Shown here: positions 1 to 64,000 of the stretch, one piece after another | How positions within the stretch are numbered: position 1 is the first letter of the stretch | Layout of the letters: every line of letters begins with the position of its first letter | Virus record (IMG/VR): IMGVR_UViG_3300020469_000008 | Coordinates: 138,055-202,054 of that record | Length of the DNA: 64,000 nucleotides | Strand: one strand, 5' to 3' | Source: a virus | Taxonomy: Duplodnaviria > Caudoviricetes | Notes under the pieces: generated by a model | What the model was told of the DNA's origin: nothing | What the model saw: only the letters and a program-made list of their open reading frames with translations | Databases searched by the model: none | Position numbers and translations under genes: made by a program

Positions 1-650
1 TTCAAATGTACGGTGCTAGACTGGATAATCTTAAAATATATCCTTGTAATGGCACGAAATATTACAAATGGAATAGTTTAAAATCAGAACCTGAAAGTCA
101 GTATCAAAACAGTATTAGATCTGAGTTAGGCTCTGTTAAATTAAAAAAAGTGTTAAACGCACTGTTAAAATATCAAATTGATTTTATGAACAATTACGAA
201 TTTAGCGAACGATTTAATTACACTGGTACATTTGTCGATTACAGAGAGTCAATGATTAACTGGTGCCCTATCGGTAGAAATACAGGCTTTAGTGACCGTG
301 CTGTCTTTGAAGATTTAGACTCATATTTCAAAATAAGAAATAAGTTTGCAAGGGTGCTTGGAAAAGATTCTACCTTTTCAGGTTTAGCAATTAGAGTCGG
401 AGGCGCCACAAGTTTTGACATATACCCACACGGATGGGACAAGACATTTCCGATGAATGGTAATAGCGTAAAAAGTGGAATGTCAGTATACGATGAAATA
501 TATTTTGCAGGTGACAAGTGTCAAGAAGGCGGCAATGATCACGAACTGTACTTACACGTAAAACTTCTAAACGAAGAAAACGTGTTTGAGTCAAATGGAC
601 CAGGACATACGATCAACTTTATTAACGACTTAATTAATAGGACAAGATGA
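1..650 (+). CDS. eukaryote-type phosphomannomutase (HAD-IIB, PMM/Sec53-like), 5' truncated by window edge
   Basis: Motifs INWCPIGRN, GG-TSFDIYPHGWDKT and IYFAGDKCQEGGNDHELY match eukaryotic PMM (NVSPIGR, SFDVFPDGWDK, FGDKTMPGGNDHEI); N-terminal DxDxT lies outside the window. Confidence 0.8.
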   Translation, partial: QMYGARLDNLKIYPCNGTKYYKWNSLKSEPESQYQNSIRSELGSVKLKKVLNALLKYQIDFMNNYEFSERFNYTGTFVDYRESMINWCPIGRNTGFSDRAVFEDLDSYFKIRNKFARVLGKDSTFSGLAIRVGGATSFDIYPHGWDKTFPMNGNSVKSGMSVYDEIYFAGDKCQEGGNDHELYLHVKLLNEENVFESNGPGHTINFINDLINRTR

Positions 651-1243
651 ATATATTTATATTAGACGAACAGCCCCAAAAAGCTGCAGAATACCATTGC
701 AATAAACACGTAGTTAAAATGATTCTAGAGGCAGGTCAAATGTTGTGTGCAGCGCACTGGATGAGTTGGCTAGATAAGTTTGACAAAACTCGATCAGACT
801 TTAAGCTGATGCGGGACGTAAAAGAATATTTAAGAGTTAATGTACCTCTAGATAAACAACCACCCTGGGGTCTGACACATGTCAATCATCCTTGTACTAT
901 CTGGACCAGACAGTCTGCAGAAAACTATGGTTGGCATGTAGAGCTAATGAGGTGTTTACTACGTGAGTACAATCTAAGGTATGACAAGATTCACAAATCT
1001 ACTGCGGTTTATTATTGGCTAATTAAAAATAGTCCGGTTAGCTTTCCTGTTCAAGGTAAAACTCCATTTCCTATCTGCATGAAAGAAGAGTATAAAGTGG
1101 GTGATGATCCTATACAAAGCTATAGAAAGTATTATATTAAAGATAAGGTCAGGTTTGCAAAGTGGGAGCCTCGGGCAGAAACTCCTGACTGGTTTTTACA
1201 GGGAGTTAGAAATGAGTCAAGAAGAAATACAAAAGTTGGTTGA
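647..1243 (+). CDS. pyrimidine-dimer DNA glycosylase / endonuclease V-like protein
   Basis: MNIFILD...HCNKHVVKMILE..QML, HVNHPCTIW, YR.YY..DK..FAKW typical of the Pyr_excise family. Confidence 0.8.
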   Translation: MNIFILDEQPQKAAEYHCNKHVVKMILEAGQMLCAAHWMSWLDKFDKTRSDFKLMRDVKEYLRVNVPLDKQPPWGLTHVNHPCTIWTRQSAENYGWHVELMRCLLREYNLRYDKIHKSTAVYYWLIKNSPVSFPVQGKTPFPICMKEEYKVGDDPIQSYRKYYIKDKVRFAKWEPRAETPDWFLQGVRNESRRNTKVG

Positions 1244-1397
1244 AGTCCGGATGATGTTATTGCAAAGCTTTACTAAACATAAAGACTGGCGTAATAATAA
1301 AAATGCTATTATGCGAGAAATCGATCACATTGAGACTGTTGGTGAAGCAATTAAAAAAATAGACGTATTATTGTCCGGACATGTGACATTTTCGTAA
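1212..1397 (+). CDS. hypothetical protein
   Basis: ATG at 1212 after GGAG; MSQEEIQKLVEV... Confidence 0.55.
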   Translation: MSQEEIQKLVEVRMMLLQSFTKHKDWRNNKNAIMREIDHIETVGEAIKKIDVLLSGHVTFS

Positions 1398-1440
1398 AAA
1401 ATAAAATATTTCCTATATTTAAAAATATGGGGGGTGTTTT

Positions 1441-3027
1441 ATGCTGTACATTCTATTTACTTTACTGTTATTCTCTTGTAACGATTATGGCGTCAACAAA
1501 GTAGTTCAAACTGATCCAGAATTAGTTGTCTACCCTGAATCAATTGATTTTGGACATTTACTGTCCGGACATGAATCGGGGCTGGCAACTTTTGCTGTTA
1601 TAAACGCAGGTGATGAGGAATTAATCATAAGTCAACCTGAACTAGTCACAAGTAACGACAAGTTTAGCCTAGATAGTGATTTAGAGGAAAACTATACAAT
1701 CAGTCCGGGAGAAACCTTAGAGTTTGTTGTTTATTACGAACCGAAAACTTTTGAAAGTAATACCGGGCTGATTCGATTCGTGACAAACGACGAAGATGAA
1801 AATCAATATGAATTACCAGTATCAGGTTTCGGTGATGCACCAGTCATGACAGTGACACCAGAGACATTTGATTATGGTCAAATAAGTATAGGATGTGATA
1901 ATGAAGAAAGAATCACCATCCGCAACGATGGAAACATATCGTTAACCATAGAAAATATCACACAAATGGTAACACAACCTCAAGATATTATCATGGAAAT
2001 GGGTAGTTTACCAGCACCGCCATGGGAATTATTGCCCGGTCAAGAAGTTGATTTTTTGGTTTCTTACATTCCAGTTGACATTAGTTATGACGAAAGTATT
2101 ATTCGTATCGAAGGTAATGATCCCGTACTTCCTGTTAAGGAGGTAATACAGTATGGCGATGGTGATGTCGAACATTGGTATACACAAACGCACGTGCAAG
2201 AAGAAATAGCATTGCTCGACGTCATATTCGTAGTGGACAATTCCGGGTCAATGAATGTATTCCAGCAAGAGTTAGGCAATCAAATGAGTTCATTCATGTA
2301 TGTTTTTAATGCATCAGGAGCAGATTATCACCTTGCAGCGATTACAACAGATGAAGCTCGATTTATTTATTTTGATGGGCTAACTTGGATTGACAAATCA
2401 CACCCACATCCAATTGCTTGGATGCAGAATGTTATTTCATCTATCAGTACTACAGGAAGTGGCATGGAAAAAGGTATTGAAATGGCAAAGTACGCACTGG
2501 AAGGAGATGGCGCACCAGGTAATGGTTTTTATCGTGAAGACGCAACCATGGTCATAATATACGTATCTGATGAACCAGATCATTCGAGCGGTGGGTATGG
2601 TTCATATACATCTTTTTTTGATGGTTTTAAGGCATCGCCTGACTTAATGAGACAATTTGCTGTAATTGGTGATTATCCATCCGGATGTCAGTTTCCTTGG
2701 ATGTCTTCACACAGAAATGTATTCTTTGGATCAGGCTATTATCATATGACTCAAAGGTACAACGGTGATTGGTATTCAATATGTGCCACAGACTGGGGTC
2801 AACAAATGCAAAACTTAGCAACTACTGTCACAACACGTAAAATATTTCCACTCGATGCACACGATCCAATTGAACAAACAATTTCTGTCTCAGTAAATGG
2901 CCAATTAACAAATAACTGGGTGTATGATGTAGGAATTAACGCTGTTATTTTTGATGATCATTCTGTCCCGGAGCCAAATCAGACTATTACGATTGAATAT
3001 GCAGTTTGGGGATGTGGCGATGAGTAG
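1441..3027 (+). CDS. lipoprotein with two Ig-like (choice-of-anchor D/ASH) domains and a von Willebrand A domain
   Basis: Lipobox LFSC; repeated P-x-x-DF/DYG...I-x-N-x-G Ig-like units; MIDAS DVIFVVDNSGSM and YVSDEPD. Confidence 0.75.
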   Translation: MLYILFTLLLFSCNDYGVNKVVQTDPELVVYPESIDFGHLLSGHESGLATFAVINAGDEELIISQPELVTSNDKFSLDSDLEENYTISPGETLEFVVYYEPKTFESNTGLIRFVTNDEDENQYELPVSGFGDAPVMTVTPETFDYGQISIGCDNEERITIRNDGNISLTIENITQMVTQPQDIIMEMGSLPAPPWELLPGQEVDFLVSYIPVDISYDESIIRIEGNDPVLPVKEVIQYGDGDVEHWYTQTHVQEEIALLDVIFVVDNSGSMNVFQQELGNQMSSFMYVFNASGADYHLAAITTDEARFIYFDGLTWIDKSHPHPIAWMQNVISSISTTGSGMEKGIEMAKYALEGDGAPGNGFYREDATMVIIYVSDEPDHSSGGYGSYTSFFDGFKASPDLMRQFAVIGDYPSGCQFPWMSSHRNVFFGSGYYHMTQRYNGDWYSICATDWGQQMQNLATTVTTRKIFPLDAHDPIEQTISVSVNGQLTNNWVYDVGINAVIFDDHSVPEPNQTITIEYAVWGCGDE

Positions 3028-3526
3028 AAATTTAAAACTTTTTCTTACATTAATTTTTGGTTTTTGCTTAGGTTTGACGATAAAACGTGTTTATGAAGCT
3101 AATGTTTTCCACGCGTGGGTGTGGCCAGAACCGCCTATCGTAATAAATTGTTATGGCAAAGTCTTACCTGAAATTGTTGTGGTTCGGGCAATTGATTATT
3201 GGACAATAAGGGGGTTTCCTATCTCTTTTTACGAAATGAATCCATCAAAAGAAACGTGTGCGAATGATTCTATAGAAGGTTTTATAATCATAAGGAGAGA
3301 CCCAAGCTTAGAAAATATAAATGTTTTAGGCCAGACTGCAAGACATACGCAATTAAAGTGGATGAGAAGTGCTGTTATTAGTTTGAGACCTGGATCATAT
3401 AATCTAGATTTATTATTAGAGCATGAGCTAGGACATGCACTAGGTTTAGGACATGTAGAAGTAGAAGGTCACATTATGCACCCGATGTACATGCAGATTG
3501 GTAGTAAGTTTTGGATACCAAAATAA
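3020..3526 (+). CDS. matrixin-type (metzincin) zinc metalloprotease
   Basis: HELGHALGLGH zinc motif plus Met-turn HIMHP; N-terminal hydrophobic segment; ATG at 3020 overlaps the upstream gene. Confidence 0.8.
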   Translation: MSRNLKLFLTLIFGFCLGLTIKRVYEANVFHAWVWPEPPIVINCYGKVLPEIVVVRAIDYWTIRGFPISFYEMNPSKETCANDSIEGFIIIRRDPSLENINVLGQTARHTQLKWMRSAVISLRPGSYNLDLLLEHELGHALGLGHVEVEGHIMHPMYMQIGSKFWIPK

Positions 3527-3534
3527 TTTGATAT

Positions 3535-5622
3535 TTAAAGTTTGTTGATTGTCAAATAGGTTAAATGTAATCCTGAATTGATTGTAGTTCCCGATTCAGC
3601 TCCCCCAATATTGCGAAAGTTTATCTTAACTTTATCATTTTTCTCTAGATGCGCAACCCTATCTAGTTTATGCATGTGGGCTGAATTTTCTGCCGATCCA
3701 CCCGGGAAGTAATTTCTAAATGCAATTCCGCCATTGTTTTGAGCATAACTACAAGACGAAGATACCCAAAGCTGATACTGTGAAGTACCAGTATTGATAC
3801 TTTGCTGGTATGCAGAAACGTTGATATTGTAAAAACCTTCTTCAGATGCTGTAAATGTATATGTTCCTGTGTCAAATTCACCTGAACCGAATGTATCTTT
3901 AAGGACATTGTTAAAAGGTATAGCTTGGAATTCGTTAGTACCTGTGGGACTATAAGCAAAATCGCTTGACATGTGGACCATAAGAACTTTTGGTGTTATG
4001 TTTGCCGTTAAAGATCCAGATATAACTACATCACCAGTAAATACTGAGGTACCTCTAGTTGTTGTACCTCTTGATCCAATAGCCCCTGAAAAAATTTGTA
4101 TTGCATCCAGCTGTGGTTCTATTACTGAACTTGCAGTTGGAGTAAAAACCTGAACTAGTTCATTGTTACCGTCAGCGCCTGCAAACTTTACCTGCTCATC
4201 AAATCTTAAATCAATCCTATTATCACCATCAATAGTTAGAACTTGTGTATTACCTTTAATCCATGGGCCGTTTGCTAGTCCAGTTCCGTCAAAAAATATT
4301 GAATCAGTGCCATCGCCATCACCACTGATTATAATATTGCCGTGAAGTCGCGCGTTACCACTGACAACTAAATCACCGCCAAAAACAGCCGTACCTGCTG
4401 TAGAAGATCCTCGTGAACCTATGGAGCCAGAGACAAAAAAGTTAGTGTCTGTAGCATTCTTAACGTTGGGACTAGTTCCGGCGCCGCCAGACATTATTAA
4501 AACCTGGTCTATTGAACCTTCACTCATTTTGATCATTGATCTGCCACCGGCTTCAAAAGATATCTCATCAGCATCAAACGAAATACTAGTATCAGAATCA
4601 CCAATGTGATGAATCTTATGTGCGATCGCCAGGTCGCTGTCTGTGTTACTGCTAGAAACTGTAAGCGTTGCTGCGGGTAACGAAGTCACCTTGCCAATCC
4701 CTACTCTACCGTCACCTCTCACGCGTAACACCGTTGTCGATGCAGACTCAACATCAAAGAGGTTTGTTCCAGAGCCTGTTCCGTCACTGGTAACTTTTAA
4801 TCCGTGACCTGATGTACCCTGGTCGTTATCAATAATCGCAGCATAATCAGAGATATTTGCATATACGCCTAATGCTCCAGTTACTGTTAAAACACTTCCA
4901 TCAAAATTAAGATTTGCTTCACCGTTTAATGTATCAGACGATGAAAAAGTTGCAATTCTATTATTAGCACCATTTGTGACACCAGAAACAGAACCGCCTC
5001 CACCACCGCCTGACTGATTAACAAAGCTTAAAACACCGTTACCGTCTGTCTTTATAACTTGATTTGCGGATCCATCTGTTGTGGGAAAGCTAAGACCATT
5101 AGCAGTCAGACTACCAGATATCACAACATTACCACCAAACACAGATTGACCTTTCCCGTCTTTCGAACCAGAAACAAAAACGTTGGTATCTGAACCAAGA
5201 CCACTTGGAGTTGCAGTATTTGAATTAATTAAGATATAATCATCTGCAGCGTCAGTAAATAATTGATGTGTGTTACTGTTAGATTCTATTCTAAAGTCAA
5301 CATCATTAGAACCTTCATTTATAACAACAGAATCTTGTGATGCATTTTCATCACAAGAAACCATAAACACACCACCAACAACTAAATCAATACCATCAGA
5401 AGCATTAAATCTTATTGACGTGTCAGTATTGCCTGAGCTAATAGTTCTACCAGTACCCGCTGCATCAGCACCAATGCTAATATTATTGCAAGTAATGTCA
5501 CCTAATATGCTTGTACTGCCTGTTACGACAAGTGAATGTGTGTCAATACCAGCTGATCCGGATACAATGACGCCTTCACCAAACCGCATTGTTGCTGTTC
5601 CCATATTTTTTATCTTTGCCAT
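3535..5622 (-). CDS. putative tail fibre / virion adhesin with C-terminal C1q-like domain
   Basis: G/S/T-rich beta repeats (FVSGS...VFGGxxVxSG, three copies); C-terminal IPFNNVLKD...FDTGTYTFTASEEGFY resembles gC1q. Confidence 0.6.
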   Translation of the reverse strand: MAKIKNMGTATMRFGEGVIVSGSAGIDTHSLVVTGSTSILGDITCNNISIGADAAGTGRTISSGNTDTSIRFNASDGIDLVVGGVFMVSCDENASQDSVVINEGSNDVDFRIESNSNTHQLFTDAADDYILINSNTATPSGLGSDTNVFVSGSKDGKGQSVFGGNVVISGSLTANGLSFPTTDGSANQVIKTDGNGVLSFVNQSGGGGGGSVSGVTNGANNRIATFSSSDTLNGEANLNFDGSVLTVTGALGVYANISDYAAIIDNDQGTSGHGLKVTSDGTGSGTNLFDVESASTTVLRVRGDGRVGIGKVTSLPAATLTVSSSNTDSDLAIAHKIHHIGDSDTSISFDADEISFEAGGRSMIKMSEGSIDQVLIMSGGAGTSPNVKNATDTNFFVSGSIGSRGSSTAGTAVFGGDLVVSGNARLHGNIIISGDGDGTDSIFFDGTGLANGPWIKGNTQVLTIDGDNRIDLRFDEQVKFAGADGNNELVQVFTPTASSVIEPQLDAIQIFSGAIGSRGTTTRGTSVFTGDVVISGSLTANITPKVLMVHMSSDFAYSPTGTNEFQAIPFNNVLKDTFGSGEFDTGTYTFTASEEGFYNINVSAYQQSINTGTSQYQLWVSSSCSYAQNNGGIAFRNYFPGGSAENSAHMHKLDRVAHLEKNDKVKINFRNIGGAESGTTINSGLHLTYLTINKL

Positions 5623-5647
5623 TTTTACCTCAAATTAGTTTTTCAAA

Positions 5648-5657
5648 TATAATTATA
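5648..5657. promoter_or_regulatory. palindrome TATAATTATA between divergent genes (candidate bidirectional promoter element)
   Basis: 10-bp palindrome in the 54-bp gap between the fibre gene (-) and yceI (+). Confidence 0.3.
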
Positions 5658-5676
5658 AATTAGAGGAGGTTAATGT

Positions 5677-6201
5677 ATGGCAAAATATATAATCGATCAA
5701 ACGCACAGTGACATTTCATTTAAAGTAAAGTACATGATGATATCTTCTGTTGAAGGATGTTTTAATAATTATGAGGCATCTTTAATCTCCAGCAAAGAAG
5801 ATTTGAGTGATGCTGCATTTGAGTGTGAAATAGATGTATCTAGTTTGTATACGGGAAATGTAGACAGAGATACACACTTAATATCATCAGAATTTTTAAG
5901 TTCTGAAAGTTTCCCAGCAGTGATCTTTAAATCTACAAATACAAAAATAGTTGATGGTGAGTATATTGTAGACGGATCATTACAAATTAAAGAACACTCT
6001 AGGTCAGCAACTTTACGAGGCAAGTACCTAGGTGTTGTTGTGGATTCTTGTGGTCAAGAAAAATATTGTTTTGAATTAAAAGGATCAATAAAAAGATTTA
6101 GTTGGTTTTTAGATTTTGTTATAACTAGCAGTAAAACTGTTTTAGTTGACAATAACATAGAGTTGAATTTAGATTTACAGTTTTTAAAAGCGGAAGATTA
6201 A
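5677..6201 (+). CDS. yceI: YceI-family lipid/polyisoprenoid-binding protein
   Basis: IIDQTHSDISFKVKYMMISSVEGCF, IDVSSLYTGNVDRDTHL...FP...FKS; SD GGAGG. Confidence 0.85.
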   Translation: MAKYIIDQTHSDISFKVKYMMISSVEGCFNNYEASLISSKEDLSDAAFECEIDVSSLYTGNVDRDTHLISSEFLSSESFPAVIFKSTNTKIVDGEYIVDGSLQIKEHSRSATLRGKYLGVVVDSCGQEKYCFELKGSIKRFSWFLDFVITSSKTVLVDNNIELNLDLQFLKAED

Positions 6202-7439
6202 TGAGATTAAAAACAAGAACGAAGGTCGCTTTCTTACTTGCAGCCATTGCATCACTTGTGTTTATGATATCACAAGTATTTATGTATCTGGATATTATTC
6301 ATTTCTCATACAATATACCTCTATTCAACATTCTGTTATTTGCAATTTACATGCCGTCATCTGCAATTTTTGGTTGGGACATGTACATCAAGTATCGTGA
6401 TGAGAATCAAATGATTAAAGATAAACTAGCAGCAATTAACAATTCTAATATTGTTGTAATTTATGATAGTAAAGGAAATATTGTGCGTGCAAATGACAAT
6501 TTCTGTCGTGTTGTCGGTTATACACAAGAAGAGATTATCGGTTTACATCATATGCTTTTTGTTCCTAATGATTTTGTGAGAAATAAAAAGTACAGAGATT
6601 TTTGGAGCAAGCTAAGAACGGGAAAGAGTGTTAAAAGAAAATTTAAGAGAATCAATAAAATCGGAGAAGTAATTTGGTTATACGGTTCTTATAATCCTAT
6701 TAAAAGTGGAAGTGGTGCTGTTTATCAAATCATTAATGTGTGTAGCGATGTAACTGGTGAACACAACGCTCAACTAGAATTAAATAATAAAAACACTTAT
6801 TTAGAACATGCAGCAAAAATTCTACGTCACGATATGCACAGTGGTATTAATACATACATTCCAAGAGGTATTAAAAGCTTAGAACGTAGAATTAAACCAG
6901 AGCAAGTAAAAGAAATGAAGATCGAATCTTCACTTCGCCTAATTAAAGATGGATTAGATCACGCACAACGTGTTTATCGTGGTGTGTATGAATTTACAAA
7001 TTTAGTAAAGGAAAATGCTGTATTAGAAAAAAATGAGCATGATTTAGGTGTGATACTAAAAGATTATTTAAAAAAGACAGCATACGCGGATCAAGTAATA
7101 ATTGAAGATTTACCCACAATGTTAGTGAACGAAGCACTTTTCTGCACAGGAATCGATAACTTGATTAGAAATGGTTTGAAATATAATGATTCTAAAACCA
7201 AATTCGTAAAAGTCAGAATGCAAGGGGAAAAACACTTGGTAGTAATTGATAATGGTCGAGGTATGTCACAGAAAGATTTTGAAAAATTAAGTCAACCATA
7301 TCAAAGGAAAGAAGGTCAAAAAGAAAAGGGCACTGGACTGGGATTAAACATTTCTGTCGCCATATTTAAAGAACATGGGTTTCACATGACTGTTGAGAAA
7401 CTAGACGTAGGTACGATGATCAAGGTAAAGATACGATGA
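6201..7439 (+). CDS. membrane PAS-domain sensor histidine kinase
   Basis: Two N-terminal TM segments; MCP-like PAS (ANDNF...GY...IIG.HH..FV...FW.KL..G...WL.GSYNPI); H-box RHDMH; N-box NLIRNGLKY; G1 DNGRG; G2 GTGLGL. Confidence 0.9.
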   Translation: MRLKTRTKVAFLLAAIASLVFMISQVFMYLDIIHFSYNIPLFNILLFAIYMPSSAIFGWDMYIKYRDENQMIKDKLAAINNSNIVVIYDSKGNIVRANDNFCRVVGYTQEEIIGLHHMLFVPNDFVRNKKYRDFWSKLRTGKSVKRKFKRINKIGEVIWLYGSYNPIKSGSGAVYQIINVCSDVTGEHNAQLELNNKNTYLEHAAKILRHDMHSGINTYIPRGIKSLERRIKPEQVKEMKIESSLRLIKDGLDHAQRVYRGVYEFTNLVKENAVLEKNEHDLGVILKDYLKKTAYADQVIIEDLPTMLVNEALFCTGIDNLIRNGLKYNDSKTKFVKVRMQGEKHLVVIDNGRGMSQKDFEKLSQPYQRKEGQKEKGTGLGLNISVAIFKEHGFHMTVEKLDVGTMIKVKIR

Positions 7440-7867
7440 TTAATTCTATTTTATTAGTTGATGATGAAAATTTGTTTCATCTCGTTTTTGAAGATGCATG
7501 TAGTTTGTTAGACATAACATTAGATCTACAAAGCATTGCATCCTCTGATGAAGCAGCTCGATTATTTGAGCAATGGACATCAGATCCTAGGGGAAAGCCT
7601 GAATGTGTTTTTGTTGATCTAAACATTATTGGTTCTTCTTTTAACGGTATCGAATTAATTCAAAAGATTAATTACGAGTACGGAAACGGAGTTGTTGTTG
7701 GAATTATAAGCTCATCAGCAGATCAAGAAGAGATTGATCGGAGCTTGCACGCCGGAGCACAGTTTTGGATTGTCAAATCAGATGACATTGAACCTAGACT
7801 AGAATCTTTTAAAGAAGATTACGAAGGATATAAAAATCGTACATCTCCTTTTAAAGTATATAAGTAA
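7436..7867 (+). CDS. stand-alone response regulator receiver protein
   Basis: LLVDDE acidic pocket, CVFVDLN phosphoacceptor Asp, ISSS, IVKS conserved Lys; ATGA overlap with the kinase. Confidence 0.9.
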   Translation: MINSILLVDDENLFHLVFEDACSLLDITLDLQSIASSDEAARLFEQWTSDPRGKPECVFVDLNIIGSSFNGIELIQKINYEYGNGVVVGIISSSADQEEIDRSLHAGAQFWIVKSDDIEPRLESFKEDYEGYKNRTSPFKVYK

Positions 7868-8424
7868 TGATTATTCTTAGTGAAGAAGATAAAAAACAAT
7901 TAATTGATATTGGTCAATCACGTAATGTTTATCTAGAAGGTAATATTATAAAATTAATCGATCCTCAAGCTGACGAATTGTTTAAAAAGTATCTTGTTGA
8001 CGCTAAAATTCAAGATCGAGAGAACAGAAAAAAGCGTCTCGAAGTTACTAAGCAAGTTCAAATACAAAATAGAGAGTTAATTGCTTCACAGGAAGAAAAC
8101 GAAAAACTTCTTTTAGACTTAAAAGAAGCTGTTAAAAAAGCAGATGAAGCAAAAGATGCAGCATTAAATGATTTAGACCTGATGCAAAAGAAAACCCAGT
8201 TTGAACTAATCGGAAAAATTGTTCAGGTTGCATTGTGGATCATTATTGGCGTTGGAGTTTTCACGACAGTTTTGTTTATGTTTTCAATGTATACAGGTAT
8301 AGACACTACTTTGATTGGTAATACTTGGAGTAACCTGTTTGGAATATTACTCACAAATTCTTTTAGTATTATTGGTACAATAATGGGTGTAAAGTATGCT
8401 AGTGAAAGTAATAAAGAAAACTAG
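7867..8424 (+). CDS. coiled-coil membrane protein coupled to the two-component genes
   Basis: TAATG overlap; coiled-coil N-half and two C-terminal hydrophobic helices. Confidence 0.7.
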   Translation: MIILSEEDKKQLIDIGQSRNVYLEGNIIKLIDPQADELFKKYLVDAKIQDRENRKKRLEVTKQVQIQNRELIASQEENEKLLLDLKEAVKKADEAKDAALNDLDLMQKKTQFELIGKIVQVALWIIIGVGVFTTVLFMFSMYTGIDTTLIGNTWSNLFGILLTNSFSIIGTIMGVKYASESNKEN

Positions 8425-8723
8425 TTTTCCCACCACACATTTGCAACGTCCCAATCAATCATTTCACTTAGCCAATTAGGAAATGAACCTGTACAATCAA
8501 AATCAAACCACTCGCCCTTGCAAGATTGTTTATAGGGCTTCAAAGATTTAAGCAGGGATCTTTCTAAATCACCCCTACCATTTACTATGGTGAGCAACTT
8601 AAGTTTATATGGAGATCCAGTTTGAAGCTGTCGCAACCTATTTTGGGGATTTTTACTCATACCAATTTTAATTGCGCCCGTGACGTCAGATTGTATTACA
8701 TAAAGGTGTTTATTCATATACAT
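8421..8723 (-). CDS. GIY-YIG nuclease (T5orf172/MUG113-like)
   Basis: LYVIQ...IKIGMSKNPQNRLRQLQTGSP...E...GEWF. Confidence 0.8.
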   Translation of the reverse strand: MYMNKHLYVIQSDVTGAIKIGMSKNPQNRLRQLQTGSPYKLKLLTIVNGRGDLERSLLKSLKPYKQSCKGEWFDFDCTGSFPNWLSEMIDWDVANVWWEN

Positions 8724-8784
8724 AATTTTATATAGTTATTTACTCTAATAAACAATAATTATAAAATATGTGCGAGGTACATTG

Positions 8785-9771
8785 ATGGAAATAAGTAGGC
8801 TACAACTAAGCAATTTAATTTATGAAGCACTAGAAGGTAAAGAAGGTGAATGGTCGTACAACATAGTTTCAATAGGTGATTACAGTGACAAAGAAAATTT
8901 AAAACCTAAGGACATTAAAGACGTCCAGGTTAGAGTTGCTTCTGGTCCTAGTAACGTAGGTTATGAGTTTCCTTTGTCGGAAGTTGAAACTAATGAAGGT
9001 ACAAAAGCATACGAGCAGCACCCGTTAATTTTGCAAGTAATCGAAGCGATTAAGAATAATGAAAATTTAGATAATGTAATAGTAAAAACTGCGAACCCAA
9101 TTGTTGATGCATCAGGTGAAGTTTTCTTAACGGGCGAAGGATTTATGGCAATTTCTCCTAAAAAACTTAGGGAAGCTCATCCAGCAATATCTAATGATTT
9201 GGCAGTTTATGCTTTGAGTAGCTTTAGACAACATCACAAATCAGGTAAAATTAAAAGCAAACATAAGATGATGATTGTGGATTACACAATTCCAGGTAAT
9301 AAAGTTAGACTGTGGTGTTTGCAAGTGAAAAACGGAAAAGTTAAAGCTTCCATCGCAACTCCTGTAGCTCATGGTAAAGGAAACAGAGCAAAAGGAAGCG
9401 ATTCTGTAACTAAATTTAGTAATTCACCCGGTACCAATGCTGCTTCTGTAGGGGCTTTTGTTACTACGAAAACTTATTACTCTAAAGCTGGATCACCTGA
9501 AAAATATCCAGGCGGTCGTCCATACAAAGGAATATCGTTAAGAATAGATGGGCTTGACAAGACAAACAACAACGATCTAGCTCGTGGCATCGTAATACAC
9601 GGTGCATGGTATAGAGAAAAAGGTAAGACAGGCAGGAGTTGGGGTTGTCTAGCGACTTCAGCTGAAACAAATAAAAAAATTATTGACTTTGCAGGAATTG
9701 GTACTTTTGGATATAAATTTGGCGGAAGAACAAACGCTGCAAGCATTAATACTAACTGGTTAAGCGTATAG
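8785..9771 (+). CDS. murein L,D-transpeptidase-family protein (YkuD_2-like) with leader-like N-terminus
   Basis: IVDYT, VAHGKG, FSN.PG..A.S.G, IVIHGA and GRSWGC catalytic motif; ATG 8785 after GAGG; begins MEISRLQLSNLIYEA. Confidence 0.8.
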   Translation: MEISRLQLSNLIYEALEGKEGEWSYNIVSIGDYSDKENLKPKDIKDVQVRVASGPSNVGYEFPLSEVETNEGTKAYEQHPLILQVIEAIKNNENLDNVIVKTANPIVDASGEVFLTGEGFMAISPKKLREAHPAISNDLAVYALSSFRQHHKSGKIKSKHKMMIVDYTIPGNKVRLWCLQVKNGKVKASIATPVAHGKGNRAKGSDSVTKFSNSPGTNAASVGAFVTTKTYYSKAGSPEKYPGGRPYKGISLRIDGLDKTNNNDLARGIVIHGAWYREKGKTGRSWGCLATSAETNKKIIDFAGIGTFGYKFGGRTNAASINTNWLSV

Positions 9772-9779
9772 GTCATCAT

Positions 9780-10349
9780 ATGAGATTAACAAGAAAGAAT
9801 TTAAGAAAATTAATTTTGCGTGAATTTAAGTTGACCGGTCAAGCGTTTGATGATTTAATCGGTAACACAGGCAGCGGTGAACCTCCTCCAACTAAACCAC
9901 CTAAAAGAGGCGGTGGCTCCGGAGAAGGTTGGCCGACTTCGGTTGTTGAGAGGTTGATCAATGCTGAGTATGGTAGTTTAAGCAAGTGGACACAGGATCC
10001 TCGAAATAGTCGTGCTGCTGTTTATGATAATTCACAAATCAAACTTTATGCTAAAGCTGTTGATTCTCAAAATTCACTTGTTTGTACTTTAGTCAGAGGA
10101 AACAAAGTTTTAGATCGATATGTGTTTATTAGAAAATCAGGTGGCGCTAGCGGAATGTTGCCTCGCATGATGGAGATTACAAATAATATATGTGATATGA
10201 CAGGTAGTGAAGCAGAAAGGAAAGCTAGCGAATATAAAGAGTATAACAAGAGTTTGATAGACTTTATGACTCGAAGCGGACCGCCCTACAAGGGTGATGA
10301 TTGTGCACCGCCCGAGGATGATGGAACTGGTTGGATTAGGAGATATTAA
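9780..10349 (+). CDS. leader-tagged hypothetical protein (putative internal virion protein)
   Basis: MRLTRKNLRKLILRE leader plus Gly/Pro linker. Confidence 0.7.
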   Translation: MRLTRKNLRKLILREFKLTGQAFDDLIGNTGSGEPPPTKPPKRGGGSGEGWPTSVVERLINAEYGSLSKWTQDPRNSRAAVYDNSQIKLYAKAVDSQNSLVCTLVRGNKVLDRYVFIRKSGGASGMLPRMMEITNNICDMTGSEAERKASEYKEYNKSLIDFMTRSGPPYKGDDCAPPEDDGTGWIRRY

Positions 10350-10981
10350 TGAAAATAACAAGAAAACAATTGCGTCAACTGATGCTTAGAGAATTTAAAT
10401 TTACCGGCAATAACTTTGTTGATGACCTAGATTTGTTAGGTGGAGGACCTCCTCCTGCAGAGTCTCAAGAACCTAGTGGCGGTGGCGGTGGCGGAAGAAT
10501 TCATCAACTGGTGCGTATTGATTTTGAACCGGGTAATGAGTTTAATCCTAGTTCATATAATAAAGTAGCTATTGATGTTAGCGCCGGTTCGACTTTTTCT
10601 AAGATGCGTGAGATTTATAATTTATTTTCTGATAACACAAAGAACAAGCTTTACCAGATGTTTCCAGGTGGTATCGATCCAGAAGACGGATATGTAGATG
10701 CCGATGGAGACTTTATCTTTGATCAAGATAAAATATGGGATTTTCGAAGCGAGTATTATAATTTGTTAAACACTATGGATGATGCGCTTCCAGAAGGGAG
10801 TGATTACGAGTATTTTACTATTTTTCATCCAAGTTACGCTAGTCATGGTAGAAATTTTGCTGGTGCTAATGAGTTGGAAGCTATAGACTTATATCGAAGG
10901 GTGACGGGTTATACACCTGATGAGGACTTGCTTGGCGAGTATGAGATTATTATGCACAGCGCTAGTTCGTTGTTTGGGTGA
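10349..10981 (+). CDS. leader-tagged hypothetical protein
   Basis: MKITRKQLRQLMLRE leader plus Gly/Pro linker; TAATG coupling. Confidence 0.7.
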   Translation: MKITRKQLRQLMLREFKFTGNNFVDDLDLLGGGPPPAESQEPSGGGGGGRIHQLVRIDFEPGNEFNPSSYNKVAIDVSAGSTFSKMREIYNLFSDNTKNKLYQMFPGGIDPEDGYVDADGDFIFDQDKIWDFRSEYYNLLNTMDDALPEGSDYEYFTIFHPSYASHGRNFAGANELEAIDLYRRVTGYTPDEDLLGEYEIIMHSASSLFG

Positions 10982-10986
10982 AATAA

Positions 10987-11535
10987 ATGAAAATTACAAA
11001 AAAACAATTAAGACAATTAATAAGCGAAGCCGTTTCTCAAAATCATCGACGACAGGAAGCGTTGTATGCTGTAGTATATACGTCTGGTTATCTTGATGCG
11101 TCTGATACAGCGATTGGTAATATCCTTAGAAATTACAAGGAGCTTTCCGGTCGTACTGATAGTTGGGTGCCTCTCGATGAAGCATTCGGCAACTTGAATG
11201 CTGTTATGATTGGTGGCGCTTCTGCGATAAAGAGAGAAAACCCGGGACTCGATCTTACAGAGGAATTAGTTATTCTTCGAGAGGGCCAGGCTGCTGGCCA
11301 GGCAGATTTTCGAGAGAGCCCGTATAAATACATTGAACAAGTAGCTACTCTTGTTAACGTGCAAACGCCAGTAGGTATGAGTGCTGCTGAAGGTTTAGGA
11401 ATCTTTGGGGTTGCAGGAGGAGGTGTTTTACTTAGAGACACTGCCATTGGGGACGTACAACTCTTGCTTAATTTAATGAATAATGATAATATTTTAAGTT
11501 GGTTAGATGAGTTAGAAAGCATGCAGTCCATCTAA
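10987..11535 (+). CDS. leader-tagged hypothetical protein
   Basis: MKITKKQLRQLISEA leader. Confidence 0.7.
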   Translation: MKITKKQLRQLISEAVSQNHRRQEALYAVVYTSGYLDASDTAIGNILRNYKELSGRTDSWVPLDEAFGNLNAVMIGGASAIKRENPGLDLTEELVILREGQAAGQADFRESPYKYIEQVATLVNVQTPVGMSAAEGLGIFGVAGGGVLLRDTAIGDVQLLLNLMNNDNILSWLDELESMQSI

Positions 11536-11551
11536 TACATGAGGTTAAAAA

Positions 11552-11581
11552 ATGAAAATAACAAGAAGACAATTAAGAAAA
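11552..11581 (+). repeat. 30-bp leader repeat ATGAAAATAACAAGAAGACAATTAAGAAAA
   Basis: Identical at 13019; near-identical at 12316, 17238, 15423, 19086, 10349, 10987 and 36579. Confidence 0.85.
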
Positions 11582-12319
11582 CTTATAAACGAAGTCATGG
11601 TAGGCTATCCTGATGAGCGTGCACCATTCGATGCAACTGCTGCATTAAAAAGCGCGAAAAAGAAAATCTCAAAAGAGCCAGCGCTATCAGACATGTTTGA
11701 TGACGATGACGATTACGACCAAAAAAGACAAGCTTATGCCTTAGGATCAATGACTACAGATCTCACAGATGATGAAGAACTTGCTGCAGATATGGCGTCT
11801 GATGTCATTAGGGATACTGTTGACCCGGATGAATACGAAACATCCTACAATTACAACCCTTTTGATGCGGTTCCTGGTTCTGAAGAGCTAGATCCGGATC
11901 AGCGTTTTTTCCATGAGGTAGACGATTATCAACCAATTGAGCAAGCGCTTCAAGGAACTGTCAAAGACATTATACCTGAATTGCAGATATCGAGGTTTGA
12001 AAAAAATAAAAGAGCATCTCAGGACAAGACAACTTATTACACACCGGATAAAAAATTCCAAATTTTAATGTCATTTCGTCCTGCTTACGAAGACATAGAA
12101 GATGGTGTTGATTACAGTACACCACCACAATATACAGTTGAAGTTAGAAAGTATATGCCTAAAGTCCAAAGATATGAGATGTATTCACCTGGTCCTGGTA
12201 GCTTTGACAAGTTTCGTGATGGAACTAAAGCCTTCTTTTCCACTACCTCGACGACTGCTAGATTTGTACAGGTGTTAGATCACCTAAGAAGGTATCTTGA
12301 GGAGTTAAAATCATTATGA
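11552..12319 (+). CDS. leader-tagged hypothetical protein
   Basis: MKITRRQLRKLINE leader; SD GAGG. Confidence 0.7.
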   Translation: MKITRRQLRKLINEVMVGYPDERAPFDATAALKSAKKKISKEPALSDMFDDDDDYDQKRQAYALGSMTTDLTDDEELAADMASDVIRDTVDPDEYETSYNYNPFDAVPGSEELDPDQRFFHEVDDYQPIEQALQGTVKDIIPELQISRFEKNKRASQDKTTYYTPDKKFQILMSFRPAYEDIEDGVDYSTPPQYTVEVRKYMPKVQRYEMYSPGPGSFDKFRDGTKAFFSTTSTTARFVQVLDHLRRYLEELKSL

Positions 12320-12969
12320 AAATAACAAGAAGACAGTTAAGAAAACTCATCAATGAAATGAGAATTGACACTAAAAATCCATTGGACTTTGTACCTGACG
12401 GGCCAATGAAGGACAATGTAATGGATCTAATAAACGATCCGGATAAAGACGTACAGCGCCAGGGGTATGAGCTAGCTTCTTTAATGCAAGAACCAATAGA
12501 GCTTGATGCTGGTGGTGGACAAAAGTACGAAGATATTGGCTACGAAGGCGAAGATTATTTAAAAGACCTCCGCGCGGGACTATTAAATCGTGAGCAAGTG
12601 ATCAGTATTTTAGATAATCTATTCGACAAAAATAAAGACTTTGAAGTACTTTCCTTTCGAGAGGGAGCCGCCCCTTCTGGAAAATTTTCGGGTCAGTACA
12701 GGGAAGTATTAAGTGATGACTTTAGTAATCGTGCTGAACGCATAAACATTAGTGTAGGTAGTCCGGGTAACAAGCCCGATTATGAAACAGGCGAATTTAG
12801 ATCAGGGAAATCATTAACTTGGATAAATATTGAACAAGGACTTTATTATGACTTTGTTGCAGCAATACGTGTTTCAGATCATGACGATGACAGCAAAGGT
12901 CACAAATTAAGAGACGTAATTAGCGCATACATGCTTGCAGTCAATATCGTGAGTAAGCATTTAAAATGA
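12316..12969 (+). CDS. leader-tagged hypothetical protein
   Basis: MKITRRQLRKLINE leader; ATGA overlap. Confidence 0.7.
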   Translation: MKITRRQLRKLINEMRIDTKNPLDFVPDGPMKDNVMDLINDPDKDVQRQGYELASLMQEPIELDAGGGQKYEDIGYEGEDYLKDLRAGLLNREQVISILDNLFDKNKDFEVLSFREGAAPSGKFSGQYREVLSDDFSNRAERINISVGSPGNKPDYETGEFRSGKSLTWINIEQGLYYDFVAAIRVSDHDDDSKGHKLRDVISAYMLAVNIVSKHLK

Positions 12970-13019
12970 AAATAACAAGAATATATAGAAATCCAATGGC
13001 AGCAATTCGGAGTTTTTAA
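12966..13019 (+). pseudogene. 17-codon remnant MKITR-IYRNPMAAIRSF of a leader-family gene
   Basis: Leader start fused to a C-terminus matching IYRNPMSAILNF* of the 15423-15902 protein; coupled by ATGA upstream and TAATG downstream. Confidence 0.7.
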
Positions 13020-13723
13020 TGAAAATAACAAGAAGACAATTAAGAAAATTAATAAGTGAGGCAATCAAACGTGTTCCTGTATTTGAACCTGTGTCGCGTG
13101 AAGAAGTTCGCAGTAAGCTAGCTCAAAAACGCGCACAGAGCCGAAGTGCTGCAGACATCGATCCAGCTATGTTAAGTAAGATTGGCGAGATGGAAGCCTT
13201 GGGAGACGCTGAATCTAACCAGGCGCGGTCCTTTGCGCAAGCACTAGGGTCGATGGCACCGGCAGAAGACGTCACCGATCAACAAGAAGATGAGTATGCT
13301 GATAAGATGCTCACGCAGCATATGGGATATTATCTTGGGCCAGGCGTGAAAAAAACAGAAACGCGACTTCTAAACAAAATGGCAAAAAGATTAAAAAGCT
13401 ATAGGAAGGCTGGAAGCCCTATTGAGGTTTGGATCTCTGAAGGAGTTAACTACCCTAGAACTGCAATAATTCCACGTGAACCTGAAAGAGAAACAGTAGA
13501 TAGTTTATTAAAAGCTTTAAAAAATCAAGTCTATTATATTCATAGTTATGGTTATGGCGATGCCCGAGATTACCTTGAACCCTTTTTTGATAATCAAATA
13601 GATGAATATGAAGAATTCTTGGACCAATTAAAGATTGGTGGTAGTCAACCGCCTGATTACTATGTTTTTGCAGCGTTGGTTTATTTTGTTGGTAAAGATA
13701 AAATCGTTATTAAAAGTATGTGA
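13019..13723 (+). CDS. leader-tagged hypothetical protein
   Basis: MKITRRQLRKLISEA leader. Confidence 0.7.
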   Translation: MKITRRQLRKLISEAIKRVPVFEPVSREEVRSKLAQKRAQSRSAADIDPAMLSKIGEMEALGDAESNQARSFAQALGSMAPAEDVTDQQEDEYADKMLTQHMGYYLGPGVKKTETRLLNKMAKRLKSYRKAGSPIEVWISEGVNYPRTAIIPREPERETVDSLLKALKNQVYYIHSYGYGDARDYLEPFFDNQIDEYEEFLDQLKIGGSQPPDYYVFAALVYFVGKDKIVIKSM

Positions 13724-13770
13724 AACTAAGAATGAAAATAATAACTCTTCTCGATATAATATATAGGTAA

Positions 13771-14107
13771 GGGCCCGTAATGGTTTCGACGGGGTAGAAT
13801 CAAGGGGAGAGTGCAAGTAGGGAAGATACGCCCTTAACAGTTCAAACATAATAGTTGCAAACAATAACAACTTTTACGACGTAGCTTTAGCTGCATAATC
13901 GTGGTGGTCGTCTCAAACCATCTAACCAAGAGAGGCTTTAGCAGTTGGAACTGCCGAGAAATAAAATGACAACAGTCCTCACTCGGTCACGGAGAGGCGA
14001 ACAATACAGTGACTATCCTGTTAATCGGAGAAATGATTAGATAAGCTTGTGAATGACTCAAACTAAGACTATTGCGGACAGGGGTTCGACTCCCCTCGGG
14101 TCCACCA
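13771..14107 (+). ncRNA. ssrA: transfer-messenger RNA (tmRNA)
   Basis: 5' GGGCCCG pairs with 3' CGGGTCC giving G3.U70, then A-CCA; T-arm GGGG-TTCGACT-CCCC; tag ORF 13857-13898 ANNNNFYDVALAA*; TATAAT at 13755. Confidence 0.95.
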
Positions 14108-14121
14108 CTTTAGGATGTATT

Positions 14122-14382
14122 ATGGCAGACAAAAATGATAAATGGGAAGATAACGTAGGTGGGTTTAGAATAATTAACGGTAAGAAAGTTTCTTTCTATG
14201 TTGATCGAGAGTGTATACTTTGTTCAGTGTGTGAAGAGGTTGCACCTAACAATTTTAAAATGAATGACAATGATGATCATGATATATGTTACAAACAACC
14301 AGAAAACGAAGAGGAACTCGAAGAATGTTATGAGGCCTTAGATTCGTGTCCGGTAGAGGCTATTGGCGATGATGACATTTAA
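14122..14382 (+). CDS. single-cluster ferredoxin
   Basis: FYVDRECILCSVC...CPVEAIG; true start 14122 because the longer track ORF overlaps tmRNA. Confidence 0.9.
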   Translation: MADKNDKWEDNVGGFRIINGKKVSFYVDRECILCSVCEEVAPNNFKMNDNDDHDICYKQPENEEELEECYEALDSCPVEAIGDDDI

Positions 14383-14398
14383 TTTTTTCTTCACAGAT

Positions 14399-14442
14399 AA
14401 CTCCTGCTAAATTTGATATATATTTATAGCAGGAGTTTTTTT
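14399..14442 (+). terminator. hairpin + U-tract that also pairs the SD of the next gene
   Basis: AACTCCTGCT (14399-14408) / AGCAGGAGTT (14428-14437) 10-bp stem followed by T-run. Confidence 0.7.
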
Positions 14443-14874
14443 GTGTCTGGAATTGAATTCAAACAAGGTGATCAAGTTATTGTTGATAATTTTCTTGAAC
14501 AAGGTGATAGGTTTAAACTTATAGCAAGTAATGTTTGTCAGGTTCTGGCAGTGGGTAAGTATGATTTAATAGTTAAGTCACATGAATCTTCTTACTATCC
14601 TCGAATATTTACAGTATCTAAGTTGGTGTGCAGAAGAATCTCAAAAAGCAAGTCAAAAGTCCAGGTTGACGTGACACTTCCAAAAATCAACGATTTAGTT
14701 GCAGGAATCACATCTGACTTGGGGAATAAAAATCAAGAAATGCATGTTGGTGTGTTAGAAGAAATTAGACACAACAACACTTCTTCAAAAACTGCAGTAG
14801 TTAGGGAAGGAAATAAACGCACAAACATATCCTTATCTAGTTTAATTGTTTTGGAGCAAAAGAATGAAAAGTAA
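14443..14874 (+). CDS. hypothetical protein (beta-rich, possibly SH3-like)
   Basis: GTG at 14443, 7 nt after AGGAG. Confidence 0.55.
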   Translation: MSGIEFKQGDQVIVDNFLEQGDRFKLIASNVCQVLAVGKYDLIVKSHESSYYPRIFTVSKLVCRRISKSKSKVQVDVTLPKINDLVAGITSDLGNKNQEMHVGVLEEIRHNNTSSKTAVVREGNKRTNISLSSLIVLEQKNEK

Positions 14875-15421
14875 AAAACTTTTATCAGAAGGTTTAAAGT
14901 ACCACGTAGAAAATAATGTACCGCTTAATGAAAGCATTTACAGGCCTGGTTCTAAATCTTTTTTCGCTATGATCAACGAGGCAAGAACTGCATATGAAAA
15001 TGGAGATCTCGCGTTAAACGAAGATGATTTCGATTTAATTAAAACAGATATAGGTCAATTGGCTGAGTACAAAGGAATGGTTGTTGCTTTAGACTTTCCA
15101 ATATTAGAGATGTATACTCTTGACGAAGCAGAGTATCAAGGTAGAAAAGTTAAGCTTAACAAACCAAAAAGAAACAGTGGTAAAGGGGGTGGAAAATACG
15201 TTGTATACGTTAAGAACCCAAAAACCAAAAAGGTTAAGAAGCTGACTTTTGGTTCTCGTGAAATGAGCGTTAAGCTTAAGGACCCTAAGCGCAGAAAATC
15301 TTTTGTTGCACGGCATAAATGCAAAGAGACAAAAGACAAGATGTCAAAAAGATATTGGGCATGTCGCATTGGCAGATATCCCCACCTTTTTGGTGGAAAG
15401 ACTAGGTATACGTGGTGGTAA
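14864..15421 (+). CDS. conserved phage protein (DUF6321-like C-terminal domain)
   Basis: EAEYQGRKVKLNKP...VYVKNPKTKKVKKLTFG...RRKSFVARHKC...YWAC, recognised from memory as a widespread large-phage family. Confidence 0.65.
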   Translation: MKSKKLLSEGLKYHVENNVPLNESIYRPGSKSFFAMINEARTAYENGDLALNEDDFDLIKTDIGQLAEYKGMVVALDFPILEMYTLDEAEYQGRKVKLNKPKRNSGKGGGKYVVYVKNPKTKKVKKLTFGSREMSVKLKDPKRRKSFVARHKCKETKDKMSKRYWACRIGRYPHLFGGKTRYTWW

Positions 15422-15422
15422 C

Positions 15423-15902
15423 ATGAAAATAACAAGAAGACGATTAAGGAAGATGCTATTAAAAGAGTTTAGAGAAGATGGACGCTATGATGACTTTAAC
15501 TTCGGCGCCGGCGTAGGCGGTGGCCAATTACCTCCAGTTAAGCCGCCTAGAAGAGGCGGCGGTGGAGGTGGTGGCGAGGAACCTAGAGACTACCGTGGTA
15601 GAAGTAATGATCCTTGCGGTTTTGGTAATCCGAAGGGTGACTACTATTATGACTTAGTATTTAATTCTTTTGGTGTTTGGCTTGAATCTAATATGAGTGA
15701 AGGAAGTGCTAACGAGTATGATAACTATTTAGATTACTTAAAAAGTATTGATTCTGAATTTACTATGGATTTACTTTCTGATAGATATATGGAGTTTTTT
15801 GAATTGCTTATGACAGCAATTGCTGAGTATGCATGTAAAAATAACATTAGAGATATTGAATCCATATATAGAAACCCGATGTCCGCAATTTTAAATTTTT
15901 AA
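15423..15902 (+). CDS. leader-tagged hypothetical protein
   Basis: MKITRRRLRKMLLKE leader plus Gly/Pro linker; ends IYRNPMSAILNF. Confidence 0.7.
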   Translation: MKITRRRLRKMLLKEFREDGRYDDFNFGAGVGGGQLPPVKPPRRGGGGGGGEEPRDYRGRSNDPCGFGNPKGDYYYDLVFNSFGVWLESNMSEGSANEYDNYLDYLKSIDSEFTMDLLSDRYMEFFELLMTAIAEYACKNNIRDIESIYRNPMSAILNF

Positions 15903-15949
15903 AAATATTTGTAAATTTACAAAAACCATCTTTACTATTTAGGTGTCCC

Positions 15950-16399
15950 ATGAATAATAGAACAAACATAACTGCATCCGGAATTATAGTATTTAGAAAT
16001 AAAAATAATCACCCAGAGATATTAGGATTAGTAGCGCTACCTAAACATAGAAAAAGAAGTAAAGGTAAGTATGACGTACCTAAAGGTAGAATTGATGATG
16101 GTGAAACACCAATCCAAGCTGCATACCGGGAATGTTATGAAGAGTGTGGTTTAGAACCTAAAATTATAAACATAAATGATCCTGTAATACATGGACCATT
16201 ATGTTTATGGCTTGGGGAAGTGAATCCTGATGATGATGTTGAATTAACTGCAAATCCTTATACCGGTGAATATGAGCATGAAGGCTACGAGTGGTTGACA
16301 GTAAAAAACATGAAAAGTAATTGTCTGAATTATCTTAGGCCTTTTATAACAGAAACAGAAAAAGATATATGGGAACATTTTAAAATCTGGAGAAAATGA
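15950..16399 (+). CDS. NUDIX hydrolase
   Basis: Nudix box PKGRIDDGETPIQAAYRECYEECG. Confidence 0.9.
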   Translation: MNNRTNITASGIIVFRNKNNHPEILGLVALPKHRKRSKGKYDVPKGRIDDGETPIQAAYRECYEECGLEPKIININDPVIHGPLCLWLGEVNPDDDVELTANPYTGEYEHEGYEWLTVKNMKSNCLNYLRPFITETEKDIWEHFKIWRK

Positions 16400-17241
16400 T
16401 GCATGTGACAGGTGACACGCCTTTGATACCTATTGGAAACGGTTTAATTTGGGCAAAATTAGAAACGCATAACAGAACCGGTTCAGTTAAAGATAGAATG
16501 ATAAACTACATTATGAATATTGCATTGCAATATAACAATGTTAAACCGGGTGTAACTACCATAGTAGAAGCCACTAGTGGTAATACAGGAATATCATTAG
16601 CGTCATATGCATCATCAATCGACTGTCCCTGTAAGATTATTATGCCACGAAATATGTCTGCACAAAGAAAAGATATGATGCGAGCATTTGGTGCAGAAAT
16701 AATTGAAACTCCCGACAACGATTTCTTAGGTGCTATTGACATAAGGAATAGTATGATCGAAGAAACAGATGTATTTTCACCTATGCAATTCTCGAACCCG
16801 TTAAATATTGACTGTCACTACAATATCACAGCACCTGAAATATATGAACAATGTGTTGATTTGATGTTAGACTGGCGAACTTTTGTTCACGGATCTGGTA
16901 CGGGTGGAACAATGATGGGAGTTAAAAAATATATCGATTTCGCCGGCTTAAATATAAAATGTGTTCTGACTCAACCAAAAGAAGACAATCTTACACACGG
17001 CATACAGGGGATTAACGATGGAGCTGACTTTTTACTGGACCGGTCACTGATGGATGCAACGATATCTGTAAAAACAGAAGATGCTATAAAACGGATGAAA
17101 CAGTTTTGGCAAGAGACGGGAATACTGGTAGGTATTAGTAGTGGTGCTAATATTTTAGCTGCTGAAAATTACTTAAAAACATTCAATCCGTCTGGTATAA
17201 TTATAACAGTGCTGTGCGATCGCGGCGAGAGATATTTATGA
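16396..17241 (+). CDS. cysK: PLP-dependent cysteine synthase (CysK/CysM family)
   Basis: KLETHN.TGSVKDR (PLP Lys), EATSGNTGISLA, GSGTGGT, GISSGAN. Confidence 0.9.
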   Translation: MMHVTGDTPLIPIGNGLIWAKLETHNRTGSVKDRMINYIMNIALQYNNVKPGVTTIVEATSGNTGISLASYASSIDCPCKIIMPRNMSAQRKDMMRAFGAEIIETPDNDFLGAIDIRNSMIEETDVFSPMQFSNPLNIDCHYNITAPEIYEQCVDLMLDWRTFVHGSGTGGTMMGVKKYIDFAGLNIKCVLTQPKEDNLTHGIQGINDGADFLLDRSLMDATISVKTEDAIKRMKQFWQETGILVGISSGANILAAENYLKTFNPSGIIITVLCDRGERYL

Positions 17242-17888
17242 AACTAACAAGAAGACAATTAAGAAAACTAATAAACGAAACAATCTTTGCAGGTGGGCCA
17301 ACTGTTGACAGCCCTGACAAAAGCGTAGGGGTGACAGTTGACATGGGAAGACAAAACCCGCCGATATATCGACCCCAGAGTGACAGAGACGAAGAAATTA
17401 GAAGAACAGCAGATCCACGAATTGTCGATCTGTTAGATTCCGATTCTGAAGCGGACAAGCAAATGGCGAGGACATTAGCTAGCTCTATTGACGGGAAACC
17501 AGAGGCGTATGAGACTTTAACTCCGGAGGAGCGCGAAGCACAGGGTTTGTTTGATGAGTTTTACCCTGAAGATCCGTTTGACGAGCCACACGACATGTCA
17601 GGTGATATGGAAAGATCGTACGCTCCTGAGATACAACAGATAAGAAATGCTATGAAGAAAAGAATCGAGGATGCTATGGACAAAGGTGCTAGTAGTTTTG
17701 ACGATTTATATTCAGCTGCTTATACTACACCAGGTTATGATAACCTGAGAAGACATTTGATGAATTTACCTTTAAACCAAAGGCGGAACGCCAAAGGTGT
17801 TTATGGCGACAAACCCGAAGATGAATTAATGAACATGCCCGGTCAATTAGTTGACATGTATCAGAAACATGATAGCGATCATTATTAA
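17238..17888 (+). CDS. leader-tagged hypothetical protein
   Basis: MKLTRRQLRKLINE leader at ATG 17238. Confidence 0.7.
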   Translation: MKLTRRQLRKLINETIFAGGPTVDSPDKSVGVTVDMGRQNPPIYRPQSDRDEEIRRTADPRIVDLLDSDSEADKQMARTLASSIDGKPEAYETLTPEEREAQGLFDEFYPEDPFDEPHDMSGDMERSYAPEIQQIRNAMKKRIEDAMDKGASSFDDLYSAAYTTPGYDNLRRHLMNLPLNQRRNAKGVYGDKPEDELMNMPGQLVDMYQKHDSDHY

Positions 17889-17898
17889 AGAGGCTGAA

Positions 17899-18360
17899 GT
17901 GAAACTAACAAGAAGACAACTGATCGATCTAATAAACGAAGCAATAGATCCTGTTAGAGTAAAGACAGTAAAACCTGAGGATTATAATCCTCCCCAAGCT
18001 TTCAGCTCTGTCAGTTTAGGAAAGCCAAGGGAGCTTGAGACACCAGCCAAACGCGTTGGAAACTTTTTTGCCACGCGACTGCCTTACAAACCCCCGCGAG
18101 GTTATTCATCATTAAATAAAAGAAAATATTTTTACATGGTTCTTCCTGACGGTGAGGCTATTAATATTGATCATAGAGATATTAGGATTAACAATCAAAA
18201 ATTAGTAAATGCATATTTAACGTTATTAAATCAGAAAGTTACACCTTTACCGATAGAAGATATACATCAACCCACAATTGAAGACGAACAAAATATTCAA
18301 AAAATGCGTTCCCAAATTGAGTTGGTTGTTAATGAATTTAAGGCGACACATGATATTTAG
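17899..18360 (+). CDS. leader-tagged hypothetical protein
   Basis: GTG start after GAGG; (M)KLTRRQLIDLINEA. Confidence 0.65.
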   Translation: MKLTRRQLIDLINEAIDPVRVKTVKPEDYNPPQAFSSVSLGKPRELETPAKRVGNFFATRLPYKPPRGYSSLNKRKYFYMVLPDGEAINIDHRDIRINNQKLVNAYLTLLNQKVTPLPIEDIHQPTIEDEQNIQKMRSQIELVVNEFKATHDI

Positions 18361-18417
18361 ATGTTTGTATGAGTAGAGTAACAGTAATGATACGTGTAAT
18401 AGAGGAAAAAGATACTT

Positions 18418-19074
18418 ATGAAATTAACAAGAAATAAATTAAGAAGACTTTTAAAAGAAACAGTGAATGATGCATTTGTAGTTTCAGAAATACAATCTTT
18501 TGTAGACAACAACCAATATCTAAAAGGCACCGTAGTAAACGAGCAAGACTTAATCCATGACACTCGTTATGTTTTATTTGCACCAGAAAGTTCTTTAGGA
18601 CATATCAAGGACAGACACATGAATGTTGACGCCCCTGGATCAACAATGTATCCAGAAGTAGATTTAAGACAAACGATATCAGCAGTCCTCCAAACTCCTG
18701 AAACATCATCGCCTGAAGATTTTATGGTAAAGTGGGAAGGAATAGTTTCACCGGTAGGACCAATTGGCGACATGGGTGTTGCAGCAGCACCAATAGAAAC
18801 TGTAATGATGATGCAAGATTATCAAATGCCTGGTGGTAGAAATGAAATGGTTAAAGTGGCTCAAGGTCAAAGAATGTCGACAGACGAAATTACACTAGTC
18901 ACTGCAAAATTAGGTCAGTTAACTGACGGAAGGTTGGTTATAAGTTTAGTAACAATGTATCCTGGCGGTTCAACTGTTGACAGTATACCGATACCTTTTG
19001 ATAGAAACCAGTTTGCAGCATCAGGATTATATTTTCCTTTACCTGCGACTAGTCCAATATTAGCAGCTATTTAA
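18418..19074 (+). CDS. leader-tagged hypothetical protein
   Basis: MKLTRNKLRRLLKE leader. Confidence 0.7.
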   Translation: MKLTRNKLRRLLKETVNDAFVVSEIQSFVDNNQYLKGTVVNEQDLIHDTRYVLFAPESSLGHIKDRHMNVDAPGSTMYPEVDLRQTISAVLQTPETSSPEDFMVKWEGIVSPVGPIGDMGVAAAPIETVMMMQDYQMPGGRNEMVKVAQGQRMSTDEITLVTAKLGQLTDGRLVISLVTMYPGGSTVDSIPIPFDRNQFAASGLYFPLPATSPILAAI

Positions 19075-19085
19075 GGAAATTACAT

Positions 19086-19589
19086 ATGAAAATAACTAGA
19101 AGACAGTTGAGAAAGTTAATCCAAGAATCATTGTTACGTGAAGGCGACGTTAAAAAAATGAAGTCAACATACGTTCACAATGATGATGCAGAAGCTATAG
19201 CTAAAAGTCTGCTTGATACAGACAAGAAAAAACCAACATTTAAGTTGCACTTAGATAAACACACAGCATACAACGCGTATATCAAACCAACCGGTCAAAT
19301 ATCTGGTAAGTATCATTTTGAACTAATCGATCCAAAGTCTGGTATAAAATTGGACGGTGGGGGTCACATTGAGTTTCCTGGTTTGAGTGACAAAGAAGGC
19401 ACTCACCTTGGTGGTGAAATTGAATTAGCAAAACATTTAAAACAAAGTAATGTCGACGTCTTTTTAAAAGGAGACGCTAGTACACATTTAGGTTTGGATC
19501 ACGGTAATGTTCACATTTCTGCACCTGACACAGCAATTACATTTGGTGTTAAGGGAAAAATTGGTAAATCTAAAAAGAAGCATGTATAA
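19086..19589 (+). CDS. leader-tagged hypothetical protein
   Basis: MKITRRQLRKLIQES leader. Confidence 0.7.
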   Translation: MKITRRQLRKLIQESLLREGDVKKMKSTYVHNDDAEAIAKSLLDTDKKKPTFKLHLDKHTAYNAYIKPTGQISGKYHFELIDPKSGIKLDGGGHIEFPGLSDKEGTHLGGEIELAKHLKQSNVDVFLKGDASTHLGLDHGNVHISAPDTAITFGVKGKIGKSKKKHV

Positions 19590-19607
19590 AAGGAAGGGAC
19601 AATAAAG

Positions 19608-20588
19608 ATGAGTAGAGTAACAGTAATGATAGGTGCTATGAAGCCAATGACAGCAGGTCACTATCGTCTTATAACAGAGGCTGTTGCGGATTCACAGTGC
19701 CCGGAAGGAGAAACTCCTGCAAACGAGACATATGTTTTAATATCGATGCAAGATAGAATCAAGAAGAATCAATTTCCAGTACGTGGCGAAACGGCGTTGT
19801 CTGCACTTCGTGATATCTATATGGATCCTGCTTCTGGTTTGTTTGAGTTTGGTGCTGACAAGTATATTAAAATGATATTTTGTCATTCAAAAAGCTTTGC
19901 AGAGAAGAATCCAGATAGATTAATAGAAATGCGAGAAATTGTAGAAGGAATTAAAGAAGCATTGTCAGCGCGAGGCTTAGCAAATATAACAGCTGAAGTT
20001 GAACAGGTAAGGAGCGGACCGCCTGACGTGTTGATGGGTCTAGCTGAGTCCCGTCCAAATGATAAATTTATTTTGTATACCGGTGATGATGACCTTAAAA
20101 AATATCAATATTTTAAACGTTACACGCAAAACGTAGGATTTGCTGGGTTTGAAAGATTTGAGGGCGGTATGTCTGGGACTGAGGTGCGCTCATTATTCCA
20201 AACTGATTCAGACGTTGCTGATTTTGATGCAGAAAGATTTGCTTCTGCATTCCCACAAGGTGTCGATCCTTCGCTCGTCCGACAGAAATATAGAGCAGAT
20301 GCTGGTCAAGATCCGTTAAAAGAAGTTAAACGCGCAGACAAAGGCACGCCAGAATATTCAACTTATCTTGAAAAAATGATGGACGAGTTAAAATACATTA
20401 AATCAGGCTATGATTCTAGAAAAAAAGCAAGTGCAAGATATAGAAAAGAAGCTAGCAAAATACAAGACGCATATTCTGAATTAAGAAAACTTAAAAGAAA
20501 AAACGATAAGCTATTACATTCAGATGAAAAAGAATCGTTTGATAGGAAAGCATTAAAAGAGTGGTTTAAGAAAACATACAAAAAATAG
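19608..20588 (+). CDS. cytidylyltransferase-like (HxGH) nucleotidyltransferase with helical C-terminal extension
   Basis: GAMKPMTAGH and MSGTEVR motifs. Confidence 0.6.
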   Translation: MSRVTVMIGAMKPMTAGHYRLITEAVADSQCPEGETPANETYVLISMQDRIKKNQFPVRGETALSALRDIYMDPASGLFEFGADKYIKMIFCHSKSFAEKNPDRLIEMREIVEGIKEALSARGLANITAEVEQVRSGPPDVLMGLAESRPNDKFILYTGDDDLKKYQYFKRYTQNVGFAGFERFEGGMSGTEVRSLFQTDSDVADFDAERFASAFPQGVDPSLVRQKYRADAGQDPLKEVKRADKGTPEYSTYLEKMMDELKYIKSGYDSRKKASARYRKEASKIQDAYSELRKLKRKNDKLLHSDEKESFDRKALKEWFKKTYKK

Positions 20589-20597
20589 GAGACTGCC

Positions 20598-21089
20598 TTG
20601 TCACTAGAACTAGACACCAAAGCATATTGGAAAGATTGTGACGGCAATGATTACGATGATGAGTTTATTAAGAAAGAAATTGAAGGATATGTGGCCCAAG
20701 GTGGTAGAGTATACGTGGGTACTGACAGTATGCTTCTTGCTCATAAGTGCAATTTTGCTTCTGTGATTGCATTTCACTCCCGTGATCTAAATATCGCAAG
20801 GTACTATTACAAGCGTTTTAAAACCGGATCTGTCGAGTATAAGGAGTTACAAGTAAAGATTTTAGAAGAGGTGGCACTTGCAATACAAACAGCACAATTT
20901 GTTCTCAAACTTTGCCCGGATGCTGATGTAGAATTACATATAGATATAGGTACAAAGAAACGCAACGCCACTGCACGTTTTTTTAAAACAATCCAAGGTT
21001 GGGTAATAGGCACCGGATTTGATTTAAAAGTCAAACCAAATAGTTGGGCTTCGTCGCTAGCTGATGGTCACACAAAGGGGAAAAAATGA
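20598..21089 (+). CDS. RNase H-like YkuK-family protein
   Basis: VYVGTDS, EEV, LHIDIG, KPNSWASSLAD. Confidence 0.75.
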   Translation: MSLELDTKAYWKDCDGNDYDDEFIKKEIEGYVAQGGRVYVGTDSMLLAHKCNFASVIAFHSRDLNIARYYYKRFKTGSVEYKELQVKILEEVALAIQTAQFVLKLCPDADVELHIDIGTKKRNATARFFKTIQGWVIGTGFDLKVKPNSWASSLADGHTKGKK

Positions 21090-21508
21090 GTATTATACTT
21101 AAAAAGAAAAAAGGATTATTAACACCAAAGTCACATCCACCAAGCCCAAGCCAGATACTCGGTAGTTTAGGGATAGGTTCTGTACTAGGTGCATCAATAA
21201 ACAAAGAATTAGCAATAGACACAATTATAGAAGAACACATTGAAAAGTTGATAATGGAAAAAATGCTTTTTCATTCAACGCGGCTTTTGCGCGGTCTAGA
21301 TTATTTTCCTACCTACTGTTTAGTCGACGGAGAAAAGAGTGTCAAAACTTTATTTATAAAGAAGCGTGCTTGGATGAATTTCGTCACAATCGATCGCAAA
21401 GAAATGATCGTATCAGGAGCATCACCTGAGGAATTTATTAAATTTCTAAAGAAGAAGCGTTGCAGAAAAGTTAAAATAGATAGGACGCAACTTGAAAAAA
21501 ACATATAG
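21086..21508 (+). CDS. hypothetical protein
   Basis: ATGA overlap; 140-aa ORF. Confidence 0.55.
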   Translation: MSIILKKKKGLLTPKSHPPSPSQILGSLGIGSVLGASINKELAIDTIIEEHIEKLIMEKMLFHSTRLLRGLDYFPTYCLVDGEKSVKTLFIKKRAWMNFVTIDRKEMIVSGASPEEFIKFLKKKRCRKVKIDRTQLEKNI

Positions 21509-21541
21509 ATTGTGTATAATATAAACTCCAAGGAGTAGTTT

Positions 21542-23167
21542 ATGTTAGATTATAATACGTTTTTCCCATACGCAAAACCACGTAAAGAACAACGCAATGC
21601 AATTGAGTTTGCAATAGATGCAATTGAAAAAAGCGAAAAGCGCTTTGTTATTATCGAAGCCGGAACCGGTGTAGGTAAGTCAGCTATAGGTTTAACCTTA
21701 AGTCGTTATTTAGAACAGTCTGTACCGAACAAGGAGGGATTCGCACAAGGCGGTTACTTTTTGACCACACAAAAGATACTCCAGGCTCAGTATGAGAATG
21801 ACTTTGGCATGCCACGTGGTGAGATGAAGTCTGTATACTCAGCGTCTAATTACAGATGCAAGTTCCACAAAGCTAACGATTGTCGAACTTCACAGCAAAT
21901 GTTAAGAACAGCTGATAGAAAATCTGCATTCTTTAGAGCCTGCGCCGGTGGTTGTCGTTATAAGATGGCAAAAAAGAATTTTTTAGAATCACCTGAATCA
22001 GTCACTAATTTTCCTTACTTTTTAACTGAGGCAACTTACAGTGGGGGTATTACACCGAGAAAAATCTTAGTAATCGATGAAGCACACAACACAGAAGCAG
22101 TGCTAAGTAATTTTGTTGAAGTAAGCATTAGCCAATACTTTTGTGAAAAGATTGTTAAGTGTAAGTGGCCTGACAAGATAACACCTATTAATTTTGTGAA
22201 GTGGATTGATAATGTTTATTATCCAAAGCTCCAATCTCAAATTATGCACTTTGAAAAACAGATTGAGGACTTAGGACTAAAGGACAGGATCAAAGAATTA
22301 TCATCAATTGCATTGAAATATGACATGATGACAGGACATTCAGGTAAACTAGAAAAGTTTCTTAAAGACTACGATAAAGATAACTGGGTTATGGAGAAAG
22401 AAGAAACTGAAAAACGAGGTTATGTAAAAGTAAATTATCGTGCCATTGATGTTTCAGACTATGCAGAAGAATACTTGTTTCGCTTAGGGCAAAAAGTAAT
22501 TTTAATGTCTGCAACAATTTTAAATGCAGATGCTTTTGCAGAATCTCTAGGAATACCAAAAGATCAATATGAATCGATTAGTATTCCATCGCCTTTCCCA
22601 GTAGAGAATAGACCTATCATAAACGCGTCAGTCGGTAGTATGAGTGCGAGAACAATAGACGCAACACTACCCCAATTAAAGAAAGCAGTCAAAGCAATTA
22701 TGCAAGAGCATAGTAATGAGAAGGGTATCGTCCACTGTCACACCTATCGCATAGCAAACTACTTAAAAAATAACATACGTGGTAAACTCGGAAAGCGAAT
22801 CTTAATTCATAATAGTAAGAATAGAGATGCAATTTTAAAACAGCACATGTCATCAAAAGAACCAACAGTGTTGTTATCGCCGTCAATGACAGAGGGCGTT
22901 GATCTTAAGGGTGACTTAAGTAGATTCCAAGTTATATGTAAAGTCCCTTATCCGTGGTTAGGTGACCCTATTGTTAGAAAACGTATGAATAAATTCCCTA
23001 ATTGGTACTCACTCAAAACAGCGATGACAGTTGTCCAAGCTGTTGGGAGAAGTGTAAGAAACTCAGAAGATACAGCAATTACTTATATTTTAGATTCTGA
23101 TTGGAGTAGATTTTATAAAAAGAACAATAAACTATTTTGTGAAGATTTTAAAAGGTTGATTGTCTAG
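21542..23167 (+). CDS. DinG/Rad3-like superfamily 2 DNA helicase
   Basis: EAGTGVGKS (Walker A), DEAH, MSAT, EGVDL, QAVGRSVR; Cys residues compatible with an Fe-S domain. Confidence 0.9.
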   Translation: MLDYNTFFPYAKPRKEQRNAIEFAIDAIEKSEKRFVIIEAGTGVGKSAIGLTLSRYLEQSVPNKEGFAQGGYFLTTQKILQAQYENDFGMPRGEMKSVYSASNYRCKFHKANDCRTSQQMLRTADRKSAFFRACAGGCRYKMAKKNFLESPESVTNFPYFLTEATYSGGITPRKILVIDEAHNTEAVLSNFVEVSISQYFCEKIVKCKWPDKITPINFVKWIDNVYYPKLQSQIMHFEKQIEDLGLKDRIKELSSIALKYDMMTGHSGKLEKFLKDYDKDNWVMEKEETEKRGYVKVNYRAIDVSDYAEEYLFRLGQKVILMSATILNADAFAESLGIPKDQYESISIPSPFPVENRPIINASVGSMSARTIDATLPQLKKAVKAIMQEHSNEKGIVHCHTYRIANYLKNNIRGKLGKRILIHNSKNRDAILKQHMSSKEPTVLLSPSMTEGVDLKGDLSRFQVICKVPYPWLGDPIVRKRMNKFPNWYSLKTAMTVVQAVGRSVRNSEDTAITYILDSDWSRFYKKNNKLFCEDFKRLIV

Positions 23168-23190
23168 ATATTATTATACAGAGGTGATTA

Positions 23191-23400
23191 ATGTCAAATT
23201 TTTTAAGAGAAGGTGATAAGGTTTATGTTACTCATAACATGGGAGTAAAAGGCTTTGTCACAGAAGTATTTTATCGTTCAATAACAGCAAACATCGGCCC
23301 AGGAACGCTTTCAAAACAAATGTGGGTGAAATTTAGAAAACACGATACGGGTGAAATTTTAACTGCAAAACGTCAGGATTTAACAAAAGATATAACATGA
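23191..23400 (+). CDS. small SH3/KOW-like hypothetical protein
   Basis: EGDKVYV...GVKGFV; SD GAGGTG. Confidence 0.55.
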   Translation: MSNFLREGDKVYVTHNMGVKGFVTEVFYRSITANIGPGTLSKQMWVKFRKHDTGEILTAKRQDLTKDIT

Positions 23401-23594
23401 ACTGGTTTTTACTACCAAACTGGGTAATATATCTGTCGGTCGCTTTGAATCTTTTACTACTCTATGTCTGCACATTGTATGGAGACGTACAAGGTATAAT
23501 TTTATGTGTATCTTGCATCTTTTGCTTTATAATTACATATAGGATAAATGAACGGGTGCGCAGTGAAGAAAAAGACAAAAAGCAAGGCGATTAA
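23397..23594 (+). CDS. small membrane protein
   Basis: Two hydrophobic segments; ATGA overlap. Confidence 0.5.
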   Translation: MNWFLLPNWVIYLSVALNLLLLYVCTLYGDVQGIILCVSCIFCFIITYRINERVRSEEKDKKQGD

Positions 23595-24411
23595 AGACTT
23601 ATACCTTGATAGACCAACATCGCATGGTGGGTGGCCAGGTGGTCACAGTGGTTCATATCGAGATCCGAATACACCTGTCTATAAGCAGATAGCACAGTAT
23701 TTGAAAGACATGGGTTTGGCAGACGATGATAATCCGCGCGCAAGATTATCTGAATCGCCAGATCAGTTTAATATGTATCAACCTTTAAGCTTGCAAGAAC
23801 CGCTTAACAAGGCGATTAAAGCAATTATAGATATTATTAAGAACACTAATTCAGCGGAAGATTTGCATGCGCAAGCATATCAAATGATGATGTTGCTGTC
23901 TCAAGTAATTTTAATAGAAGCACCAATATCAGAAAAACAATCCTTTTACTTGGCTGCAGCAATACTTAGATACCACAACAAAATGGTGGACTACAAGGAA
24001 TTACTTAAAAAACAATTTGAAGACAACAGACATAAAACAGGAAATTGGTCTGGTACATTTTTTGACTCACCTGATATGGATAAATGGCGTGATATCGATG
24101 CAAAACAAGTAGAGTTTCATCGAGAAGTCGAAAGTATGATAGGTACTAAGATAGAACATCAAGGAACACCAGACATAGATCATTATGTCGTTTATCCATA
24201 TGATATCGATGATTTAAGAAGTAAATTTGTTTCTGCAGGTTTAGCAAACTCAAATGATGGTACTTTTGTTGGTAGGTATGGTAATCCACCAAGTGATCTA
24301 GATAAATCTGATTTATATAGTAAAGCTTTTTATCATGGTGAAAATAGATATTTTGTGAACGAAAACTTAATAAGAAATATAATACGAGAATCAATAAAGA
24401 GGTACTTGTGA
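23548..24411 (+). CDS. hypothetical protein with C-terminal leader-like motif
   Basis: Ends NENLIRNIIRESIKRYL; start codon uncertain. Confidence 0.6.
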   Translation: MNGCAVKKKTKSKAIKDLYLDRPTSHGGWPGGHSGSYRDPNTPVYKQIAQYLKDMGLADDDNPRARLSESPDQFNMYQPLSLQEPLNKAIKAIIDIIKNTNSAEDLHAQAYQMMMLLSQVILIEAPISEKQSFYLAAAILRYHNKMVDYKELLKKQFEDNRHKTGNWSGTFFDSPDMDKWRDIDAKQVEFHREVESMIGTKIEHQGTPDIDHYVVYPYDIDDLRSKFVSAGLANSNDGTFVGRYGNPPSDLDKSDLYSKAFYHGENRYFVNENLIRNIIRESIKRYL

Positions 24412-24638
24412 GTAATATTGTTGAAAGATTAGAAAGACTACGTTCGTTACGCGAAAACCTATGCGAAAAGAGTCAGACTTGGAGTGAAGCTTTCGAAACT
24501 CGTGATTGGATCATAGAAAAAATTAGAGACGTAATTCAGCAAGGTAAAAATGACAAAGTCACTAAAGAAGATATAATTAATAAGTTAGAGGATTTTATTT
24601 GCGTAATAGAACCGCAATCGGATGAGGAAGAACAATGA
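24408..24638 (+). CDS. hypothetical protein
   Basis: GTGA overlap after GAGG. Confidence 0.55.
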   Translation: MSNIVERLERLRSLRENLCEKSQTWSEAFETRDWIIEKIRDVIQQGKNDKVTKEDIINKLEDFICVIEPQSDEEEQ

Positions 24639-25885
24639 ATAGAGACGAGATAATTTTAAGAAAAGCAATGGTGGTTTGTGAGCATTCCCAAGTCCACACG
24701 TTAAAATCAAAACAATTATTACTTGCGTATAGTGATACTTCTGTCATTCAAGAAGGCGTATTCATTGAAACAGGACGCGTTATAATTGATGATTTAATTA
24801 AAAATATATTATCAACTGGAGCAGTTGCAGCAACTGGGGCACTGGGAGGAGATACTATAGTAGATGTAATGTATGCTATTGAAAGAACTTCACAAGTAAT
24901 CACAGCATACAATGCAATTAAATCTGCGGGTGGAATTTTATCTAATCTCTTAGACGACATTGACAATATTCCTCTTACTAGTGACATCAGTACTATACGT
25001 GCAGAAACAGAAAAATCGATAGCATTGATTGCACAACAATATGACAGAGTTGCTGGCACTGATAAAGCATCGAAAGGGTTGGAAGATCTCGAAGAATTAA
25101 CTGAAGAAGTTAAAGAAGAGTTTATGGAATTTTTCAGATCAATTGCAAAGTCTATATCTACTTGGATAAGTACTTTAATTCCTGACGATGGTGGTAATAT
25201 AGGCACTTTTATCAACATTACTTTGGTGAGTATTGTAGAGAAAGGATTAGAAAACCCGTTAGGCGTTTTTATGAATTCTGTTAGTCAGTTACCAGATGAT
25301 TATGAAAGGCTGGTTTTTGATGAGGCTGCTTTGCGTGATTTTCTTGTTGGCTTATGTAATACAATAGCCGATGCAGTTGAGGAACACGGGGGCGGATTAG
25401 CAGGTAAAGCCGCAAAAGGCATCGCATCCGGAGCACAGTCTTATTATGACTTTTTAGGTGACTACACACCGCTTGGATTCGTTTATAGCGGTGCAGGATA
25501 CGTTGGTAAAAAAGCCGGCGAAATGATTGGTGGCGAAGACTCATCTGCTGCAAAATACGGTGAAGCAATGTTTGACCCAAGAAAATCAGTAGAAGTAGGA
25601 AGAGAAAAACTAGATGCATTAATTGATGAATTTCCATCTTACATACGTAATGAATTAATCCCGCAAATACCTGAAGCAGTAGAAACTTATGGTAAGTTTA
25701 TGAAGTATATTTTGTCTTTCTTAAGTTTGTTAGAATCTACGGCAACCGGAGAAATTTCTCAAATCGCGAGTTCTGAAAACTACAATCAATACTTACCAGC
25801 AGAAGATGACTTTGAAATGCAGCAGCAAATGGTTGCAGAGATTAGAAGATCTCTGATGATGCATCAACGTAGGTTGATCGGTTAA
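24635..25885 (+). CDS. helical hypothetical protein (possible virion protein)
   Basis: 416-aa ORF; ATGA overlap. Confidence 0.6.
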   Translation: MNRDEIILRKAMVVCEHSQVHTLKSKQLLLAYSDTSVIQEGVFIETGRVIIDDLIKNILSTGAVAATGALGGDTIVDVMYAIERTSQVITAYNAIKSAGGILSNLLDDIDNIPLTSDISTIRAETEKSIALIAQQYDRVAGTDKASKGLEDLEELTEEVKEEFMEFFRSIAKSISTWISTLIPDDGGNIGTFINITLVSIVEKGLENPLGVFMNSVSQLPDDYERLVFDEAALRDFLVGLCNTIADAVEEHGGGLAGKAAKGIASGAQSYYDFLGDYTPLGFVYSGAGYVGKKAGEMIGGEDSSAAKYGEAMFDPRKSVEVGREKLDALIDEFPSYIRNELIPQIPEAVETYGKFMKYILSFLSLLESTATGEISQIASSENYNQYLPAEDDFEMQQQMVAEIRRSLMMHQRRLIG

Positions 25886-25898
25886 GCAGGATATTATC

Positions 25899-26222
25899 AT
25901 GACAGGTAATGAAAATGGTTGGACTGAGTACTCTCGTTTAGTGCTGAAGGAGTTAGAAACACTTGCTGTTGGTATCAAGGAGTTAAACGAAAGTTTACAA
26001 GATGTCAAACGCGAGATTACCGAAATGAAAGCGAAGGAAGATAAGGTCCAAACACTAGTTGAATGGAAAGGCAGAGTTGATGAGGTAACATCACCCACTC
26101 AGTTAAAAGAGTTACGAGACGAAGTTGAAGATTTAAAATTGTTTCGCACGAAAGCAGTTACTATCTTTGCTGTTATACAATTTGCCATGGCCGCGATAGT
26201 GTTTGCACAGAGGTTTATTTAA
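25899..26222 (+). CDS. coiled-coil protein with C-terminal TM helix (possible holin-like/membrane protein)
   Basis: NGWTEYSRLVLKELE coiled coil; C-terminal AVTIFAVIQFAMAAIVF. Confidence 0.55.
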   Translation: MTGNENGWTEYSRLVLKELETLAVGIKELNESLQDVKREITEMKAKEDKVQTLVEWKGRVDEVTSPTQLKELRDEVEDLKLFRTKAVTIFAVIQFAMAAIVFAQRFI

Positions 26223-28964
26223 ATGAAAAAAATAAGAATTACAAGAGATCATCTAAGAAAACGTGTTAGAAAAATGCTACTAGAAGCGCAATATACGACG
26301 CAGCTAAGCGCTCCTGACCAGCTTCATGCACCAACACAAAAGCAGTATGCAAAAAAAGTTTTCGAATTGATTGATAATAACGATATATATAAAATTGTTG
26401 GTTCAGTCGCGAGAAATTCTAATTCAAAACAATATGTTTATCTGGAAGGCGGCGCGCAACCGCACTATATCGTTAACGGCGATCCGGATATCATGCTCGG
26501 AGAAGTAGCAAAGGGTGGAGATACAGGAACAACTGGGAATGTAGGGGAATATCTGACAGGTGAAGTTTGTTGTCTAGATGGCATCAAATTAGCGGGTGAC
26601 GTAGAACATGATAAATATTCTAATTTAAACTTAGAGACGAGACAGGCAGGTGGCGTTAGGATTGCAAACATAGCGGGTAAACCATCAGGAGGGTTTAAGG
26701 GTGCTGATGTATGGCTTGTAAAGTCAGGCAAAGATCGCAGATTTGATGAGGTACCTCTGACCGGAGATCCTGGAAATCTGACGCTAGATTTTTCAGACTA
26801 CGGTACTTTTGTGTCTGCAAAAGCATCAAGGATCAACTCAAAAGAAGGTAATATATCTACACAAAAGCCTTCCTTAAGTGCTACTGACCAAGAAGATGTC
26901 GCCAATTTAATTCTTTTCTTCTGGTTAAGTCACAATGCAACAGCTAATGCTATTGCCGCTCGATTGGTTCCCACAACAGGAATGCGGATGCGCAAGATAA
27001 AAAACATTATGACCCAGGCTGAAGCTGGCCTCGAGGCACTAGTACTGAATCCTAAACTTTATTCGAATATTGATTTAGATAGAGATAGGATTGTTAACAA
27101 GGCAGACCAATTCAAGGGTTACACTGGAGCAGGAAACGCTGCAGTCAAAATATGCCGGGAATTAGGCATTAAAACTATAAAGATGCGATTTGATGCAATA
27201 AATATATGTGGTATTGCAACATGTGCTGCTAGCGATTTAATAAAGCCTGATTTTAACAATCCAATTGCAAAACAAGTTGGTTACTCTGTCGTAGTTCAAT
27301 CAAAAGGCACAAACTCGACAATAACCTTGACAGTTCCAACGACCGGTACTGATTTTTATTACGCAGATGCTGTGGGTATGGCCAGTGAAACATACAGTAA
27401 AAATTTAGCTGCACTTCACACAACAGATTTTAAACACGATCCGGATAAAATTATTGACGAAATATTTTACGCTGACATAAAAGTAACGACTGGAGCTTTA
27501 GGCGCTCCAGCTGCTACAACAGGTAGATCTCTTGAAGGTATTCCTGGTATGGCGCCTGCCGGTACTTCAGGCGGTGCAAATTCTGATGCTGCGATCGAAA
27601 TAGCAAAAAAATATTACGATAAAGATCAAAATCCAATTTCAGGTGTCGCCAACCCACTCGGACAGGTTAGTTACGCTCAGTTTCTCCAACGTGCTAGATC
27701 ACCCATACAAATACAACTATTACAAAGATTGACGTCGTCAATAACGTTAGCGATGGAAAATTCCCAAAACCCAACCAGTCAAGATAGAATTACAATTCTA
27801 ACCAGTCAAATATCAGAGGATGTTCAGTCAATTACAAATTATAATAATCTAATTGATGTAGAACTCTCAAACCAAAATCCGCATATTGATAATGCAAACT
27901 CATCAATCGCTAAACAGGCTCAGACAAGAATTGCTGTACTACGGCCTTTAAAGAGAAAAGCAAGTAAATTGGAAAAGAAAATGCTAGACGTACAGACTGT
28001 TTTAACTAACTCGGGTGCTGCACAGGCTGTGATGGTCAATTTTCTAGAAAACGTTAATGATAAAATGCTAGATGCAATTGACACCAATGCCGCCGCGTTA
28101 ACACAAAGAACAGAAACATCACTTTCCCAGGTGCAACAAAACTTAACAGCAGCCGCTGCACTATCGAATACGCTACCCACTGAGGTTGTTTCAGCTATTT
28201 TTGGTGAATTAGTACAAACTGGAGATGGTCCTGGTTCTAGTATGCTTGATTACTTGATAAACGTAAAGCGTAGAATTAAATTTTTAATGGGCAAGGTGTC
28301 CAGATCTGTTACAAGCCCGTCAACTACCTCACCAAATATTTCACAAATTGCAAATCGATCATTACTTGAAATTTTAGCTTTCATGTATCCATCACACCAA
28401 TTTCCAACCGCGACAGATCTAATAAATCTTAGTAATTCATTGGTCGCAGCTGATCAGGCCAAGGCACAAAAAATCACAAAAACCATTAATCTTATTGTTA
28501 CTATATTAAAAGAACAGTATAATATTTTGCTTTTAACAGCTGCTTTTATGAGACCTCCTCTTTTAAGTTACGCTGAATGGAATAATAACAAAGGTAAAAT
28601 GGGTCTTTTCTTAGAGAACGTCCAGACTTCTGAAGATAGCCCCGGAAGTTTGATTGTTATGATCACACAGATTAAAAACTCGATAGATACACTGTTAGAA
28701 TTTGCAGAGTTATTAGCATCCCCGGTAATTAGCGCTGTTGCAGAACCAGACGTTAACAAAAAATTAGACGTAGATTTTTCTGATATTCCTGCCAGAAAAA
28801 GTTTTAATGATATTCCTGACACACAATACAAAGAAATGTTACCGAGTTTTATGGCATCTCAAAGAATGCCGGATGCATCTATGACAGCAGCATCCATGAG
28901 TGAAGTTAATCTTTACGAATCGATCCTTTGTGACTTAATGAAAGCTTCTGCAAAAAACAAATAA
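26223..28964 (+). CDS. 913-aa leader-tagged hypothetical protein
   Basis: MKKIRITRDHLRKRVRKMLLEA leader variant. Confidence 0.7.
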   Translation: MKKIRITRDHLRKRVRKMLLEAQYTTQLSAPDQLHAPTQKQYAKKVFELIDNNDIYKIVGSVARNSNSKQYVYLEGGAQPHYIVNGDPDIMLGEVAKGGDTGTTGNVGEYLTGEVCCLDGIKLAGDVEHDKYSNLNLETRQAGGVRIANIAGKPSGGFKGADVWLVKSGKDRRFDEVPLTGDPGNLTLDFSDYGTFVSAKASRINSKEGNISTQKPSLSATDQEDVANLILFFWLSHNATANAIAARLVPTTGMRMRKIKNIMTQAEAGLEALVLNPKLYSNIDLDRDRIVNKADQFKGYTGAGNAAVKICRELGIKTIKMRFDAINICGIATCAASDLIKPDFNNPIAKQVGYSVVVQSKGTNSTITLTVPTTGTDFYYADAVGMASETYSKNLAALHTTDFKHDPDKIIDEIFYADIKVTTGALGAPAATTGRSLEGIPGMAPAGTSGGANSDAAIEIAKKYYDKDQNPISGVANPLGQVSYAQFLQRARSPIQIQLLQRLTSSITLAMENSQNPTSQDRITILTSQISEDVQSITNYNNLIDVELSNQNPHIDNANSSIAKQAQTRIAVLRPLKRKASKLEKKMLDVQTVLTNSGAAQAVMVNFLENVNDKMLDAIDTNAAALTQRTETSLSQVQQNLTAAAALSNTLPTEVVSAIFGELVQTGDGPGSSMLDYLINVKRRIKFLMGKVSRSVTSPSTTSPNISQIANRSLLEILAFMYPSHQFPTATDLINLSNSLVAADQAKAQKITKTINLIVTILKEQYNILLLTAAFMRPPLLSYAEWNNNKGKMGLFLENVQTSEDSPGSLIVMITQIKNSIDTLLEFAELLASPVISAVAEPDVNKKLDVDFSDIPARKSFNDIPDTQYKEMLPSFMASQRMPDASMTAASMSEVNLYESILCDLMKASAKNK

Positions 28965-28974
28965 AATAGAAAAA

Positions 28975-29003
28975 GTGTAATAACAAAAGATACAATGTAT
29001 AAT
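28975..29003 (+). promoter_or_regulatory. phage promoter GTGTAA-N17-TATAAT
   Basis: Copy of the repeated promoter motif. Confidence 0.7.
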
Positions 29004-29037
29004 AAAAGAGTAACCCATAAAACAAGAGGTGTACTCA

Positions 29038-29907
29038 ATGTATATTACCCGTGAAGATGTCCTTGAAGTGATAGGACGCATGCAAGACTTAGAGCATAAG
29101 CTTGGCAATCTATTTGCAAATCACAACTACGATCTGCGTGAAAACCTTGGAAGGCGCAATCAACTTCTCAGTTGTGTCCAAGAAAAAGAAACAGCACGTG
29201 TTCTTCGTAAAAAATATGTGATGGTGTTAGACGATGGTGCACCTGGTAAGCCGGACGTTGTTATCTGTGACATTGAAAAAGAACTGGAATGTAAATTAAC
29301 CTCGGGTAGCAAGAGCGGTGGCTCTGTGTCATTCTCCTTACAAACAGACTATGCTACCCTTGAGAACAAAGGGTCGTTAGATTATTTATTTATGCTAGCA
29401 AACGATGATTTCAATGAGTTCTGTGTAATCTTCTTTGAAGGTCTTACTATTGATGATTACTTTCCTCCCGCTAGTGGTTCCCGTGGAAAAGCGAGGATGA
29501 GAAAAGATAGTGCACTGAAGAAGGCCAAGTTCTTAGTCGGAGGTGTTTCTAATTTAGCTGATGCTCATTTAGAAAAAATTGATGCTGAACTCTCTGAACG
29601 TGCTCAAGAACTAGATTATCGTTTGATAGGCTTACGTTCTAAACTAAACGAAACCAGTTTAAACGCAAAGTCTGCAAGAGAAAAGATATCAAATGTTATC
29701 ACAAACGAATCTTCTCGATACGATTCAGCAATCGCAAAACTTGTTTCTAGGAGAAAATATTGGGTTGAAAATCCAAAATACAGTTTTCAATTCGAGAAAG
29801 TTTCTTTTAAACCTCCCGTAAAACCAACAAAACTCCAGACGTTTAGAGGTTGGTGGGTAAATAAGTTAACAACAAAACTAGGGATTATCTCGTGGATGAC
29901 ACCGTGA
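29038..29907 (+). CDS. putative PD-(D/E)xK nuclease-fold protein
   Basis: KPDVVICDIEKELECK; ATG 29038 after GAGG. Confidence 0.45.
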   Translation: MYITREDVLEVIGRMQDLEHKLGNLFANHNYDLRENLGRRNQLLSCVQEKETARVLRKKYVMVLDDGAPGKPDVVICDIEKELECKLTSGSKSGGSVSFSLQTDYATLENKGSLDYLFMLANDDFNEFCVIFFEGLTIDDYFPPASGSRGKARMRKDSALKKAKFLVGGVSNLADAHLEKIDAELSERAQELDYRLIGLRSKLNETSLNAKSAREKISNVITNESSRYDSAIAKLVSRRKYWVENPKYSFQFEKVSFKPPVKPTKLQTFRGWWVNKLTTKLGIISWMTP

Positions 29908-30098
29908 TAAAGTATATTACAATTAATGGTACCTTGTATAGAATAGATGAGTACTCATATCGAGGTTATGCAGATTCTATTCACACGACCAGTACTATGA
30001 CAAAGGTACCTGAGGATGAAGTGGAAAAAATTAAAAGAATGGTGGCAGAAAAAGGTGAAAAAATCGAAGAAAGACAATATAGAACAGAAATCGGATGA
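29892..30098 (+). CDS. hypothetical protein
   Basis: 68-aa ORF in a co-oriented run. Confidence 0.45.
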   Translation: MDDTVIKYITINGTLYRIDEYSYRGYADSIHTTSTMTKVPEDEVEKIKRMVAEKGEKIEERQYRTEIG

Positions 30099-30438
30099 AA
30101 GTAAGTCTGTTGAAATAGAAGAAATCGATCCTTTTGAAGAATTAGAAAAAGAAGAAAGGGAAAAGGTTATTGCAGACTTAATGGATCAGATATTGAGCTC
30201 AGATATTTTTCATGAAACTTTTGATAAATTATCAAAACCGATAACTATGCTTTTACCATTTGAGGGAAAGAATCAATTTTATTTTTTCAGTCCAACACTA
30301 CAGATATTTCGAATGGTACGCGCTCCAACTGAAGCTATAGTGATCGAAGAAAGCAAGGGTGGAGAAACACTGTGTCTCATTCATGATGTGCCATATATGG
30401 TGCCAGACAAATACTTAAAAAATGTGGGGTATAACTGA
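30016..30438 (+). CDS. hypothetical protein
   Basis: 140-aa ORF after GAGG. Confidence 0.55.
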   Translation: MKWKKLKEWWQKKVKKSKKDNIEQKSDESKSVEIEEIDPFEELEKEEREKVIADLMDQILSSDIFHETFDKLSKPITMLLPFEGKNQFYFFSPTLQIFRMVRAPTEAIVIEESKGGETLCLIHDVPYMVPDKYLKNVGYN

Positions 30439-30746
30439 TGAAATTTGATCACGTAGCAGTGAATGTAAAAGATATCAAGGCTTCGACAGAATGGTATTGC
30501 AGGAACTTAAACGCAGTTACGTTATATGTAGATGATACGTGGGCGTTTTTGAAGGTTAACGGTACGAAGATAGCGCTGACTCTCGCATCACAACATCCCG
30601 CGCACATCTGTTTCTCTATAGACAAAGATGAAAAAACCAAATATTTTGGTGACAAAGTTTTCAAAGATCACCGAGACGGTTCGTCTTCTTGTTACACGAG
30701 AGATCCAGATGGTAACTTTATAGAGTATTTAATATGGCCGGAATAA
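30438..30746 (+). CDS. VOC/glyoxalase-family protein
   Basis: FDHVAVNVKD...WY, HICF, Y..DPDGNFIE. Confidence 0.85.
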   Translation: MKFDHVAVNVKDIKASTEWYCRNLNAVTLYVDDTWAFLKVNGTKIALTLASQHPAHICFSIDKDEKTKYFGDKVFKDHRDGSSSCYTRDPDGNFIEYLIWPE

Positions 30747-30931
30747 AAAAAAAGATAGAGCAAGTTTGGAATGCCATCATACTACCAGATGGCGTCGACG
30801 AAGAATATGACGAAAAATGTGATAAAGCTTTTTATAAAATAGTTGATTGTTTTATTAACGTTTGTTATTCAATTTTATTTGTAATGTCAATTATTTCACT
30901 ATATTTTTTAATAACAAGAGAGATATTATGA
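30734..30931 (+). CDS. small membrane protein
   Basis: C-terminal hydrophobic helix. Confidence 0.5.
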   Translation: MAGIKKKIEQVWNAIILPDGVDEEYDEKCDKAFYKIVDCFINVCYSILFVMSIISLYFLITREIL

Positions 30932-31033
30932 TTAAGAAAATAATTAAGAATAGAAATCAAATCGTTGAGGGCGTTACAATGGTGTCAATGCTTTATGTTT
31001 TGATTGCTGTACACAGTTTAAGGACGGTTTATC

Positions 31034-31267
31034 ATGCAAGAAATACAAGAGCTTATAGGCATTATTAGAAAAATCATTAGAGAACAAGACGATAAAGTTC
31101 TTAATGTTAGAGGTGGCAAAGGCTACAGTGTGGGTCACCCATATCCAGTTAAATCAGTGCCACCAGTTAGCCAAGCGCTTGGAAGCCCTGGCCCTTATGA
31201 AGATGATGAAGAAGATTATAATGAAGACAAACCCGTAAAAATTAGCAAAGCTTTTAAGAAGGAATAA
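31034..31267 (+). CDS. hypothetical protein with leader-like helix
   Basis: MQEIQELIGIIRKIIRE. Confidence 0.5.
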   Translation: MQEIQELIGIIRKIIREQDDKVLNVRGGKGYSVGHPYPVKSVPPVSQALGSPGPYEDDEEDYNEDKPVKISKAFKKE

Positions 31268-31268
31268 G

Positions 31269-31487
31269 ATGATTGAATTTTTAGTAATGTATTGTAAAGA
31301 AAAAAATTATGATATCGTTGGTGAAAAAATATTAAAAGAAGGACAACAGATAGGTAATATAGACCACTTAGATAAAATTGTTACACTCGGTAGTAACAAA
31401 TACAAGTTTGGCGACTTTGCTCTCGCTATACTTGAAGGATACTTTGATTTGTACGACGGAGGTGAATATGTCAATGTACAGAGCTGA
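31269..31487 (+). CDS. hypothetical protein
   Basis: SD AAGGA; 72 aa. Confidence 0.5.
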   Translation: MIEFLVMYCKEKNYDIVGEKILKEGQQIGNIDHLDKIVTLGSNKYKFGDFALAILEGYFDLYDGGEYVNVQS

Positions 31488-32064
31488 ATATGATACACGG
31501 TTACTTTACTCACAGAGTTATACGGCAGATGAAGGGTTGTTTGTTTCAACTGATTGTTATGCCGTAATGTGGACATATCCCCAAGCCGTAAGCCCAACAA
31601 CAACAAGAGTTAGATTAACTTACATATACACTAAGGAAGGGGGTGGTATCTCACCTGTTCAGGGTATTATGGAACAGTGGAAGTCTGAAGGTTGGACTGT
31701 AATGGATGAATTTTGTGATGGTTATTCTGACTTCTCAACTGCAGAAGAACTTCGTGACCAGATGATGCAAATGGTTAGATCATTTCTATTGGGGGTTCCA
31801 GTAGGAGCAGAAGTTGAGGGTGATTCTTCTCCGAAGCCTGGAACACCAAATAAGACAGGATTTAAGAAACCATCTGCACTTAAGTCTCGAATCGAAAAAC
31901 TGATTAAAAAGCCAGTACCTACAGAATCTGGTGATGCAGAAAGTCCAGATGAAGATGACATTTTCGCTAGCGCAAGAATAATTAAAGTAGTTAAACCGTT
32001 AAAACCATCAGGCTCAAAAGCAGATAAACCTGATGACGATGACGATGACGACACCTGGATATAA
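31468..32064 (+). CDS. hypothetical protein with acidic low-complexity tail
   Basis: ATG 31468 after GGAGGTG. Confidence 0.6.
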   Translation: MSMYRAEYDTRLLYSQSYTADEGLFVSTDCYAVMWTYPQAVSPTTTRVRLTYIYTKEGGGISPVQGIMEQWKSEGWTVMDEFCDGYSDFSTAEELRDQMMQMVRSFLLGVPVGAEVEGDSSPKPGTPNKTGFKKPSALKSRIEKLIKKPVPTESGDAESPDEDDIFASARIIKVVKPLKPSGSKADKPDDDDDDDTWI

Positions 32065-32076
32065 AGGAGCATAATT

Positions 32077-33360
32077 ATGGGCGGTGCAGCAGGACATATG
32101 GCACATCTTCACGAAGATTTGAGCCTGACATTTAACGAATTAGTTTCTATAATTAACACAGTTGCTTCAGCAGATGTTGAGGTTACTGAAAAAGTAGATG
32201 GACAAAATTTATTTCTGACAGTAAATGAGTTTGGTGAAATAAGGACCGCTCGTAATCCTACAGATATTCGTAGAGGTGGGATGACACCAGAAGAGTATAC
32301 GGAAAAGTGGCAAGGGCACCCAGCTGAAAGAGCTTTCATGAGAGGTTTCAAAGCAGTTAAAAGCGTAATCGATTCATTACCGCTTGAACAGAAAATAGAG
32401 ATATTTGATAGCGGAAATAGTTACGTCAATATGGAAATAATGTATTACAATCCAGATACCGGACTCAATTCTAATATCATAAACTACAATGCGTGTTACA
32501 TCGTAATGCACGCTTTAGTATCAGATGATCCGAACACTGAACAGCAATTCCAGACACTGTCAAGTTTAGTAAATGCAAAACAGGCAGAAATTGACAGTCA
32601 GGTCTGGAGTATTTACGGCCCTCAGATAATTGAGTTAAATGACATTGCTAACGGTGAAGCACACGAGTTAGCAAAGCAAAGAATTTCTGCAATTGCGCAA
32701 CCAGTCGGTATGAACGCTACTATTGAGAGTCTTTGTAAAATCTATTATAAGGAATTGATGCTATCAGATAGTTTGCCTGAAAACGTGTGTATTGAAATTA
32801 TAAAACTAGTCTTTAATGAACCTGGTGCACTAACATTAAGAGATATAAAAAGAATGGCACCCACAATGTCACCGAAAGTTTCAAAGTATAGTACGAAAGT
32901 TAACTCAAAAAAAGTTATTTCTGGGGTTTTGAGACCACTAGAAAACATCATTAACGATTTTGCTATTGAAGTATTAAGAGGGTTGAGAAGTTTCTTTGCT
33001 GTTGATCATGATCAAGCGGTCACAGATATGCGTCAAGAACTTGAAACTAGTATTGATAGACTACGTGGGATAGCAGCTGAAGGCGATGAGAACATGGGTA
33101 AGATGGTCGACCGACAGCTGGCGAAACTTGGTAGTGTAGAGAACTTAGCTTCATCATTAGAAGGGATTGTGTTTCGTTATAATGGCAAGATATATAAAAT
33201 GACAGGTGCATTCGCCATGGCAAATCAAATTATAGGAAGAGCAAGAAGAAATCCACCTCGTTTAAGAAAAAAAGCAGAAATTACTGAAGGCCAAATAAGA
33301 AAAATGGTCCGAGAATCAATAACTCGAACCTATCTCTCAATGTTACCAGTAAGACGATAG
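32077..33360 (+). CDS. ligase-like covalent nucleotidyltransferase-fold protein
   Basis: Motif I EKVDGQN, motif IV EGIVF, motif V KIYKMTG; N-terminal GGAAGHMAH; C-terminal ITEGQIRKMVRES. Confidence 0.55.
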   Translation: MGGAAGHMAHLHEDLSLTFNELVSIINTVASADVEVTEKVDGQNLFLTVNEFGEIRTARNPTDIRRGGMTPEEYTEKWQGHPAERAFMRGFKAVKSVIDSLPLEQKIEIFDSGNSYVNMEIMYYNPDTGLNSNIINYNACYIVMHALVSDDPNTEQQFQTLSSLVNAKQAEIDSQVWSIYGPQIIELNDIANGEAHELAKQRISAIAQPVGMNATIESLCKIYYKELMLSDSLPENVCIEIIKLVFNEPGALTLRDIKRMAPTMSPKVSKYSTKVNSKKVISGVLRPLENIINDFAIEVLRGLRSFFAVDHDQAVTDMRQELETSIDRLRGIAAEGDENMGKMVDRQLAKLGSVENLASSLEGIVFRYNGKIYKMTGAFAMANQIIGRARRNPPRLRKKAEITEGQIRKMVRESITRTYLSMLPVRR

Positions 33361-33361
33361 T

Positions 33362-34075
33362 CTATTTCTTTAGACTGTTATATGTTTCCATAGCAACGGG
33401 CCATAGTTCTGTCGCTATTTCTTTACATGCTTGAGCTACTTTCTGTATTTCCCATTGTGCATGCTCATCGTCTCGAAGACTAATAAATTTAATGAGATTA
33501 TTTAAATTGACTGTCCCGTAATACTCGGTGTAAAGATTCTGTGGCAGTACTCCTCGAGCCTGTTCTCTGCAAACTCCCGCATCAATAAGCTCATCAAATA
33601 ACTTTAAAGAATCACTATGATGTTTTATAATTAAGTCAGATGCAAGACGCTTTATTGGTTGAGAACAAGCAGGTGAGTAAGTGTCTATCTGCGGATTAAT
33701 TATATCGTCTTCGTTGCTCGCTTGCCTATTACTTTTATGCTGAGTCCTAAATTCCTGAGGTTCATAAAATTTTAAATCTTTGTCAGTATATCTACGACTA
33801 ATTTCATTATAAGACCAAGTTCTATGGCGATGGTGCTGACCACGCACAAATAGAGGTACAGTAAACTTAAATGTAACAACATTGTGTTCAAGCGTTGACG
33901 TGTGTCTATTTTTAACGAGGTATCTGATAAGTTTTCTGTCTCTTTCATTGACTTCATTTTTTTCTACTCCAAACGAAACACGTGCTGCATTGACAATTGT
34001 GAGGTCATTGCCCATGTGTTGTACATATTCAACGCAGCCTATTGTATCATTATATAAAATTTTTTTATTAATCAA
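33362..34075 (-). CDS. thyX: FAD-dependent thymidylate synthase ThyX
   Basis: IVNAARVS, RHRTWSYNEISRRY signature, REQARGVLPQ. Confidence 0.95.
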   Translation of the reverse strand: MINKKILYNDTIGCVEYVQHMGNDLTIVNAARVSFGVEKNEVNERDRKLIRYLVKNRHTSTLEHNVVTFKFTVPLFVRGQHHRHRTWSYNEISRRYTDKDLKFYEPQEFRTQHKSNRQASNEDDIINPQIDTYSPACSQPIKRLASDLIIKHHSDSLKLFDELIDAGVCREQARGVLPQNLYTEYYGTVNLNNLIKFISLRDDEHAQWEIQKVAQACKEIATELWPVAMETYNSLKK

Positions 34076-34140
34076 TTGTTTATCTCCTATATATTGCGTT
34101 ATAATAATACGATATTAGATTTAAATTTATAGGAGAAACA

Positions 34141-35337
34141 ATGATTAATTTTATTTCTTGTCTATTTCTAGGTACAGCTTTAGGACAAGATATCAGTACT
34201 AGTGAAACATCATACACCGGTGCAACAATTTTGCAAGGCGACTGGGAAGTTCAATTTGATACAGTAACGGGTTTGGACGGTGATGAGGTACCATCTACAT
34301 ACGCTTTCTTTGAAGGTAATACATTATATGTAGGTAATTCAGACGACAGTGGGAACACAGTTGATGGGATTATAGAGTTCTTCTGGTTCCAGTCATCGAT
34401 TGATAGGGGCGCCGATTTTTATGTAGCAGTAATTAAAGCAAGAACTTCACCAGGTGACAATTGTTTTGTAGCACCGTGGATAAGCGGTTATGATTGTCAC
34501 TTGTGGGCAGATGAGTATCAAGACTTTGGAGAATATCCCGTTCTTTCTGTTGAGGCATTTACAGATGTATCAAGGGAGTCAGGCGCATTTAGGTGGGATT
34601 GGTCAGTTCCTTTTGAAAATTACGGTATTGATGCATACGGCCAGATTAGCATGTCCAATCAATACGGCATTGGTAGTACGACACAAACGGGTATGGAAGG
34701 GTCAGTCATGACAGCACTGAACATTCCAGATGGCACAAACATTAATGGCGTTCCTATTGAAGGTGGTGTTGAAGGGAGTGCGAGCGTCCAATCAAAAGGT
34801 TATATTAGCACAGATTATAAAGTGCAGACGCAATATGACGTAACATTATATGAGTGGGACGTGTTTGTGGATGGTCGAGCTAATCTAATGGCTTGGGATA
34901 TGTATCTGAACTTAGGAGTCCGCGATAATCAATCTGCATATCATGAATATTTTTTAGCAATACAGGTTGAAGAAGGTCAACCTTTTATGTTAGATGAGAT
35001 GAATTTACTGGGTAACTTTGATACAGGGTGGTGGAATCCGTTCAGACATGAGCTAGGTTTATCAGTAAAAGGTTTGCAGATATATCAGCCTGAATGGGAA
35101 GAAGCAAGTGAAGAAGTTGAAGAAGAATTATTTGACACCGGATTCGAGGAAGAAATTGAAGAAGAGACAGTTGAAGAAGAAATTGAAACACTTGATACTG
35201 GCAACGATGAAAGACTCGAGCTAGAAGATTCAAAGTCAGATGCTTTCGTAAGCGGTTGTAGTGTTTCACAGTTCAAACAAAATAATTTACTCTATGCACT
35301 TATTCCGTTATTTTTCATAGTTAGGAGAAAACAATGA
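34141..35337 (+). CDS. secreted protein with acidic stalk and MYXO-CTERM-like C-terminal anchor
   Basis: Signal peptide; Glu-rich stalk; ends GCSVS...LLYALIPLFFIVRRKQ. Confidence 0.65.
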   Translation: MINFISCLFLGTALGQDISTSETSYTGATILQGDWEVQFDTVTGLDGDEVPSTYAFFEGNTLYVGNSDDSGNTVDGIIEFFWFQSSIDRGADFYVAVIKARTSPGDNCFVAPWISGYDCHLWADEYQDFGEYPVLSVEAFTDVSRESGAFRWDWSVPFENYGIDAYGQISMSNQYGIGSTTQTGMEGSVMTALNIPDGTNINGVPIEGGVEGSASVQSKGYISTDYKVQTQYDVTLYEWDVFVDGRANLMAWDMYLNLGVRDNQSAYHEYFLAIQVEEGQPFMLDEMNLLGNFDTGWWNPFRHELGLSVKGLQIYQPEWEEASEEVEEELFDTGFEEEIEEETVEEEIETLDTGNDERLELEDSKSDAFVSGCSVSQFKQNNLLYALIPLFFIVRRKQ

Positions 35338-36287
35338 TGATAAAATGTATGATAACAGCGCTATGTTTGGTTGCATGTACAGAAGTTTCTATTTCAAAAA
35401 CATATCAACCCACTGACAGTGCATTCCCTGAAGATACAATTGTAGAAGACGATACAAATGTTGAAGATTCAGACAGTGAAGATACAACCGTGACAGACAC
35501 AAACGACGATGATACTTCAAATCAAACAGATCTGTCACAAACCGTGGGATATGTTGAATTAGGATTGATGCAGGCATCATGCCCATATTGTTTAGGATTA
35601 CAGCAAGAAATTAACATCACAGCATACGCAAGGTTTCATCAAGCAACAGGAGCTAGTCACACAAATTGGTTACCACAAACAGACGGTTGCAGAGATTACT
35701 ACGAAACAACTGTATCATCACCAAATACAGATGTGGGTCAATTTGTCACACTACAAAATAACTTTGGTGATAACTTTACGCTGAATCAAACTTACGATTC
35801 AACAGGTGTTGCATACGAAAATGGTTACTTGATGGAATCTAGCTTTAGAAGAAACACTGCACATACATTAAACGCACAAAATAAAAATGCTGAAAATGTG
35901 ATTGAAACTCTTCGAGGCTTTGACTTTATCGAGCCTTATACAATGCTTTATGTTGATCCATCGTATGCTTTTCAAACGCCTGTATACAGAACGGGTGATA
36001 ACGTTTTTACTTGGGGTCCAAGTGGTGACGTTAACAGTTTCTTTACTATACACATATCAGTTTACAGTAATGATGGTAGTTATTATTATGGGACAGTTAT
36101 CTGTCGGTCGCCTGATGTAGGGTATATGTCAATCCCAGGCAGTTACTTCTCACAATATCAACAGGGTAATTTGACTTCTATACACCTTATGCGACACAGA
36201 GTTTTTCTCGATCAGTACATAGATTTTGGTGGCACAATCGAGAGTTATAGTTGGTGGGAAGTGATAGGTACAGGATTTATACAATGA
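35334..36287 (+). CDS. lipoprotein with Asp/Thr-rich linker
   Basis: Lipobox LVAC; DT-rich linker. Confidence 0.65.
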   Translation: MMIKCMITALCLVACTEVSISKTYQPTDSAFPEDTIVEDDTNVEDSDSEDTTVTDTNDDDTSNQTDLSQTVGYVELGLMQASCPYCLGLQQEINITAYARFHQATGASHTNWLPQTDGCRDYYETTVSSPNTDVGQFVTLQNNFGDNFTLNQTYDSTGVAYENGYLMESSFRRNTAHTLNAQNKNAENVIETLRGFDFIEPYTMLYVDPSYAFQTPVYRTGDNVFTWGPSGDVNSFFTIHISVYSNDGSYYYGTVICRSPDVGYMSIPGSYFSQYQQGNLTSIHLMRHRVFLDQYIDFGGTIESYSWWEVIGTGFIQ

Positions 36288-36294
36288 GGAAATT

Positions 36295-36495
36295 ATGGCA
36301 AAAGTAATAGTAAGAAGAAATGAGTCACCAGAAAAAGCGATGAAACGATTCAAAAGAAAAGTTGAGAGAGCAGGTATCATGAGGGATATTAAGAAAAATA
36401 GATATTATCAAAAACCTTCAGTGCGCAAGAAAGAAAAAAAGAAAGCAGCAGAAAAGAGGCGTAGAAAACTTGAACGAAGAAGGCAAAGAAGATAG
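36295..36495 (+). CDS. rpsU: 30S ribosomal protein bS21
   Basis: V.VR.NE..EKAMKRFKRKVE..GI..D.K...YY.KPS.RKK..K..A.KR. Confidence 0.92.
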   Translation: MAKVIVRRNESPEKAMKRFKRKVERAGIMRDIKKNRYYQKPSVRKKEKKKAAEKRRRKLERRRQRR

Positions 36496-36513
36496 ACTAA
36501 GTTGTGTTATGTG

Positions 36514-36544
36514 AAAGGCACTTTACTGTGCCTTTTCTTTTTTA
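36514..36544 (+). terminator. intrinsic terminator after rpsU
   Basis: AAAGGCAC-tttact-GTGCCTTT then T-rich tail. Confidence 0.8.
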
Positions 36545-36578
36545 AAGAGATAGTTAATAGTATTAAGGGTTTATAATT

Positions 36579-37154
36579 ATGAAAATAACAAAAAGACAAT
36601 TAAAGGTAATTGTTGAAAATTATTTATTTGAACAAGATGCATTATCAGACATCATTGACGAACCTGAAGAAGCCAGTGATACATCACAGGCGGACGCGGA
36701 AGTGACAGATGACAACACTGGTTTGAAGCCTATTGATGATTCTGAATCAGAAGAAGACTCTTCTGATGCGCCTCCTGAAGAAGAGGAAAAGACAGAACCT
36801 GAAAGTGATTTTAATAAAATAAAATCTTTCAGACTCGTAACACCAGACTCACCAAAGGAAGGTCACAAGATACATTTTAAAAAAGATAGTAGCTCAGAAA
36901 AAATTATAGTTTTTATTGATGAAAGAAAGTTTACAAACCCTAAAACTTCTGACATGGTCGCACTTGCGGGAGCGGGTTTATCAATTGTTGAGGATGAAAA
37001 TACAAAAAATTGTCTCTTGAAAATTGTGCAAATGGATGCAAGTTTTAAAGGTAAGAATGTAAAATCTGCTGCAAGCATTATTAAACGAAAAATGCAAGGA
37101 AGTAGATTTCCTTTCGTCAATTTCAAGGATGTAATAAGAAAAGCTTTAGGATAG
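36579..37154 (+). CDS. leader-tagged hypothetical protein
   Basis: MKITKRQLKVIVENYLFE leader, then acidic linker. Confidence 0.7.
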   Translation: MKITKRQLKVIVENYLFEQDALSDIIDEPEEASDTSQADAEVTDDNTGLKPIDDSESEEDSSDAPPEEEEKTEPESDFNKIKSFRLVTPDSPKEGHKIHFKKDSSSEKIIVFIDERKFTNPKTSDMVALAGAGLSIVEDENTKNCLLKIVQMDASFKGKNVKSAASIIKRKMQGSRFPFVNFKDVIRKALG

Positions 37155-37157
37155 AAA

Positions 37158-37382
37158 TTGGATGTAATAAGAAAAATCACTTTCTCGGATTTAATTAACC
37201 TTAATCGAAGAGAGGCCGATGTTTTAGCAGATGTCATCGAGGGTGATTTAATAAAAGTGCACATTGATTCTAGAGAATTAATTGGAATTGTTGTGGGTGT
37301 TGACGACAATTCAATGGAATTGCAAACTCCTGATGGTGCAATAAGATGGGTGTCTCGTTATGTAATCTACGAAAAGTTATAG
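37158..37382 (+). CDS. hypothetical protein
   Basis: 74-aa ORF, TTG start. Confidence 0.45.
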   Translation: MDVIRKITFSDLINLNRREADVLADVIEGDLIKVHIDSRELIGIVVGVDDNSMELQTPDGAIRWVSRYVIYEKL

Positions 37383-37409
37383 TATAATATTCCTAACTAA
37401 GGAGATACT

Positions 37410-37727
37410 GTGACAATCAAACGAAAAACAAAACAAGTAAAAAAAGAAAAACCTAAATTAAAAAGAACATCGCGAAAAATAACGCGCAATCAAAAGGCAA
37501 GTGTTACCATCCGTGAAGATAAAAATCTTCCATATAAGCAGGGTGATTATTGTTTCTATTTAGACAAATATAATAAAACTCTTTTTGCACAAGTTCAGTC
37601 TGTTCACGAGTATGAAGGCGGATACTATTACGTATTAGTTGAACAACATGATTGTAAGTTTGTTACAATCGAACACAAGTGGTGTGCTGATGATGACAAA
37701 GCTTTTAAAGGTATAAAACGAAAATAG
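37410..37727 (+). CDS. basic hypothetical protein
   Basis: GTG after AAGGAG. Confidence 0.55.
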   Translation: MTIKRKTKQVKKEKPKLKRTSRKITRNQKASVTIREDKNLPYKQGDYCFYLDKYNKTLFAQVQSVHEYEGGYYYVLVEQHDCKFVTIEHKWCADDDKAFKGIKRK

Positions 37728-37755
37728 TGCAACTGTATTTAAAATACTGTATAAT
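37727..37755 (+). promoter_or_regulatory. phage promoter GTGCAA-N17-TATAAT
   Basis: Repeated motif; overlaps the TAG of the upstream gene. Confidence 0.7.
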
Positions 37756-37772
37756 ATAAACACAACCAAACC

Positions 37773-37964
37773 ATGGGAGGATTCATGGCAATAACAATGG
37801 CATTCATTGAAGAAAGACTCAGTGAAGAAATTGCAATAAACATTAATAACATCTCAAGCATTAGAATAACTAACGGTGTTGTCTATATTCATCTTTGCGG
37901 TGACAAAGCAATAGCAACTAATTTTAAAAACATACGGGAAGCTTGGCACGCAGTTAACATTTAG
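37773..37964 (+). CDS. hypothetical protein
   Basis: Small ORF after promoter; start may be 37786. Confidence 0.5.
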   Translation: MGGFMAITMAFIEERLSEEIAININNISSIRITNGVVYIHLCGDKAIATNFKNIREAWHAVNI

Positions 37965-37974
37965 GAGGAAAACT

Positions 37975-39213
37975 ATGATAGTAACAGACGAAGTTTTAGA
38001 CTGTTTTGAAAATGTAGCATCAGCAAAAGGAACTAATGCCAAAAAAGTTCTTTTAAAAGAATACCTTAGAAACTTATACTTTGCAACACTATTAGAATTT
38101 ACATTCAACCCGTATCGTTCTTTTCATGTTGTGAAAGTCCCGAAAGTAAAAAAGGAAAATAGAAAACCAATAGAACCACGAGAAGCGTGGAAATTATTTA
38201 TTTTAAATGCTGACGCGTGTTCTAAAAGAGAAGTAACAGGCAACGCGGCGATCAACTTAATTCATTGGACTTTCCAACAGTGTTCCGAAGCACAGGAAAA
38301 GTGGATGAGAAAAGTGCTTAAAAAGAATCTAGCAATCGGGGTATCAACAAAAACTTTAAACAAAGTACAGTCAAATTTTATTCCTACATTCGATGTAGCT
38401 TTAGCTCAGAAGTTTGACATGAAACGTATTAAGAGTTCTGAAGTTTTTATTGAGCCTAAGCTTGATGGCATCAGATGTCTCGCGATCGTTGAGAATAGAG
38501 AAGCAAAGCTGTTTACACGTGCAGGGAAATTGATCACAAACTTTGATGATACGCTTGGTAAAGAACTGGCAACACTCAATGACGGCTGTTACGATGGAGA
38601 AATCATGAGTAAAGATTTCACTGAGTTAATGCGCCAAGTGTATAGAAAGGATGCTAAAGATATTAGTGAGGTTTACTTCGCGCTGTTTGATTACATTCCC
38701 CTGAAAGATTGGAATGCGAAGCAATCTCCATTGCCGGCATGGAGAAGATATGAAATATTGTCGTGTCGATTGAAGCTTGCAAAGGCAAAGTATCTTACTT
38801 TGGTAAAAAGACAAAGAGTGAAAACAGACTATGACGATATCAAAAAGATACATGACATATACACAAATCAAGGTTATGAGGGTGCAATGATTAAATCTAT
38901 CTCTGCACCTTACTGCTTTGGTCGCGACTGGTCGGTCATGAAGTTTAAGACTTTCTTTGATGCTGACGTACCGATCGTAGGATATAAAGAAGGCACAGGT
39001 AAACACCAGAATAAGCTAGGTTCATTCCTGGTAGATTATAAAGGTGTTGAGGTTAATGTTGGTTCTGGGTTAACAGACGAACTCAGAGAACAGTTGTGGA
39101 AGAACCCTGAAGAACATGTAGGAAGAATAATTGAGGTGAGGTACCAGGAAGAAACGCCTGATGGTTCATTACGTTTTCCTACGTTTGTTTGCTTTAGAAA
39201 TGACAAATTGTAA
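37975..39213 (+). CDS. ATP-dependent DNA ligase
   Basis: EPKLDGIRC (adenylated Lys), YDGEI, LFD, EGAMIK, MKFK, OB-fold VGSG...SLRFP. Confidence 0.95.
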   Translation: MIVTDEVLDCFENVASAKGTNAKKVLLKEYLRNLYFATLLEFTFNPYRSFHVVKVPKVKKENRKPIEPREAWKLFILNADACSKREVTGNAAINLIHWTFQQCSEAQEKWMRKVLKKNLAIGVSTKTLNKVQSNFIPTFDVALAQKFDMKRIKSSEVFIEPKLDGIRCLAIVENREAKLFTRAGKLITNFDDTLGKELATLNDGCYDGEIMSKDFTELMRQVYRKDAKDISEVYFALFDYIPLKDWNAKQSPLPAWRRYEILSCRLKLAKAKYLTLVKRQRVKTDYDDIKKIHDIYTNQGYEGAMIKSISAPYCFGRDWSVMKFKTFFDADVPIVGYKEGTGKHQNKLGSFLVDYKGVEVNVGSGLTDELREQLWKNPEEHVGRIIEVRYQEETPDGSLRFPTFVCFRNDKL

Positions 39214-39236
39214 ATAACACATTCAAAACATATAAT
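39208..39236 (+). promoter_or_regulatory. phage promoter variant TTGTAA-N17-TATAAT
   Basis: Same 17-bp spacing as the repeated motif. Confidence 0.55.
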
Positions 39237-39263
39237 GTAAAGTATAAAAACAAAGGAGAAAAA

Positions 39264-39500
39264 ATGGAACTATCAGATGAACTAAAAACATTTATTGACA
39301 AGTACAAGACAATTGAGAATGAAATCAAGATGTTACAAGAAGATAAAAAGATTCTTATTGAAGACTTAAAAGAAAATCACGGTATCTCACCAAAAGTTAT
39401 CCGTAAGGCGATTCAAGTTGCAAAGATTAGAACCGCGATGGGTGATGAATTAGTACAACTCGACAATATTGTTGAACAGCTTGAAGGAAGTATTGTATGA
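39264..39500 (+). CDS. small dsDNA-binding protein (T4 DsbA/DUF2312-like)
   Basis: FIDKYKTIENEIKMLQEDKK.L.E.LK...G..PKVIRKAI pattern. Confidence 0.55.
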   Translation: MELSDELKTFIDKYKTIENEIKMLQEDKKILIEDLKENHGISPKVIRKAIQVAKIRTAMGDELVQLDNIVEQLEGSIV

Positions 39501-39679
39501 ACATTGAGAAGTCAGCTGTAACTGTTAAAGGTTATGGAAACAAGAAACACGAAATCTCGATAGAAAAGACAATAATGTCAGGTCATACAAGTATTACGTT
39601 GAAAAAGAACGGTAATAGAGTTTTAGTGTGTGATCCGAGAGAATTCGTTAAACTTAAGAAATTATTTAGCGAGGTTTAG
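39497..39679 (+). CDS. hypothetical protein
   Basis: ATGA overlap. Confidence 0.5.
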   Translation: MNIEKSAVTVKGYGNKKHEISIEKTIMSGHTSITLKKNGNRVLVCDPREFVKLKKLFSEV

Positions 39680-40000
39680 ATGGCTTGGAAAGAGATGTCG
39701 CGATATCGCGCTGGTGCTCCTGACGGAGGCACAGAAGAGTTTGTCTTAGAAAAAGATGAGAACGGTAACTTTCGTGTACGCAACGATTTTGGTAATACTG
39801 TCTTTGAGTTTGAACGCATGTCAGGTTATGAGTTCTTACGAAAAATCAGTCGTGATGTTGAAAACGATTTAGAAGACGAGCTTAATGAATTGTGGAATAA
39901 CACGGGCTTTGACGACGATAACTGTGATGGGTTCGACGGAAACCCTTACAACAGTGTTTCAGGAGCAGACATAGATTCAAATGGATATGGAGCAGATTAA
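39680..40000 (+). CDS. hypothetical protein
   Basis: SD GAGG; TAATG coupling to the next gene. Confidence 0.55.
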   Translation: MAWKEMSRYRAGAPDGGTEEFVLEKDENGNFRVRNDFGNTVFEFERMSGYEFLRKISRDVENDLEDELNELWNNTGFDDDNCDGFDGNPYNSVSGADIDSNGYGAD

Positions 40001-40578
40001 TGGGAAATTTTACAACAGCAAAAGCAACAACATTTTTTGATATTGAAACAACACACTTGGACCCAAAACGTTCAGCAGTGCTTGAAGTCTCAATAATCAC
40101 TGACTGGGAAGGTGGTAACACTGAAGTGTGGACAACAAAAATAAGGCCAAGAGATCTAGAACTAGAATTTGCTTCGCAAGAAGCATTAGATATATGCGGT
40201 TACAATGAAAGTGAATGGGCTGATGCGCCATCTTTTGAAGAGGTTGCAGAAACAATTTCTAAGAAACTTCGATTTGGTCCTATTATTGCACACAACATTG
40301 AATTCGATATAAATCATCTAACAGCAGCATTCGAAAGACGCGGATATAAGAAGTGGTCAAGAAATATCTCAGAAAGTGAAAAAACATATAGCTTTGGATA
40401 TCCAAAAATTGACACTTGTGCACTTGCATATATGTTCTTACCAACCGAAAAACAAAATCTTGATACACTTCGAGAGCACTTTGAAATTACAAAAGAAGGT
40501 GCACATTCAGCTCAAAAAGATGTAGAGGATTGTCGACATGTTTTTTACAAAATTTTGTCAGAAACAATTAACAATTAA
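40000..40578 (+). CDS. DnaQ-like DEDDh 3'-5' exonuclease
   Basis: FFDIETT (ExoI), AHNIEFD (ExoII), AHSAQKD (ExoIII). Confidence 0.9.
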   Translation: MGNFTTAKATTFFDIETTHLDPKRSAVLEVSIITDWEGGNTEVWTTKIRPRDLELEFASQEALDICGYNESEWADAPSFEEVAETISKKLRFGPIIAHNIEFDINHLTAAFERRGYKKWSRNISESEKTYSFGYPKIDTCALAYMFLPTEKQNLDTLREHFEITKEGAHSAQKDVEDCRHVFYKILSETINN

Positions 40579-40598
40579 AGTCTAACTAAGGAGAAAAA

Positions 40599-41042
40599 AT
40601 GGAAGAAAACCAACAACACAATTTTATAAAACTTACATCCGAAGGATATCCCATACAATTAAAACACAATAAAATTGATTTTTACGAGATATTCCTACAG
40701 TTTGTAAATATGTCTGAAGAAAATAGTTTTTTTGCAGAATTATTAGACGAAGGCGTCGCAATGCATGCCGGAATGAAAACTGAAATTTGTAGAATGCATC
40801 ACGACAATGATCACGTTTATATCACTTCTAAAATAAACGAATCAGAAACTTCTTCGACAGGAGAGTTTTCAGTTGATGAGGAATATACTATTTTAGGACA
40901 TGCCTGTTTAGGGGTCTTATACTTTTGTGATTTGTATGCGCTCGGCACCGGACAAAAAACACACTTTTCTTCTGCTAAAGCAAAAAAACAATTTGATAAA
41001 GCAACTGATAATAACGATAAATTCAAGGCTTGGCCTGTTTAG
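40599..41042 (+). CDS. hypothetical protein
   Basis: SD AAGGAG. Confidence 0.6.
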   Translation: MEENQQHNFIKLTSEGYPIQLKHNKIDFYEIFLQFVNMSEENSFFAELLDEGVAMHAGMKTEICRMHHDNDHVYITSKINESETSSTGEFSVDEEYTILGHACLGVLYFCDLYALGTGQKTHFSSAKAKKQFDKATDNNDKFKAWPV

Positions 41043-41050
41043 GGGAACGC

Positions 41051-41632
41051 ATGTCATACTATCACCAAAGTTCTTATTATAAAAGTGATGATTTGGTCAA
41101 TGTAATTAAAAACACAAGAGGTAAACATACACTACCAAAAGCAACTAAAGGAAACAGGTATCTGATAATAAGTCACTATACAAATAGCTTCGGTACTACA
41201 AAGTACATTGTGCTCGACAAAGAAGGTAACGAACATTTTACGACTGAAAATTCAATACAAAAAGTAGATGACTTTTCACTGGATACATCCAGCGAATGGA
41301 ATAGAGCAAAGCGAGCTTGGATGGATAGAACGTATATACCTGTCTTCGCTGTTCACACATATGATTATGTTGGTATGCCTTTTGTATCATCACGAGATGG
41401 AAACTCAAGATTAGTGAAGCCACTGTTTGGAAAAACAAATCACACCTGGGGTGACAAAGAAGGAATATGGGTTCACAAGTCACGTGTACATGACGACGAC
41501 GTCAAGATTTTTATGAGTTCTTCATTTCCACCAGACATTAACAAAAAAGGAGAGACATCAGAAACTGTTACGTTTAGAGTTCCTGTTTGGTTCGCGGAAA
41601 AGAAAGGATTGTTTGATGGTAATAAAAGCTAA
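41051..41632 (+). CDS. hypothetical protein
   Basis: ATG 41051 after AGGGG. Confidence 0.6.
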   Translation: MSYYHQSSYYKSDDLVNVIKNTRGKHTLPKATKGNRYLIISHYTNSFGTTKYIVLDKEGNEHFTTENSIQKVDDFSLDTSSEWNRAKRAWMDRTYIPVFAVHTYDYVGMPFVSSRDGNSRLVKPLFGKTNHTWGDKEGIWVHKSRVHDDDVKIFMSSSFPPDINKKGETSETVTFRVPVWFAEKKGLFDGNKS

Positions 41633-41837
41633 TAAAAAAATAAGAACGTTAATTTATAGACTTTGTAATGGGATTCGTAGAGAAAAAGATATATGTGAAT
41701 ATTTAATAGAAAATCATGAAGATTTTAATGACGAGTATTACACAGAAAAAACTGTCAAGTATCATTTAGAACAATTAAAAGAGTCTGGTTTGATTCATTT
41801 TAAATATAACGGTAGGATTATTGATTTAGAAAGATAA
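41613..41837 (+). CDS. small winged-helix-like protein
   Basis: TVKYHLEQLKESGLI pattern. Confidence 0.45.
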   Translation: MMVIKANKKIRTLIYRLCNGIRREKDICEYLIENHEDFNDEYYTEKTVKYHLEQLKESGLIHFKYNGRIIDLER

Positions 41838-41854
41838 TTATAAGAGAATCAAAA

Positions 41855-41883
41855 GTGTAACTCCTGGCAGTGCGCAATATAAT
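41855..41883 (+). promoter_or_regulatory. phage promoter GTGTAA-N17-TATAAT
   Basis: Repeated motif before RadA-like copy 1. Confidence 0.75.
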
Positions 41884-41917
41884 AAAAACACAACCTAACA
41901 AGCTAAGGAGCTAACTA

Positions 41918-42673
41918 ATGAAAATTAAGGTAAAGATTGAAGAAATACCGTTTGGAACTTGTATTCAAGATATTGAAGTACCATCTGTTCTAAAAAAGAG
42001 GGTGTCAACTGGGATTGGCTATTTCGATTGTGTTTTAGGTGGTGAAGGTTTCACACCGTCAATGGTGACACTGTTTACAGGAACACCTGGTGCTGGAAAA
42101 ACTACCATGATGTTAACTCTAGCAAACGCATTACAAGGACACGGTGCTCAAGTCGTATTTAATACAGCTGAAGAAAGCTTGTACCAGGTTAAGATGACTG
42201 CTAATCGTCTTCGTCTTCGTCATCCATTTTGTGTTGGTGGTGAGACAAGTGTTCCTGCTCTTTTAACAGGATGTGATAAAGTGCGTGAAGCAAACCCTGA
42301 CAGGCCTTTCTTCCTTATTGTGGATTCACTCCAGTGTATGAACGACGCGCACTTTAAAACGGGGCGCATTACTACAGCAACAGCTGAAAGAGCATTAGGC
42401 TTGTTAACAAGTTATGCTAAAGAACATGCAGTAAATGTTATCGTGATCGGACAAGTCACTAAAGATGGCAAAATGGCAGGTTCAAATAAACTTAAACATA
42501 TGGTTGACAGTCACATTCACCTCTCAGTTGAAGTTAAAGATGATGACTTAAGAGGCTGTCGTGTTTTAGAAACTCAAAAGAATAGATTCGGAGGCGCAGG
42601 CCACGTTATCTTTTTAAGACTTCGAAGAAATGGTTTTTCAGAAGTCGCGAGAATTAGTGACTCAGGTGTTTAA
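41918..42673 (+). CDS. radA: RadA/Sms-like RecA-fold ATPase (ATPase domain only), copy 1
   Basis: GTPGAGKTT, AEES, IVDSLQ, VIGQVTKDG, KNRFG; lacks Zn finger and Lon-like domain. Confidence 0.8.
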   Translation: MKIKVKIEEIPFGTCIQDIEVPSVLKKRVSTGIGYFDCVLGGEGFTPSMVTLFTGTPGAGKTTMMLTLANALQGHGAQVVFNTAEESLYQVKMTANRLRLRHPFCVGGETSVPALLTGCDKVREANPDRPFFLIVDSLQCMNDAHFKTGRITTATAERALGLLTSYAKEHAVNVIVIGQVTKDGKMAGSNKLKHMVDSHIHLSVEVKDDDLRGCRVLETQKNRFGGAGHVIFLRLRRNGFSEVARISDSGV

Positions 42674-42684
42674 ACACACCTCTT

Positions 42685-42707
42685 GGTGAGGGTAAACCTC
42701 GCCTTTC
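42685..42707 (+). terminator. terminator-like hairpin
   Basis: GGTGAGG-gtaaa-CCTCGCC-TTTC. Confidence 0.4.
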
Positions 42708-42722
42708 TGGAGGAAATGTGAG

Positions 42723-42902
42723 ATGTTACCAAAATGGACAGCAACATATGTTAGAGATGATGACGATGAAAAAGAAAAAACAGTCGAAGTATATGCGGAA
42801 ACTATTTTTCAAGCTTGGTATAACGCTATGAGCATAATTCAAATATTGGAAAAAACAGAAGACTATTCAATAAAAAGTGTAAATCCTACCAAGGCAAGTT
42901 AG
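42723..42902 (+). CDS. hypothetical protein (59 aa, not in track)
   Basis: GGAGG SD; MLPKWTATYVRDDDDEKEK... Confidence 0.5.
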   Translation: MLPKWTATYVRDDDDEKEKTVEVYAETIFQAWYNAMSIIQILEKTEDYSIKSVNPTKAS

Positions 42903-42915
42903 GATTAATAGTTAG

Positions 42916-42989
42916 GCACCCGTAGCTCAGCTGGATAGAGCATCCGCCTTCTAAGCGGATGGTCACAGGTTCAAATCCTGTCGGGTGTA
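42916..42989 (+). tRNA. tRNA-Arg(TCT)
   Basis: Cloverleaf; anticodon arm TCCGC-CTTCTAA-GCGGA; T-loop GTTCAAATC; CCA not encoded. Confidence 0.95.
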
Positions 42990-42998
42990 CATTTAAGT

Positions 42999-43083
42999 AG
43001 TCGATACTTTGGGTTGGATTAATTTATCCTGTGTCCTCAGAGGTATAAGTATCGACTTTCCTTGGTTGGCCTCTGGGGACACA
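42999..43083 (+). ncRNA. candidate pseudoknotted RNA element
   Basis: Interleaved inverted repeats: 42999-43009/43047-43057 (11 bp) and 43030-43043/43070-43083 (14 bp, one G.U). Confidence 0.5.
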
Positions 43084-43104
43084 CTTAATTTTCTGAGGTG
43101 GAAG

Positions 43105-43416
43105 ATGAGATTAGTAGAAGAAAAAGAATACGACGAAATTATTGGTAATACAAGTAATTTGATTGTGCAACTATCTGCAGACTGGTGTGGTCCTTGTAGA
43201 GTGCTCACACCTATTTTAGAATCGGTTGCTAAAGAAAAAGGTATTGATGTGATTAAAGTTAATATAGATAACAACCTGTCAATTGTTGCACGACATGCAG
43301 TTAGAGGTATACCACGAATATTATTTTTTAAAGATGGAAATGTTGCTGCTGATCTCACAGGCAATCAAAAAAGAAATAAGCTAGAAGAAGTTTGCAGTCA
43401 AGTTTATGAATGTTAA
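43105..43416 (+). CDS. trxA: thioredoxin
   Basis: ADWCGPC, VRGIP; ATG 43105 after GAGGTGG. Confidence 0.9.
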   Translation: MRLVEEKEYDEIIGNTSNLIVQLSADWCGPCRVLTPILESVAKEKGIDVIKVNIDNNLSIVARHAVRGIPRILFFKDGNVAADLTGNQKRNKLEEVCSQVYEC

Positions 43417-43582
43417 AAGAAAAAAAGAAATAGAGAAGTATTACCTTCAAGTTAATCGAGCCTATCGCGATTTAAAATATATGAAGTACGATCATGAATT
43501 AAGCTTCCAAGGAGAAATAAAAATCGCAATTGTAAATCTAGAGAAGATTAGGTTAGAATTAAAAAGAAAGTTGGAGGAATAG
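43406..43582 (+). CDS. hypothetical protein (58 aa, not in track)
   Basis: MNVKRKKEIEKYYLQVNRAY... fills the gap before tRNA-Gly. Confidence 0.4.
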   Translation: MNVKRKKEIEKYYLQVNRAYRDLKYMKYDHELSFQGEIKIAIVNLEKIRLELKRKLEE

Positions 43583-43586
43583 CTTT

Positions 43587-43659
43587 GCGGGAATAGCTCA
43601 GTTGGTAGAGCACAACCTTGCCAAGGTTGGGGTCGCGAGTTCGAATCTCGTTTCCCGCT
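43587..43659 (+). tRNA. tRNA-Gly(GCC)
   Basis: GCGGGAA/TTCCCGC acceptor; CAACC-TTGCCAA-GGTTG anticodon arm. Confidence 0.97.
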
Positions 43660-43666
43660 TATTTAA

Positions 43667-43739
43667 GGGCACTTAGCTCAGCGGTCAGAGCATCCGACTC
43701 ATAATCGGCAGGTCCAGGGTTCAATCCCCTGAGTGCCCA
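43667..43739 (+). tRNA. tRNA with CAT anticodon, probably Ile2 (lysidine), alternatively elongator Met
   Basis: GGGCACT/AGTGCCC acceptor; loop CTCATAA; paired 1-72 excludes initiator; resembles ileX-type tRNAs. Confidence 0.85.
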
Positions 43740-43762
43740 CACATCTTAACAAAGGAGAAAAA

Positions 43763-43957
43763 ATGTTAGGTTTAAGTAAGAAACAATTATCAGATGGGTG
43801 TTATGTTGCATCCTTAGTTTCAGTCGCAGTATCAATTGCAACTTGGGTTTTGATATCACCGGAAGATCCCGCGCATGGAGAACGCTTTGCATTATTTATT
43901 GGGCTTTGGGCGCCAACACTTATGGGTCTTGCAAATTATTATAAGACAGAGGAGTAA
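43763..43957 (+). CDS. small two-TM membrane protein
   Basis: ATG after AAGGAG; AHGERFALFIGLWAPT. Confidence 0.7.
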   Translation: MLGLSKKQLSDGCYVASLVSVAVSIATWVLISPEDPAHGERFALFIGLWAPTLMGLANYYKTEE

Positions 43958-43960
43958 TCA

Positions 43961-44113
43961 ATGAATGCCGTCGAATTCCTGTTCGCGCTAGCAGCCGTGT
44001 TCGGTTCAACGGCGCTTTGGCTTGTTTGGACAAGTTTTGTTTACAGAATTGAGAAGTATTCTCAAGAAGACAATACTGATCAATTTAAAAATAATGAAGA
44101 AACAATCGTATAA
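43961..44113 (+). CDS. small membrane protein (50 aa, not in track)
   Basis: GAGGAG SD; N-terminal TM. Confidence 0.5.
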   Translation: MNAVEFLFALAAVFGSTALWLVWTSFVYRIEKYSQEDNTDQFKNNEETIV

Positions 44114-44486
44114 CACGTTTTATTTGAAAGGTGATAATATTTCAAAAATAATTGAATCAATAATCAATCTAATTTCAGTTACAGTCATTTCAGCTGTTTC
44201 GTTGGTTGGCATTGGATTGGAATTCGGATTGAAAATTATTTACTACAGCTTTATCATTTTTTTGGTAGCAAAATGTGTAGGATATTAGGAGAGAAATAAT
44301 GTTATTTTTTCTATGCACAATTTTATTTGTGTTTGTTTTCACAGTAGTTTGGATGTGGATTTTCGATAGAGGATGAAATGATTTTGCTAATGTTTTTACT
44401 AGGGTGTTCAGCTGAACACTTTAATTCAGAAATAAACAACAACAACATTTATATATGCTTTTCAATGAAAGCAGCCGGTGATTGTG

Positions 44487-44765
44487 ATGAAGAAACCTTA
44501 CGAACATTTTCAGATTGATCTACATAAATTTATAAGGACATTCAGGGCAGATGATATTAAGTCTGATGACTTGATTTGGCACCGCGATGAGAATGAAAGG
44601 TTGATATATGTTATCCACGTTGATCCAGGTTGGACTTTTCAGAGAGATAACCGGTTACCACAAAAAATGGTTTCAAATAAAACAGTGATAAGAATTGAAG
44701 CAGGAGAATACCATAGGATAACCAAAGGTAGTGGAGTCTGCGTTCTATATATAGAGGAGAAATAA
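44487..44765 (+). CDS. conserved phage protein, cupin-like
   Basis: IRTF...LIWHRD.NER...GW.FQ.DN.LP...YHRI.KG. Confidence 0.6.
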   Translation: MKKPYEHFQIDLHKFIRTFRADDIKSDDLIWHRDENERLIYVIHVDPGWTFQRDNRLPQKMVSNKTVIRIEAGEYHRITKGSGVCVLYIEEK

Positions 44766-45025
44766 TGAATAAAGTATTTAATTTTTTAAAGACAGTTTGG
44801 TCTTGGGTTTATGAAAGAACAGTAATCTGGTGTATTTTTGCATTTTTCATTTTAATGGGTTGGGGACAATTGCAGAAAAATGAAATGTCACTTGAATTTA
44901 AAGAAGCAATTCTAAATTGTAAGGTGACATGTTTGCCATCTTCTTCAGAGTACTTTGATAACAAAGATACAAACCAGTGCTGGTGTTACAAGGATGTAAA
45001 TACCTTAGTAAAACCCAGTAAATAG
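44765..45025 (+). CDS. small membrane protein with Cys-rich tail
   Basis: TAATG coupling; TM then C...C...CWC. Confidence 0.55.
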   Translation: MNKVFNFLKTVWSWVYERTVIWCIFAFFILMGWGQLQKNEMSLEFKEAILNCKVTCLPSSSEYFDNKDTNQCWCYKDVNTLVKPSK

Positions 45026-45053
45026 TGTAATAATAATAAAAATAGTTTATACT
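45025..45053 (+). promoter_or_regulatory. phage promoter GTGTAA-N17-TATACT
   Basis: Repeated motif; overlaps the upstream TAG. Confidence 0.7.
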
Positions 45054-45089
45054 AAATTTACTAACAACAAACAAAACAAAGGAGAAATT

Positions 45090-45398
45090 ATGTCAACAAA
45101 ACTTGCTCTAATGTGCAAGTCGCACAATTACAAAACTAACTCACTTCAAAATATTTACAGTGTAGGTAATTGGGTAATTGCTGAAGACAGAAGAAAAGAT
45201 TTGCTGGGTCAAAAAGTGGTTCTCACAGAATCACAGAAATCACCCGCTTACTTAGGAGGAACCATTGTTGGTTTCGTTCCTTCAAACGATGGTAGGAAAT
45301 GTGAAGTCGTCTTTCAAGTCGATGACACACTTACCGGTAACACAGACGCAGTTGGACATCGAGGCTGGGCACCCGGCAGCGGTCGTTGCTATATCTAA
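45090..45398 (+). CDS. hypothetical protein
   Basis: SD AAGGAG after promoter. Confidence 0.65.
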   Translation: MSTKLALMCKSHNYKTNSLQNIYSVGNWVIAEDRRKDLLGQKVVLTESQKSPAYLGGTIVGFVPSNDGRKCEVVFQVDDTLTGNTDAVGHRGWAPGSGRCYI

Positions 45399-45413
45399 AA
45401 CAAAGGAGAGATT

Positions 45414-45605
45414 ATGCGTTCATTAATGTTGGCAGCAACTTTATCATTAGTTGCTTGTGGAGACAAAGAAGAGGAAGATACTTCAGTTGAAGAAGTCGAA
45501 GAAGTTGAAGAGGTTGAAGAGACCGAAGAAACAGAAGAGACTGGTGAGGCCGAGGAAGAAGAATCTTCTGAGGAATCAGAAGAAGAAACTGGGGGTGAAG
45601 AATGA
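45414..45605 (+). CDS. small Glu-rich lipoprotein
   Basis: Lipobox LVAC followed by EEV/EET repeats. Confidence 0.65.
   Translation: MRSLMLAATLSLVACGDKEEEDTSVEEVEEVEEVEETEETEETGEAEEEESSEESEEETGGEE
45486..45539 (+). repeat. imperfect 9-bp tandem repeat (about 6 units)
   Basis: GTTGAAGAA/GTCGAAGAA/GTTGAAGAG/ACCGAAGAA encoding V/T-E-E. Confidence 0.7.
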
Positions 45606-45844
45606 TTGCATTGATGTTTGCATTTATTCTCGGTTGTGATGACGGAGACACAACAGAAACAACAACGTCAACAACAGGTACAACTGAAACTACTACAGAA
45701 AGTACAAACAGTACAGTTGATAGTAAGACAACACCTGTCAGTAACACAAGTAGTGAAACATCTACTACAAATGTTACTAAAGATGAGACGTCTACTGATG
45801 AATCATCGAAAACACAAGACAATACAGAAACTAATTCTGATTGA
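45602..45844 (+). CDS. small Thr/Ser-rich lipoprotein
   Basis: Lipobox ILGC; low-complexity T/S/E tail. Confidence 0.6.
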   Translation: MIALMFAFILGCDDGDTTETTTSTTGTTETTTESTNSTVDSKTTPVSNTSSETSTTNVTKDETSTDESSKTQDNTETNSD

Positions 45845-45919
45845 ACTTAACAAATGATGTTAGCTGTGGCCCCTAGCGTATAAAAGGGGCACTCTTTAAA
45901 CTTAAACACTAGAGAAACA

Positions 45920-46231
45920 ATGCTATTTCACCAACTACTAGCAATTATCATTTACAGCGGGTGGCATTACGGGAAAGTTTATCATGAAAACCAAAGAGGT
46001 AACATGGACTTTCAACAAGCACTAAGCAAGGTTATATTAATCCTGCTTATGTCTTATCTGTTATATGCAAAAACTATTTTGTTTTTTGCAATAACATTTA
46101 GTAAGTTTTTGTATGATATACTCTTGATTTTTATTTCACCCCCACCCTCAATTCTACTTCCTAAAAACAAAGAAAACTTATTTGACGCAATGATTGGCTT
46201 AGCCTGTTGTGTTCTTTACATCATAGGATGA
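45920..46231 (+). CDS. multi-TM membrane protein
   Basis: Several hydrophobic helices. Confidence 0.55.
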   Translation: MLFHQLLAIIIYSGWHYGKVYHENQRGNMDFQQALSKVILILLMSYLLYAKTILFFAITFSKFLYDILLIFISPPPSILLPKNKENLFDAMIGLACCVLYIIG

Positions 46232-46235
46232 AAGT

Positions 46236-46541
46236 ATGGCACAAGTAATAGACTTAACTTCTGAAATTAGCAAAAGACGATTGCAAAAAATTAAATCAGA
46301 GTTAGAGATTGAACTACAAAGATTAGACTTTGATATTGAAAAAGAGCTAAATAGATATGTAATTTTTGATACTTCTAATTATTATGAACTATTACATGAA
46401 GGAAAAAAGGAGGAAGTGTCTTATGAAAAGGCAATGAAATTATTATTAACAGCCTTTGATATGTTGGTAAAATTAAATAAAGAAGAGGCAGCAATCGAGG
46501 TTGAAAACACAATAACACGTTTAGAAAACAATAGTTACTAG
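46236..46541 (+). CDS. hypothetical protein
   Basis: 101-aa helical ORF. Confidence 0.55.
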   Translation: MAQVIDLTSEISKRRLQKIKSELEIELQRLDFDIEKELNRYVIFDTSNYYELLHEGKKEEVSYEKAMKLLLTAFDMLVKLNKEEAAIEVENTITRLENNSY

Positions 46542-46550
46542 GAGTAAGAT

Positions 46551-46781
46551 ATGGCAATTAAGCTTAAAGATAGAGTTAAACTTCAGAATAGAAATGACAA
46601 AAAAGACGAAGGGTTAGTTGTAAAAGTTTACAAGAATCGAAATGGTTCAATTAAGACAGCAGGTGTACTATGGGACAGTGATTGGCCGAGAGCAGTACAG
46701 CATAATCCTAGGCTTCAACCAGGGAGGGTTTTCTACTATAAACCTGAAGATCTTAAGATTGTTGGAAGCTGGAGAATATAA
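46551..46781 (+). CDS. small SH3/KOW-like protein
   Basis: KLKDRVKL...EGLVVKV...VLW; SD AGGAG. Confidence 0.55.
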   Translation: MAIKLKDRVKLQNRNDKKDEGLVVKVYKNRNGSIKTAGVLWDSDWPRAVQHNPRLQPGRVFYYKPEDLKIVGSWRI

Positions 46782-47044
46782 TGAGTAACGACGGTGGTGG
46801 TGGTAGATATGATGGAGACGATAAGATAATTGACATAACTGACTTTGTCAATAAAAAGACAGACGAAGAAATAGAGATTGAAGAATTTACTAACCACTTT
46901 GTCAATATGTTTAATCGTGGAATCATAGAAAGACAACGTGAAGAAGCAAGAAAACAATTTATAAACTTTATGATAAATTTCTTACTTTGCTCACAGATAG
47001 CCATTACCGTCGCAATCTGTTTTATCATAGCAAAAATCTACTAG
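46781..47044 (+). CDS. small membrane protein
   Basis: TAATG coupling; C-terminal TM. Confidence 0.55.
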   Translation: MSNDGGGGRYDGDDKIIDITDFVNKKTDEEIEIEEFTNHFVNMFNRGIIERQREEARKQFINFMINFLLCSQIAITVAICFIIAKIY

Positions 47045-47092
47045 ATTTATGCACTGCCGGGAGATAGTTATAGTCGTTAAGGGAGAACTAAG

Positions 47093-47731
47093 ATGACTGT
47101 ACTATCTCGCGCTTTTATACGTAGAATGATCATTCAAGAAATGAGAAAGCCTCCGCTCTCAAGTGGTTTAACTTTTGATGATGAAGACTCAACAATCAAT
47201 ATTGATGATGATACTGAGATCGATGATATCCCAAGTTTCATGGGTGATGATGAAGATATCGAAGATTTAGCAGCTTTCGACGCGCTTGCCAATGCCCAAG
47301 GTATAGATCAAACTTTATATCGGGATAATCCTGATTATAGAGCGAGTATTGATGATTTTGGATTCGATGATACTGATGATGATGATGACTTTGAGTTTGA
47401 GTTTGAGTCAGAAACAGAGGAAGATTCAGAGTCAGAAACAGAATATAACCCAGGACGTCAAGTGATGGATATGTCTGGCGATGAAATTAGAAGACATGTA
47501 ATGAGTCAAGCTGATAAATTGTCACCGGACATGCGTGCAAGAGACATGAGGACACGAGCACAAATGCAATACGATGATTTAGTAAAGCAGGGTAGAGAAA
47601 GCGAAATGGATGATCCAGAATTTATGGACACTGCAGAATTACCTCCGTACAATATGCGTAGGAAAAAATTAAAGGAAAGCATCGCTAGAAACATCAGACA
47701 ATCAATAAGAAAGAGATTACTCTTATTATGA
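47093..47731 (+). CDS. acidic protein with leader-like helices at both ends
   Basis: MTVLSRAFIRRMIIQEM ... KLKESIARNIRQSIRKRL. Confidence 0.6.
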   Translation: MTVLSRAFIRRMIIQEMRKPPLSSGLTFDDEDSTINIDDDTEIDDIPSFMGDDEDIEDLAAFDALANAQGIDQTLYRDNPDYRASIDDFGFDDTDDDDDFEFEFESETEEDSESETEYNPGRQVMDMSGDEIRRHVMSQADKLSPDMRARDMRTRAQMQYDDLVKQGRESEMDDPEFMDTAELPPYNMRRKKLKESIARNIRQSIRKRLLLL

Positions 47732-47985
47732 CAGTAATACCACGTGGTGATTACAATCCTGAAATAGATATCGTTGAAGGTGACCTAGTTACTGTTAATT
47801 GGGATGAGTCAAACGATTTAGGGATTGTTTTAAAAGTTGCGTTGGAAGTAAGAAATAACGATCATCTGTGTCCTTCTGAAGAATTTTTAGTTGCTGAAGT
47901 CTACATATGTGGACATGTTTTTGTATTTGATGAAGATGAAATAACGATCATTGAAAAGTGTAATATTCATAAAACTTGTATATAA
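47728..47985 (+). CDS. small SH3/KOW-like protein
   Basis: EGDLVTV...LGIVLKV. Confidence 0.5.
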   Translation: MTVIPRGDYNPEIDIVEGDLVTVNWDESNDLGIVLKVALEVRNNDHLCPSEEFLVAEVYICGHVFVFDEDEITIIEKCNIHKTCI

Positions 47986-47986
47986 T
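47958..47986 (+). promoter_or_regulatory. phage promoter GTGTAA-N17-TATAAT
   Basis: Repeated motif inside the end of the upstream ORF. Confidence 0.6.
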
Positions 47987-48005
47987 AAGAATACAAGGAG
48001 AGAAT

Positions 48006-48344
48006 ATGGTTAGTTTTTACGTAGGTGATTATACACCTCAACCTGGGCAGCTTTGTCGCACATTTAAAGGAAAAGATAGTGTATATCCGTTGTCTCAAGA
48101 CGTCAACACTTTAATTTCTGACCCACTATCTCCTGGCGAACTTATCTTAATTACAAAAGTTGAGCATCGTAAAGAGTTTTCTTCTTTTTACGTCGAATTT
48201 ATGCGTGACAATAGATTGTTCTACACTTACTTTTATGAACAAGTAGTATGTTTCATACAAGATAACGATAGTGAAGAAATTATTAAAATCGATGAGAAAG
48301 AAAGAACATCAACTTTTGATTATCCTTGGGTGATATGTGAATAG
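48006..48344 (+). CDS. hypothetical protein
   Basis: ATG 48006 after AAGGAG. Confidence 0.55.
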   Translation: MVSFYVGDYTPQPGQLCRTFKGKDSVYPLSQDVNTLISDPLSPGELILITKVEHRKEFSSFYVEFMRDNRLFYTYFYEQVVCFIQDNDSEEIIKIDEKERTSTFDYPWVICE

Positions 48345-48603
48345 AAATTGGAAGGTATACATAGTTGAATGTGCAGATGGTAGCTATTACACTGGTATAA
48401 CAACAGACACACAAAGAAGACTACTTGAACACAATTACAGTTTTAAGTCTGCTAAATATACACGTAGTCGGCGCCCTGTAAGATTGGTATATCAAGAATC
48501 TGTATTAAATAGAAGTGAAGCTTCGAAAAGAGAATACGCAATAAAGAAAATGAAAAGAGAAAATAAAACTAGATTAATTAGAAGCGATAAAAATGAATTG
48601 TAA
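48337..48603 (+). CDS. GIY-YIG nuclease (YhbQ/UPF0213-like)
   Basis: VYIVECADGSYYTGITTD..RR..EHN...EA.KRE..IK. Confidence 0.88.
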   Translation: MNRNWKVYIVECADGSYYTGITTDTQRRLLEHNYSFKSAKYTRSRRPVRLVYQESVLNRSEASKREYAIKKMKRENKTRLIRSDKNEL

Positions 48604-49003
48604 AAATATTGTTTGGCAATATGTGTCTCGTGCTCTCAACGAAAAGTTCTGGGGTAACAAAGTAAGGGACATCCCGGTTTTCTTAAAACCGCTAGGAGAA
48701 GATCATTTAGGTGATTTTAGATTTACTCCTTTTGGTCTAAATTCTATAATACTATCAAACAATGCTGGTCTGTCTACAAAAGAAATGGTGGGAGTGCTAG
48801 CACACGAAATGACACATCAGTGGGTTTTTCAAAATTACGGCTGTGATGTAGAAGAACACGGTGAAGAGTGGATGACAGAAATCTTAAGAATAGGTTTTGA
48901 TGAAGAAAATTTAGATGGGCTCACATTTTGTGACGATAATTTATTTAATTCGCTAATGTTACGACACGATAAGCTGATCAATGAGTCTGAAAGAAGTATT
49001 TAA
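48593..49003 (+). CDS. SprT-like zinc metalloprotease domain protein
   Basis: VLAHEMTH ... HGEEW. Confidence 0.75.
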   Translation: MNCKNIVWQYVSRALNEKFWGNKVRDIPVFLKPLGEDHLGDFRFTPFGLNSIILSNNAGLSTKEMVGVLAHEMTHQWVFQNYGCDVEEHGEEWMTEILRIGFDEENLDGLTFCDDNLFNSLMLRHDKLINESERSI

Positions 49004-49166
49004 TTTTAAGCCAGGTGACTTAGTAAAAAAATCACGAGGGCATCATAAAGGAAAATCCGGGATTATTTTAGAGGTAAATACAAACAGCTTAGGAAACACG
49101 ATAGTTATAGTTTTATCAGACCGTTTAGTTAGAAAATGGTATGCAAATTTTGTGGAGTATATATGA
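48981..49166 (+). CDS. MKxGDLV-family small KOW/SH3-like protein
   Basis: FKPGDLVK...GKSGIILEV. Confidence 0.65.
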   Translation: MSLKEVFNFKPGDLVKKSRGHHKGKSGIILEVNTNSLGNTIVIVLSDRLVRKWYANFVEYI

Positions 49167-49336
49167 AAAAATCAGATTTAGTTGTTGTTAAGGATGGTCA
49201 TAAAAGTGAAGGACAGATTGGCGTAATAATAGAGATATCAAAAGGCTTAGCTAACGTCTATTGGCATAGCGGCAAAGTTTATTGGATTGAAACAAAATTG
49301 CTTGAAGTGATTAATAATAAAAAAGGTGACATGTGA
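49163..49336 (+). CDS. MKxGDLV-family small protein
   Basis: MKKSDLVVV...IGVIIEI...LLEVI. Confidence 0.6.
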   Translation: MKKSDLVVVKDGHKSEGQIGVIIEISKGLANVYWHSGKVYWIETKLLEVINNKKGDM

Positions 49337-49533
49337 AACCGGGTGATTTAGTTAAATGGACATTTGCAAAGACGTCAAATGTATACAATCAAAAAAATAT
49401 ATCTTATATGGGCATTTTGTTGCATCCAGAAATCCTACCCGCAAATAGCTGGTCAATATTACTATCTGACGGGAAAATTGTTCATGGTGACGAATCAGAA
49501 ATAGAGGTTATAAGAGAAAGTGAAAGTAGGTGA
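49333..49533 (+). CDS. MKxGDLV-family small protein
   Basis: MKPGDLVKW...IEVIRESESR. Confidence 0.65.
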   Translation: MKPGDLVKWTFAKTSNVYNQKNISYMGILLHPEILPANSWSILLSDGKIVHGDESEIEVIRESESR

Positions 49534-49696
49534 TTTAGTAATAGTAAATGAAGCACATTGGCGAACACCCGGTAAGATGGGAATAATAGTCAGAGATCTA
49601 TTCGACAAGGGCAATGCATTCAAAGTCTTGTTTTCAGACGGGAAAATGTCTTCGAAACTTAGAAAGAACCTTGAGGTGTTAAGTGAAAGTAGGTGA
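49520..49696 (+). CDS. MKxGDLV-family small protein (58 aa, not in track)
   Basis: GTG start; MKVGDLVIVNEAHWRTPGKMGIIV...LEVLSESR. Confidence 0.65.
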   Translation: MKVGDLVIVNEAHWRTPGKMGIIVRDLFDKGNAFKVLFSDGKMSSKLRKNLEVLSESR

Positions 49697-49703
49697 TTTA
49701 GTA
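49673..49703 (+). repeat. 31-bp gene-junction direct repeat
   Basis: GAGGTGTTAAGTGAAAGTAGGTGATTTAGTA; 30/31 identical at 49845-49875; 3' 21 bp identical at 49520-49540. Confidence 0.85.
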
Positions 49704-49868
49704 CAACACAAAAAAGACAAAATCAGAGGAGGGTATGGGTATATACTGAAAATGCAATACTCTGTTTATCCGGATCATCCACCTTGGGTTACCTGTTACT
49801 GGCCAAGCTGGAATAGAACAACACGAGGACTAGCAGTACATATAGAGGTGTTAAGTGAAAGTCGGTGA
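49683..49868 (+). CDS. MKxGDLV-family small protein
   Basis: MKVGDLVQH...IEVLSESR. Confidence 0.65.
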   Translation: MKVGDLVQHKKDKIRGGYGYILKMQYSVYPDHPPWVTCYWPSWNRTTRGLAVHIEVLSESR

Positions 49869-50058
49869 TTTAGTAATGCACAAGAAGAAGAAAGACCAAG
49901 AAGTTGACCACCGCAGTGATTGGGGATTTGGATACATAATTGAAGTGCATCGAACGATGTATAAAAATCACGTACCGTTTGTATCAGTATTCTGGCCATC
50001 GTGGAAAAAGACAACAAAAGGGTCACAAGTGTATTTAGAGGTGGTAAATGAGAATTGA
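49855..50058 (+). CDS. MKxGDLV-family small protein
   Basis: MKVGDLVMH...LEVVNEN. Confidence 0.65.
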
Positions 50059-51070
50059 AAACGAAATAAAGTTAGACTATAAGGATGTGCTTATTCGTCC
50101 AAAACGTAGTACACTTAAAAGCAGGAAACAGGTCGATCTGATAAGAGACTACACGTTTCGAAATAGTGGCAACTTCTGGTCTGGCGTGCCAATCATGGCA
50201 GCGAATATGGACGGAGTAGGTACATTTAATATGGCATACGAATTATCACGCGCGCAGATGTTTGCATGTATTACAAAGCAAAACACACCTGGAGATTGGT
50301 ACAATCAATTTGCTAAAATGGATAGAGACCATCTTGCAATTAGTGTAGGTACAAACAAAGAAGAATACAAGAAAGCACAAGAGATAATTGCAACTTGCAA
50401 TCTTAAATGGATTTGCATCGATATAGCGAATGGCTACTCAGAACACTTCGTTGACTTTGTACGCAAGGTTAGAAGCGACTATCCTAGCATGACCATTATC
50501 GCAGGCAATGTTGTGACTGCAGACATGACACAGGAGCTTATTCTCGCAGGTGCTGATATTGTCAAGGTGGGAATTGGACCTGGTTCTGTATGTACTACAC
50601 GAATACAAACTGGTGTGGGATATCCTCAGCTTTCTGCAGTCATAGAATGTGCTGATGCTGCACACGGATTGGGTGGTCACATCATTGCAGATGGTGGGTG
50701 CACATGTCCTGGAGACGTGGCTAAAGCGTTCGGTGCCGGTGCCGACTTTGTAATGTTAGGAGGTATGTTAGCGGGTCATGATGAAGGCGGTGGTGTTGTT
50801 AAGATAAAATCAAAAACAGTTCAGTTTTATGGTATGAGTTCTGACACTGCAATGAACAAACATTCCGGAGGAGTTGCAGATTATAGATCATCTGAAGGTC
50901 GGACTGTTGAAGTGAAATATAAGGGACAAGTAGCGAATACTGTCAAGGATATACTAGGCGGATTACGCTCTACTTGCACATATGTTGGTGCACCCTCTCT
51001 AAAACAACTAAGCAAGTGCACAACATTCGTCAGGTGCACACAACAATTTAATGGAGTATTCGTAAAATGA
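50048..51070 (+). CDS. guaC: GMP reductase
   Basis: [49 protein letters not shown]. Confidence 0.95.
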
Positions 51071-51168
51071 TTAAGAAATTTTTTAGATATGTAGCAGACA
51101 TTTTTATTGGCGGCCGGTGTTGTTCGAAAGAATGTGGCTGCTGGAATTCAGGTTTAGAGGAATAACAA

Positions 51169-51399
51169 ATGAAAAAAGGTGACTTAGTAAAGTTCAACGA
51201 TCAATGCAAACACCTAGGCTTGTTTGGGACAATTACATGCGACCCATATAGTAAAGCAATTTGGGGTGATCACCCAGAAGATATAGAAATTGCATCTATG
51301 ATAAGTGTGTTATTCGGCCCGGGTTTTGGTGAAAGTACAGGGAAGATTCAAACATTCAGATATTCGCACTTAAAAAGAATTGCGAGTATTGTTCGGTGA
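51169..51399 (+). CDS. MKxGDLV-family small protein
   Basis: MKKGDLVKF. Confidence 0.6.
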   Translation: MKKGDLVKFNDQCKHLGLFGTITCDPYSKAIWGDHPEDIEIASMISVLFGPGFGESTGKIQTFRYSHLKRIASIVR

Positions 51400-51563
51400 G
51401 TGCTGGCACCTTAGTTCGTTTTGTTGCGACTGGTGAGTATGGCATTTTGTTAGATCAAGAGCTCGATGAAAATATGCAACTTTTCTGTAGTGTTTTGACA
51501 CCAAACCCGGGATACAAATACGCATTTTGGGATGAGTTGGAGATGATTGATGTGTGTGGGTGA
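51396..51563 (+). CDS. MKxGDLV-like small protein (55 aa, not in track)
   Basis: GTGA overlap; MSAGTLVRF...YGILL...ELEMI. Confidence 0.5.
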   Translation: MSAGTLVRFVATGEYGILLDQELDENMQLFCSVLTPNPGYKYAFWDELEMIDVCG

Positions 51564-51750
51564 CTTGGTAAAAATAAAGACACATTATTCTGAAGCATGG
51601 ATTGAGTATAATTCTAGACTGAATGATGGTGTAACTGGAGAAATAGGAATGATATTGTGTATTGCAAAAATAGGCAAGTCCCTAGACGCCAAAGTTTTGT
51701 GGCCCTCAGGTATGACTTGGGTCGACAAAGCTAATCTGGAGTTAGCGTGA
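51550..51750 (+). CDS. MKxGDLV-family small protein
   Basis: MCVGDLVKI...IGMIL...VLW. Confidence 0.6.
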   Translation: MCVGDLVKIKTHYSEAWIEYNSRLNDGVTGEIGMILCIAKIGKSLDAKVLWPSGMTWVDKANLELA

Positions 51751-51959
51751 AAATAGGAGACTTAGTTAAGTGGGTTGGTTTTCCAGGCGCAACAGCGAAG
51801 CCAGAAGAAAAATATGGTATAATAATCAGTAAGAGGTATATGCACAACCCAGAAAATACGGACAGAATTAATGTTCTTTGGTCCGGCGGAACAATAGGTA
51901 AAAGTTTATATCAAGAAACAGTTGAGGTGGTAAGTGACGACAGTAAAAATAATAGATAA
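51747..51959 (+). CDS. MKxGDLV-family small protein
   Basis: MKIGDLVKW...YGIII...VEVVS. Confidence 0.65.
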   Translation: MKIGDLVKWVGFPGATAKPEEKYGIIISKRYMHNPENTDRINVLWSGGTIGKSLYQETVEVVSDDSKNNR

Positions 51960-52116
51960 CGTAGGTTACATAAAGAAAGATTCGATCGGCCGCGGCTTTG
52001 GTGCTTGGAGCCGTGCTGCAAAAATAAGAGATACACTTAAACTCTCAGGTATGCCTATATCTTTACCCGAAGGACAATGGCGCAGTTTAACTGCAGATAG
52101 AATTGAGGATGTATAA
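51934..52116 (+). CDS. hypothetical protein
   Basis: GTG after GAGGTGG. Confidence 0.5.
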   Translation: MTTVKIIDNVGYIKKDSIGRGFGAWSRAAKIRDTLKLSGMPISLPEGQWRSLTADRIEDV

Positions 52117-52118
52117 TT

Positions 52119-52319
52119 ATGAAAGCAGGTGACTTAGTAAGATATAAGTCTGGGACAATTTGGAATGCTGAGGATTTATTTATCGTTCTCAAGGTTTCAA
52201 GTCATAAGAAAATATGGCATAGAAGAATATGGTTGTACAACAGGCACGTTGATAATGGGTCAATAGTAGTTAGTTGGGATGAAAGAGAAATAATGGAGGT
52301 AATAAGTGAAGCAGATTAA
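52119..52319 (+). CDS. MKxGDLV-family small protein
   Basis: MKAGDLVRY...MEVISE. Confidence 0.65.
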   Translation: MKAGDLVRYKSGTIWNAEDLFIVLKVSSHKKIWHRRIWLYNRHVDNGSIVVSWDEREIMEVISEAD

Positions 52320-52479
52320 GATAGATAGTATAATAGAGAAAGACGGTATTATTGGTTATGTAATGGATATATTTGATGATACTGCATATGTCTGGTGGAA
52401 TGCTCCTGGCAGGTACAGGATTGAACCACACAAATTATCAACGCTGAGGCTGTACAAAAATGAAAAGACTAGAGTTTAG
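52306..52479 (+). CDS. small SH3-like protein (57 aa, not in track)
   Basis: GTG after GGAGG; IGYVMDI...AYVWW. Confidence 0.5.
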   Translation: MKQIKIDSIIEKDGIIGYVMDIFDDTAYVWWNAPGRYRIEPHKLSTLRLYKNEKTRV

Positions 52480-52825
52480 ATACTTGGTGTGTTCACCGAA
52501 CTTAAATGCACACGGTACATTACACGGAGGTGAATTATTAAGATGGATTGACGAAAGTGCCGGTATGCATGCAAGAAAGCTTACACGGCGAGTTTGTGTC
52601 ACACGATTCATTGATAAAGTTGACTTCATATCAACCGCTCGTTCAGGAGACATTATCCACATTGTAACGACCTTAGAACACACAGGTTCTACTTCGCTTA
52701 CTTACCGTGTAGAAGCGAAGGAAGAGATATCTTGCAGGAAAGTTGCTTCAATTGGTCGCATTGTTTTCGTTGCAATTGACGATCAAGGTCAACCCGTACC
52801 TCATAGCGTGACTGTTGATGATTAA
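52460..52825 (+). CDS. acyl-CoA thioesterase (hotdog fold, YciA-like)
   Basis: LNAHGTLHGGELLRWIDESAG, DKVDF, GD...HTGSTS. Confidence 0.85.
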   Translation: MKRLEFRYLVCSPNLNAHGTLHGGELLRWIDESAGMHARKLTRRVCVTRFIDKVDFISTARSGDIIHIVTTLEHTGSTSLTYRVEAKEEISCRKVASIGRIVFVAIDDQGQPVPHSVTVDD

Positions 52826-53084
52826 AACAGGCGACTTAGTGATGTTAGCCGATGATAAGTGGGTAGTACCGGGTGCACTCACAGCACTTAAGTACTTTCA
52901 ACGTTTACGCGACATCTATGGCGGAAAACCAATGATTGTATTAGAGGTCAGAGACAAACCAAAAATACAGCATGTTCTTACGGAGAGTGTAGCAGGTTTA
53001 GACAAAACCATCGTTGTAATGGTTGAAGGGCACAAGCAGATTTTTACATCTTCATTACTTAAGGTAGTCAATGAAAAAGGGTGA
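52818..53084 (+). CDS. MKxGDLV-family small protein
   Basis: MIKTGDLVM...LKVVNEKG. Confidence 0.6.
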   Translation: MIKTGDLVMLADDKWVVPGALTALKYFQRLRDIYGGKPMIVLEVRDKPKIQHVLTESVAGLDKTIVVMVEGHKQIFTSSLLKVVNEKG

Positions 53085-53274
53085 TCTAATTTGGTTTGCC
53101 TGCTCAGTTGATACGCGTACAAACAAAGTAATGGATTGGGGGTTAGGTATACTTCTAGAATATTCTACAATGCAGAAAACTGGGACAGTTCTTTACAATG
53201 GTAATCTCCGGCGCGTCAGAGGTGAGTATCTTAAAACAGTAGGAAAAAACCCGCTTGAAAACTGGACAGCGTAA
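53071..53274 (+). CDS. MKxGDLV-family small protein
   Basis: MKKGDLIWF...LGILLE. Confidence 0.6.
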   Translation: MKKGDLIWFACSVDTRTNKVMDWGLGILLEYSTMQKTGTVLYNGNLRRVRGEYLKTVGKNPLENWTA

Positions 53275-53299
53275 TGTATCTCGCGCCCGCGTATGCGCG
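53272..53299 (+). repeat. GC-rich 28-bp direct repeat, copy 1
   Basis: TAATGTATCTCGCGCCCGCGTATGCGCG; 26/28 identical to 55431-55458. Confidence 0.85.
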
Positions 53300-53318
53300 T
53301 AAGCGCGCAGGACAAAAA

Positions 53319-53347
53319 GTGTAACATGACTTTCTGTATTATATACT
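53319..53347 (+). promoter_or_regulatory. phage promoter GTGTAA-N17-TATACT
   Basis: Repeated motif. Confidence 0.75.
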
Positions 53348-53371
53348 ATAAACAACCAACCAGGAGATACA

Positions 53372-53842
53372 ATGGAATACGCAGGCAAAAGAAGAAGAGC
53401 TATCTTAGACAAGGTAAAGGCACAATTGCGCGAAGAATCTGAAGCCCAACTTTTGGATGGGATGGACTTCAACAACTGGAATGAGGCATTCGACATGTTG
53501 AACACACAGTTCTGGAATGGTAGTTTACCAAAGATTCCAGTGACTACCGAAGCAACAAAGAAAGCACAGTACGGATGGTATGGATATAAAGGATACATAA
53601 AGTTAAGCGCTAACAAAGGACTGTCACCTCTCCAAATGTTAGGAGTTTTACTGCATGAGATGTGTCATCACTATGTTGAGGTAACATACAAACACGGGTA
53701 TTCAGCTGCAGCAGGTGGCAAGCGAGTCATCGGTCACGGAAAGGAATGGAAAGCTGAAATGAGACGCGTGGGATACCTAGGCAAGATTACTCGATATACT
53801 GGAAAAGAAAGATTCACAGGAGTGTCACGATGGCAACAGTAA
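53372..53842 (+). CDS. SprT-like zinc metalloprotease domain protein
   Basis: FDMLNTQFWNGSLP, VLLHEMCH, HGKEWKAEM. Confidence 0.8.
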   Translation: MEYAGKRRRAILDKVKAQLREESEAQLLDGMDFNNWNEAFDMLNTQFWNGSLPKIPVTTEATKKAQYGWYGYKGYIKLSANKGLSPLQMLGVLLHEMCHHYVEVTYKHGYSAAAGGKRVIGHGKEWKAEMRRVGYLGKITRYTGKERFTGVSRWQQ

Positions 53843-54048
53843 AGAAAGTCGAAGAAAAGCTAACACAACACAGTCGGACAGGTGCCAACACATATATGAT
53901 CCCTTCAAAGAATATGGATAATTGGTACAAGGATGAGTTGTTGTTTGTAAGGAAAGTAGAGGCAGGTTGCGCAGTCGTCTTTCGTTCAATGGATGGTAAA
54001 CTTTATTCTTTGAATGATAAGATGTTACTAAACTTTAAGTTGTTGTAA
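53830..54048 (+). CDS. hypothetical protein
   Basis: 72-aa ORF. Confidence 0.5.
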   Translation: MATVKKVEEKLTQHSRTGANTYMIPSKNMDNWYKDELLFVRKVEAGCAVVFRSMDGKLYSLNDKMLLNFKLL

Positions 54049-54049
54049 A

Positions 54050-54078
54050 GTGCAACATTGAAAAGTATACTATATAAT
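54050..54078 (+). promoter_or_regulatory. phage promoter GTGCAA-N17-TATAAT
   Basis: Repeated motif. Confidence 0.7.
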
Positions 54079-54107
54079 AACACAAACCAGACAAAAAAGG
54101 AGACATT

Positions 54108-54446
54108 ATGTCATTGTCAACATCAACAACACCATTCGTAAAACACTTCATAGTAGAGCCTGGTAACATGACTCGCTACGAGTTGCTCTATATCGTCTAT
54201 CCCGACAGTCAGTACGATGTACCTCACTGCGGCGTTACTTGGTTGCAGAGAGGAACCGGTGGTGAGACTTTCGTCTGGGTAAAAGGAAGTTCCATCTACA
54301 GTTCATATGTACTCGAAAAGTCAAACATAAATCGTCCGGACTTGGTCGCCATTCTCTGTTCAATCAAAAAACGATATCCTGACTCTATATCTGAGTTAGT
54401 TGGCTTTGAAGAATATGATGAAAACGGACTTTGGAGGGGTGCATAA
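54108..54446 (+). CDS. hypothetical protein
   Basis: SD AAGGAG after promoter. Confidence 0.6.
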   Translation: MSLSTSTTPFVKHFIVEPGNMTRYELLYIVYPDSQYDVPHCGVTWLQRGTGGETFVWVKGSSIYSSYVLEKSNINRPDLVAILCSIKKRYPDSISELVGFEEYDENGLWRGA

Positions 54447-55108
54447 TGCCAGTATCAAAAACAGTGACACTATATTCTTTTGAAGAACTAAACACGACAA
54501 TACAAGATAACATTATTAGTGCATATGTGCAGGACTTACCCGGGTGGTGGTCAGATGATGTTGAAGAACGAATTAGGAACGAGGCAAAGTCATTAGGGAT
54601 AAATAACTTTGACTTCTCTTGGAGCGGCTTCTGGTCACAAGGTGACGGGTTATCTTTCACCGGCCAAATCAACTTTAAGAACTGGTTGTTCATTCTCACA
54701 GAACGGTTATCTTCTAAACAGTTCTCAGATCTTTGTGGTAAAACACCACAAGAGATAGTCCAACTCAAAGAAGATAATAGAATAGAATGGGGTGGCTGTG
54801 TCATCGAACGATTCAATTACCAGTACTGTCACGAAAACACAGTGCAGGTATCAGAACCTGACTCTAAATTGGGATGGGATGAAAGAAGAGGTTACCCTAG
54901 TGACAATGAGATAATGAGCATCTTCGGTGAGAATGTACAAAGACTATTGCGAGAATGGAAGAATGAATTGTGCAACCGCTGGTATTCAGAATTGCAGAAC
55001 GCATACGAGTCTGTTACTGAGAGAGACAATATCGTCAGGGACATCAACTCAAAGGAGTTACTGTTTACTTCGAGTGGAACAGTTGTTGATGAGGGAGAAA
55101 TGGCTTAA
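54446..55108 (+). CDS. conserved phage/MGE hypothetical protein (SGFWSQGDG family)
   Basis: T.TLYSFEEL...FSWSGFWSQGDGLSF.G; TAATG coupling; function unverified. Confidence 0.55.
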   Translation: MPVSKTVTLYSFEELNTTIQDNIISAYVQDLPGWWSDDVEERIRNEAKSLGINNFDFSWSGFWSQGDGLSFTGQINFKNWLFILTERLSSKQFSDLCGKTPQEIVQLKEDNRIEWGGCVIERFNYQYCHENTVQVSEPDSKLGWDERRGYPSDNEIMSIFGENVQRLLREWKNELCNRWYSELQNAYESVTERDNIVRDINSKELLFTSSGTVVDEGEMA

Positions 55109-55168
55109 TAATCTTTTGTAAAAACGTAAGGTAACGAGATATATTATTACACACCAGGAGCAATACTA

Positions 55169-55339
55169 ATGGAAACCTACATCGTGTCAATACCGATCAC
55201 AACTGATATGGATTCATCACAACTTTTAGATATAATCAATTCTCAGATCTCTCAAATTTTAAGCGATGAAATTGAATCATATGGGTATGAAGTTGAAGTA
55301 GATGAAAACGAGGTTGCTGTAGAAAACGTGAATGAATAG
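55169..55339 (+). CDS. small acidic hypothetical protein (56 aa, not in track)
   Basis: SD AGGAG; METYIVSIPIT... Confidence 0.55.
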   Translation: METYIVSIPITTDMDSSQLLDIINSQISQILSDEIESYGYEVEVDENEVAVENVNE

Positions 55340-55344
55340 ATTTT

Positions 55345-55424
55345 GTCAACCGGTCACCACTCCGGCCCCTCTCACTATGTCCTTGTTGGGCGCGCGAAGT
55401 TTTCGACCGGTTGGCTTTTCTATT
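55345..55424 (+). terminator. large-loop hairpin + U-tract (terminator or structured RNA)
   Basis: GTCAACCGGTC (55345-55355) / GACCGGTTGGC (55405-55415) followed by TTTTCTATTT. Confidence 0.45.
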
Positions 55425-55430
55425 TGTACA

Positions 55431-55460
55431 TAATGTATCTTGCGCCCGCGTATACGCGGG
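55431..55460 (+). repeat. GC-rich direct repeat, copy 2, containing the palindrome CCCGCGTATACGCGGG
   Basis: 16-bp palindrome at 55445-55460. Confidence 0.85.
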
Positions 55461-55466
55461 GAGTAA

Positions 55467-55558
55467 TTGTAAAGAATTGGTGTAGAGATTAACGCACGAG
55501 GTGTAAACCGGGAAGTGGAGCGGGTAATCTCGAGGGTGGGTAACGGGATCCTTTACAA
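55467..55558 (+). ncRNA. candidate multibranch structured RNA / G-rich element
   Basis: TTGTAAAG/CTTTACAA outer stem, GAGATTA/TAATCTC inner stem, five GGG tracts. Confidence 0.4.
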
Positions 55559-55566
55559 GATATAGA

Positions 55567-55595
55567 GTGTAACAGCACATAAGCTGTTGTATACT
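55567..55595 (+). promoter_or_regulatory. phage promoter GTGTAA-N17-TATACT
   Basis: Repeated motif. Confidence 0.75.
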
Positions 55596-55629
55596 AAAAA
55601 CAACCATAAACCCAATAAAGGGAGATAAT

Positions 55630-55965
55630 ATGCGACTCACCATTTGCAAACATTGCAGCGACGCATTTGACAAAAACTCAAGACGTAAAAGAACAGTAGG
55701 GGGTTATATCGATGAGTGTCCTAGCTGTGTTGAAGAACTTGGGACGGAAACAAACGAGACAATCCGCGGGGTTATTAGTGGTGACGGTAAAATGGCGTGC
55801 ATTCAGATTCTAAAGTTTGATAGCAAGTCAGAAGCAGATCAGTACTGCAGCGCTTGGAATGCCAACAGCGGATGGAACAATCGACGTAGCGGTGGTCTTG
55901 ATGACGTGAAGTTCCAGAAGATCGGAGAAAACGCGGGTAATACAAACCACAAAGGAAAACTGTAA
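55630..55965 (+). CDS. hypothetical protein with two CxxC pairs
   Basis: CKHC ... CPSC; SD GGGAG. Confidence 0.6.
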   Translation: MRLTICKHCSDAFDKNSRRKRTVGGYIDECPSCVEELGTETNETIRGVISGDGKMACIQILKFDSKSEADQYCSAWNANSGWNNRRSGGLDDVKFQKIGENAGNTNHKGKL

Positions 55966-56015
55966 AAGTGCAACAGCACAAAACCAATAGTATACTAAAA
56001 CCACACAACAACCAA
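55965..56015 (+). repeat. 51-bp exact direct repeat (promoter + leader), also at 57652-57702
   Basis: AAAGTGCAACAGCACAAAACCAATAGTATACTAAAACCACACAACAACCAA. Confidence 0.85.
55968..55996 (+). promoter_or_regulatory. phage promoter GTGCAA-N17-TATACT
   Basis: Repeated motif. Confidence 0.75.
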
Positions 56016-56025
56016 TGGAGGTCAT

Positions 56026-56247
56026 ATGGCTACAAATATCTACAAAGTAATAACTTATGAGAGCGCGGTTCAAATGTTTATCGATCATGAACTGCCAGGT
56101 ATTCAAAATCAATATGAAGAAGACGGTGTTCCTGACAGACCGGCAAGGAACGAAGGGTGGCATAACTTTGTCAACTGGCTATGGGAAAACAAAGAGATTA
56201 GTGATTGGCAATCGGAAAACTGGTCAGTACCTGAAATATGCGGGTGA
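56026..56247 (+). CDS. hypothetical protein
   Basis: SD GGAGG. Confidence 0.6.
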   Translation: MATNIYKVITYESAVQMFIDHELPGIQNQYEEDGVPDRPARNEGWHNFVNWLWENKEISDWQSENWSVPEICG

Positions 56248-56257
56248 GGAGAAAAAC

Positions 56258-56539
56258 ATGACAACATTACCAAAGTATTCAAATGAACCAAACTTTGTCG
56301 GGTATCCACTGTGGTATATCATCGACGATCATAAAGCGCAATGTAATGAATGTGCTACAGTTTCAAAGTCAGAGGGCTTCACAACTTCAAAGCAGGTGAA
56401 CTGGGAAGATACAAACCTGTGGTGTGATGAGTGCAGTGAGAAGATAGAATCAGCATACGGAGAAGATCCAGATGAGAAGGAGCCTGATGATGACACTACT
56501 GAGGACTTCGATGACCCGTACATAAAAGCAAAAGAATAA
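56258..56539 (+). CDS. small Zn-finger-like phage protein
   Basis: GYPLWY...CNEC...VNWED..L.CDEC...IESAYG; ATG 56258 after GAGGAG. Confidence 0.6.
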   Translation: MTTLPKYSNEPNFVGYPLWYIIDDHKAQCNECATVSKSEGFTTSKQVNWEDTNLWCDECSEKIESAYGEDPDEKEPDDDTTEDFDDPYIKAKE

Positions 56540-56544
56540 ACTCC

Positions 56545-56671
56545 GTGGTTGGTGTTTAGCAATCTGTATACAAGGGCGCAAGGACGGCATAGGTCGACGA
56601 GGCAGCCGTATACAGATTGCGGAGAGAGAGCTGGTTACTCTCGGGAAAGGGTGGGCACATTCACCGACCAC
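56545..56671 (+). ncRNA. candidate three-way-junction structured RNA
   Basis: Outer stem 56545-54/56662-71; 13-bp stem 56559-71/56608-20; GAGAG/CTCTC hairpin 56626-42. Confidence 0.55.
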
Positions 56672-56675
56672 AAAA

Positions 56676-56704
56676 ATGTAACAACTACAATAGTGTAGTA
56701 TAAT
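56676..56704 (+). promoter_or_regulatory. phage promoter variant ATGTAA-N17-TATAAT
   Basis: Repeated motif variant. Confidence 0.65.
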
Positions 56705-56736
56705 AAAACCACAACCCCAACTACAAGGAAAATAAT

Positions 56737-56946
56737 ATGAATATGTACGCCAACATTATCAACCGGTTCTTTGATTACAAAGACCAAACCTACCAAATCA
56801 CTTCCGAAGTAGTTCAAGCTAACAGCCTCGCGGATGACTTTCACTCCTATCGTGTGTGTACAAACGTTAAGACAGGGAAAGTTGTCAAGTTCTTCTATGA
56901 AGAGTTCTGGAATGTGACAGCCCGAGGTTACACTGCAGAAGTGTAA
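56737..56946 (+). CDS. hypothetical protein
   Basis: SD AAGGA; stop codon is the TAA of the next GTGTAA box. Confidence 0.6.
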   Translation: MNMYANIINRFFDYKDQTYQITSEVVQANSLADDFHSYRVCTNVKTGKVVKFFYEEFWNVTARGYTAEV

Positions 56947-56969
56947 CTCTGGTAAATGTAGTGTATACT
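56941..56969 (+). promoter_or_regulatory. phage promoter GTGTAA-N17-TATACT
   Basis: Repeated motif. Confidence 0.75.
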
Positions 56970-57003
56970 AAAGCCGTAAACCTCCCAACTAAAGGAAACA
57001 ATA

Positions 57004-57378
57004 ATGATCTTAACTAATAACAATGAAAACATTGGAAGGTCTGATGAATACAAACAAGTGTGTGTCTGGCCCGGTATTATTATCGCAGATAATCAGATCG
57101 AAAACTTTGAAAACTACTTCAGTAAAGAAGGTTTTAGAGTTCAGTTCTTAGAATCAATACAGACAAAACCTGATCGAGACGAAAGTGGAGATGACGTAAG
57201 CGAATCCGGCGGCAGAATTGATGCAATCTTTGCAGTTCATAACGATGATGTAATGAAGTTCTCTATCCCACGCTTAGGTATGGGTATCAGGTGGATTGAG
57301 GACGTTTTAGATAATGAAGCGCGTAAAACAGAACACAGTATCTATCCAGATCGTGTCAAAGAATATAGAACTTGGTAG
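57004..57378 (+). CDS. hypothetical protein
   Basis: SD AAAGGA. Confidence 0.65.
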   Translation: MILTNNNENIGRSDEYKQVCVWPGIIIADNQIENFENYFSKEGFRVQFLESIQTKPDRDESGDDVSESGGRIDAIFAVHNDDVMKFSIPRLGMGIRWIEDVLDNEARKTEHSIYPDRVKEYRTW

Positions 57379-57387
57379 GAGAAAACT

Positions 57388-57648
57388 ATGTACAATCGAA
57401 TAGACTTGAGCAACTCAGCAATTGATGACAAACCGCTTTACTTGGCAATTTGGCCTGATAGTGATGAAGTACCAGAAGTCTGGACTTACAAGAAAGCAGA
57501 TGAAGCTTTCGGCGAGATACTAGAGGTGATGGAAATGATCAGGCATTTGGATTACTACGAAGAACTATACCACGAGGAAAGCAACTTCGTCTTAATGCGA
57601 ATCCCATCTTGGCTTGATGTGCCAAAGATTAAGTACCAAGTGCAGTGA
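57388..57648 (+). CDS. hypothetical protein
   Basis: SD AGGAG. Confidence 0.6.
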   Translation: MYNRIDLSNSAIDDKPLYLAIWPDSDEVPEVWTYKKADEAFGEILEVMEMIRHLDYYEELYHEESNFVLMRIPSWLDVPKIKYQVQ

Positions 57649-57654
57649 GGTAAA

Positions 57655-57683
57655 GTGCAACAGCACAAAACCAATAGTATACT
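57655..57683 (+). promoter_or_regulatory. phage promoter GTGCAA-N17-TATACT
   Basis: Repeated motif, identical to the copy at 55968. Confidence 0.75.
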
Positions 57684-57721
57684 AAAACCACACAACAACC
57701 AACCAACTCTAAGGAGACTAA

Positions 57722-58474
57722 ATGAAACTAAATGTTAAAATTGAAGAGATACCGTTCGGAACAAACATTCAAGATGTTGAAGTGCCAGATGTACTCAAAA
57801 CCAAAGTCCCATCAGGCCTAGGCTACTTTGATTATGCTCTTGGTGGTAAAGGGTTCACACCATCCCTTTGCGGCTTGTTTACTGGAACTCCAGGCGCCGG
57901 CAAAACCACTATGATGTTGACTCTGGCTAATGCCCTCCAAGGTCACGGAGCTCAGGTGGTATTCAATACTGCAGAGGAGTCACTATATCAAGTCAAAATG
58001 TCAGCCGACCGTTTGAGGCTGAGACACTCATTCATGTTAGGTGGCGAGTCTAATGTGCCAACACTACTCGCTGGATGCGATAAGGTTCGAAAGGCAAATC
58101 CTGATAAGCCATTCTTCCTGATTGTGGACTCACTCCAATGTATGGATGATGGGCACTTTAACTCAGGCCGTATTACAACTGCGACTGCCGAAAGAGCACT
58201 AGCATTGTTGACTTCATATGCAAAGGAAAATGCTTGTAATGTGCTAGTCATCGGACAAGTCAATAAAGACGGCAAAATGAGCGGCTCAAATAAGTTGAAG
58301 CATATGGTGGATATGCACATTCACTTAAGTGTTGAAGACAAGGACGAGGACCTCATGGGTTGCCGAATCTTAAACACACAAAAGAACCGTTTTGGTGGGG
58401 CAGGTCATGTAGTATTCCTCCGACTCAAAAAGAACGGCTTCAGTGAAGTTGCCCGCATTGGTGCTGATGACTGA
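57722..58474 (+). CDS. radA: RadA/Sms-like RecA-fold ATPase, copy 2
   Basis: Paralog of 41918-42673; GTPGAGKTT, IVDSLQ, KNRFG. Confidence 0.8.
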   Translation: MKLNVKIEEIPFGTNIQDVEVPDVLKTKVPSGLGYFDYALGGKGFTPSLCGLFTGTPGAGKTTMMLTLANALQGHGAQVVFNTAEESLYQVKMSADRLRLRHSFMLGGESNVPTLLAGCDKVRKANPDKPFFLIVDSLQCMDDGHFNSGRITTATAERALALLTSYAKENACNVLVIGQVNKDGKMSGSNKLKHMVDMHIHLSVEDKDEDLMGCRILNTQKNRFGGAGHVVFLRLKKNGFSEVARIGADD

Positions 58475-58488
58475 TTGATGGGGAGACT

Positions 58489-58518
58489 CACACCCTGGAA
58501 ACGGGGTGTGCAGTTTTT
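58489..58518 (+). terminator. intrinsic terminator
   Basis: CACACCC-tggaaacg-GGGTGTG then CAGTTTTT. Confidence 0.6.
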
Positions 58519-58527
58519 ACACTAAAA

Positions 58528-58555
58528 GTGTAACTCTGCAAGCATAGTGTATACT
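58528..58555 (+). promoter_or_regulatory. phage promoter GTGTAA-N16-TATACT
   Basis: Repeated motif with a 16-bp spacer. Confidence 0.65.
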
Positions 58556-58585
58556 AATAACACAACCAATAACGGAGGAGCTAAA

Positions 58586-59194
58586 ATGGCTTTTACTAAA
58601 GACACAATCTCAAATCTACTAAACCAACACCCGTTGCTTATTGACAAAGCTATTGAGATGATTGGTGATAATCAAACAGCAGATGAGCTCGGCTCTCGAC
58701 ACACCAAGTATGAAAACGGTATCGGGTTCACTGCTTCCTATGGGACCATTGGTACTGTCCTCTATCAGTTTGTGACAGGCCGTGACTGCCGGCGACCAGG
58801 TCATCCAGTTCGATGGAAGCCAAAGTCACTTATCACTGACGGTGATGTTTTGGATAGAACTCGTGATATGCGTCGATTCAAATACCGTAATCCGCACTAT
58901 GCGCAATCAACTCCTCGCGAAATTGCTAAAATGATCGCAGTGCTTCACTGGCGGCAGTTAGGTGGTTTAATGGATCGCAGCAATTGGGTACAACCACCAG
59001 CAACTGCGACAACACAGCAGCCACAAACAATGGTGGTGCGATACACTCGCATTGTAAAAGAGACACAACGTGCAATCTTACTTGAGAAGGTTGATACTGA
59101 AGGTATTGCTTGGGAAAGGTGGATACCCAAGTCAATGATAGTCACTGACGGACGCCTTATTCAAGGCCAGTTTACAATTAAGCGACCAGCTTAA
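58586..59194 (+). CDS. hypothetical phage protein
   Basis: ATG 58586 after GGAGGAG; QTADE...T...NGIGF motif. Confidence 0.6.
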   Translation: MAFTKDTISNLLNQHPLLIDKAIEMIGDNQTADELGSRHTKYENGIGFTASYGTIGTVLYQFVTGRDCRRPGHPVRWKPKSLITDGDVLDRTRDMRRFKYRNPHYAQSTPREIAKMIAVLHWRQLGGLMDRSNWVQPPATATTQQPQTMVVRYTRIVKETQRAILLEKVDTEGIAWERWIPKSMIVTDGRLIQGQFTIKRPA

Positions 59195-59357
59195 GAGTTT
59201 ACAAATGGTATTGTACACAGTATTCATACTGGCTCTATTCTTAGGGTCAGTTATTGTCCCTCTGCAGATCGCTGCAGTAGAGTTCGAATCTGAGAGGGAG
59301 AGATGTGACCCATATACAAAGGTATGGGAAGACACATCAGTTATGCAGAGGTAGATT

Positions 59358-59612
59358 ATGAGTGAGTGGTTTTTCCTACAACAAATGAAAAAAAGACAAA
59401 GTGATGGCGAAGATAAAGAAGATAAGCTAAGTGCAATCCGAATTCAAATCAGAGATACACTTCGCGAAGAGAGCCTTCTTAAGAACAAGCTGGATACGAT
59501 ACCCGCAAAGGATAGATTTGGTCACCCATTGAGGATTGAGTGGATCGCAGCCCGATCAAAGTATTGGGATTTGATTGCTAAAATGAGAGATATAGAACGC
59601 GGTAAAGTGTAA
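59358..59612 (+). CDS. hypothetical protein
   Basis: SD GAGG; ends GKV* at the promoter box. Confidence 0.55.
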   Translation: MSEWFFLQQMKKRQSDGEDKEDKLSAIRIQIRDTLREESLLKNKLDTIPAKDRFGHPLRIEWIAARSKYWDLIAKMRDIERGKV

Positions 59613-59635
59613 CCGGTGAATAACTTTGGTATACT
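59607..59635 (+). promoter_or_regulatory. phage promoter GTGTAA-N17-TATACT
   Basis: Repeated motif. Confidence 0.75.
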
Positions 59636-59659
59636 ATAAACACAACCAAAGGAGATAAT

Positions 59660-59794
59660 ATGTCTAAAAAGAAGAAGAATACAAAACGAAACTGGCTTGC
59701 GGTGCACGCTTTTCAAAGAAGCGGGGCTGGACACCACGGAGATAAGAAGAAGGCAAAAAGCAAGAAGGCTTGCAGAGGAAAGGTGAGAGTATGA
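59660..59794 (+). CDS. small basic protein (44 aa, not in track)
   Basis: SD AAAGGAG; RNWLAVHAFQRSGAGHHGDKKK...ACRGK. Confidence 0.6.
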   Translation: MSKKKKNTKRNWLAVHAFQRSGAGHHGDKKKAKSKKACRGKVRV

Positions 59795-59979
59795 CAGTGA
59801 AAATAGGCCAGGTATATACCCGCGAAGGAAGAAGATATCAGATTATGCAGATAAAATCATCACTTGTTATTGCCCACTCTTATGGTGAAGATCACGGTGT
59901 TGACACTATTATTTATGTTAATAAAGAAAGCGGTAAAGTGATAGCGACAAAAGCTCGATATGGAAGGAAACCAAAGTGA
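59791..59979 (+). CDS. hypothetical protein
   Basis: ATGA overlap; MTVKIGQVY. Confidence 0.55.
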   Translation: MTVKIGQVYTREGRRYQIMQIKSSLVIAHSYGEDHGVDTIIYVNKESGKVIATKARYGRKPK

Positions 59980-60058
59980 TAGAGCTTGTTTTAGCTTCAA
60001 CCGTATGGGCTTTGATGTTCTTGCTAGCACTTTTTGTCTACAAAAATAATAAGTAAAA

Positions 60059-60087
60059 GTGTAACTCTGACAAGCATAGTGTATACT
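60059..60087 (+). promoter_or_regulatory. phage promoter GTGTAA-N17-TATACT
   Basis: Repeated motif. Confidence 0.75.
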
Positions 60088-60125
60088 AATAACACAACCA
60101 ATAACAATCAACCAAAGGAAATAAT

Positions 60126-60599
60126 ATGACAAAATGTAAAGTAACAGTTCATGATAGAGTTTACTTAGATGTACCAGGCAAGAGAATGGTGATCGAGCTG
60201 CTCGATGGATATGATGCGGATGGAGACTATATAGATGCTTGGCGACTCATCGACCTCAACACAGGTGAAGAGTTTTACCGAGATGTGAACCTGCATGATG
60301 TGATTCACCAGGCTTCGCTAATGACTTGCGAGGCACAGGACGATCACTATGATGAGTACATTGTAGGGCGAACTCCAGAATCAGACTATAGAGTTTTTCG
60401 AGCCTTGCCTATGGCTGTTAGATTAGAATGGATCACATCACACGCCGGTGACTTGGAACATGACTTCAAGCTAGACGGTGACACGCGTGACCCGATTGCA
60501 GTCGCAACACAAGAGCTCAATGACATATACAATGAAAAGCCGTGTTTCTACTTAGATCGCCAGGCTGGCAAATGGGAGCTTGATTGCGACCGTTGCTAA
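60126..60599 (+). CDS. hypothetical protein
   Basis: SD AAAGGA. Confidence 0.65.
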   Translation: MTKCKVTVHDRVYLDVPGKRMVIELLDGYDADGDYIDAWRLIDLNTGEEFYRDVNLHDVIHQASLMTCEAQDDHYDEYIVGRTPESDYRVFRALPMAVRLEWITSHAGDLEHDFKLDGDTRDPIAVATQELNDIYNEKPCFYLDRQAGKWELDCDRC

Positions 60600-60601
60600 A
60601 A

Positions 60602-60630
60602 GTGCAACCCTGGCAAGCATAGTATATACT
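60602..60630 (+). promoter_or_regulatory. phage promoter GTGCAA-N17-TATACT
   Basis: Repeated motif. Confidence 0.75.
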
Positions 60631-60657
60631 AAATAAGAACTAACCAAAGGAGATAAA

Positions 60658-60900
60658 ATGGCTAATCAAACAACTGTACCACATTTAGTACTTGAAAGGT
60701 TTCCGCACGTTGCCCGGGCGATCGAAATACCTGAAGACATAAAAGGCAATCTAGAACTTGAACACGAGTTCCTCTTCCCATTGATTATGCGCGATTATCG
60801 ATCTGAGTGGTCTATCATCTGCGATGAAGTAGACAAAGCTATCGAAGATGGTTCTGCTTACTTCGACAGTGCAAGTGGTATCATTACACAGGTACATTAG
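60658..60900 (+). CDS. hypothetical protein
   Basis: SD AAAGGAG. Confidence 0.6.
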   Translation: MANQTTVPHLVLERFPHVARAIEIPEDIKGNLELEHEFLFPLIMRDYRSEWSIICDEVDKAIEDGSAYFDSASGIITQVH

Positions 60901-61020
60901 TTATGAATGATATGAAATATATAGTTTTTGGAGCAATACTCGTAATCTATCTAGACTGGAGCCGACTCTTCGGAGACATACAAAGAATAATAACATTAGT
61001 AACAACAGAGGTACAAACAC

Positions 61021-61275
61021 ATGAACAAACGAATGACTAATGAGCAACTAACACATATTGATGAACTGGTTGAGAACTACAAACAAATGATTGAAGTTTA
61101 TCCTCGATCTAATATCTTAAGAGATGCGCGAATTCACCACACATCAATGGCAGCTGGAGGAGACGGAGGTCCAATTGGATACGACGATGAATCGACCATT
61201 CGTGGGTACTACTATTCGAATTATCCTGATGTGTTCTTCCAGCGAATCTGTGAAAGAATGCGATGGGAGTGGTAG
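61021..61275 (+). CDS. hypothetical protein
   Basis: SD GAGG. Confidence 0.6.
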   Translation: MNKRMTNEQLTHIDELVENYKQMIEVYPRSNILRDARIHHTSMAAGGDGGPIGYDDESTIRGYYYSNYPDVFFQRICERMRWEW

Positions 61276-61373
61276 GTGCACATCATCGAACTAGGACACA
61301 CAATCGGTTACGCGATACTGATCTTCGGTTTTGCGACCATAATCTTCCTGACGATTGCAGAAGACGACTAAAA

Positions 61374-61402
61374 GTGTAACCCTGGCAAGCATAGTGTATA
61401 CT
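61374..61402 (+). promoter_or_regulatory. phage promoter GTGTAA-N17-TATACT
   Basis: Repeated motif. Confidence 0.75.
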
Positions 61403-61427
61403 ATATACACAACCAATAGGAGCTAAT

Positions 61428-61730
61428 ATGAGTACAGGGTTCAAAGTAAAGACACACATCGGAGTTATGGATAGCGAACCAGAGATCGCATTGCGGTTTT
61501 GGGGAGGATCCAAACATAAACAAACAGTTCGATTTGCATTTCCGAAGCAGGTAATGTTTCATCTAAAAGATGTCGTAGTCTGGGGTGATGATGGTTCTAG
61601 AACAACACTTGGTGCACTATTTGACGAGTGTCATACATGTGACTTCCTAAATGCTGAGAGAGCGGATGACTTCTTGGCTTGGGGATCTAAACACCCACAA
61701 CCCGCAGATACGGAAAGGTTCTTAGTTTAA
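61428..61730 (+). CDS. hypothetical protein
   Basis: SD AGGAG. Confidence 0.6.
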   Translation: MSTGFKVKTHIGVMDSEPEIALRFWGGSKHKQTVRFAFPKQVMFHLKDVVVWGDDGSRTTLGALFDECHTCDFLNAERADDFLAWGSKHPQPADTERFLV

Positions 61731-61736
61731 CCAAAA

Positions 61737-61765
61737 GTGTAACCAATACAAACCTATAGTATACT
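61737..61765 (+). promoter_or_regulatory. phage promoter GTGTAA-N17-TATACT
   Basis: Repeated motif. Confidence 0.75.
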
Positions 61766-61793
61766 AATAAAGAACCCCCAACCAAAGGAAAAT

Positions 61794-61961
61794 ATGTTAG
61801 TCAAAGTAAAAGAAGAACTTAAAAATAGTGAAGCTCGTGGACAGTGGGCTGGCCGAACAGGATTAGTTGTAAAGGTACTCAAGTCTTGTAAGGCCGTCCG
61901 GTTTTGTTCCGGTGAAACAGTCAAGTTTTATCACCAACATCTTGAAACCATCAACCAATAG
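61794..61961 (+). CDS. small KOW/SH3-like protein (55 aa, not in track)
   Basis: LVKVK...GRTGLVVKV...HLETI; SD AAAGGA. Confidence 0.55.
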   Translation: MLVKVKEELKNSEARGQWAGRTGLVVKVLKSCKAVRFCSGETVKFYHQHLETINQ

Positions 61962-61970
61962 GAAAATAAT

Positions 61971-62306
61971 ATGACAGTTTTTGATTACGCACCCACAACA
62001 GATTGGAGAGACAAGAACATGACTTCTAATCTCGATCACATACTAGATGAAGAGGCACTGACAATCGTCAAAAGCATTGACGTCGATGAACTAGAACGCG
62101 CATTTGGCGATCGCCCGCAAGACTACCATCGTGGTGATTACGAACACGATGTGAAGGGATACACACTACCTTACTGGTACTTCAAATCAATCAATGATGA
62201 AGTAGTAGGTATCGGTTTCCGCTACGGTATCCCAAGAGTCGTTGGAAAGAATGTCACACCTGAAAGATTGGCCCGGTTTGTAAAGCTGGTGGCACAAAAA
62301 GTGTAA
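61971..62306 (+). CDS. hypothetical protein
   Basis: Ends QKV* at the promoter box. Confidence 0.6.
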   Translation: MTVFDYAPTTDWRDKNMTSNLDHILDEEALTIVKSIDVDELERAFGDRPQDYHRGDYEHDVKGYTLPYWYFKSINDEVVGIGFRYGIPRVVGKNVTPERLARFVKLVAQKV

Positions 62307-62329
62307 CTGCTCCCAAAGTGTAGTATGAT
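62301..62329 (+). promoter_or_regulatory. phage promoter GTGTAA-N17-TATGAT
   Basis: Repeated motif. Confidence 0.7.
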
Positions 62330-62356
62330 AATAAAGAACCAACCAAAGGAGATAAT

Positions 62357-62650
62357 ATGACAGAGAGAAAGTTTTTGACCACCGCGAAGACAGAAGCAGA
62401 TGTAAGAAAGATTGCCGACTGGTACGGCTGGCAGACTGAGGAGGATAACGAAGGGCAGCTGATTATCTACACCGATATCCCCGAAGGTGCACCCCAAGTG
62501 GCACAGGAAGCTGCTGCCATCTACAACTGGGATTATGATAGTGATAACTTAGGTGCGATCCTGCTGTACACTGGGGTTTACTCAGATGAACAGATCCGCC
62601 GAGATGAAAAGAACAGTCTTTACCCAGATAAGTGGGATCCCTGTAACTAA
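62357..62650 (+). CDS. hypothetical protein with internal duplication (DNEGQLIIYT / DNLGAILLYT)
   Basis: SD AAAGGAG. Confidence 0.6.
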   Translation: MTERKFLTTAKTEADVRKIADWYGWQTEEDNEGQLIIYTDIPEGAPQVAQEAAAIYNWDYDSDNLGAILLYTGVYSDEQIRRDEKNSLYPDKWDPCN

Positions 62651-62658
62651 GAACATAT

Positions 62659-62763
62659 GCGGTCTGCATAACCCAGTTTGCCGACTGGGTGGGTGCACAC
62701 TCTCAGAATAGAGACGGCAATCTCTGAGTTGAGAACGCTGGGGTTCGATTCCTCAGGTCCGCA
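62659..62763 (+). ncRNA. tRNA-like structured RNA with complementary (kissing) hairpin loops
   Basis: Acceptor-like stem GCGGTCT/GGTCCGC + A; T-arm TGGGG-TTCGATT-CCTCA; hairpin loops TTGCCG (62678-83) and CGGCAA (62715-20). Confidence 0.65.
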
Positions 62764-62781
62764 GCCTCTTTGCCACCAAAA

Positions 62782-62810
62782 GTGCAACATAACCAAAAGC
62801 ACTATATACT
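62782..62810 (+). promoter_or_regulatory. phage promoter GTGCAA-N17-TATACT
   Basis: Repeated motif. Confidence 0.75.
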
Positions 62811-62835
62811 AATAACACCAACCAAAGGAGACAAT

Positions 62836-63027
62836 ATGAATCATGAAACAGGATACAAAGTCAAAGTATCTTTGAGAAACGGTACACATATTATTGGTGT
62901 AGTTGATTGCTACAAAAGAGTCACTGAGGACTTTCACACACGATTGGACTTATGTGTTGAGTACCAAGACTCAAAAGGAGACACTATGTATATGTGGGTT
63001 CCTGATTACCGCACAACAAAAGTGTAA
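62836..63027 (+). CDS. hypothetical protein
   Basis: ATG 62836 after AAAGGAG; ends TKV* at the promoter box. Confidence 0.55.
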   Translation: MNHETGYKVKVSLRNGTHIIGVVDCYKRVTEDFHTRLDLCVEYQDSKGDTMYMWVPDYRTTKV

Positions 63028-63050
63028 CTAGACAAACTACCAAGTATACT
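63022..63050 (+). promoter_or_regulatory. phage promoter GTGTAA-N17-TATACT
   Basis: Repeated motif. Confidence 0.75.
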
Positions 63051-63086
63051 ATATACACAACCAATAATACTAACCAAGGAAAAACA

Positions 63087-63332
63087 ATGCAAAACGTACA
63101 AATCGAAATGAAAAACATCAAATGGCTCCAAGCAGTTGCAATCCCTGACTGCGACTTGGAAACACCACCAACAGAACTTCTTTTTGAAATAACCTTTTTT
63201 GATGGTGACTGCGAAACTGCTGAAGCTATTGATGAAGCTATAGCCGATCATCTTGAAAGCCGGTTTGGTTTTCGTCCTGTGAAATGGGACTTATGGATGT
63301 TTGATGACACATGTGAAAACGTGTGTGCATAG
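63087..63332 (+). CDS. hypothetical protein
   Basis: SD AAGGA. Confidence 0.6.
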   Translation: MQNVQIEMKNIKWLQAVAIPDCDLETPPTELLFEITFFDGDCETAEAIDEAIADHLESRFGFRPVKWDLWMFDDTCENVCA

Positions 63333-63341
63333 GAGGAATAT

Positions 63342-63470
63342 ATGAATACAATCATGACAGTTATTACAGGTATCGGTGCGATTGGAATGCTTTTAGTTAT
63401 GTGTTCCATTCCAGCTTTGATAGCCGGCGGTATCGTTGCTAATCACGGCCAGAAGAATGAAGACAAATAG
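63342..63470 (+). CDS. small membrane protein (42 aa, not in track)
   Basis: SD AGGAGG; single TM. Confidence 0.5.
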   Translation: MNTIMTVITGIGAIGMLLVMCSIPALIAGGIVANHGQKNEDK

Positions 63471-63498
63471 TGCAACATAACCAAATGCGCTATATACT
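63470..63498 (+). promoter_or_regulatory. phage promoter GTGCAA-N17-TATACT
   Basis: Repeated motif; overlaps the upstream TAG. Confidence 0.75.
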
Positions 63499-63529
63499 AT
63501 ATACATAACCAATCAACCAAGGAAACATT

Positions 63530-63775
63530 ATGACGCTAGCACAACAATACGACAACAACATAGAATCGATTGCCGATCGCTTCCGTCAATCAGATGCAGT
63601 AGATCAAATCCTCTACGACATTAAGCTACTGCGAAAAAGCATAAACTTAGCAATCAATCAAGAAGTTGTAGAGGACCTGATTGAAGAAGTCGAGGAATAT
63701 GTCCACTACGATGAATCGCTGGAATATATCTTAAGACAAATACCCGTTGAGGTCAAAGCTTTACTAGCTGGATAG
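63530..63775 (+). CDS. hypothetical protein
   Basis: SD AAGGA. Confidence 0.6.
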   Translation: MTLAQQYDNNIESIADRFRQSDAVDQILYDIKLLRKSINLAINQEVVEDLIEEVEEYVHYDESLEYILRQIPVEVKALLAG

Positions 63776-63780
63776 TAAAA

Positions 63781-63809
63781 GTGCAACATAACCAAACGCG
63801 CTATATACT
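63781..63809 (+). promoter_or_regulatory. phage promoter GTGCAA-N17-TATACT
   Basis: Repeated motif. Confidence 0.75.
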
Positions 63810-63840
63810 ATATACACAACCAATAACCAAGGAAAATAAT

Positions 63841-64000
63841 ATGTTACCATCATCTCTATATTCACAAAGTGACTGGGCCGAACTATTCACACTGTGTGCC
63901 AGGTATTCAGACTCAGCTCAAGCGGCCGATTATCATGCAATAACTGAATGGCTTACAGAATGGTCAAAGACACATGACTGTCCGCCACCAGATGAAACTC
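63841..64000 (+). CDS. hypothetical protein, 3' truncated
   Basis: ATG after AAGGA; frame open to the window end. Confidence 0.45.
   Translation, partial: MLPSSLYSQSDWAELFTLCARYSDSAQAADYHAITEWLTEWSKTHDCPPPDET

Follow-up and report, generated by a model that had tools for sequence, protein, structure and literature searches.

A phage-encoded histidine kinase, stand-alone receiver and apparently virus-only membrane protein form a trio, conserved in a giant marine T4-like phage and its relatives, that may modulate lysis

Several well-studied two-component systems use stand-alone receivers that act by contact with other proteins, among them CheA-CheY, phytochrome kinases with Rcp1/RcpA-type receivers, DivJ/PleC-DivK and the route from KinA-E to Spo0F. 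In Staphylococcus and Bacillus, the LytSR two-component system stands over the holin- and antiholin-like membrane proteins LrgAB/CidAB; LytS is a membrane-anchored kinase thought to read the membrane or energy state, and LrgAB/CidAB control the access of murein hydrolases. Known controls of lysis timing in phages are holin clocks, superinfection sensing of the T4 type and small-molecule communication in temperate phages. The timing of lysis fixes burst size and latent period, which set phage fitness and the rate at which marine bacterial carbon is released. To our knowledge, a phospho-regulated holin modulator has not been described for any phage.

The locus analyzed here lies in a window of 64,000 nucleotides (the whole stretch of DNA examined) from a 202-kb IMG/VR phage record of an uncultured, giant, marine T4-like phage. 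Its phage origin is backed by the record itself, a Gp23 capsid protein (3.7e-65) and a tail sheath. Four same-strand ORFs at positions 5677-8424 (plus strand, as are all features below unless stated) encode a YceI-like protein, a 2-TM/PAS histidine kinase, a stand-alone receiver (RR) and a coiled-coil/2-TM protein (gene 4, "TMcc"). The ORF coordinates and the overlaps at the junctions, TAATG (6201), ATGA (7436) and TAATG (7867), agree with the four translationally coupled genes proposed in the initial annotation. That annotation had also claimed a complete phage-borne kinase-receiver pair, and both genes are indeed intact in a record that is that of a phage. The neighbors of the module in the window encode a surface lipoprotein, a metalloprotease, a fiber-like protein and capsid cargo.

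A promoter-like region with a ribosome-binding site precedes the operon (5624..5669). It comprises TTTACC-18-TATAAT (5624-5653), the best upstream sigma70-like match (10/12), and GAGGAGG (5663-5669), and falls within a 54-bp divergent intergenic region common to the operon and the minus-strand fiber-like gene. Overlapping it is ATAATTA (5649-5655), a motif that recurs genome-wide upstream of genes (26 of 218 in this phage, 2.5 expected), including the tail sheath gene and the leader genes of the capsid cargo. This motif, which the operon shares with structural genes, may be a late promoter. A T4-type late promoter, TATAAATA, was also considered upstream of the module and dropped, being present in only 1 of 58 relatives.

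The kinase (412 aa; 6201..7439; Pfam PAS_3/PAS_9 at ~1e-13, HATPase_c at 1.3e-13) begins with a 2-TM hairpin (residues 9-57) with an outer loop of ~10 residues, followed by a cytoplasmic PAS domain (residues 83-188; nt 6447-6764). No Pfam HisKA model matched the DHp region, which is therefore recognized by motif and family-wide conservation only: the H-box-like LRHDMHSGIN (His210; nt 6822-6851) is nearly invariant in relatives and lies ~110 residues ahead of the N box NLIRNGLKYN (nt 7158-7187). The G1 box IDNGRGM (nt 7245-7265) and the G2 box GTGLGL (nt 7329-7346) follow, and across 64 relatives the catalytic boxes stay invariant. A likeness of the PAS domain to Aer-type chemoreceptors had been noted initially; we recovered it (8DIK, 2.9e-6), although MmoS PAS-A scores better (3EWK, 1.8e-14), and NifL PAS1 is also close (TIGR02938, 8.9e-12). 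These nearest sequence relatives are FAD-binding redox sensors, and the phage PAS may likewise bind flavin, but the Aer-type RHPDMP stretch is not kept in it and reads FVPNDFV. Many kinases of the phage family differ from Aer, NifL and MmoS in combining PAS and GAF modules in other sets, or in lacking a sensor domain altogether.

The receiver (143 aa; 7436..7867; Pfam Response_reg, 1.6e-8, 35.1 bits against a cut-off of 30.2) has an acidic pocket (D9/D10), a phospho-acceptor D61 (nt 7616-7618), S92 and K114, all invariant, and, at its C terminus, an additional conserved strand (F139, K140, Y142). Aligned across ~65 distinct relatives, it shows 59 invariant columns and a mean identity of 77%. 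The four kinase boxes (H, N, G1, G2) and the phosphoacceptor Asp, described at the outset as intact, were all located by motif and are invariant or nearly so in this set. In its AF2 model (pLDDT 93.3), the receiver folds as a clean (beta-alpha)5 unit, and its structural neighbors are receivers only, the best full-length ones including 6XVU, Rcp1/RcpA, RPA3017 and CheY. The protein consists of the Response_reg fold alone, consistent with its annotation as a receiver without an output domain.

Like the classical systems with single-domain receivers, the phage pair joins a kinase with N, G1 and G2 boxes and an H-box-like motif to a receiver of ~140 aa that carries the DD-D-S/T-K quintet but lacks an output domain. 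In some phage relatives, as in the Spo0F system, more than one kinase can serve a single receiver, and the PAS/GAF sensor modules of phytochrome-type kinases also occur in the phage family. The likeness to CheY lies in single-domain architecture and fold, and does not place the receiver in the chemotaxis class, its partner being a classical sensor kinase and not CheA; no che or flagellar genes were found in the 68 neighborhoods compared below. The phage trio differs from the classical systems in being encoded by a lytic-type T4-like phage, in the lack of a Pfam HisKA match for its DHp region, and in having a virus-only coiled-coil/2-TM third partner, gene 4, for which these systems have no counterpart.

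Conservation was counted over 68 dereplicated related loci. All 68 have gene 4, 67 have the receiver and 64 have the kinase. Among the flanking families, none occurs in more than 13 of the 68, save two antisense shadow-ORF clusters over RR and gene 4. The conserved unit is thus the last three genes. Neighborhood conservation upholds the originally claimed operon for kinase, receiver and gene 4 and not for YceI, and the coiled-coil TM protein said to be coupled to the pair proves its constant companion, with the RR/gene-4 junction a 1- or 4-nt overlap in most loci. The sensor part of the kinase varies (none, PAS, PAS-PAS, GAF-PAS or GAF-PAS-PAS, sometimes with a second kinase), so that receiver and gene 4 stay constant while the sensor half is shuffled and extra kinases are inserted in some loci. 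Co-conservation inside one phage lineage is in part inherited synteny. We also considered gene 4 as a core phage gene beside which YceI, kinase and receiver had been inserted, as a kinase query retrieved 1 viral locus and a gene 4 query 472; this was rejected because tblastn places kinase and receiver beside gene 4 in essentially all loci.

The module could be a host two-component operon captured recently as a passenger "moron" that serves the phage in no specific way, with gene 4 a mere syntenic neighbor. Sporadic capture does occur, since isolated phages contribute kinase-like and receiver-like families to PHROGs (phrog_857, phrog_10912, phrog_731), and the module is located in a hypervariable region. 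Against this, kinase and receiver both stay below every NCBIfam orthologue cut-off, and similarity of the receiver to those in PDB is barely detectable. The family has thousands of metagenomic members, the trio is kept in hundreds of related phages, and identity between receivers stays at 64-92% throughout a deep phage tree; the catalytic residues of receiver and kinase are invariant, and for gene 4 no homologue was detected in cells. A recent capture is highly improbable on these grounds and already largely refuted.

The YceI-like protein (174 aa; 5677..6201) matches Pfam YceI (PF04264) over its full length at 5.5e-28, and a full-length YceI domain is what it has in common with E. coli YceI and the Thermus polyisoprenoid-binding protein TT1927b. 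E. coli YceI is secreted or periplasmic, whereas the phage protein has no signal peptide and is therefore predicted to be cytoplasmic. Its domain starts at residue 4 with no upstream in-frame extension, and the alignment to NCBIfam PRK03757 (74 bits, far below the equivalog cut-off of 232) begins at profile position 23, the leader being missing. A further difference is its translational coupling to a kinase. The gene occurs in 5 of ~70 loci (the window and L001, L016, L073 and L089), and its link to the kinase is positional. Membership of YceI in the signaling circuit, as first proposed, is therefore not upheld; YceI is an occasional accessory of the module, outside the conserved circuit. The quinone or redox sensing suggested at the outset for YceI and PAS is conjectural. 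Exchange of a YceI-kinase cassette between backbones was considered as well, since L016, L073 and L089 group together (99) in the kinase-core tree and not in the RR and gene 4 tree; we make no such claim because the AU test does not reject this grouping (p = 0.27).

Gene 4 (185 aa; 7867..8424) was characterized from the family alignment and a structural model (pLDDT 82.5). A small N-terminal domain with an invariant E24-G25 (YLEGN motif) is followed by a continuous helix (residues 37-143), in which a coiled coil of varying length passes into TM1, and by a short outer loop. TM2 is an invariant WSNxFGILLTNxFSIxGTIMGVKY (nt 8326-8397), one face of which is lined by small residues (G159, T163, S167, G170, G174). 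Both termini are predicted to be cytoplasmic. Gene 4 has no match in Pfam, PHROGs or NCBIfam, hence none with a holin, antiholin or spanin family there, and matches no known holin or antiholin by fold. Remote-homology searches covered ESM Atlas, PDB (with Foldseek) and, by profile, 1.84 billion representative proteins; they returned only family members or noise, the family having 254 representatives among the 1.84 billion. No cellular homologue was detected in these searches or in GTDB, save four probably mis-binned MAG contigs, and gene 4 appears confined to viruses.

We infer that gene 4 is the output of the relay, rather than a scaffold, co-sensor or phosphatase. The predicted topology places its N-terminal domain and coil in the cytoplasm, as is the receiver, which makes contact between the two plausible. 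Alternatively, gene 4 might be part of the signaling machinery, as a scaffold, a co-sensor or a CheZ/Spo0E-like coiled-coil phosphatase, with the target of the receiver encoded elsewhere in phage or host. About 50 of the 64 kinases have the 2-TM hairpin with its minimal loop as their sole membrane part, and kinase forms of ~295 aa lack any other sensor domain; bacterial kinases of this hairpin, intramembrane-sensing type usually need a membrane partner, as in LiaFS and BceS-BceAB, which would fit such a role. However, gene 4 is kept unchanged in L045 and L063, loci whose one kinase is soluble, so it is not merely the TM partner of the kinase hairpin. The invariant D102, Q107 and Q111 of the juxtamembrane coil loosely recall the acid/amide pairs of coiled-coil phosphatases, but the D102-Q107 spacing is i+5, as opposed to DxxxQ in CheZ. 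The family alignment holds no invariant His, so gene 4 is not an Hpt- or Spo0B-like relay either, and no other conserved neighbor is available to serve as output. Taken together, we consider a purely signaling role for gene 4 somewhat unlikely. As Rosetta-stone evidence we also sought fusions of RR and gene 4 and found none; two longer proteins that were candidates proved to be one with an unrelated N-terminal extension and one truncated chimera.

The only functionally coherent recurrent neighbors of the trio across the family are lysis genes. A holin (PF05105), an endolysin (GH19, M15_3 or Amidase_2, which are unrelated types) or phrog_3000/33083 lies within ~6 kb in 29 of the 68 loci, often directly adjoining, on either side and across major clades. 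No recognized lysis genes are near the module in the phage of the window, whose only lysis-like match genome-wide is a weak amidase match ~55 kb away, nor in most of its 14-member clade. The suggestion that the circuit could time lysis thus gains indirect backing from relatives and none from genes recognizable beside the module here. The relay could instead govern another process, such as superinfection exclusion, late-infection membrane energetics or transport, or a host membrane machine engaged through TM2 of gene 4. The distance from lysis genes in the clade of the window fits this, as do the lipoprotein, metalloprotease, fiber-like and capsid-cargo genes that surround the module here, and the invariance and small-residue face of TM2 would suit tight packing on a conserved partner helix, perhaps of a host protein. 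Yet no host partner can be named, and family-wide the recurrent neighbors are lysis genes; we regard a non-lysis role as unlikely.

Among described systems, LytSR comes close in that a two-component system stands over holin- and antiholin-like membrane proteins, as the phage trio adjoins holin or endolysin genes in its family. LytS, however, senses through a 5TM-Lyt domain, and LytR acts on transcription as a DNA-binding regulator of the LytTR type, whereas the phage kinase has a 2-TM hairpin with PAS and its receiver no DNA-binding domain, so that control by the phage would be post-translational; gene 4 is also unrelated to LrgA/CidA, with no family match. A conceptual parallel is lysis inhibition in phage T4, with holin T, antiholin RI and RIII, in which a signal adjusts lysis via a membrane protein acting on the holin. 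There, superinfection is sensed in the periplasm by direct protein binding, without kinase or phosphorylation, and no sequence relationship to the phage trio exists.

We favor, with a probability of roughly 0.4, a two-component relay that is autonomous to the phage and in which the receiver contacts gene 4 at the membrane, most likely modulating lysis. With the trio, the phage can probably adjust a membrane event, lysis for instance, to the condition of the cell it infects. Phosphotransfer, receiver-gene-4 contact, the sensed signal and the effect on lysis are all inferred steps of this relay. The kinase, anchored by its hairpin, would read an intracellular or membrane-proximal cue through its PAS domain, with GAF, extra PAS modules or a second kinase serving as input in relatives and YceI, where present, as an optional input accessory that possibly binds a lipid or isoprenoid ligand. 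Autophosphorylation on His210 would be followed by transfer of the phosphoryl group to Asp61 of the receiver, which would then bind the N-terminal domain or coiled coil of gene 4 and alter the action of its invariant transmembrane hairpin. The most likely effect would be to advance or delay holin-dependent membrane permeabilization, and the time of lysis would thereby be set by the energy or redox state of the cell. The full scenario, in which a lytic aquatic phage lineage reads energy or redox state with its own kinase and sets the moment of lysis post-translationally through a phosphorylated receiver and a virus-only hairpin, is doubtful, if attractive.

If correct, the relay would mean that virulent phages sense host physiology with signaling hardware of their own, wired to a membrane protein and not to DNA, and that a plug-and-play sensor half (PAS, GAF, YceI, extra kinases) is fitted to different hosts or niches. 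The trio would offer a compact, modular two-component model with a non-transcriptional output, and this reading assigns a testable role to a set of "hypothetical" genes that is among the more abundant in uncultured jumbo phages.

A full-text search found no description of the module in the literature, and no cultured relative turned up among 50,697 GenBank phage records searched by tblastn with RR and gene 4. The GTDB matches to gene 4 are four MAG contigs from four phyla, which are probably mis-binned. A scan for the genomic context of the most distant gene 4 relatives yielded one locus, itself a member of the main family.

The four open reading frames at 5677-8424 (+) are joined by TAATG, ATGA and TAATG overlaps, and the four-gene organization claimed in the initial annotation was recovered in every checkable detail. 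Gene 1 encodes a YceI domain (5.5e-28), gene 2 encodes a kinase in which PAS (~1e-13) and HATPase_c (1.3e-13) domains were recognised, and gene 3 is a receiver of 143 amino acid residues (Response_reg, 35.1 bits against a cut-off of 30.2 bits). Family searches, PHROGs and NCBIfam among them, gave no match for gene 4, the coiled-coil protein with a transmembrane (TM) hairpin. At the kinase N-terminus, two membrane helices joined by a loop of ~10 residues form a hairpin. The boxes and phosphoacceptor reported as intact were all located: the H-box (His210), N, G1 and G2 boxes of the kinase, and D61 of the receiver together with D9, D10, S92 and K114. Aer, the chemoreceptor to which the PAS domain had been likened, is indeed among its closest relatives, along with MmoS PAS-A and NifL PAS1. 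The receiver was modelled with confidence (pLDDT 93.3) as a (beta-alpha)5 fold that carries an additional conserved strand at its C-terminus, and its structural neighbours are receivers only, including CheY and stand-alone receivers of ~140 residues from phytochrome systems.

A single-sequence scan of IMG/VR returned 472 relatives for gene 4 and one for the kinase. The possibility that gene 4 is a core gene beside inserted genes was ruled out by tblastn, which finds receiver and kinase beside it: of 81 fetched loci, 80 have the receiver next to gene 4 and 77 have the kinase, the misses lying at contig ends. Of the 472 IMG/VR loci we examined the best 80, and all ORFs of 68 dereplicated loci were clustered into families. 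All 68 contain gene 4, 67 contain the receiver and 64 a member of the kinase family, which totals 76 ORFs since some loci carry two. Two clusters of short minus-strand ORFs (30 and 26 loci) overlie the receiver and gene 4 and are read as antisense artefacts; with these set aside, the commonest flanking family occurs in just 13 of 68 loci. Since the kinase, receiver and gene 4 are near-constant amid variable flanks, this trio is a module maintained within a hypervariable region, and inherited synteny alone is insufficient as an explanation. Co-conservation of the proposed viral operon, checked by gene neighbourhood in IMG/VR, thus holds for these three genes and fails for YceI, detected by tblastn in just 4 of the 81 loci. 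In most loci, the kinase and receiver genes share 1-8 nt at their junction, as do the receiver gene and gene 4. On one contig from a metagenome-assembled genome (MAG; CBCXTS010000020.1), each of the three genes matches as two pieces, suggesting frameshifts from assembly errors or decay.

Judging from sequence comparison, the input half of the module is plastic and its output half fixed. Kinases range from ~295 residues (hairpin and DHp-CA only) to ~710, with PAS, PAS-PAS, GAF-PAS and GAF-PAS-PAS architectures among the larger ones, and sensor architecture varies even inside tight clades; a hairpin anchors about 50 of 64, and the remainder are soluble. In several related loci (L030:4027-5529, L035:4249-5559; also L039, L047, L048, L055 and L056) a second histidine kinase, sometimes with a protein of ~200 residues without assigned function, lies between the first kinase and the receiver, so that both kinases would converge on one receiver. 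The receiver alignment has 59 invariant columns and a mean identity of 77%. In gene 4, the coiled coil varies by gain or loss of ~10-40 residues; the features kept are an N-terminal YLEGN motif, the basic coil segment RKKRLE-TKQVQ, the juxtamembrane DLD-QKKTQFEL and an invariant second TM helix, WSNxFGILLTNxFSIxGTIMGVKY. In the model of the protein (pLDDT 82.5), a small N-domain precedes a continuous helix (37-143), in which the coil continues as TM1; a short loop then leads to TM2. The charge distribution predicts that both termini are cytoplasmic.

Two-component signalling is textbook biology, and a functioning relay from kinase to receiver is very probable here; that the receiver and gene 4 are direct partners is a somewhat better than even proposition. 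No fusion of the two was found when looked for. Gene 4 has no invariant His and is therefore not an Hpt-like relay. It might instead serve the relay as scaffold, co-sensor or phosphatase, with the true output elsewhere, which we consider rather unlikely; a pure partnership with the kinase hairpin is at odds with the retention of gene 4 where the sole kinase is soluble. A few relatives carry translationally coupled genes of 163-580 residues between receiver and gene 4 (L042:4226-5968, L007:5215-5982, L015:4447-5993, L010:5428-5991, L069:3006-3497), which have no Pfam or PHROG match and may be extra partners or outputs.

The best-supported reading is a complete chain, to which we assign a probability of about 0.4: the kinase would read a cytoplasmic or membrane-proximal cue and phosphorylate the lone receiver, which would contact the cytoplasmic part of gene 4, whose invariant hairpin would modulate an event at the membrane, with holin triggering the likeliest. 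The commonest real flanking families include a Phage_holin_4_1 holin and a PG_binding_1 + GH19 endolysin (11/68 loci each), followed by a Peptidase_M15_3 endolysin (9/68), a PG_binding_1 + Amidase_2 endolysin (7/68) and phrog_3000/33083 (7/68). In 29 of 68 loci the trio has at least one of these families within ~6 kb, often directly beside it, as in AMI2-holin-HK-RR-gene 4 and GH19-M15-holin-HK-RR-gene 4 (HK, kinase; RR, receiver); elsewhere M15-holin follows two genes after HK-RR-gene 4, and one further locus reads GH19-YceI-HK-RR-gene 4. Because the 12-kb span around the trio is ~4-8% of a 150-300 kb genome, and the linkage recurs with non-homologous endolysins, on both flanks of the trio and across the two major clades of the receiver + gene 4 tree, it is more than chance, although shared ancestry precludes a simple p-value. 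Lysis control by the relay, raised in the initial annotation as lysis timing, is a tentative proposal. The linkage is not universal, as the window itself shows: its module has a fiber-like gene on the minus strand to one side and a GIY-YIG-like gene to the other, no recognised lysis genes lie nearby, the sole lysis-like match of the genome is a weak amidase ~55 kb upstream, and most of its 14-member clade is without a recognised lysis neighbour. That the relay governs a membrane process other than lysis is improbable in our estimate.

The window contributes a YceI-bearing variant of the trio. Among the examined loci YceI occurs in the window and L001, and in L016, L073 and L089, nowhere else, always as the gene directly 5' of the kinase, to which it is coupled; a signal peptide is absent. 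There are two YceI groups, ~40% identical and attached to different kinase types. The kinase-core tree (trees were built with FastTree or quick IQ-TREE) unites L016 with L073 and L089 and the receiver + gene 4 tree does not; an AU test did not reject this grouping (p = 0.27), and we therefore make no claim of YceI-kinase cassette exchange. YceI is best regarded as an optional accessory on the input side, and the quinone sensing by YceI and PAS, raised initially as a question, is speculation.

Directly upstream of YceI, TTTACC-18-TATAAT is the best sigma70-like match of the region and overlaps the heptamer ATAATTA (5649-5655). Across the genome, no other non-RBS heptamer is as enriched in the 60 nt upstream of genes as ATAATTA (26/218 vs 2.5 expected); it is likewise found ahead of the tail sheath, of the fiber-like gene and of many capsid-cargo 'leader' genes, with window sites upstream of 3535-5622(-), 8421-8723(-), 8770, 17214 and 23548, among others. 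The heptamer is a candidate for the -10 element of a promoter class specific to the phage and perhaps late-type, and its sharing by the operon and structural genes would place the operon in the structural (late-type) class. A canonical T4 late promoter upstream of the module is not conserved in relatives.

The trio family is exclusively metagenomic, on contigs of up to ~300 kb, with more than 3,800 receiver clusters and more than 5,300 gene 4 clusters at 90% identity in Tara, JGI, ENA and Logan data; receiver and gene 4 are absent from all 50,697 GenBank phage records searched. A gene 4 profile search found just 254 representatives among 1.84 billion proteins, the best 150 of which are all family members or fragments, and its ESM-Atlas neighbours are all viral. 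Among 185,579 species genomes, gene 4 occurs in just four MAG contigs from four different phyla, each with the full trio, which look like mis-binned phage DNA. That the module is a passenger host operon is thus highly improbable: the size of the family, the virus-only gene 4 and divergence from all named orthologue families of bacteria contradict it. Families resembling kinases and receivers, drawn from isolated phages, exist in PHROGs; in the literature we found no account of a virus-specific trio spanning a whole lineage whose receiver does not bind DNA, nor of a virus-only membrane hairpin partner or a recurrent lysis-cassette context.

The window is the final 64 kb of a 202-kb IMG/VR virus record, 70% complete by CheckV estimate. 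Among the products of this record are a major capsid protein of T4 type (PF07068, 3.7e-65) and a tail sheath (phrog_23, 3e-57). At the level of capsid DNA, Flavobacterium phages of the 'immuto' group come closest among cultured phages, in a match covering just 6% of the query. A full-length tmRNA gene (13771-14107, +; RF00023, 108.7 bits; ARAGORN tag peptide ANNNNFYDVALAA) could be a host clue or a phage translation-rescue function. For the L089 sublineage, a Bacteroidota host is hinted at by a 643-residue protein with a T9SS C-terminal sorting domain (L089:568-2499, -; Por_Secre_tail, 1.6e-11) on the 248-kb contig carrying the module. Three clustered tRNA genes (Arg-TCT, Gly-GCC, Met-CAT) lie at 42916-43740 (+). 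Upstream of the module are a eukaryotic-type phosphomannomutase (6-650, +; PF03332, 3.4e-33) and an Ig-like/VWA-like protein with a lipobox, whose gene overlaps that of a matrixin-like HExxH protease (1441-3526, +; protease PF00413, 2.1e-8). The small GIY-YIG-like gene (8421-8723, -; MUG113/T5orf172 domain, PHROG homing-endonuclease families) is convergent with gene 4 and overlaps its stop by 4 nt; homologues occur in just 4 of 81 related loci at varying positions, as expected of a mobile element.

What the first reader, a model, noticed from the sequence alone, without database searches (positions are those of the whole stretch)
42999..43083. Long-stem H-type pseudoknot between tRNA-Arg and thioredoxin
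Seen: stem 1 AGTCGATACTT/AAGTATCGACT (11 bp, perfect) is interleaved with stem 2 TGTGTCCTCAGAGG/CCTCTGGGGACACA (14 bp, one G.U). Loops are 20, 3 and 12 nt, and loop 1 holds a small GGAT/ATCC hairpin. It starts 10 nt after the tRNA and ends ~12 nt before the trxA SD. Two such long interleaved complementarities in 85 nt are unlikely by chance. Inference: an undescribed RNA element (tRNA-trailer processing, exonuclease block protecting the downstream mRNA, switch or ribozyme).
Basis: partly seen in the sequence, partly recalled or inferred. Interest (0 to 1): 0.7.

Follow-up and report, generated by a model that had tools for sequence, protein, structure and literature searches.

The report
Phage pseudoknot RNA with anti-leader loop
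The two interleaved stems are real and belong to an undescribed, conserved pseudoknotted RNA of large marine phages, whose most conserved loop is the exact antisense of the ribosome-binding leader shared by a set of the phage's own genes, so it most likely switches those genes off by base pairing rather than processing the tRNA.

Summary
Stem 1 (42999-43009/43047-43057) and stem 2 (43030-43043/43070-43083) form the strongest interleaved helix pair in the whole 202-kb phage record and beat 24 genome shuffles.

The element is conserved upstream of thioredoxin in 18 distinct marine contig sequences. Stem 1 is paired in 100% of cells, with double changes at 5 of 11 pairs. Stem 2 has double changes at 12 of 14 pairs. 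Wobble pairs fit only the + strand RNA. No Rfam family matches.

It does not depend on the tRNA. It occurs without one, and a tRNA-thioredoxin junction exists without it. In more distant relatives it sits directly after a KaiC/RecA-like ATPase gene.

The new point is loop 3 (UUUCCUUGGUUGG). It is the antisense of the CA-rich leader plus Shine-Dalgarno carried behind a 15-copy promoter motif in this window. Across lineages, loop and leader change together (AACCAAGG, CACCAAGG, GACCAAGG, AGCCAAGG, CCUGGGGAG).

Best reading: a pseudoknot, usually followed by a U-run, at the end of the ATPase transcription unit that presents an anti-leader/anti-SD loop. This resembles icaR 5'-3' UTR pairing or a 3'-derived sRNA. 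Expression and effect are untested.

The parts
41852..41883 (+). Promoter-like motif AAAGTGTAAC (41852-41861) and TATAAT (41878-41883) in front of the ATPase gene. It is the only copy between 41852 and 53316.
   Evidence: The pattern has 15 matches in the window, all on the + strand, against 0.46 expected. Sequence read.
41884..41917 (+). CA-rich leader of the ATPase gene (ACACAACCUAACAAGCUAAGGAG; SD AAGGAG at 41905-41910). Its complementarity to loop 3 is split (CAACC ... AAGGAG).
   Evidence: duplex -14.0 kcal/mol. Close relative L156 has a contiguous 12-nt complement, CAACCAAGGAAA.
41918..42673 (+). KaiC/RecA-superfamily ATPase gene (251 aa). In distant relatives the element lies directly after it.
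   Evidence: Pfam PF06745 E 3.3e-12, PF03796. 41 related loci.
42723..42902 (+). 59-aa ORF of unknown function, syntenic in close relatives.
   Evidence: no Pfam match.
42916..42990 (+). tRNA-Arg (anticodon TCT).
   Evidence: ARAGORN; Rfam tRNA 72.4 bits.
42999..43009 (+). Stem 1, 5' arm.
   Evidence: 100% paired in 18 sequences, 5 of 11 pairs with double changes.
43010..43029 (+). Loop 1. It has the conserved UGGGUU in close relatives and a variable mini-hairpin (43016-19/43026-29).
   Evidence: hairpin about 90% paired. It is replaced by another hairpin in L154, absent in L035 and longer in distant lineages.
43030..43043 (+). Stem 2, 5' arm.
   Evidence: 12 of 14 pairs with double changes.
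43044..43046 (+). Loop 2 (UAU).
43047..43057 (+). Stem 1, 3' arm.
43058..43069 (+). Loop 3 (UUCCUUGGUUGG), the most conserved part (CUUGGUU invariant). It is antisense to the leader plus Shine-Dalgarno CCAACCAAGGAA(A).
43070..43083 (+). Stem 2, 3' arm.
43084..43094 (+). U-rich tract (CUUAAUUUUCU) after stem 2, terminator-like.
   Evidence: A run of at least 3 U within 12 nt in 17 of 18 close sequences and in L035, L039, L017, L020, L022, L002. Not called by the consensus terminator scan, because the loop is 26 nt.
43095..43416 (+). SD (GAGGTGG, 43095-43101) and thioredoxin gene (ATG 43105; 103 aa).
   Evidence: Pfam PF00085 E 1.3e-21; about 60 close relatives, all 103 aa.
63072..63082 (+). Candidate target: leader AACCAAGGAAA, an 11-nt perfect complement of loop 3, 4 nt before an ATG.
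   Evidence: (-19.0 kcal/mol).
63515..63525 (+). Candidate target: leader AACCAAGGAAA.
   Evidence: -18.7 kcal/mol.
63825..63835 (+). Candidate target: leader AACCAAGGAAA.
53316..63860 (+). Cluster of 14 further units: AAAGTGYAAC promoter motif, then TATACT, then a CA-rich leader AACCAA(A)GGAG, then a small gene. This is the presumed regulon of the anti-leader loop.
   Evidence: loop 3 duplex at or below -14 kcal/mol for 12 of all 15 units.

Best explanation
The element is a + strand RNA that folds into a long-stem H-type pseudoknot. Stem 1 is 10-21 bp and stem 2 is 10-15 bp, and loop 1 usually carries a small variable hairpin. It lies at the end of the transcription unit that starts at the AAAGTGTAAC/TATAAT promoter-like motif in front of the KaiC/RecA-like ATPase gene. 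In this phage a 59-aa ORF and tRNA-Arg have come to lie between the ATPase gene and the element.

Stem 2 plus the U-rich tract behaves as a probably leaky intrinsic terminator or 3'-end structure. The pseudoknot holds loop 3 single-stranded. Loop 3 is antisense to the CA-rich leader plus Shine-Dalgarno of the ATPase gene and of the other genes driven by the same promoter class.

Pairing of loop 3 with these leaders would mask the ribosome-binding site. It could happen in cis on the unprocessed transcript, or in trans after the element is released as a stable 3' fragment (here by tRNA processing). The effect would be to limit or shut off translation of this gene class.

Shown here: the fold, its conservation, covariation in both stems, the strand, and the loop-leader complementarity with its co-variation across lineages. 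Inferred: transcription, termination, pairing in the cell, and the direction of the effect (repression versus stabilisation).
For: 1. Both stems are real. This is the best interleaved pair in 202 kb and beats 24 shuffles.
2. Conservation: 18 distinct sequences upstream of trx. 95.8% of cells are paired, against 39-45% when partners are slid. S1 is 100% paired with 5 of 11 double-change pairs, and S1 was not part of the model used to align. S2 has 12 of 14 double-change pairs.
3. Strand: many G.U and U.G pairs, which would be A.C mismatches on the other strand.
4. Divergent members keep the topology and the loops with unrelated stem sequences: L002, L010, L015, L016, L017, L020, L022, L035, L039. 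There is one copy per genome.
5. The loop 3 complement recurs as a leader. AAAGTGYAAC occurs 15 times on the + strand (0.46 expected), each followed by AACCAA(A)GGAG and an ATG. The loop 3 duplex is -10 to -19.6 kcal/mol. The real 3' half of loop 3 beats all 14 permutations and 60 random hexamers (G000). L150 has 3 leaders with a 13-nt perfect match.
6. Co-variation across lineages, loop versus the ATPase gene's own leader about 800 nt upstream: L010 UUCCUUGGUGAG/CUCACCAAGGAA (12 nt), L016 (11), L020 UUCCUUGGCUA/UAGCCAAGGAA (11), L022 (11), L013 (10, presented in a plain hairpin), L017 (9), L032 CUCCCCAGG/CCUGGGGAG (9), L156 (12). For L010, L013, L016, L020, L022 and L032 (six of the seven tested there; L156 was not in that test), no control window in the same locus reaches that length; for L017, 4.7% of control windows do. 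Cognate pairs beat shuffled pairings: p = 0.00015 by energy and 0.001 by match length.
7. A U-run follows S2 in most lineages.
Against: - There is no expression evidence. The two RNA libraries that hold parts of the region have no contig over the element.
- In this window the ATPase gene's own leader is only split-complementary to loop 3 (5 nt contiguous), so a cis role here is weak.
- In G001 the enrichment of loop 3 targets over random hexamers is not significant.
- Loop 3 has about the minimum length needed to cross an 11-bp stem, so it may not be free to pair while stem 1 is formed.
- Stem 2 has a 26-nt loop, and in the window the U-run is interrupted. The consensus terminator scan does not call it. 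Two lineages (L010, L015) lack a U-run.
- The number of independent co-variation events is small (about 4-5), and the permutation test ignores phylogeny.
- trx lies 12 nt downstream with no room for a promoter, so it must be read through.
Confidence: 0.55

Rival explanations
1. It is a 5'-terminal protective structure for the thioredoxin mRNA. After the tRNA is cut out, the downstream RNA begins with a monophosphate. A stable pseudoknot at its very 5' end would block RNase E or RNase J entry. This is one of the first reader's ideas.
For: The element starts 9 nt after the tRNA and ends 12 nt before the trx SD. It stays with trx in two deep clades and in L134, where the upstream gene differs.
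Against: It does not explain the conserved loop 3 or its co-variation with leaders. In L010, L016, L017, L020, L022, L035 and L039 the downstream genes are unrelated to trx. The L139-L144 clade joins tRNA-Arg to trx without it.
Confidence: 0.15
2. It is only an intrinsic terminator. The extra pairing (stem 1) and the loop sequence would have no function of their own.
For: A GC-rich stem 2 is followed by a U-run in most lineages. It sits at the end of the ATPase unit.
Against: Terminator loops are not normally conserved. Stem 1 is 100% paired with compensatory changes, and loop 3 is invariant in its core. There is only one copy per genome, so it is not the phage's general terminator type. The 26-nt loop is atypical.
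Confidence: 0.08
3. The loop 3 sequence is conserved at the DNA level, as an inverted copy of a protein-binding site that also lies in the leaders. An example would be an operator of a phage regulator. The loop-leader match would then reflect a shared protein, not RNA pairing.
For: Co-variation of all copies of a site with a regulator's specificity would also give lineage-specific matches.
Against: The site always lies in the single-stranded loop of a covarying RNA scaffold: the pseudoknot, or a hairpin in L013. It is always in antisense orientation on the transcribed strand. In the leaders it contains the SD, 4-9 nt from the ATG. Variants L015 and L149 (UCUUGG) keep pairing only through G.U.
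Confidence: 0.08
4. It is a riboswitch or a protein-bound operator. The conserved loops would form a pocket or a binding surface, and stem 2 plus the U-run would be the expression platform for the downstream gene.
For: Conserved loops, covarying stems and a U-run plus SD directly after it.
Against: The stems are very stable (-14 and -27 kcal/mol), which leaves little room for ligand-dependent switching. The downstream genes are not consistent. The loop 3 sequence changes between lineages in step with the leaders, which a ligand pocket would not do. No Rfam match.
Confidence: 0.07
5. It is a self-cleaving ribozyme that trims the tRNA 3' trailer (HDV-like or theta type).
For: Interleaved helices next to a phage tRNA recall the theta ribozymes (PMC10879173).
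Against: Only 3 nt lie between the S2 5' arm and the S1 3' arm, where P3/L3 must be. There is no P1.1, P4 or J4/2. The element starts 9 nt from the tRNA and also occurs without a tRNA. No HDV-like Rfam model matches even at E <= 10.
Confidence: 0.02

Closest known systems
icaR mRNA 5'-3' UTR pairing in Staphylococcus aureus (PMC3868564); also the hbs 5'/3'-UTR interaction in B. subtilis (PMC5737220)
   Same: A sequence near the 3' end of a bacterial-type mRNA is complementary to the Shine-Dalgarno region of the same mRNA.
   Different: Here the anti-SD is presented in a loop of a covarying pseudoknot (or hairpin) next to a terminator-like stem. It is in a phage. It matches a whole class of leaders. 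In this window it is separated from the gene by a tRNA. No experiment exists.
3'-end-derived regulatory RNAs, that is 3'UTR-derived sRNAs and the tRNA 3' external transcribed spacer of glyW-cysT-leuZ (from my own knowledge; the spacer is mentioned in papers found)
   Same: A functional RNA that shares the terminator of the upstream gene or tRNA precursor and is released by processing. It fits both contexts seen here, after an ORF and after a tRNA.
   Different: Those RNAs use linear seeds and Hfq. Here the seed sits in a pseudoknot loop, and the targets are the phage's own genes.
c4 antisense RNA of phages P1/P7 (Rfam C4 family; from my own knowledge)
   Same: A phage RNA whose unpaired loops pair with a leader that includes the ribosome-binding site of phage genes. 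It is processed from a longer transcript.
   Different: No sequence or structure similarity and no Rfam hit. c4 is not a pseudoknot.
HDV-like theta ribozymes next to phage tRNAs (PMC10879173)
   Same: Interleaved helices placed right after a phage tRNA.
   Different: P3/L3, P1.1 and J4/2 with the catalytic C are absent. The distance to the tRNA is 9 nt rather than within 5 nt. The element also occurs without a tRNA.
T4 gene 32 leader pseudoknot, and the T4 RegA/RegB shut-off of early mRNAs (from my own knowledge)
   Same: An H-type pseudoknot in a phage translational control region, and a dedicated shut-off of a class of early messages at their ribosome-binding sites.
   Different: T4 uses proteins that recognise the RNA. 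Here the recognising agent would itself be RNA. The stems are far longer than in the gene 32 pseudoknot.

Membership tests
Any Rfam 15 family | Covariance-model match | tested here: not met
   cmscan over 42500-44000 at E <= 10 gives only tRNAs and chance hits. Gathering scans of L002, L010 and L015 give only tRNAs.
H-type pseudoknot | Two helices, with the 3' arm of the first lying between the arms of the second | tested here: met
   the topology is kept in all members.
H-type pseudoknot | Both helices supported by compensatory change | tested here: met
   S1 5 of 11 and S2 12 of 14 pairs with double changes. 95.8% of cells paired against 39-45% in slid controls.
H-type pseudoknot | Both helices form at the same time (loops long enough; probing) | not testable with these tools
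   Loops of 20, 3 and 12 nt are about sufficient for 14- and 11-bp stems by rule of thumb. SHAPE or a 3D model is needed.
HDV-like / theta ribozyme | P3 hairpin with L3 between the P2 5' arm and the P1 3' arm, P1.1, and J4/2 with the catalytic C | tested here: not met
   Only UAU (43044-43046) lies there. Motif definition from PMC10879173.
HDV-like / theta ribozyme | Cleavage site within 5 nt of a tRNA end | tested here: not met
   S1 starts 9 nt after the tRNA. The element is present without a tRNA in L134 and after the ATPase gene in other lineages.
Intrinsic (Rho-independent) terminator | GC-rich stem followed at once by a U-run | tested here: inconclusive
   The stem is met. A U-run is present in most lineages, but it is interrupted in the window and absent in L157, L010 and L015.
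Intrinsic (Rho-independent) terminator | Short loop (3-8 nt) | tested here: not met
   The stem 2 loop is 26 nt; the scan does not call it.
3'-to-5' UTR anti-SD pairing (icaR type) | A 3' region complementary to the SD region of the same gene | tested here: met
   9-12-nt perfect complements in L010, L013, L016, L017, L020, L022, L032 and L156. In the window it is only split.
3'-to-5' UTR anti-SD pairing (icaR type) | Co-variation of the two partners | tested here: met
   Five sequence variants change together. Permutation p = 0.00015 and 0.001.
3'-to-5' UTR anti-SD pairing (icaR type) | Both partners on one transcript; effect on translation or decay | not testable with these tools
   No usable RNA data.
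Riboswitch | Constant association with genes of one pathway, and an invariant pocket | tested here: not met
   Downstream genes differ: trx, a membrane protein, a Lys-rich protein. Loop 3 varies with the leaders.
Type III antitoxin RNA (ToxI-like) | Tandem repeats of the pseudoknot unit before a toxin gene | tested here: not met
   Single copy per genome. The downstream gene is thioredoxin.

The most novel reading that the evidence does not exclude
The pseudoknot is released as a stable small RNA, here by tRNA processing. It would act in trans as a phage-encoded master repressor of a whole promoter/leader class (15 units in this window), masking their shared leader and Shine-Dalgarno. That would make it an RNA counterpart of the T4 RegA/RegB early shut-off, with a pseudoknot as the scaffold that presents the seed.
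Probability: 0.3. Interest if true: 0.85.

Novelty: new variant of a known kind. Interest (0 to 1): 0.74.

Why it matters
Three reasons:
- It would add a new RNA family, absent from Rfam, to large uncultured marine phages. The pseudoknot has unusually strong comparative support.
- It would be the first case I know of in which a phage marks a class of its own messages with a common leader and carries, at the end of one of those messages, a structured RNA that is antisense to that leader. That makes temporal shut-off of phage genes by RNA, not protein, directly testable with simple reporter constructs.
- It shows that 3'-to-5' anti-SD pairing, known from a few bacterial mRNAs, can be tracked by co-variation across lineages. 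Such an approach could find more cases.

Tried and rejected
- **Public phage genomes:** only the tRNAs match.
- **Exact-pattern scans of IMG/VR** for stem 2 and for conserved S1/L1 and S1/L3 strings: no hits. A loop-anchored pattern found only L035's record plus leader repeats.
- **trx relatives in IMG/VR:** at most 39% identity, no help.
- **RNA libraries X15 and X16:** contigs over part of trx and of the upstream ORF only, none over the element. This gives no evidence either way on expression.
- **Coding readings:**
  - The in-frame TTG extension of trx is broken by stops in 16 of 19 sequences.
  - The 13-codon ORF seen in relatives has no ATG in the window.
- **G-quadruplex from the two GGUUGG:** the second GG is AA or GA in some members.
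- **Loop 1 as a second seed:** its complement is not enriched in leaders.
- **Pairing of loop 1 with the 3' flank:** not general, by reading.
- **Cis pairing of loop 3 with the trx SD:** only 4 nt.
- **Target enrichment in G001:** not significant.
- **Second interleaved pair at 55344-55447:** a terminator-like hairpin whose loop does not stand out against leaders.
- **A general terminator type:** rejected, since there is one copy per genome.

Full report
**The observation**

- Stem 1 is 42999-43009 with 43047-57, 11 bp and perfect.
- Stem 2 is 43030-43043 with 43070-83, 14 bp with one G.U, and can extend by T43044.G43069.
- The loops are 20, 3 and 12 nt, with a GGAT/ATCC mini-hairpin in loop 1.
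- tRNA-Arg(TCT) ends at 42989/42990.
- The thioredoxin gene starts at ATG 43105, behind GAGGTGG (Pfam).

I listed every contiguous local helix in the whole record and scored all interleaved pairs. This pair is the best on either strand (-41.3 kcal/mol; next best -32.2). 24 dinucleotide-preserving shuffles of the genome reached at best -24 to -35. Stem 2 alone is the strongest local helix of the genome. Stem 1 alone is ordinary. The nested fold alone has z = -3.6.

**Conservation and covariation**

Public phage genomes and IMG/VR gave no close relative of the element. The thioredoxin, however, has about 60 close relatives (52-86% identity, all 103 aa) in marine assemblies. Their contigs and one pattern scan of JGI metagenomes gave 18 distinct versions of the element.

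On the MAFFT alignment, 92.5% of cells pair. On an alignment fitted only to stem 2 and the mini-hairpin, 95.8% pair, against 39-45% when partners are slid by 1-3 columns.
- Stem 1 was not in the model. It is 100% paired, with double changes at 5 of 11 pairs.
- Stem 2 has double changes at 12 of 14 pairs.
- The many G.U and U.G pairs would be A.C mismatches on the other strand, so the + strand RNA is the folded molecule.
- The frame upstream of trx is closed by stops in 16 of 19 sequences, so the element is not coding.
- No Rfam family matches at E <= 10.

**What it goes with**

The tRNA is not the partner.
- In L134-L138 the element follows a 308-aa ORF, with no tRNA.
- In L139-L144 tRNA-Arg is joined to trx without the element.

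A covariance model and a helix scan around the loop 3 core then found diverged members. Their stem sequences are unrelated, but the topology and the loop 3 core are the same: L002, L010, L015, L016, L017, L020, L022, L035 and L039.
- All but L002 lie 30-80 nt after the stop of a 250-aa KaiC/RecA-like ATPase gene. That gene is the homologue of window 41918-42673.
- In L002 the element lies after tRNA-Met and before a diverged thioredoxin.
- Downstream genes otherwise differ.
- There is one copy per genome.
- A U-run follows stem 2 in 17 of 18 close sequences and in most distant ones.

**The loop**

Loop 3 is the most conserved part; CUUGGUU is invariant. In the window, its complement CCAACCAAGGAAA turns up as the leader of small + strand genes at 59.6-63.8 kb.

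These genes share a promoter-like motif, AAAGTGYAAC. It occurs 15 times in the window, all on the + strand, against 0.46 expected. Fourteen copies lie at 53316-63778 and one at 41852, in front of the ATPase gene. Each is followed by TATACT or TATAAT, then a CA-rich leader AACCAA(A)GGAG, then an ATG.
- Predicted loop 3 duplexes are -10 to -19.6 kcal/mol, and at or below -14 for 12 of the 15.
- Keeping the anti-SD half and permuting or randomising the other half of loop 3 never gave as many strong targets in this genome. In G001 the effect is not significant.

**Co-variation in trans**

The loop and the leaders change together between lineages.
- G000, G001, G007 and G010 have AACCAAGG leaders and UUGGUU loops.
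- G006 and G011 have CUCACCAAGG leaders and UUGGUGAG loops.
- G008, G013 and G015 have GACCAAGG leaders and UUGGUC loops.
- G012 has UAGCCAAGG leaders and a UUGGCUA loop.

The leader of the ATPase gene itself, about 800 nt upstream of the element, carries the match.

| Locus | Perfect complement (nt) |
|---|---|
| L010 | 12 |
| L016, L020, L022 | 11 each |
| L013 | 10 |
| L017 | 9 |
| L032 | 9 |
| L156 | 12 |

- In L013 the anti-leader sits in a plain hairpin loop.
- In L032 the pair is a quite different sequence, CUCCCCAGG with CCUGGGGAG.
- L156 is a close relative of the window phage.
- For L010, L013, L016, L020, L022 and L032 no other 250-nt window of the same locus reaches that length; for L017, 4.7% of such windows do, and L156 was not in that test.
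- Over 12 lineages, cognate loop-leader pairs beat shuffled pairings, with p = 0.00015 by energy and 0.001 by match length.
- The test ignores relatedness. I count about four to five independent changes.
- Variants with UCUUGG (L015, L149) keep the pairing only through G.U.

**Reading**

The simplest account is an RNA at the end of the ATPase transcription unit. Its pseudoknot, or a hairpin in one lineage, presents an anti-leader/anti-SD loop next to a terminator-like stem.

In lineages where the element follows the ATPase gene directly, it can pair in cis with the 5' end of its own message. This is what happens in icaR (PMC3868564) and hbs (PMC5737220).

In the window phage a 59-aa ORF and tRNA-Arg lie in between. 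The ATPase leader itself is only split-complementary (CAACC ... AAGGAG), while other leaders of the class match over 11 nt. A role in trans, after release by tRNA processing, therefore looks more likely here.

I infer repression of translation, because the Shine-Dalgarno is inside the duplex. Stabilisation is the alternative.

**Weak points**
- Nothing shows that the RNA is made. The RNA libraries that hold neighbouring parts have no contig over it.
- Loop 3 may be stretched across stem 1.
- The terminator is atypical, and the consensus scan does not call it.
- trx must be expressed by read-through.

**Rivals and membership**
- A 5' protective cap for the trx mRNA, a plain terminator, a DNA-level inverted site, a riboswitch or operator, and an HDV-like ribozyme were each weighed.
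- None explains the loop-leader co-variation.
- The ribozyme fails on the missing P3/L3.

**Novelty**

I found no description of this element in Rfam or in the paper library. I rate it a new RNA family that probably works like known 3'-to-5' anti-SD pairing or 3'-derived sRNAs. What is new is the pseudoknot scaffold, the phage setting and a possible whole-regulon reach.

Noticed in passing
window 41852; 53316-63787: Fifteen + strand copies of AAAGTGYAAC (0.46 expected). Each is followed by TATACT or TATAAT, a CA-rich leader with AACCAA repeats and a small gene. This looks like a class of host-RNA-polymerase (early?) promoters at the end of the record.
   Followed up: partly
window 55344-55447: Second-best interleaved helix pair of the genome. 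An 11-bp stem CAACCGGTC.../...GACCGGTTG lies right after a stop codon, has a 47-nt loop containing CCUUGUUGG, and is followed by GCUUUUCUAUUU. The loop does not stand out as antisense to the leaders.
   Followed up: partly
window 13771-14107: Phage-encoded tmRNA with tag peptide ANNNNFYDVALAA.
   Followed up: no
window 43587-43740: tRNA-Gly(GCC) and tRNA-Met-like (CAT) genes just after the 58-aa ORF that overlaps the end of trx.
   Followed up: no
L002 4360-4550 (also L003): Between tRNA-Arg and tRNA-Met lie a long perfect hairpin GATATAACCG.../...CGGTTATATC with a T-run, then about 110 nt of further structured-looking non-coding sequence. No Rfam match.
   Followed up: partly
L010 4533-5092; L015 4486-4847: 360-560 nt of G+C-rich non-coding sequence between tRNA-Arg and tRNA-Lys, conserved between the two phages. 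No Rfam family at gathering score.
   Followed up: partly
L198 (G010) 6800-11150: An 11.8-kb phage fragment with 12 genes. Their leaders are (AAACC)n repeats ending in CCAACCAAGGAAA, the exact complement of the window's loop 3. No pseudoknot lies in the fragment.
   Followed up: partly
L145 and L164 996-1325: An Endonuclease_7 (PF02945) ORF is inserted between the small ORF and tRNA-Arg in one clade. L123, L128, L163 and L171 have different sequence upstream of, or in the 5' half of, tRNA-Arg. This suggests recombination at the tRNA.
   Followed up: no
L013 about 3770-3820 (G015 about 29755): In this lineage the anti-leader UUUCCUUGGUCGG sits in the loop of a plain 10-bp hairpin GGCGGGUGGG/CCCACCCGCC instead of a pseudoknot.
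   Followed up: partly

Follow-up and report, generated by a model that had tools for sequence, protein, structure and literature searches.

About 50 very small genes without known function stand in a row at the end of the 64-kb window (the whole stretch of DNA analyzed) and beyond it. They form ~30 units over 17 kb, and every unit is headed by the same unusual predicted promoter. The explanation that we consider probable for the locus as a whole is an early-type array of ~30 promoter-headed units, in which the promoter modules serve as portable homology and cassettes are exchanged slowly. The genome is that of an uncultured marine jumbo myophage, and the array is its hyperplastic small-gene region, probably an early region; the source contig is 202 kb long and ~70% complete. 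Eighteen of the promoters lie inside the window, the end of which cuts the array; the continuation, ~6.5 kb further, was seen on two contigs, L030 and L038, which carry the array to window-equivalent ~70.6 kb. L030, a Tara scaffold 99.96% identical to the window (5 mismatches in 13.9 kb), has ~12 more promoter copies, the last at window-equivalent 70298. Past the end of the array, the copies flip strand together with the minus-strand genes downstream of them. No paralogues were found among 33 cassette proteins, most of which had no family, the exceptions being an SprT-like protein and a KaiC/RecA-like ATPase.

Anatomy of the promoter modules

The motif GTGYAA-N17-TATAMT had 20 exact matches in the window, all on the plus strand, versus 0.05 expected from shuffled sequences, and over the 202-kb contig there were 27 exact N17 copies on the plus strand and none on the minus strand. 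Between 53319 and 63809, the 18 copies of the original prediction were recovered as 15 exact matches and three variants, at 56676 (ATGTAAC...TATAAT), 58528 (16-nt spacer), and 62301 (TATGAT). The consensus order was an AAAA tract, GTGYAAC, N16, TATA(C/A)T, A, an A/C-rich leader, AAGGAG, and ATG. The leader, 18 to 32 nt long and composed of 50 to 60% A and 14 to 32% C, had a folding energy near 0 and no predicted structure; behind it came a strong Shine-Dalgarno site and then the ORFan genes of the unit, one to four in number. These features support the prediction that the repeats are promoter-like modules heading small ORFan cassettes.

It is very unlikely that the repeat instead serves another role in cis, such as RNA processing or the binding of a protein of replication or packaging. 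The non-canonical -35 part would fit such a role, and promoter activity, start sites, and early timing are predictions from the sequence, but the two hexamers lie exactly 17 bp apart, the second being TATAAT or TATACT, and both boxes are conserved while the spacers vary. Moreover, a Shine-Dalgarno site and start codon always follow 45 to 65 nt downstream of the module, the module strand tracks gene orientation, minus-strand genes included, and Rfam had no family matching the region.

All modules in the window are on the plus strand. The first (53319..53347, GTGTAA-N17-TATACT), which has a GC-rich hairpin just 5' of it (upstream fold, z = -2.5), heads the SprT-like gene 53372-53842 and the gene 53830-54048. 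The second (54050..54078, GTGCAA-N17-TATAAT), 2 nt short of which the TAA of the preceding gene ends, heads 54108-54446 and 54446-55108, and a weaker variant, TTGTAA-N18-TATATT (55116..55145), heads 55169-55339. The following modules lie at 55567..55595 (GTGTAA, with a small hairpin within the spacer; heading 55630-55965), 55968..55996 (56026-56247 and 56258-56539), 56676..56704 (the variant ATGTAAC-N16-TATAAT; 56737-56946), 56941..56969 (57004-57378 and 57388-57648), and 57655..57683. This last module heads the KaiC/RecA-like ATPase gene, 57722-58474, and a promoter at the same position is also present in many relatives. The module with the 16-nt spacer (58528..58555) heads 58586-59194, 59205-59354, and 59358-59612, and after it come those at 59607..59635 (59660-59794 and 59791-59979), 60059..60087 (60126-60599), 60602..60630 (60658-60900, 60903-61040, and 61021-61275), 61374..61402 (61428-61730), and 61737..61765 (61794-61961 and 61971-62306). 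The remainder are the TATGAT variant at 62301..62329 (62357-62650) and the modules at 62782..62810 (62836-63027), 63022..63050 (63087-63332 and 63342-63470), 63470..63498 (63530-63775), and 63781..63809, the last heading a gene that starts at 63841, is truncated by the end of the window, and extends to 64113 in L030. Beyond the array, five dispersed plus-strand copies (28975, 37727, 41855, 45025, and 47958; span, 28975..47986), whose -10 boxes are mostly TATAAT, precede replication-type and other genes.

A generic scan for terminator-like hairpins gave 9 versus 8.9 expected, i.e., background. The sole one with a T-run in the array, on the plus strand at 58489..58510, was the only candidate of that scan to fold far better than shuffled sequence (z = -4.65). 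Because terminators are almost absent, transcripts probably read through into the downstream units. Each module likely combines a strong promoter of the sigma-70 family with a translation-initiation region, an arrangement that would express whatever gene comes to lie downstream.

Stop codons within the modules

Four genes were predicted to end on the TAA of GTGTAA, and all four do so: 56737-56946, 59358-59612, 61971-62306, and 62836-63027 end on the modules that begin at 56941, 59607, 62301, and 63022, respectively. The last three end in KV*, as had been stated, and the first ends in EV*. The three TAG stops said to overlap the first G of the box are likewise present, at 37727, 45025, and 63470; at the last, the G is the final base of the TAG ending 63342-63470. 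Stops were thus placed in the A-tract (TAA), within GTGTAA (TAA), or on the first G (TAG). They fall in the 5' part of the module because each gene runs up tightly to the module after it, and the overlap with the -35 box needs no special explanation: it looks incidental, a side effect of compaction and of recombination between modules.

A selected device, in which the stop inside the -35 box couples the end of translation to promoter occupancy or seals incoming frames, is improbable. The overlap recurs in 5 of the ~30 modules of this phage, in addition to the TAG overlaps, and in the related loci L001 and L004, and another relative, L063, keeps a fossil GTGTAAG where the upstream gene still ends on it. 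Nevertheless, the box supplies the stop in 5 of 15 GTGTAA/ATGTAA modules, close to the one-third that reading frame by itself would give; GTGCAA modules, which have no stop to offer, adjoin their upstream genes equally tightly (offsets, -1 to -7); the module supplies stops in only two of three frames; and whether box position 4 is T or C appears independent of the upstream frame here. Stops in the AT-rich 5' part of such modules are, in addition, already known from the promoter-early stem-loop (PeSL) elements of T4-type phages (PMC2839356).

Probable recombination among modules and related systems

The core nTGYAA-N17-TATAAT is conserved across a large clade of marine phages; it is retained in loci whose ATPases are 55 to 84% identical and whose G+C contents are 32 to 49%, while the flanks vary by lineage. 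With a position matrix, 75 gene-strand hits were obtained in 21 related loci, versus 2 on the opposite strand. The loci L001 and L063, which share 84% DNA identity, differ by three indels (516, ~360, and 1666 nt), all with breakpoints within promoter modules. At two of these, the single L001 promoter equals the left promoter of L063 through the -35 box and early spacer and the right promoter of L063 from the leader onward, which supports the reading of these L001 promoters as hybrids left by a crossover inside the module. The third insertion adjoins a promoter copy, and the fossil GTGTAAG that remains there still ends the upstream gene. One of the inserted genes was found at another place in L001, and both arrangements recur in independent assemblies. 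Promoters occupy nearly all gene junctions, so that breakpoints close to one would arise fairly often by chance; the sole argument for crossover within the module is the hybrid-promoter anatomy.

Gene order is not fixed among relatives: a comparison of cassette order showed that cassettes shared by the window and L001 are ordered differently. Recombination at the promoter, as originally proposed, is supported in the closest relatives available, in which crossovers fall inside the module. For the phage of the window, no rearrangement was observed: ~50 contigs with identical cassette proteins (16, 15, and 19 contigs read) were collinear at ≥99.4% identity. A single deviating contig end (L042), only 256 nt long, may be an assembly artifact. 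The collinearity of near-identical strains indicates that shuffling is slow, over evolutionary time, rather than ongoing excision.

Several signals within the array bear on its history. Neighboring promoters are alike, spacer-plus-leader identity dropping with distance (Mantel r = -0.38, p = 0.0006), and 12 of 136 spacer pairs were ≥70% identical versus a null rate of 0.0002. The spacers at 58528, 60059, 60602, and 61374 form one family and those at 62782, 63470, and 63781 another; the module at 61374 matches the copy at 60054 over 50 nt with 90% identity, and in two further modules 55965-56015 and 57652-57702 are 100% identical over 51 nt. The -10 box TATACT occurs in 25 of 30 array copies versus 3 of 53 in the arrays of relatives (p = 3e-13) and in 0 of 7 copies elsewhere in this genome; the shared TATACT could mark a functional subclass instead of homogenization. 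The promoter families, together with the private -10 variant that runs through the array, lead us to infer that cassettes have been shuffled in this genome as well. The modules, 30 to 60 nt long, would provide portable homology for general recombination, and crossovers between them, as shown in the relatives, would delete, insert, and move cassettes.

The array resembles integrons in being made of small, unrelated, mobile cassettes bounded by a repeated element, and it had been called integron-like, a label that did not hold. Under that model, cassettes would be excised as circles and reinserted by a site-specific recombinase using the promoter repeat as its site. The repeats do delimit cassettes, some Logan contigs join later to earlier copies (60115>57651, 61369>60056, and 61431>60623), and PeSL mini-circles are known from RB49/phi1 (PMC2839356). 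However, no tyrosine recombinase (integrase) was found in the ~70%-complete 202-kb contig, an attC-like inverted repeat or hairpin is absent from 16 of the 18 junctions, and each cassette has its own promoter, none being shared. The back-joints have sides of 32 to 60 nt, the contigs are short and derive from a mixed population, and relatives or repeats are a frequent source of such joints; near-identical strains are collinear; and the hybrid promoters of L001/L063 cross over at differing points of the module, as in homologous exchange. Exchange here looks homologous, not site-specific, and we give excision and reinsertion by such a recombinase very little credence.

Dense small early genes with strong promoters and ribosome-binding sites also occur in the host-takeover module of the Bacillus phage SPO1 and in the pre-early/early regions of T5-like phages. 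Their promoters are canonical host sigma-A/sigma-70 sites, unlike those of the array, and we know of no description of promoter-mediated cassette shuffling in these regions.

Among known systems, the array comes closest to the PeSL cassette of T4-type phages, described in RB49/phi1, PST/T4, and nt-1/KVP40 (Arbiol et al. 2010, PMC2839356; Comeau et al. 2014, PMC4122927), of which the array is a variant without the stem-loop. The promoter-repeat shuffling of T4-type phages that the original prediction named agrees with the crossovers in relatives, which match the PeSL mechanism (PMC2839356, PMC4122927). Both systems have a composite repeat that runs from an A/T-rich tract with the upstream stop (PMC2839356, Fig. 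2 legend) through a -35 and a -10 box, separated by a 17-bp spacer, to a Shine-Dalgarno site and start codon; in both, modules are concentrated among small ORFan genes, indels between related phages cross over inside modules, and the -35 consensus is lineage specific (TTGACA, TTTACW, and TTGYVH among PeSLs [PMC4122927]). The array differs in that the stem-loop/terminator half is absent from 16 of 18 modules (some distant relatives, L018/L019, have a hairpin after the -10 box), the -35 box reads GTGYAA, the A/C-rich leader is conserved and unstructured, modules are more densely spaced (~1 per 580 bp over 17 kb), the stop is often inside the -35 hexamer itself, and a split sigma factor is encoded by the phage.

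Possible sigma factors for the -35 box

The early promoters of the Vibrio phages nt-1 and KVP40 follow TTGYVH-N17-TAWWAT (PMC4122927), to which the array promoters are similar in spacing and in their A/T-rich -10 box. TGYAA fits positions 2 to 6 of TTGYVH, and the TTGTAA of the relatives G003 and L014 fits it entirely; this phage has G as its first base, L001/L063 have A or G, and the -10 box of the array is TATACT. By this analogy, we put at about even the likelihood that the box is read by the host primary sigma factor, a reading that may be wrong in view of the poor fit to TTGACA (3 of 6 positions) and the phage-encoded sigma factor. Recognition by the phage's own split RpoD-like sigma factor is a serious possibility that falls somewhat short of even.

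A private promoter code, in which GTGYAA is read by the phage sigma factor and not by the host primary sigma factor, is possible but less likely than not. The sigma factor would be split inside domain 4, a separate 97-aa protein supplying the helix-turn-helix that reads the -35 box. The contig encodes a 248-aa sigma factor in which regions 1.2, 2, and 3 are present but region 4 is limited to its beginning, followed by a 97-aa ORF with a helix-turn-helix-like segment. Four of five related records, among them the two with a completeness of at least 96%, have the same two genes. The box, which differs from TTGACA at three positions, persists across relatives of 32 to 49% G+C; the sigma gene itself bears it in G000, G001, and G003, which fits positive feedback; and searches for MotA and AsiA found neither. 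On the other hand, a sigma gene behind such a promoter requires that another holoenzyme fire first, and the box is within one base of the -35 box of the host-read early promoters of nt-1/KVP40 (PMC4122927). G003 and L014 mostly have TTGTAA, nearer the canonical box, despite a similar small helix-turn-helix protein; no clear covariation of the recognition helix with the box was found; and a second candidate promoter class (ATAATTAG-like) before other genes is an equally possible target of the phage sigma factor. If the private code were true, the cassettes would be expressed only in phages with that sigma factor.

A putative promoter module repeated through the array

The GTGYAA-N17-TATAMT repeat was present in 20 exact copies in the window against 0.05 expected, all on the + strand, and the whole 202-kb contig held 27 exact copies on the + strand and none on the - strand. 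The original prediction had counted 18 promoter-headed cassettes in the array at 53319-63809; these comprised 15 exact copies and variants at 56676, 58528, and 62301. Its description of the motif was correct for the core, and the conserved module proved longer, running through an AAAA tract, GTGYAAC (GTGYAA being referred to here as the box), 16 variable bases, TATA(C/A)T, an A/C-rich leader, AAGGAG, and an ATG 7 to 8 nt further on. The predicted leaders were 18 to 32 nt long, with 50 to 60% A, 14 to 32% C, G nearly limited to the ribosome site, and a folding energy of about zero. A generic scan for canonical sigma-70 promoters gave no excess (23 found, 29 expected) and did not pick the putative module sites. 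A permissive Rfam search of 55000-64000 returned nothing credible, and a literature search for GTGTAA phage promoters returned nothing relevant.

The array extended past the window. A Tara Oceans scaffold (L030) that was 99.96% identical to the window across 13.9 kb continued beyond the window end, and this scaffold and a further locus, L038, placed the end of the array at the equivalent of approximately 70.6 kb, which makes it 17 kb long, with about 30 modules and some 50 genes. Larger genes followed, including those for a radical SAM protein, a fatty-acid hydroxylase, and a peptidase. Among them, box copies on the minus strand (L038:12885-12979 and 17833-17844) lay directly upstream of a minus-strand 137-aa gene and a peptidase M10-like gene, and occurrence on the minus strand before minus-strand genes is the behavior that would be expected of a promoter. 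The 33 cassette proteins had no paralogues among themselves, and most belonged to no family; family matches were confined to the product of 53372-53842 (SprT-like) and that of 57722-58474 (a KaiC/RecA-like ATPase).

Several noncoding elements were observed within the array. A hairpin-forming, GC-rich 28-nt repeat occurred in two copies, 93% identical, at 53272-53299 and 55431-55458 (+), in the two longest noncoding gaps of the array and each time 5' of a promoter module. An intergenic element at 56536-56680 (+), closed by an outer stem of 13 bp, had a highly stable predicted fold (-54 kcal/mol, z=-5.5), and metagenome contigs from other strains carried various short hairpins in place of its inner part (approximately 56557-56629). 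A 131-nt noncoding gap at 62648-62781 (+) gave a four-way cloverleaf-like fold (-45.8 kcal/mol, z=-2.1) with a canonical-looking T-arm; neither ARAGORN nor Rfam made a call. The element could be tRNA-like, in a degenerate or unusual form.

The box often coincided with the end of the upstream gene, as had been noted originally. Its TAA was the stop codon of the frames ending at 56946, 59612, 62306, and 63027, three of which ended in KV*, and TAG stops overlapped its first G at 37727, 45025, and 63470. When genes called on L030 were combined with the promoter positions, the upstream stop fell within -8 to +5 of the box for approximately 19 of 29 modules. However, GTGTAA or ATGTAA was used as a stop in 5 of 15 modules, where reading frame alone predicts one in three, and GTGCAA modules, which are incapable of giving a stop, were equally close to their upstream genes. 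Furthermore, in the promoter-early stem-loop (PeSL) module of T4-type phages the upstream stop codon is already drawn within the AT-rich part (PMC2839356). We therefore conclude that the overlap of stop and box is real but incidental.

Module crossovers and cassette order among relatives

Relatives of the array ATPase were found in 21 IMG/VR loci, at 44 to 84% identity, and among more than 2,000 metagenomic proteins. Fifteen of the 21 loci contained the motif, always on the gene strand, and position-matrix matches in related loci numbered 75 on the gene strand versus 2 on the opposite strand. Across lineages of 32 to 49% G+C, the core nTGYAA-N17-TATAAT was conserved and the flanks varied: the lineage of the window had the A-tract and CA leader, and the distant relatives L018 and L019 had a T-tract, with a hairpin following the -10 element. 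The box read TTGTAA in locus L014 and in the related record G003, which also had TAAATT as its -10 element. The closest relative, L001, carried 25 modules in 20 kb and likewise had stop codons overlapping the box.

Cassette order, which had been proposed to recombine, was fixed among strains sharing 99.4% identity or more with the window phage but was not fixed in the comparison with L001. The contigs with identical cassette proteins that were read (16, 15, and 19, from many samples and assemblers) were collinear, and no indels with crossovers in the modules were seen among these strains. The exact-protein look-ups gave one deviant place, the first 256 nt of L042 with a breakpoint at a shared ribosome-site sequence; this unconfirmed stretch at the end of a contig was not counted as a rearrangement. 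In the comparison with L001, the eight cassettes in common stood in a different order, and several that came second in their unit in one phage were headed by a promoter of their own in the other. The L001 locus and L002 belong to one 75,823-bp contig (IMGVR_UViG_3300006802_000087) with two diverged ATPase copies approximately 19 kb apart, 84% and 74% identical to that of the window, in surroundings of 45% and 36% G+C; this contig represents either two arrays in one phage or a chimera of two related phages.

The promoter-repeat shuffling suggested by analogy with T4-type phages was found in relatives. L001 and L063, whose DNA was 84% identical, differed by three indels. At two of these, L001 had one promoter where L063 had a left and a right one: from the upstream gene as far as the -35 box and early spacer it corresponded to the left L063 copy, and from the leader up to the next gene it corresponded to the right one; such a hybrid is the footprint of a crossover within the module. 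The third indel adjoined a promoter copy: in L063 an additional unit of promoter and gene followed a remnant GTGTAAG, a fossil that still stops the upstream gene. One gene of the largest insertion was found elsewhere in L001. The L063 arrangement was repeated in L064, and that of L001 in eight listed contigs from different samples at 99.8 to 100% identity; with both arrangements recurrent, assembly error is unlikely.

Other candidate events were rejected as promoter crossovers. Two loci that were 99.99% identical, L008 and L009, had as their sole indel a 655-nt deletion (L008:15486-16195) between two direct repeats of approximately 55 nt encoding a shared N-terminal leader, MKITRRQLRRLIKEE, of adjacent genes. 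The breakpoints were thus in coding repeats and not in a promoter, which indicates that a second type of short repeat also mediates gene loss in the clade. Logan contigs from four runs, examined over the array, contained many joints between promoter copies, including skips and back-joints, but their sides were mostly 20 to 46 nt (one of 60 nt; 32 to 60 nt for the back-joints) and the populations were mixed, so these joints were not accepted as evidence for deletions or circles.

At the nonfunctional positions, spacer plus leader, neighboring modules resembled each other more (Mantel r=-0.38, p=0.0006). Of the 136 spacer pairs, 12 reached 70% identity or more, where the background rate is 0.0002, and two modules 1.7 kb apart shared 51 identical nt. 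Spacer and leader identity showed no clear excess within over between genomes (0.45 versus 0.44 for L001), and the only lineage-specific positions were the C of the -10 element and the first base of the box. The -10 element was TATACT in 25 of 30 array modules, compared with 3 of 53 in the arrays of relatives (p=3e-13) and 0 of 7 elsewhere in this genome. The TATACT array could be either a functional subclass or the product of copying between modules; we favor spreading by copying, because the arrays of relatives work with TATAAT.

Comparison with integrons and PeSL cassettes

Integrons have an IntI-type tyrosine recombinase, attC sites with imperfect inverted repeats, and promoterless cassettes read from one common promoter. 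The array had been called integron-like, and this label did not hold. No PF00589 tyrosine recombinase was detected at E<=1 in the 202-kb contig (approximately 70% complete), whereas all control genomes scored; 16 of the 18 junctions had no hairpin where an integron has an attC site per cassette; and each unit carried its own promoter in place of a common one. On these features, and within the part of the genome that the contig covers, the array is not an integron.

The PeSL cassettes of T4-type phages (PMC2839356, PMC4122927) provided a closer match. Both systems place a repeated sigma-70-like promoter before ORFan genes, in the hyperplastic region of T4-type phages and as about 30 putative promoters in 17 kb here, and both have an A/T-rich tract with the upstream stop before the -35 box and a Shine-Dalgarno sequence and start codon at the 3' end. 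Indels with crossovers in the modules, known for PeSL, were those of L001 and L063; for PeSL mini-circles between nearby modules, the only candidate counterpart was the short-sided Logan back-joints. Whereas each PeSL module has a stem-loop, hairpins were significant relative to shuffled sequence at only 2 of the 18 junctions, at 53319 (z=-2.5) and 58489-58510 (z=-4.65), and only the latter had the stem and T-run of a terminator. The array works like PeSL cassettes and shares most of their defining features; the stem-loop is missing from most modules.

The phage and the reading of the box

The contig (202,054 bp; linear in IMG/VR; the window is its last 64 kb) ends inside genes on both sides and has nearly all of its genes on the + strand. 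It encodes a major head protein, tail sheath, DNA polymerase, SbcC-like protein, helicase, and ligase, and this set of head, sheath, and replication-type genes indicates a large myovirus. A megablast of the array against a phage collection found no close relatives in deposited phage genomes, and the top match of the helicase was only 36% identical. The runs that contained the phage sequence were marine and viral metagenomes from 13 studies. The window also contained a tmRNA gene (13771-14107, +; Rfam RF00023, 108.7 bits), with the ARAGORN tag peptide ANNNNFYDVALAA, and three tRNA genes (Arg-TCT, Gly-GCC, and Met-CAT) at 42916-43740.

Canonical sigma-70 promoters have TTGACA and TATAAT separated by 17 +/- 1 bp; the module agreed in its spacing of 17 and its -10 element (TATAAT or TATACT) and at three of six -35 positions. 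T4 middle promoters have a MotA box (TGCTT) centered near -30 and are used with phage MotA and AsiA. In the module, GTGYAA was instead at -35 spacing, and neither MotCF (PF09158) nor AsiA (PF09010) had a match in the contig. The T4 late promoter TATAAATA was not enriched (5 on +, 12 on -), and a ATAATTAG-like motif was enriched before other genes. In the rest of the contig, 14 promoter-less upstream regions, versus 2 expected, had the 7-mer ATAATTA, in many cases as GATAATTAG; this 7-mer is a candidate second (late?) promoter class. Reported PeSL -35 boxes are TTGACA, TTTACW (T4/PST), and TTGYVH (nt-1/KVP40) (Comeau et al., PMC4122927), and TGYAA of the box fits the nt-1/KVP40 form at positions 2 to 6.

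A split RpoD-like sigma factor was encoded just upstream of the window (contig 135212-136275; L029:1372-2435), as a 248-aa open reading frame that spans region 1.2 through the beginning of region 4, followed by a 97-aa open reading frame with a helix-turn-helix-like segment. The pair was conserved in the related records G001 to G004, and the promoter of the sigma gene (contig 135140) carries the box and sits in a GC-rich inverted repeat. Yet G003, which has the split sigma, had mostly TTGTAA and TAAATT, and the helix of the small protein showed no clean pattern of covariation with the box among relatives, G003 included. A more novel but rather doubtful reading is that, in an entire clade of abundant marine jumbo phages, the module could serve at once for expression and as the "currency" of recombination, and could be read by the two-piece sigma of these phages; cassettes would then be plug-and-play only among phages sharing the code, and the array-wide TATACT would reflect concerted evolution of about 25 copies.

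To our knowledge, the only phages for which PeSL-type shuffling had been documented were a few cultured T4-type ones that infect enterobacteria and vibrios. Its logic recurs in an abundant, uncultured clade of marine jumbo phages. There, the terminator half of the module has been lost, the -35 box is another one, and packing is tight enough for the box to serve as a stop codon as well. The modules provide a sequence-level handle on ORFan repertoire turnover in marine jumbo phages, and the GTGYAA motif is a simple marker for the putative early regions of such phages in metagenomes. Together, the array and the split sigma constitute a testable case of promoter specificity, which may be private to the phage.
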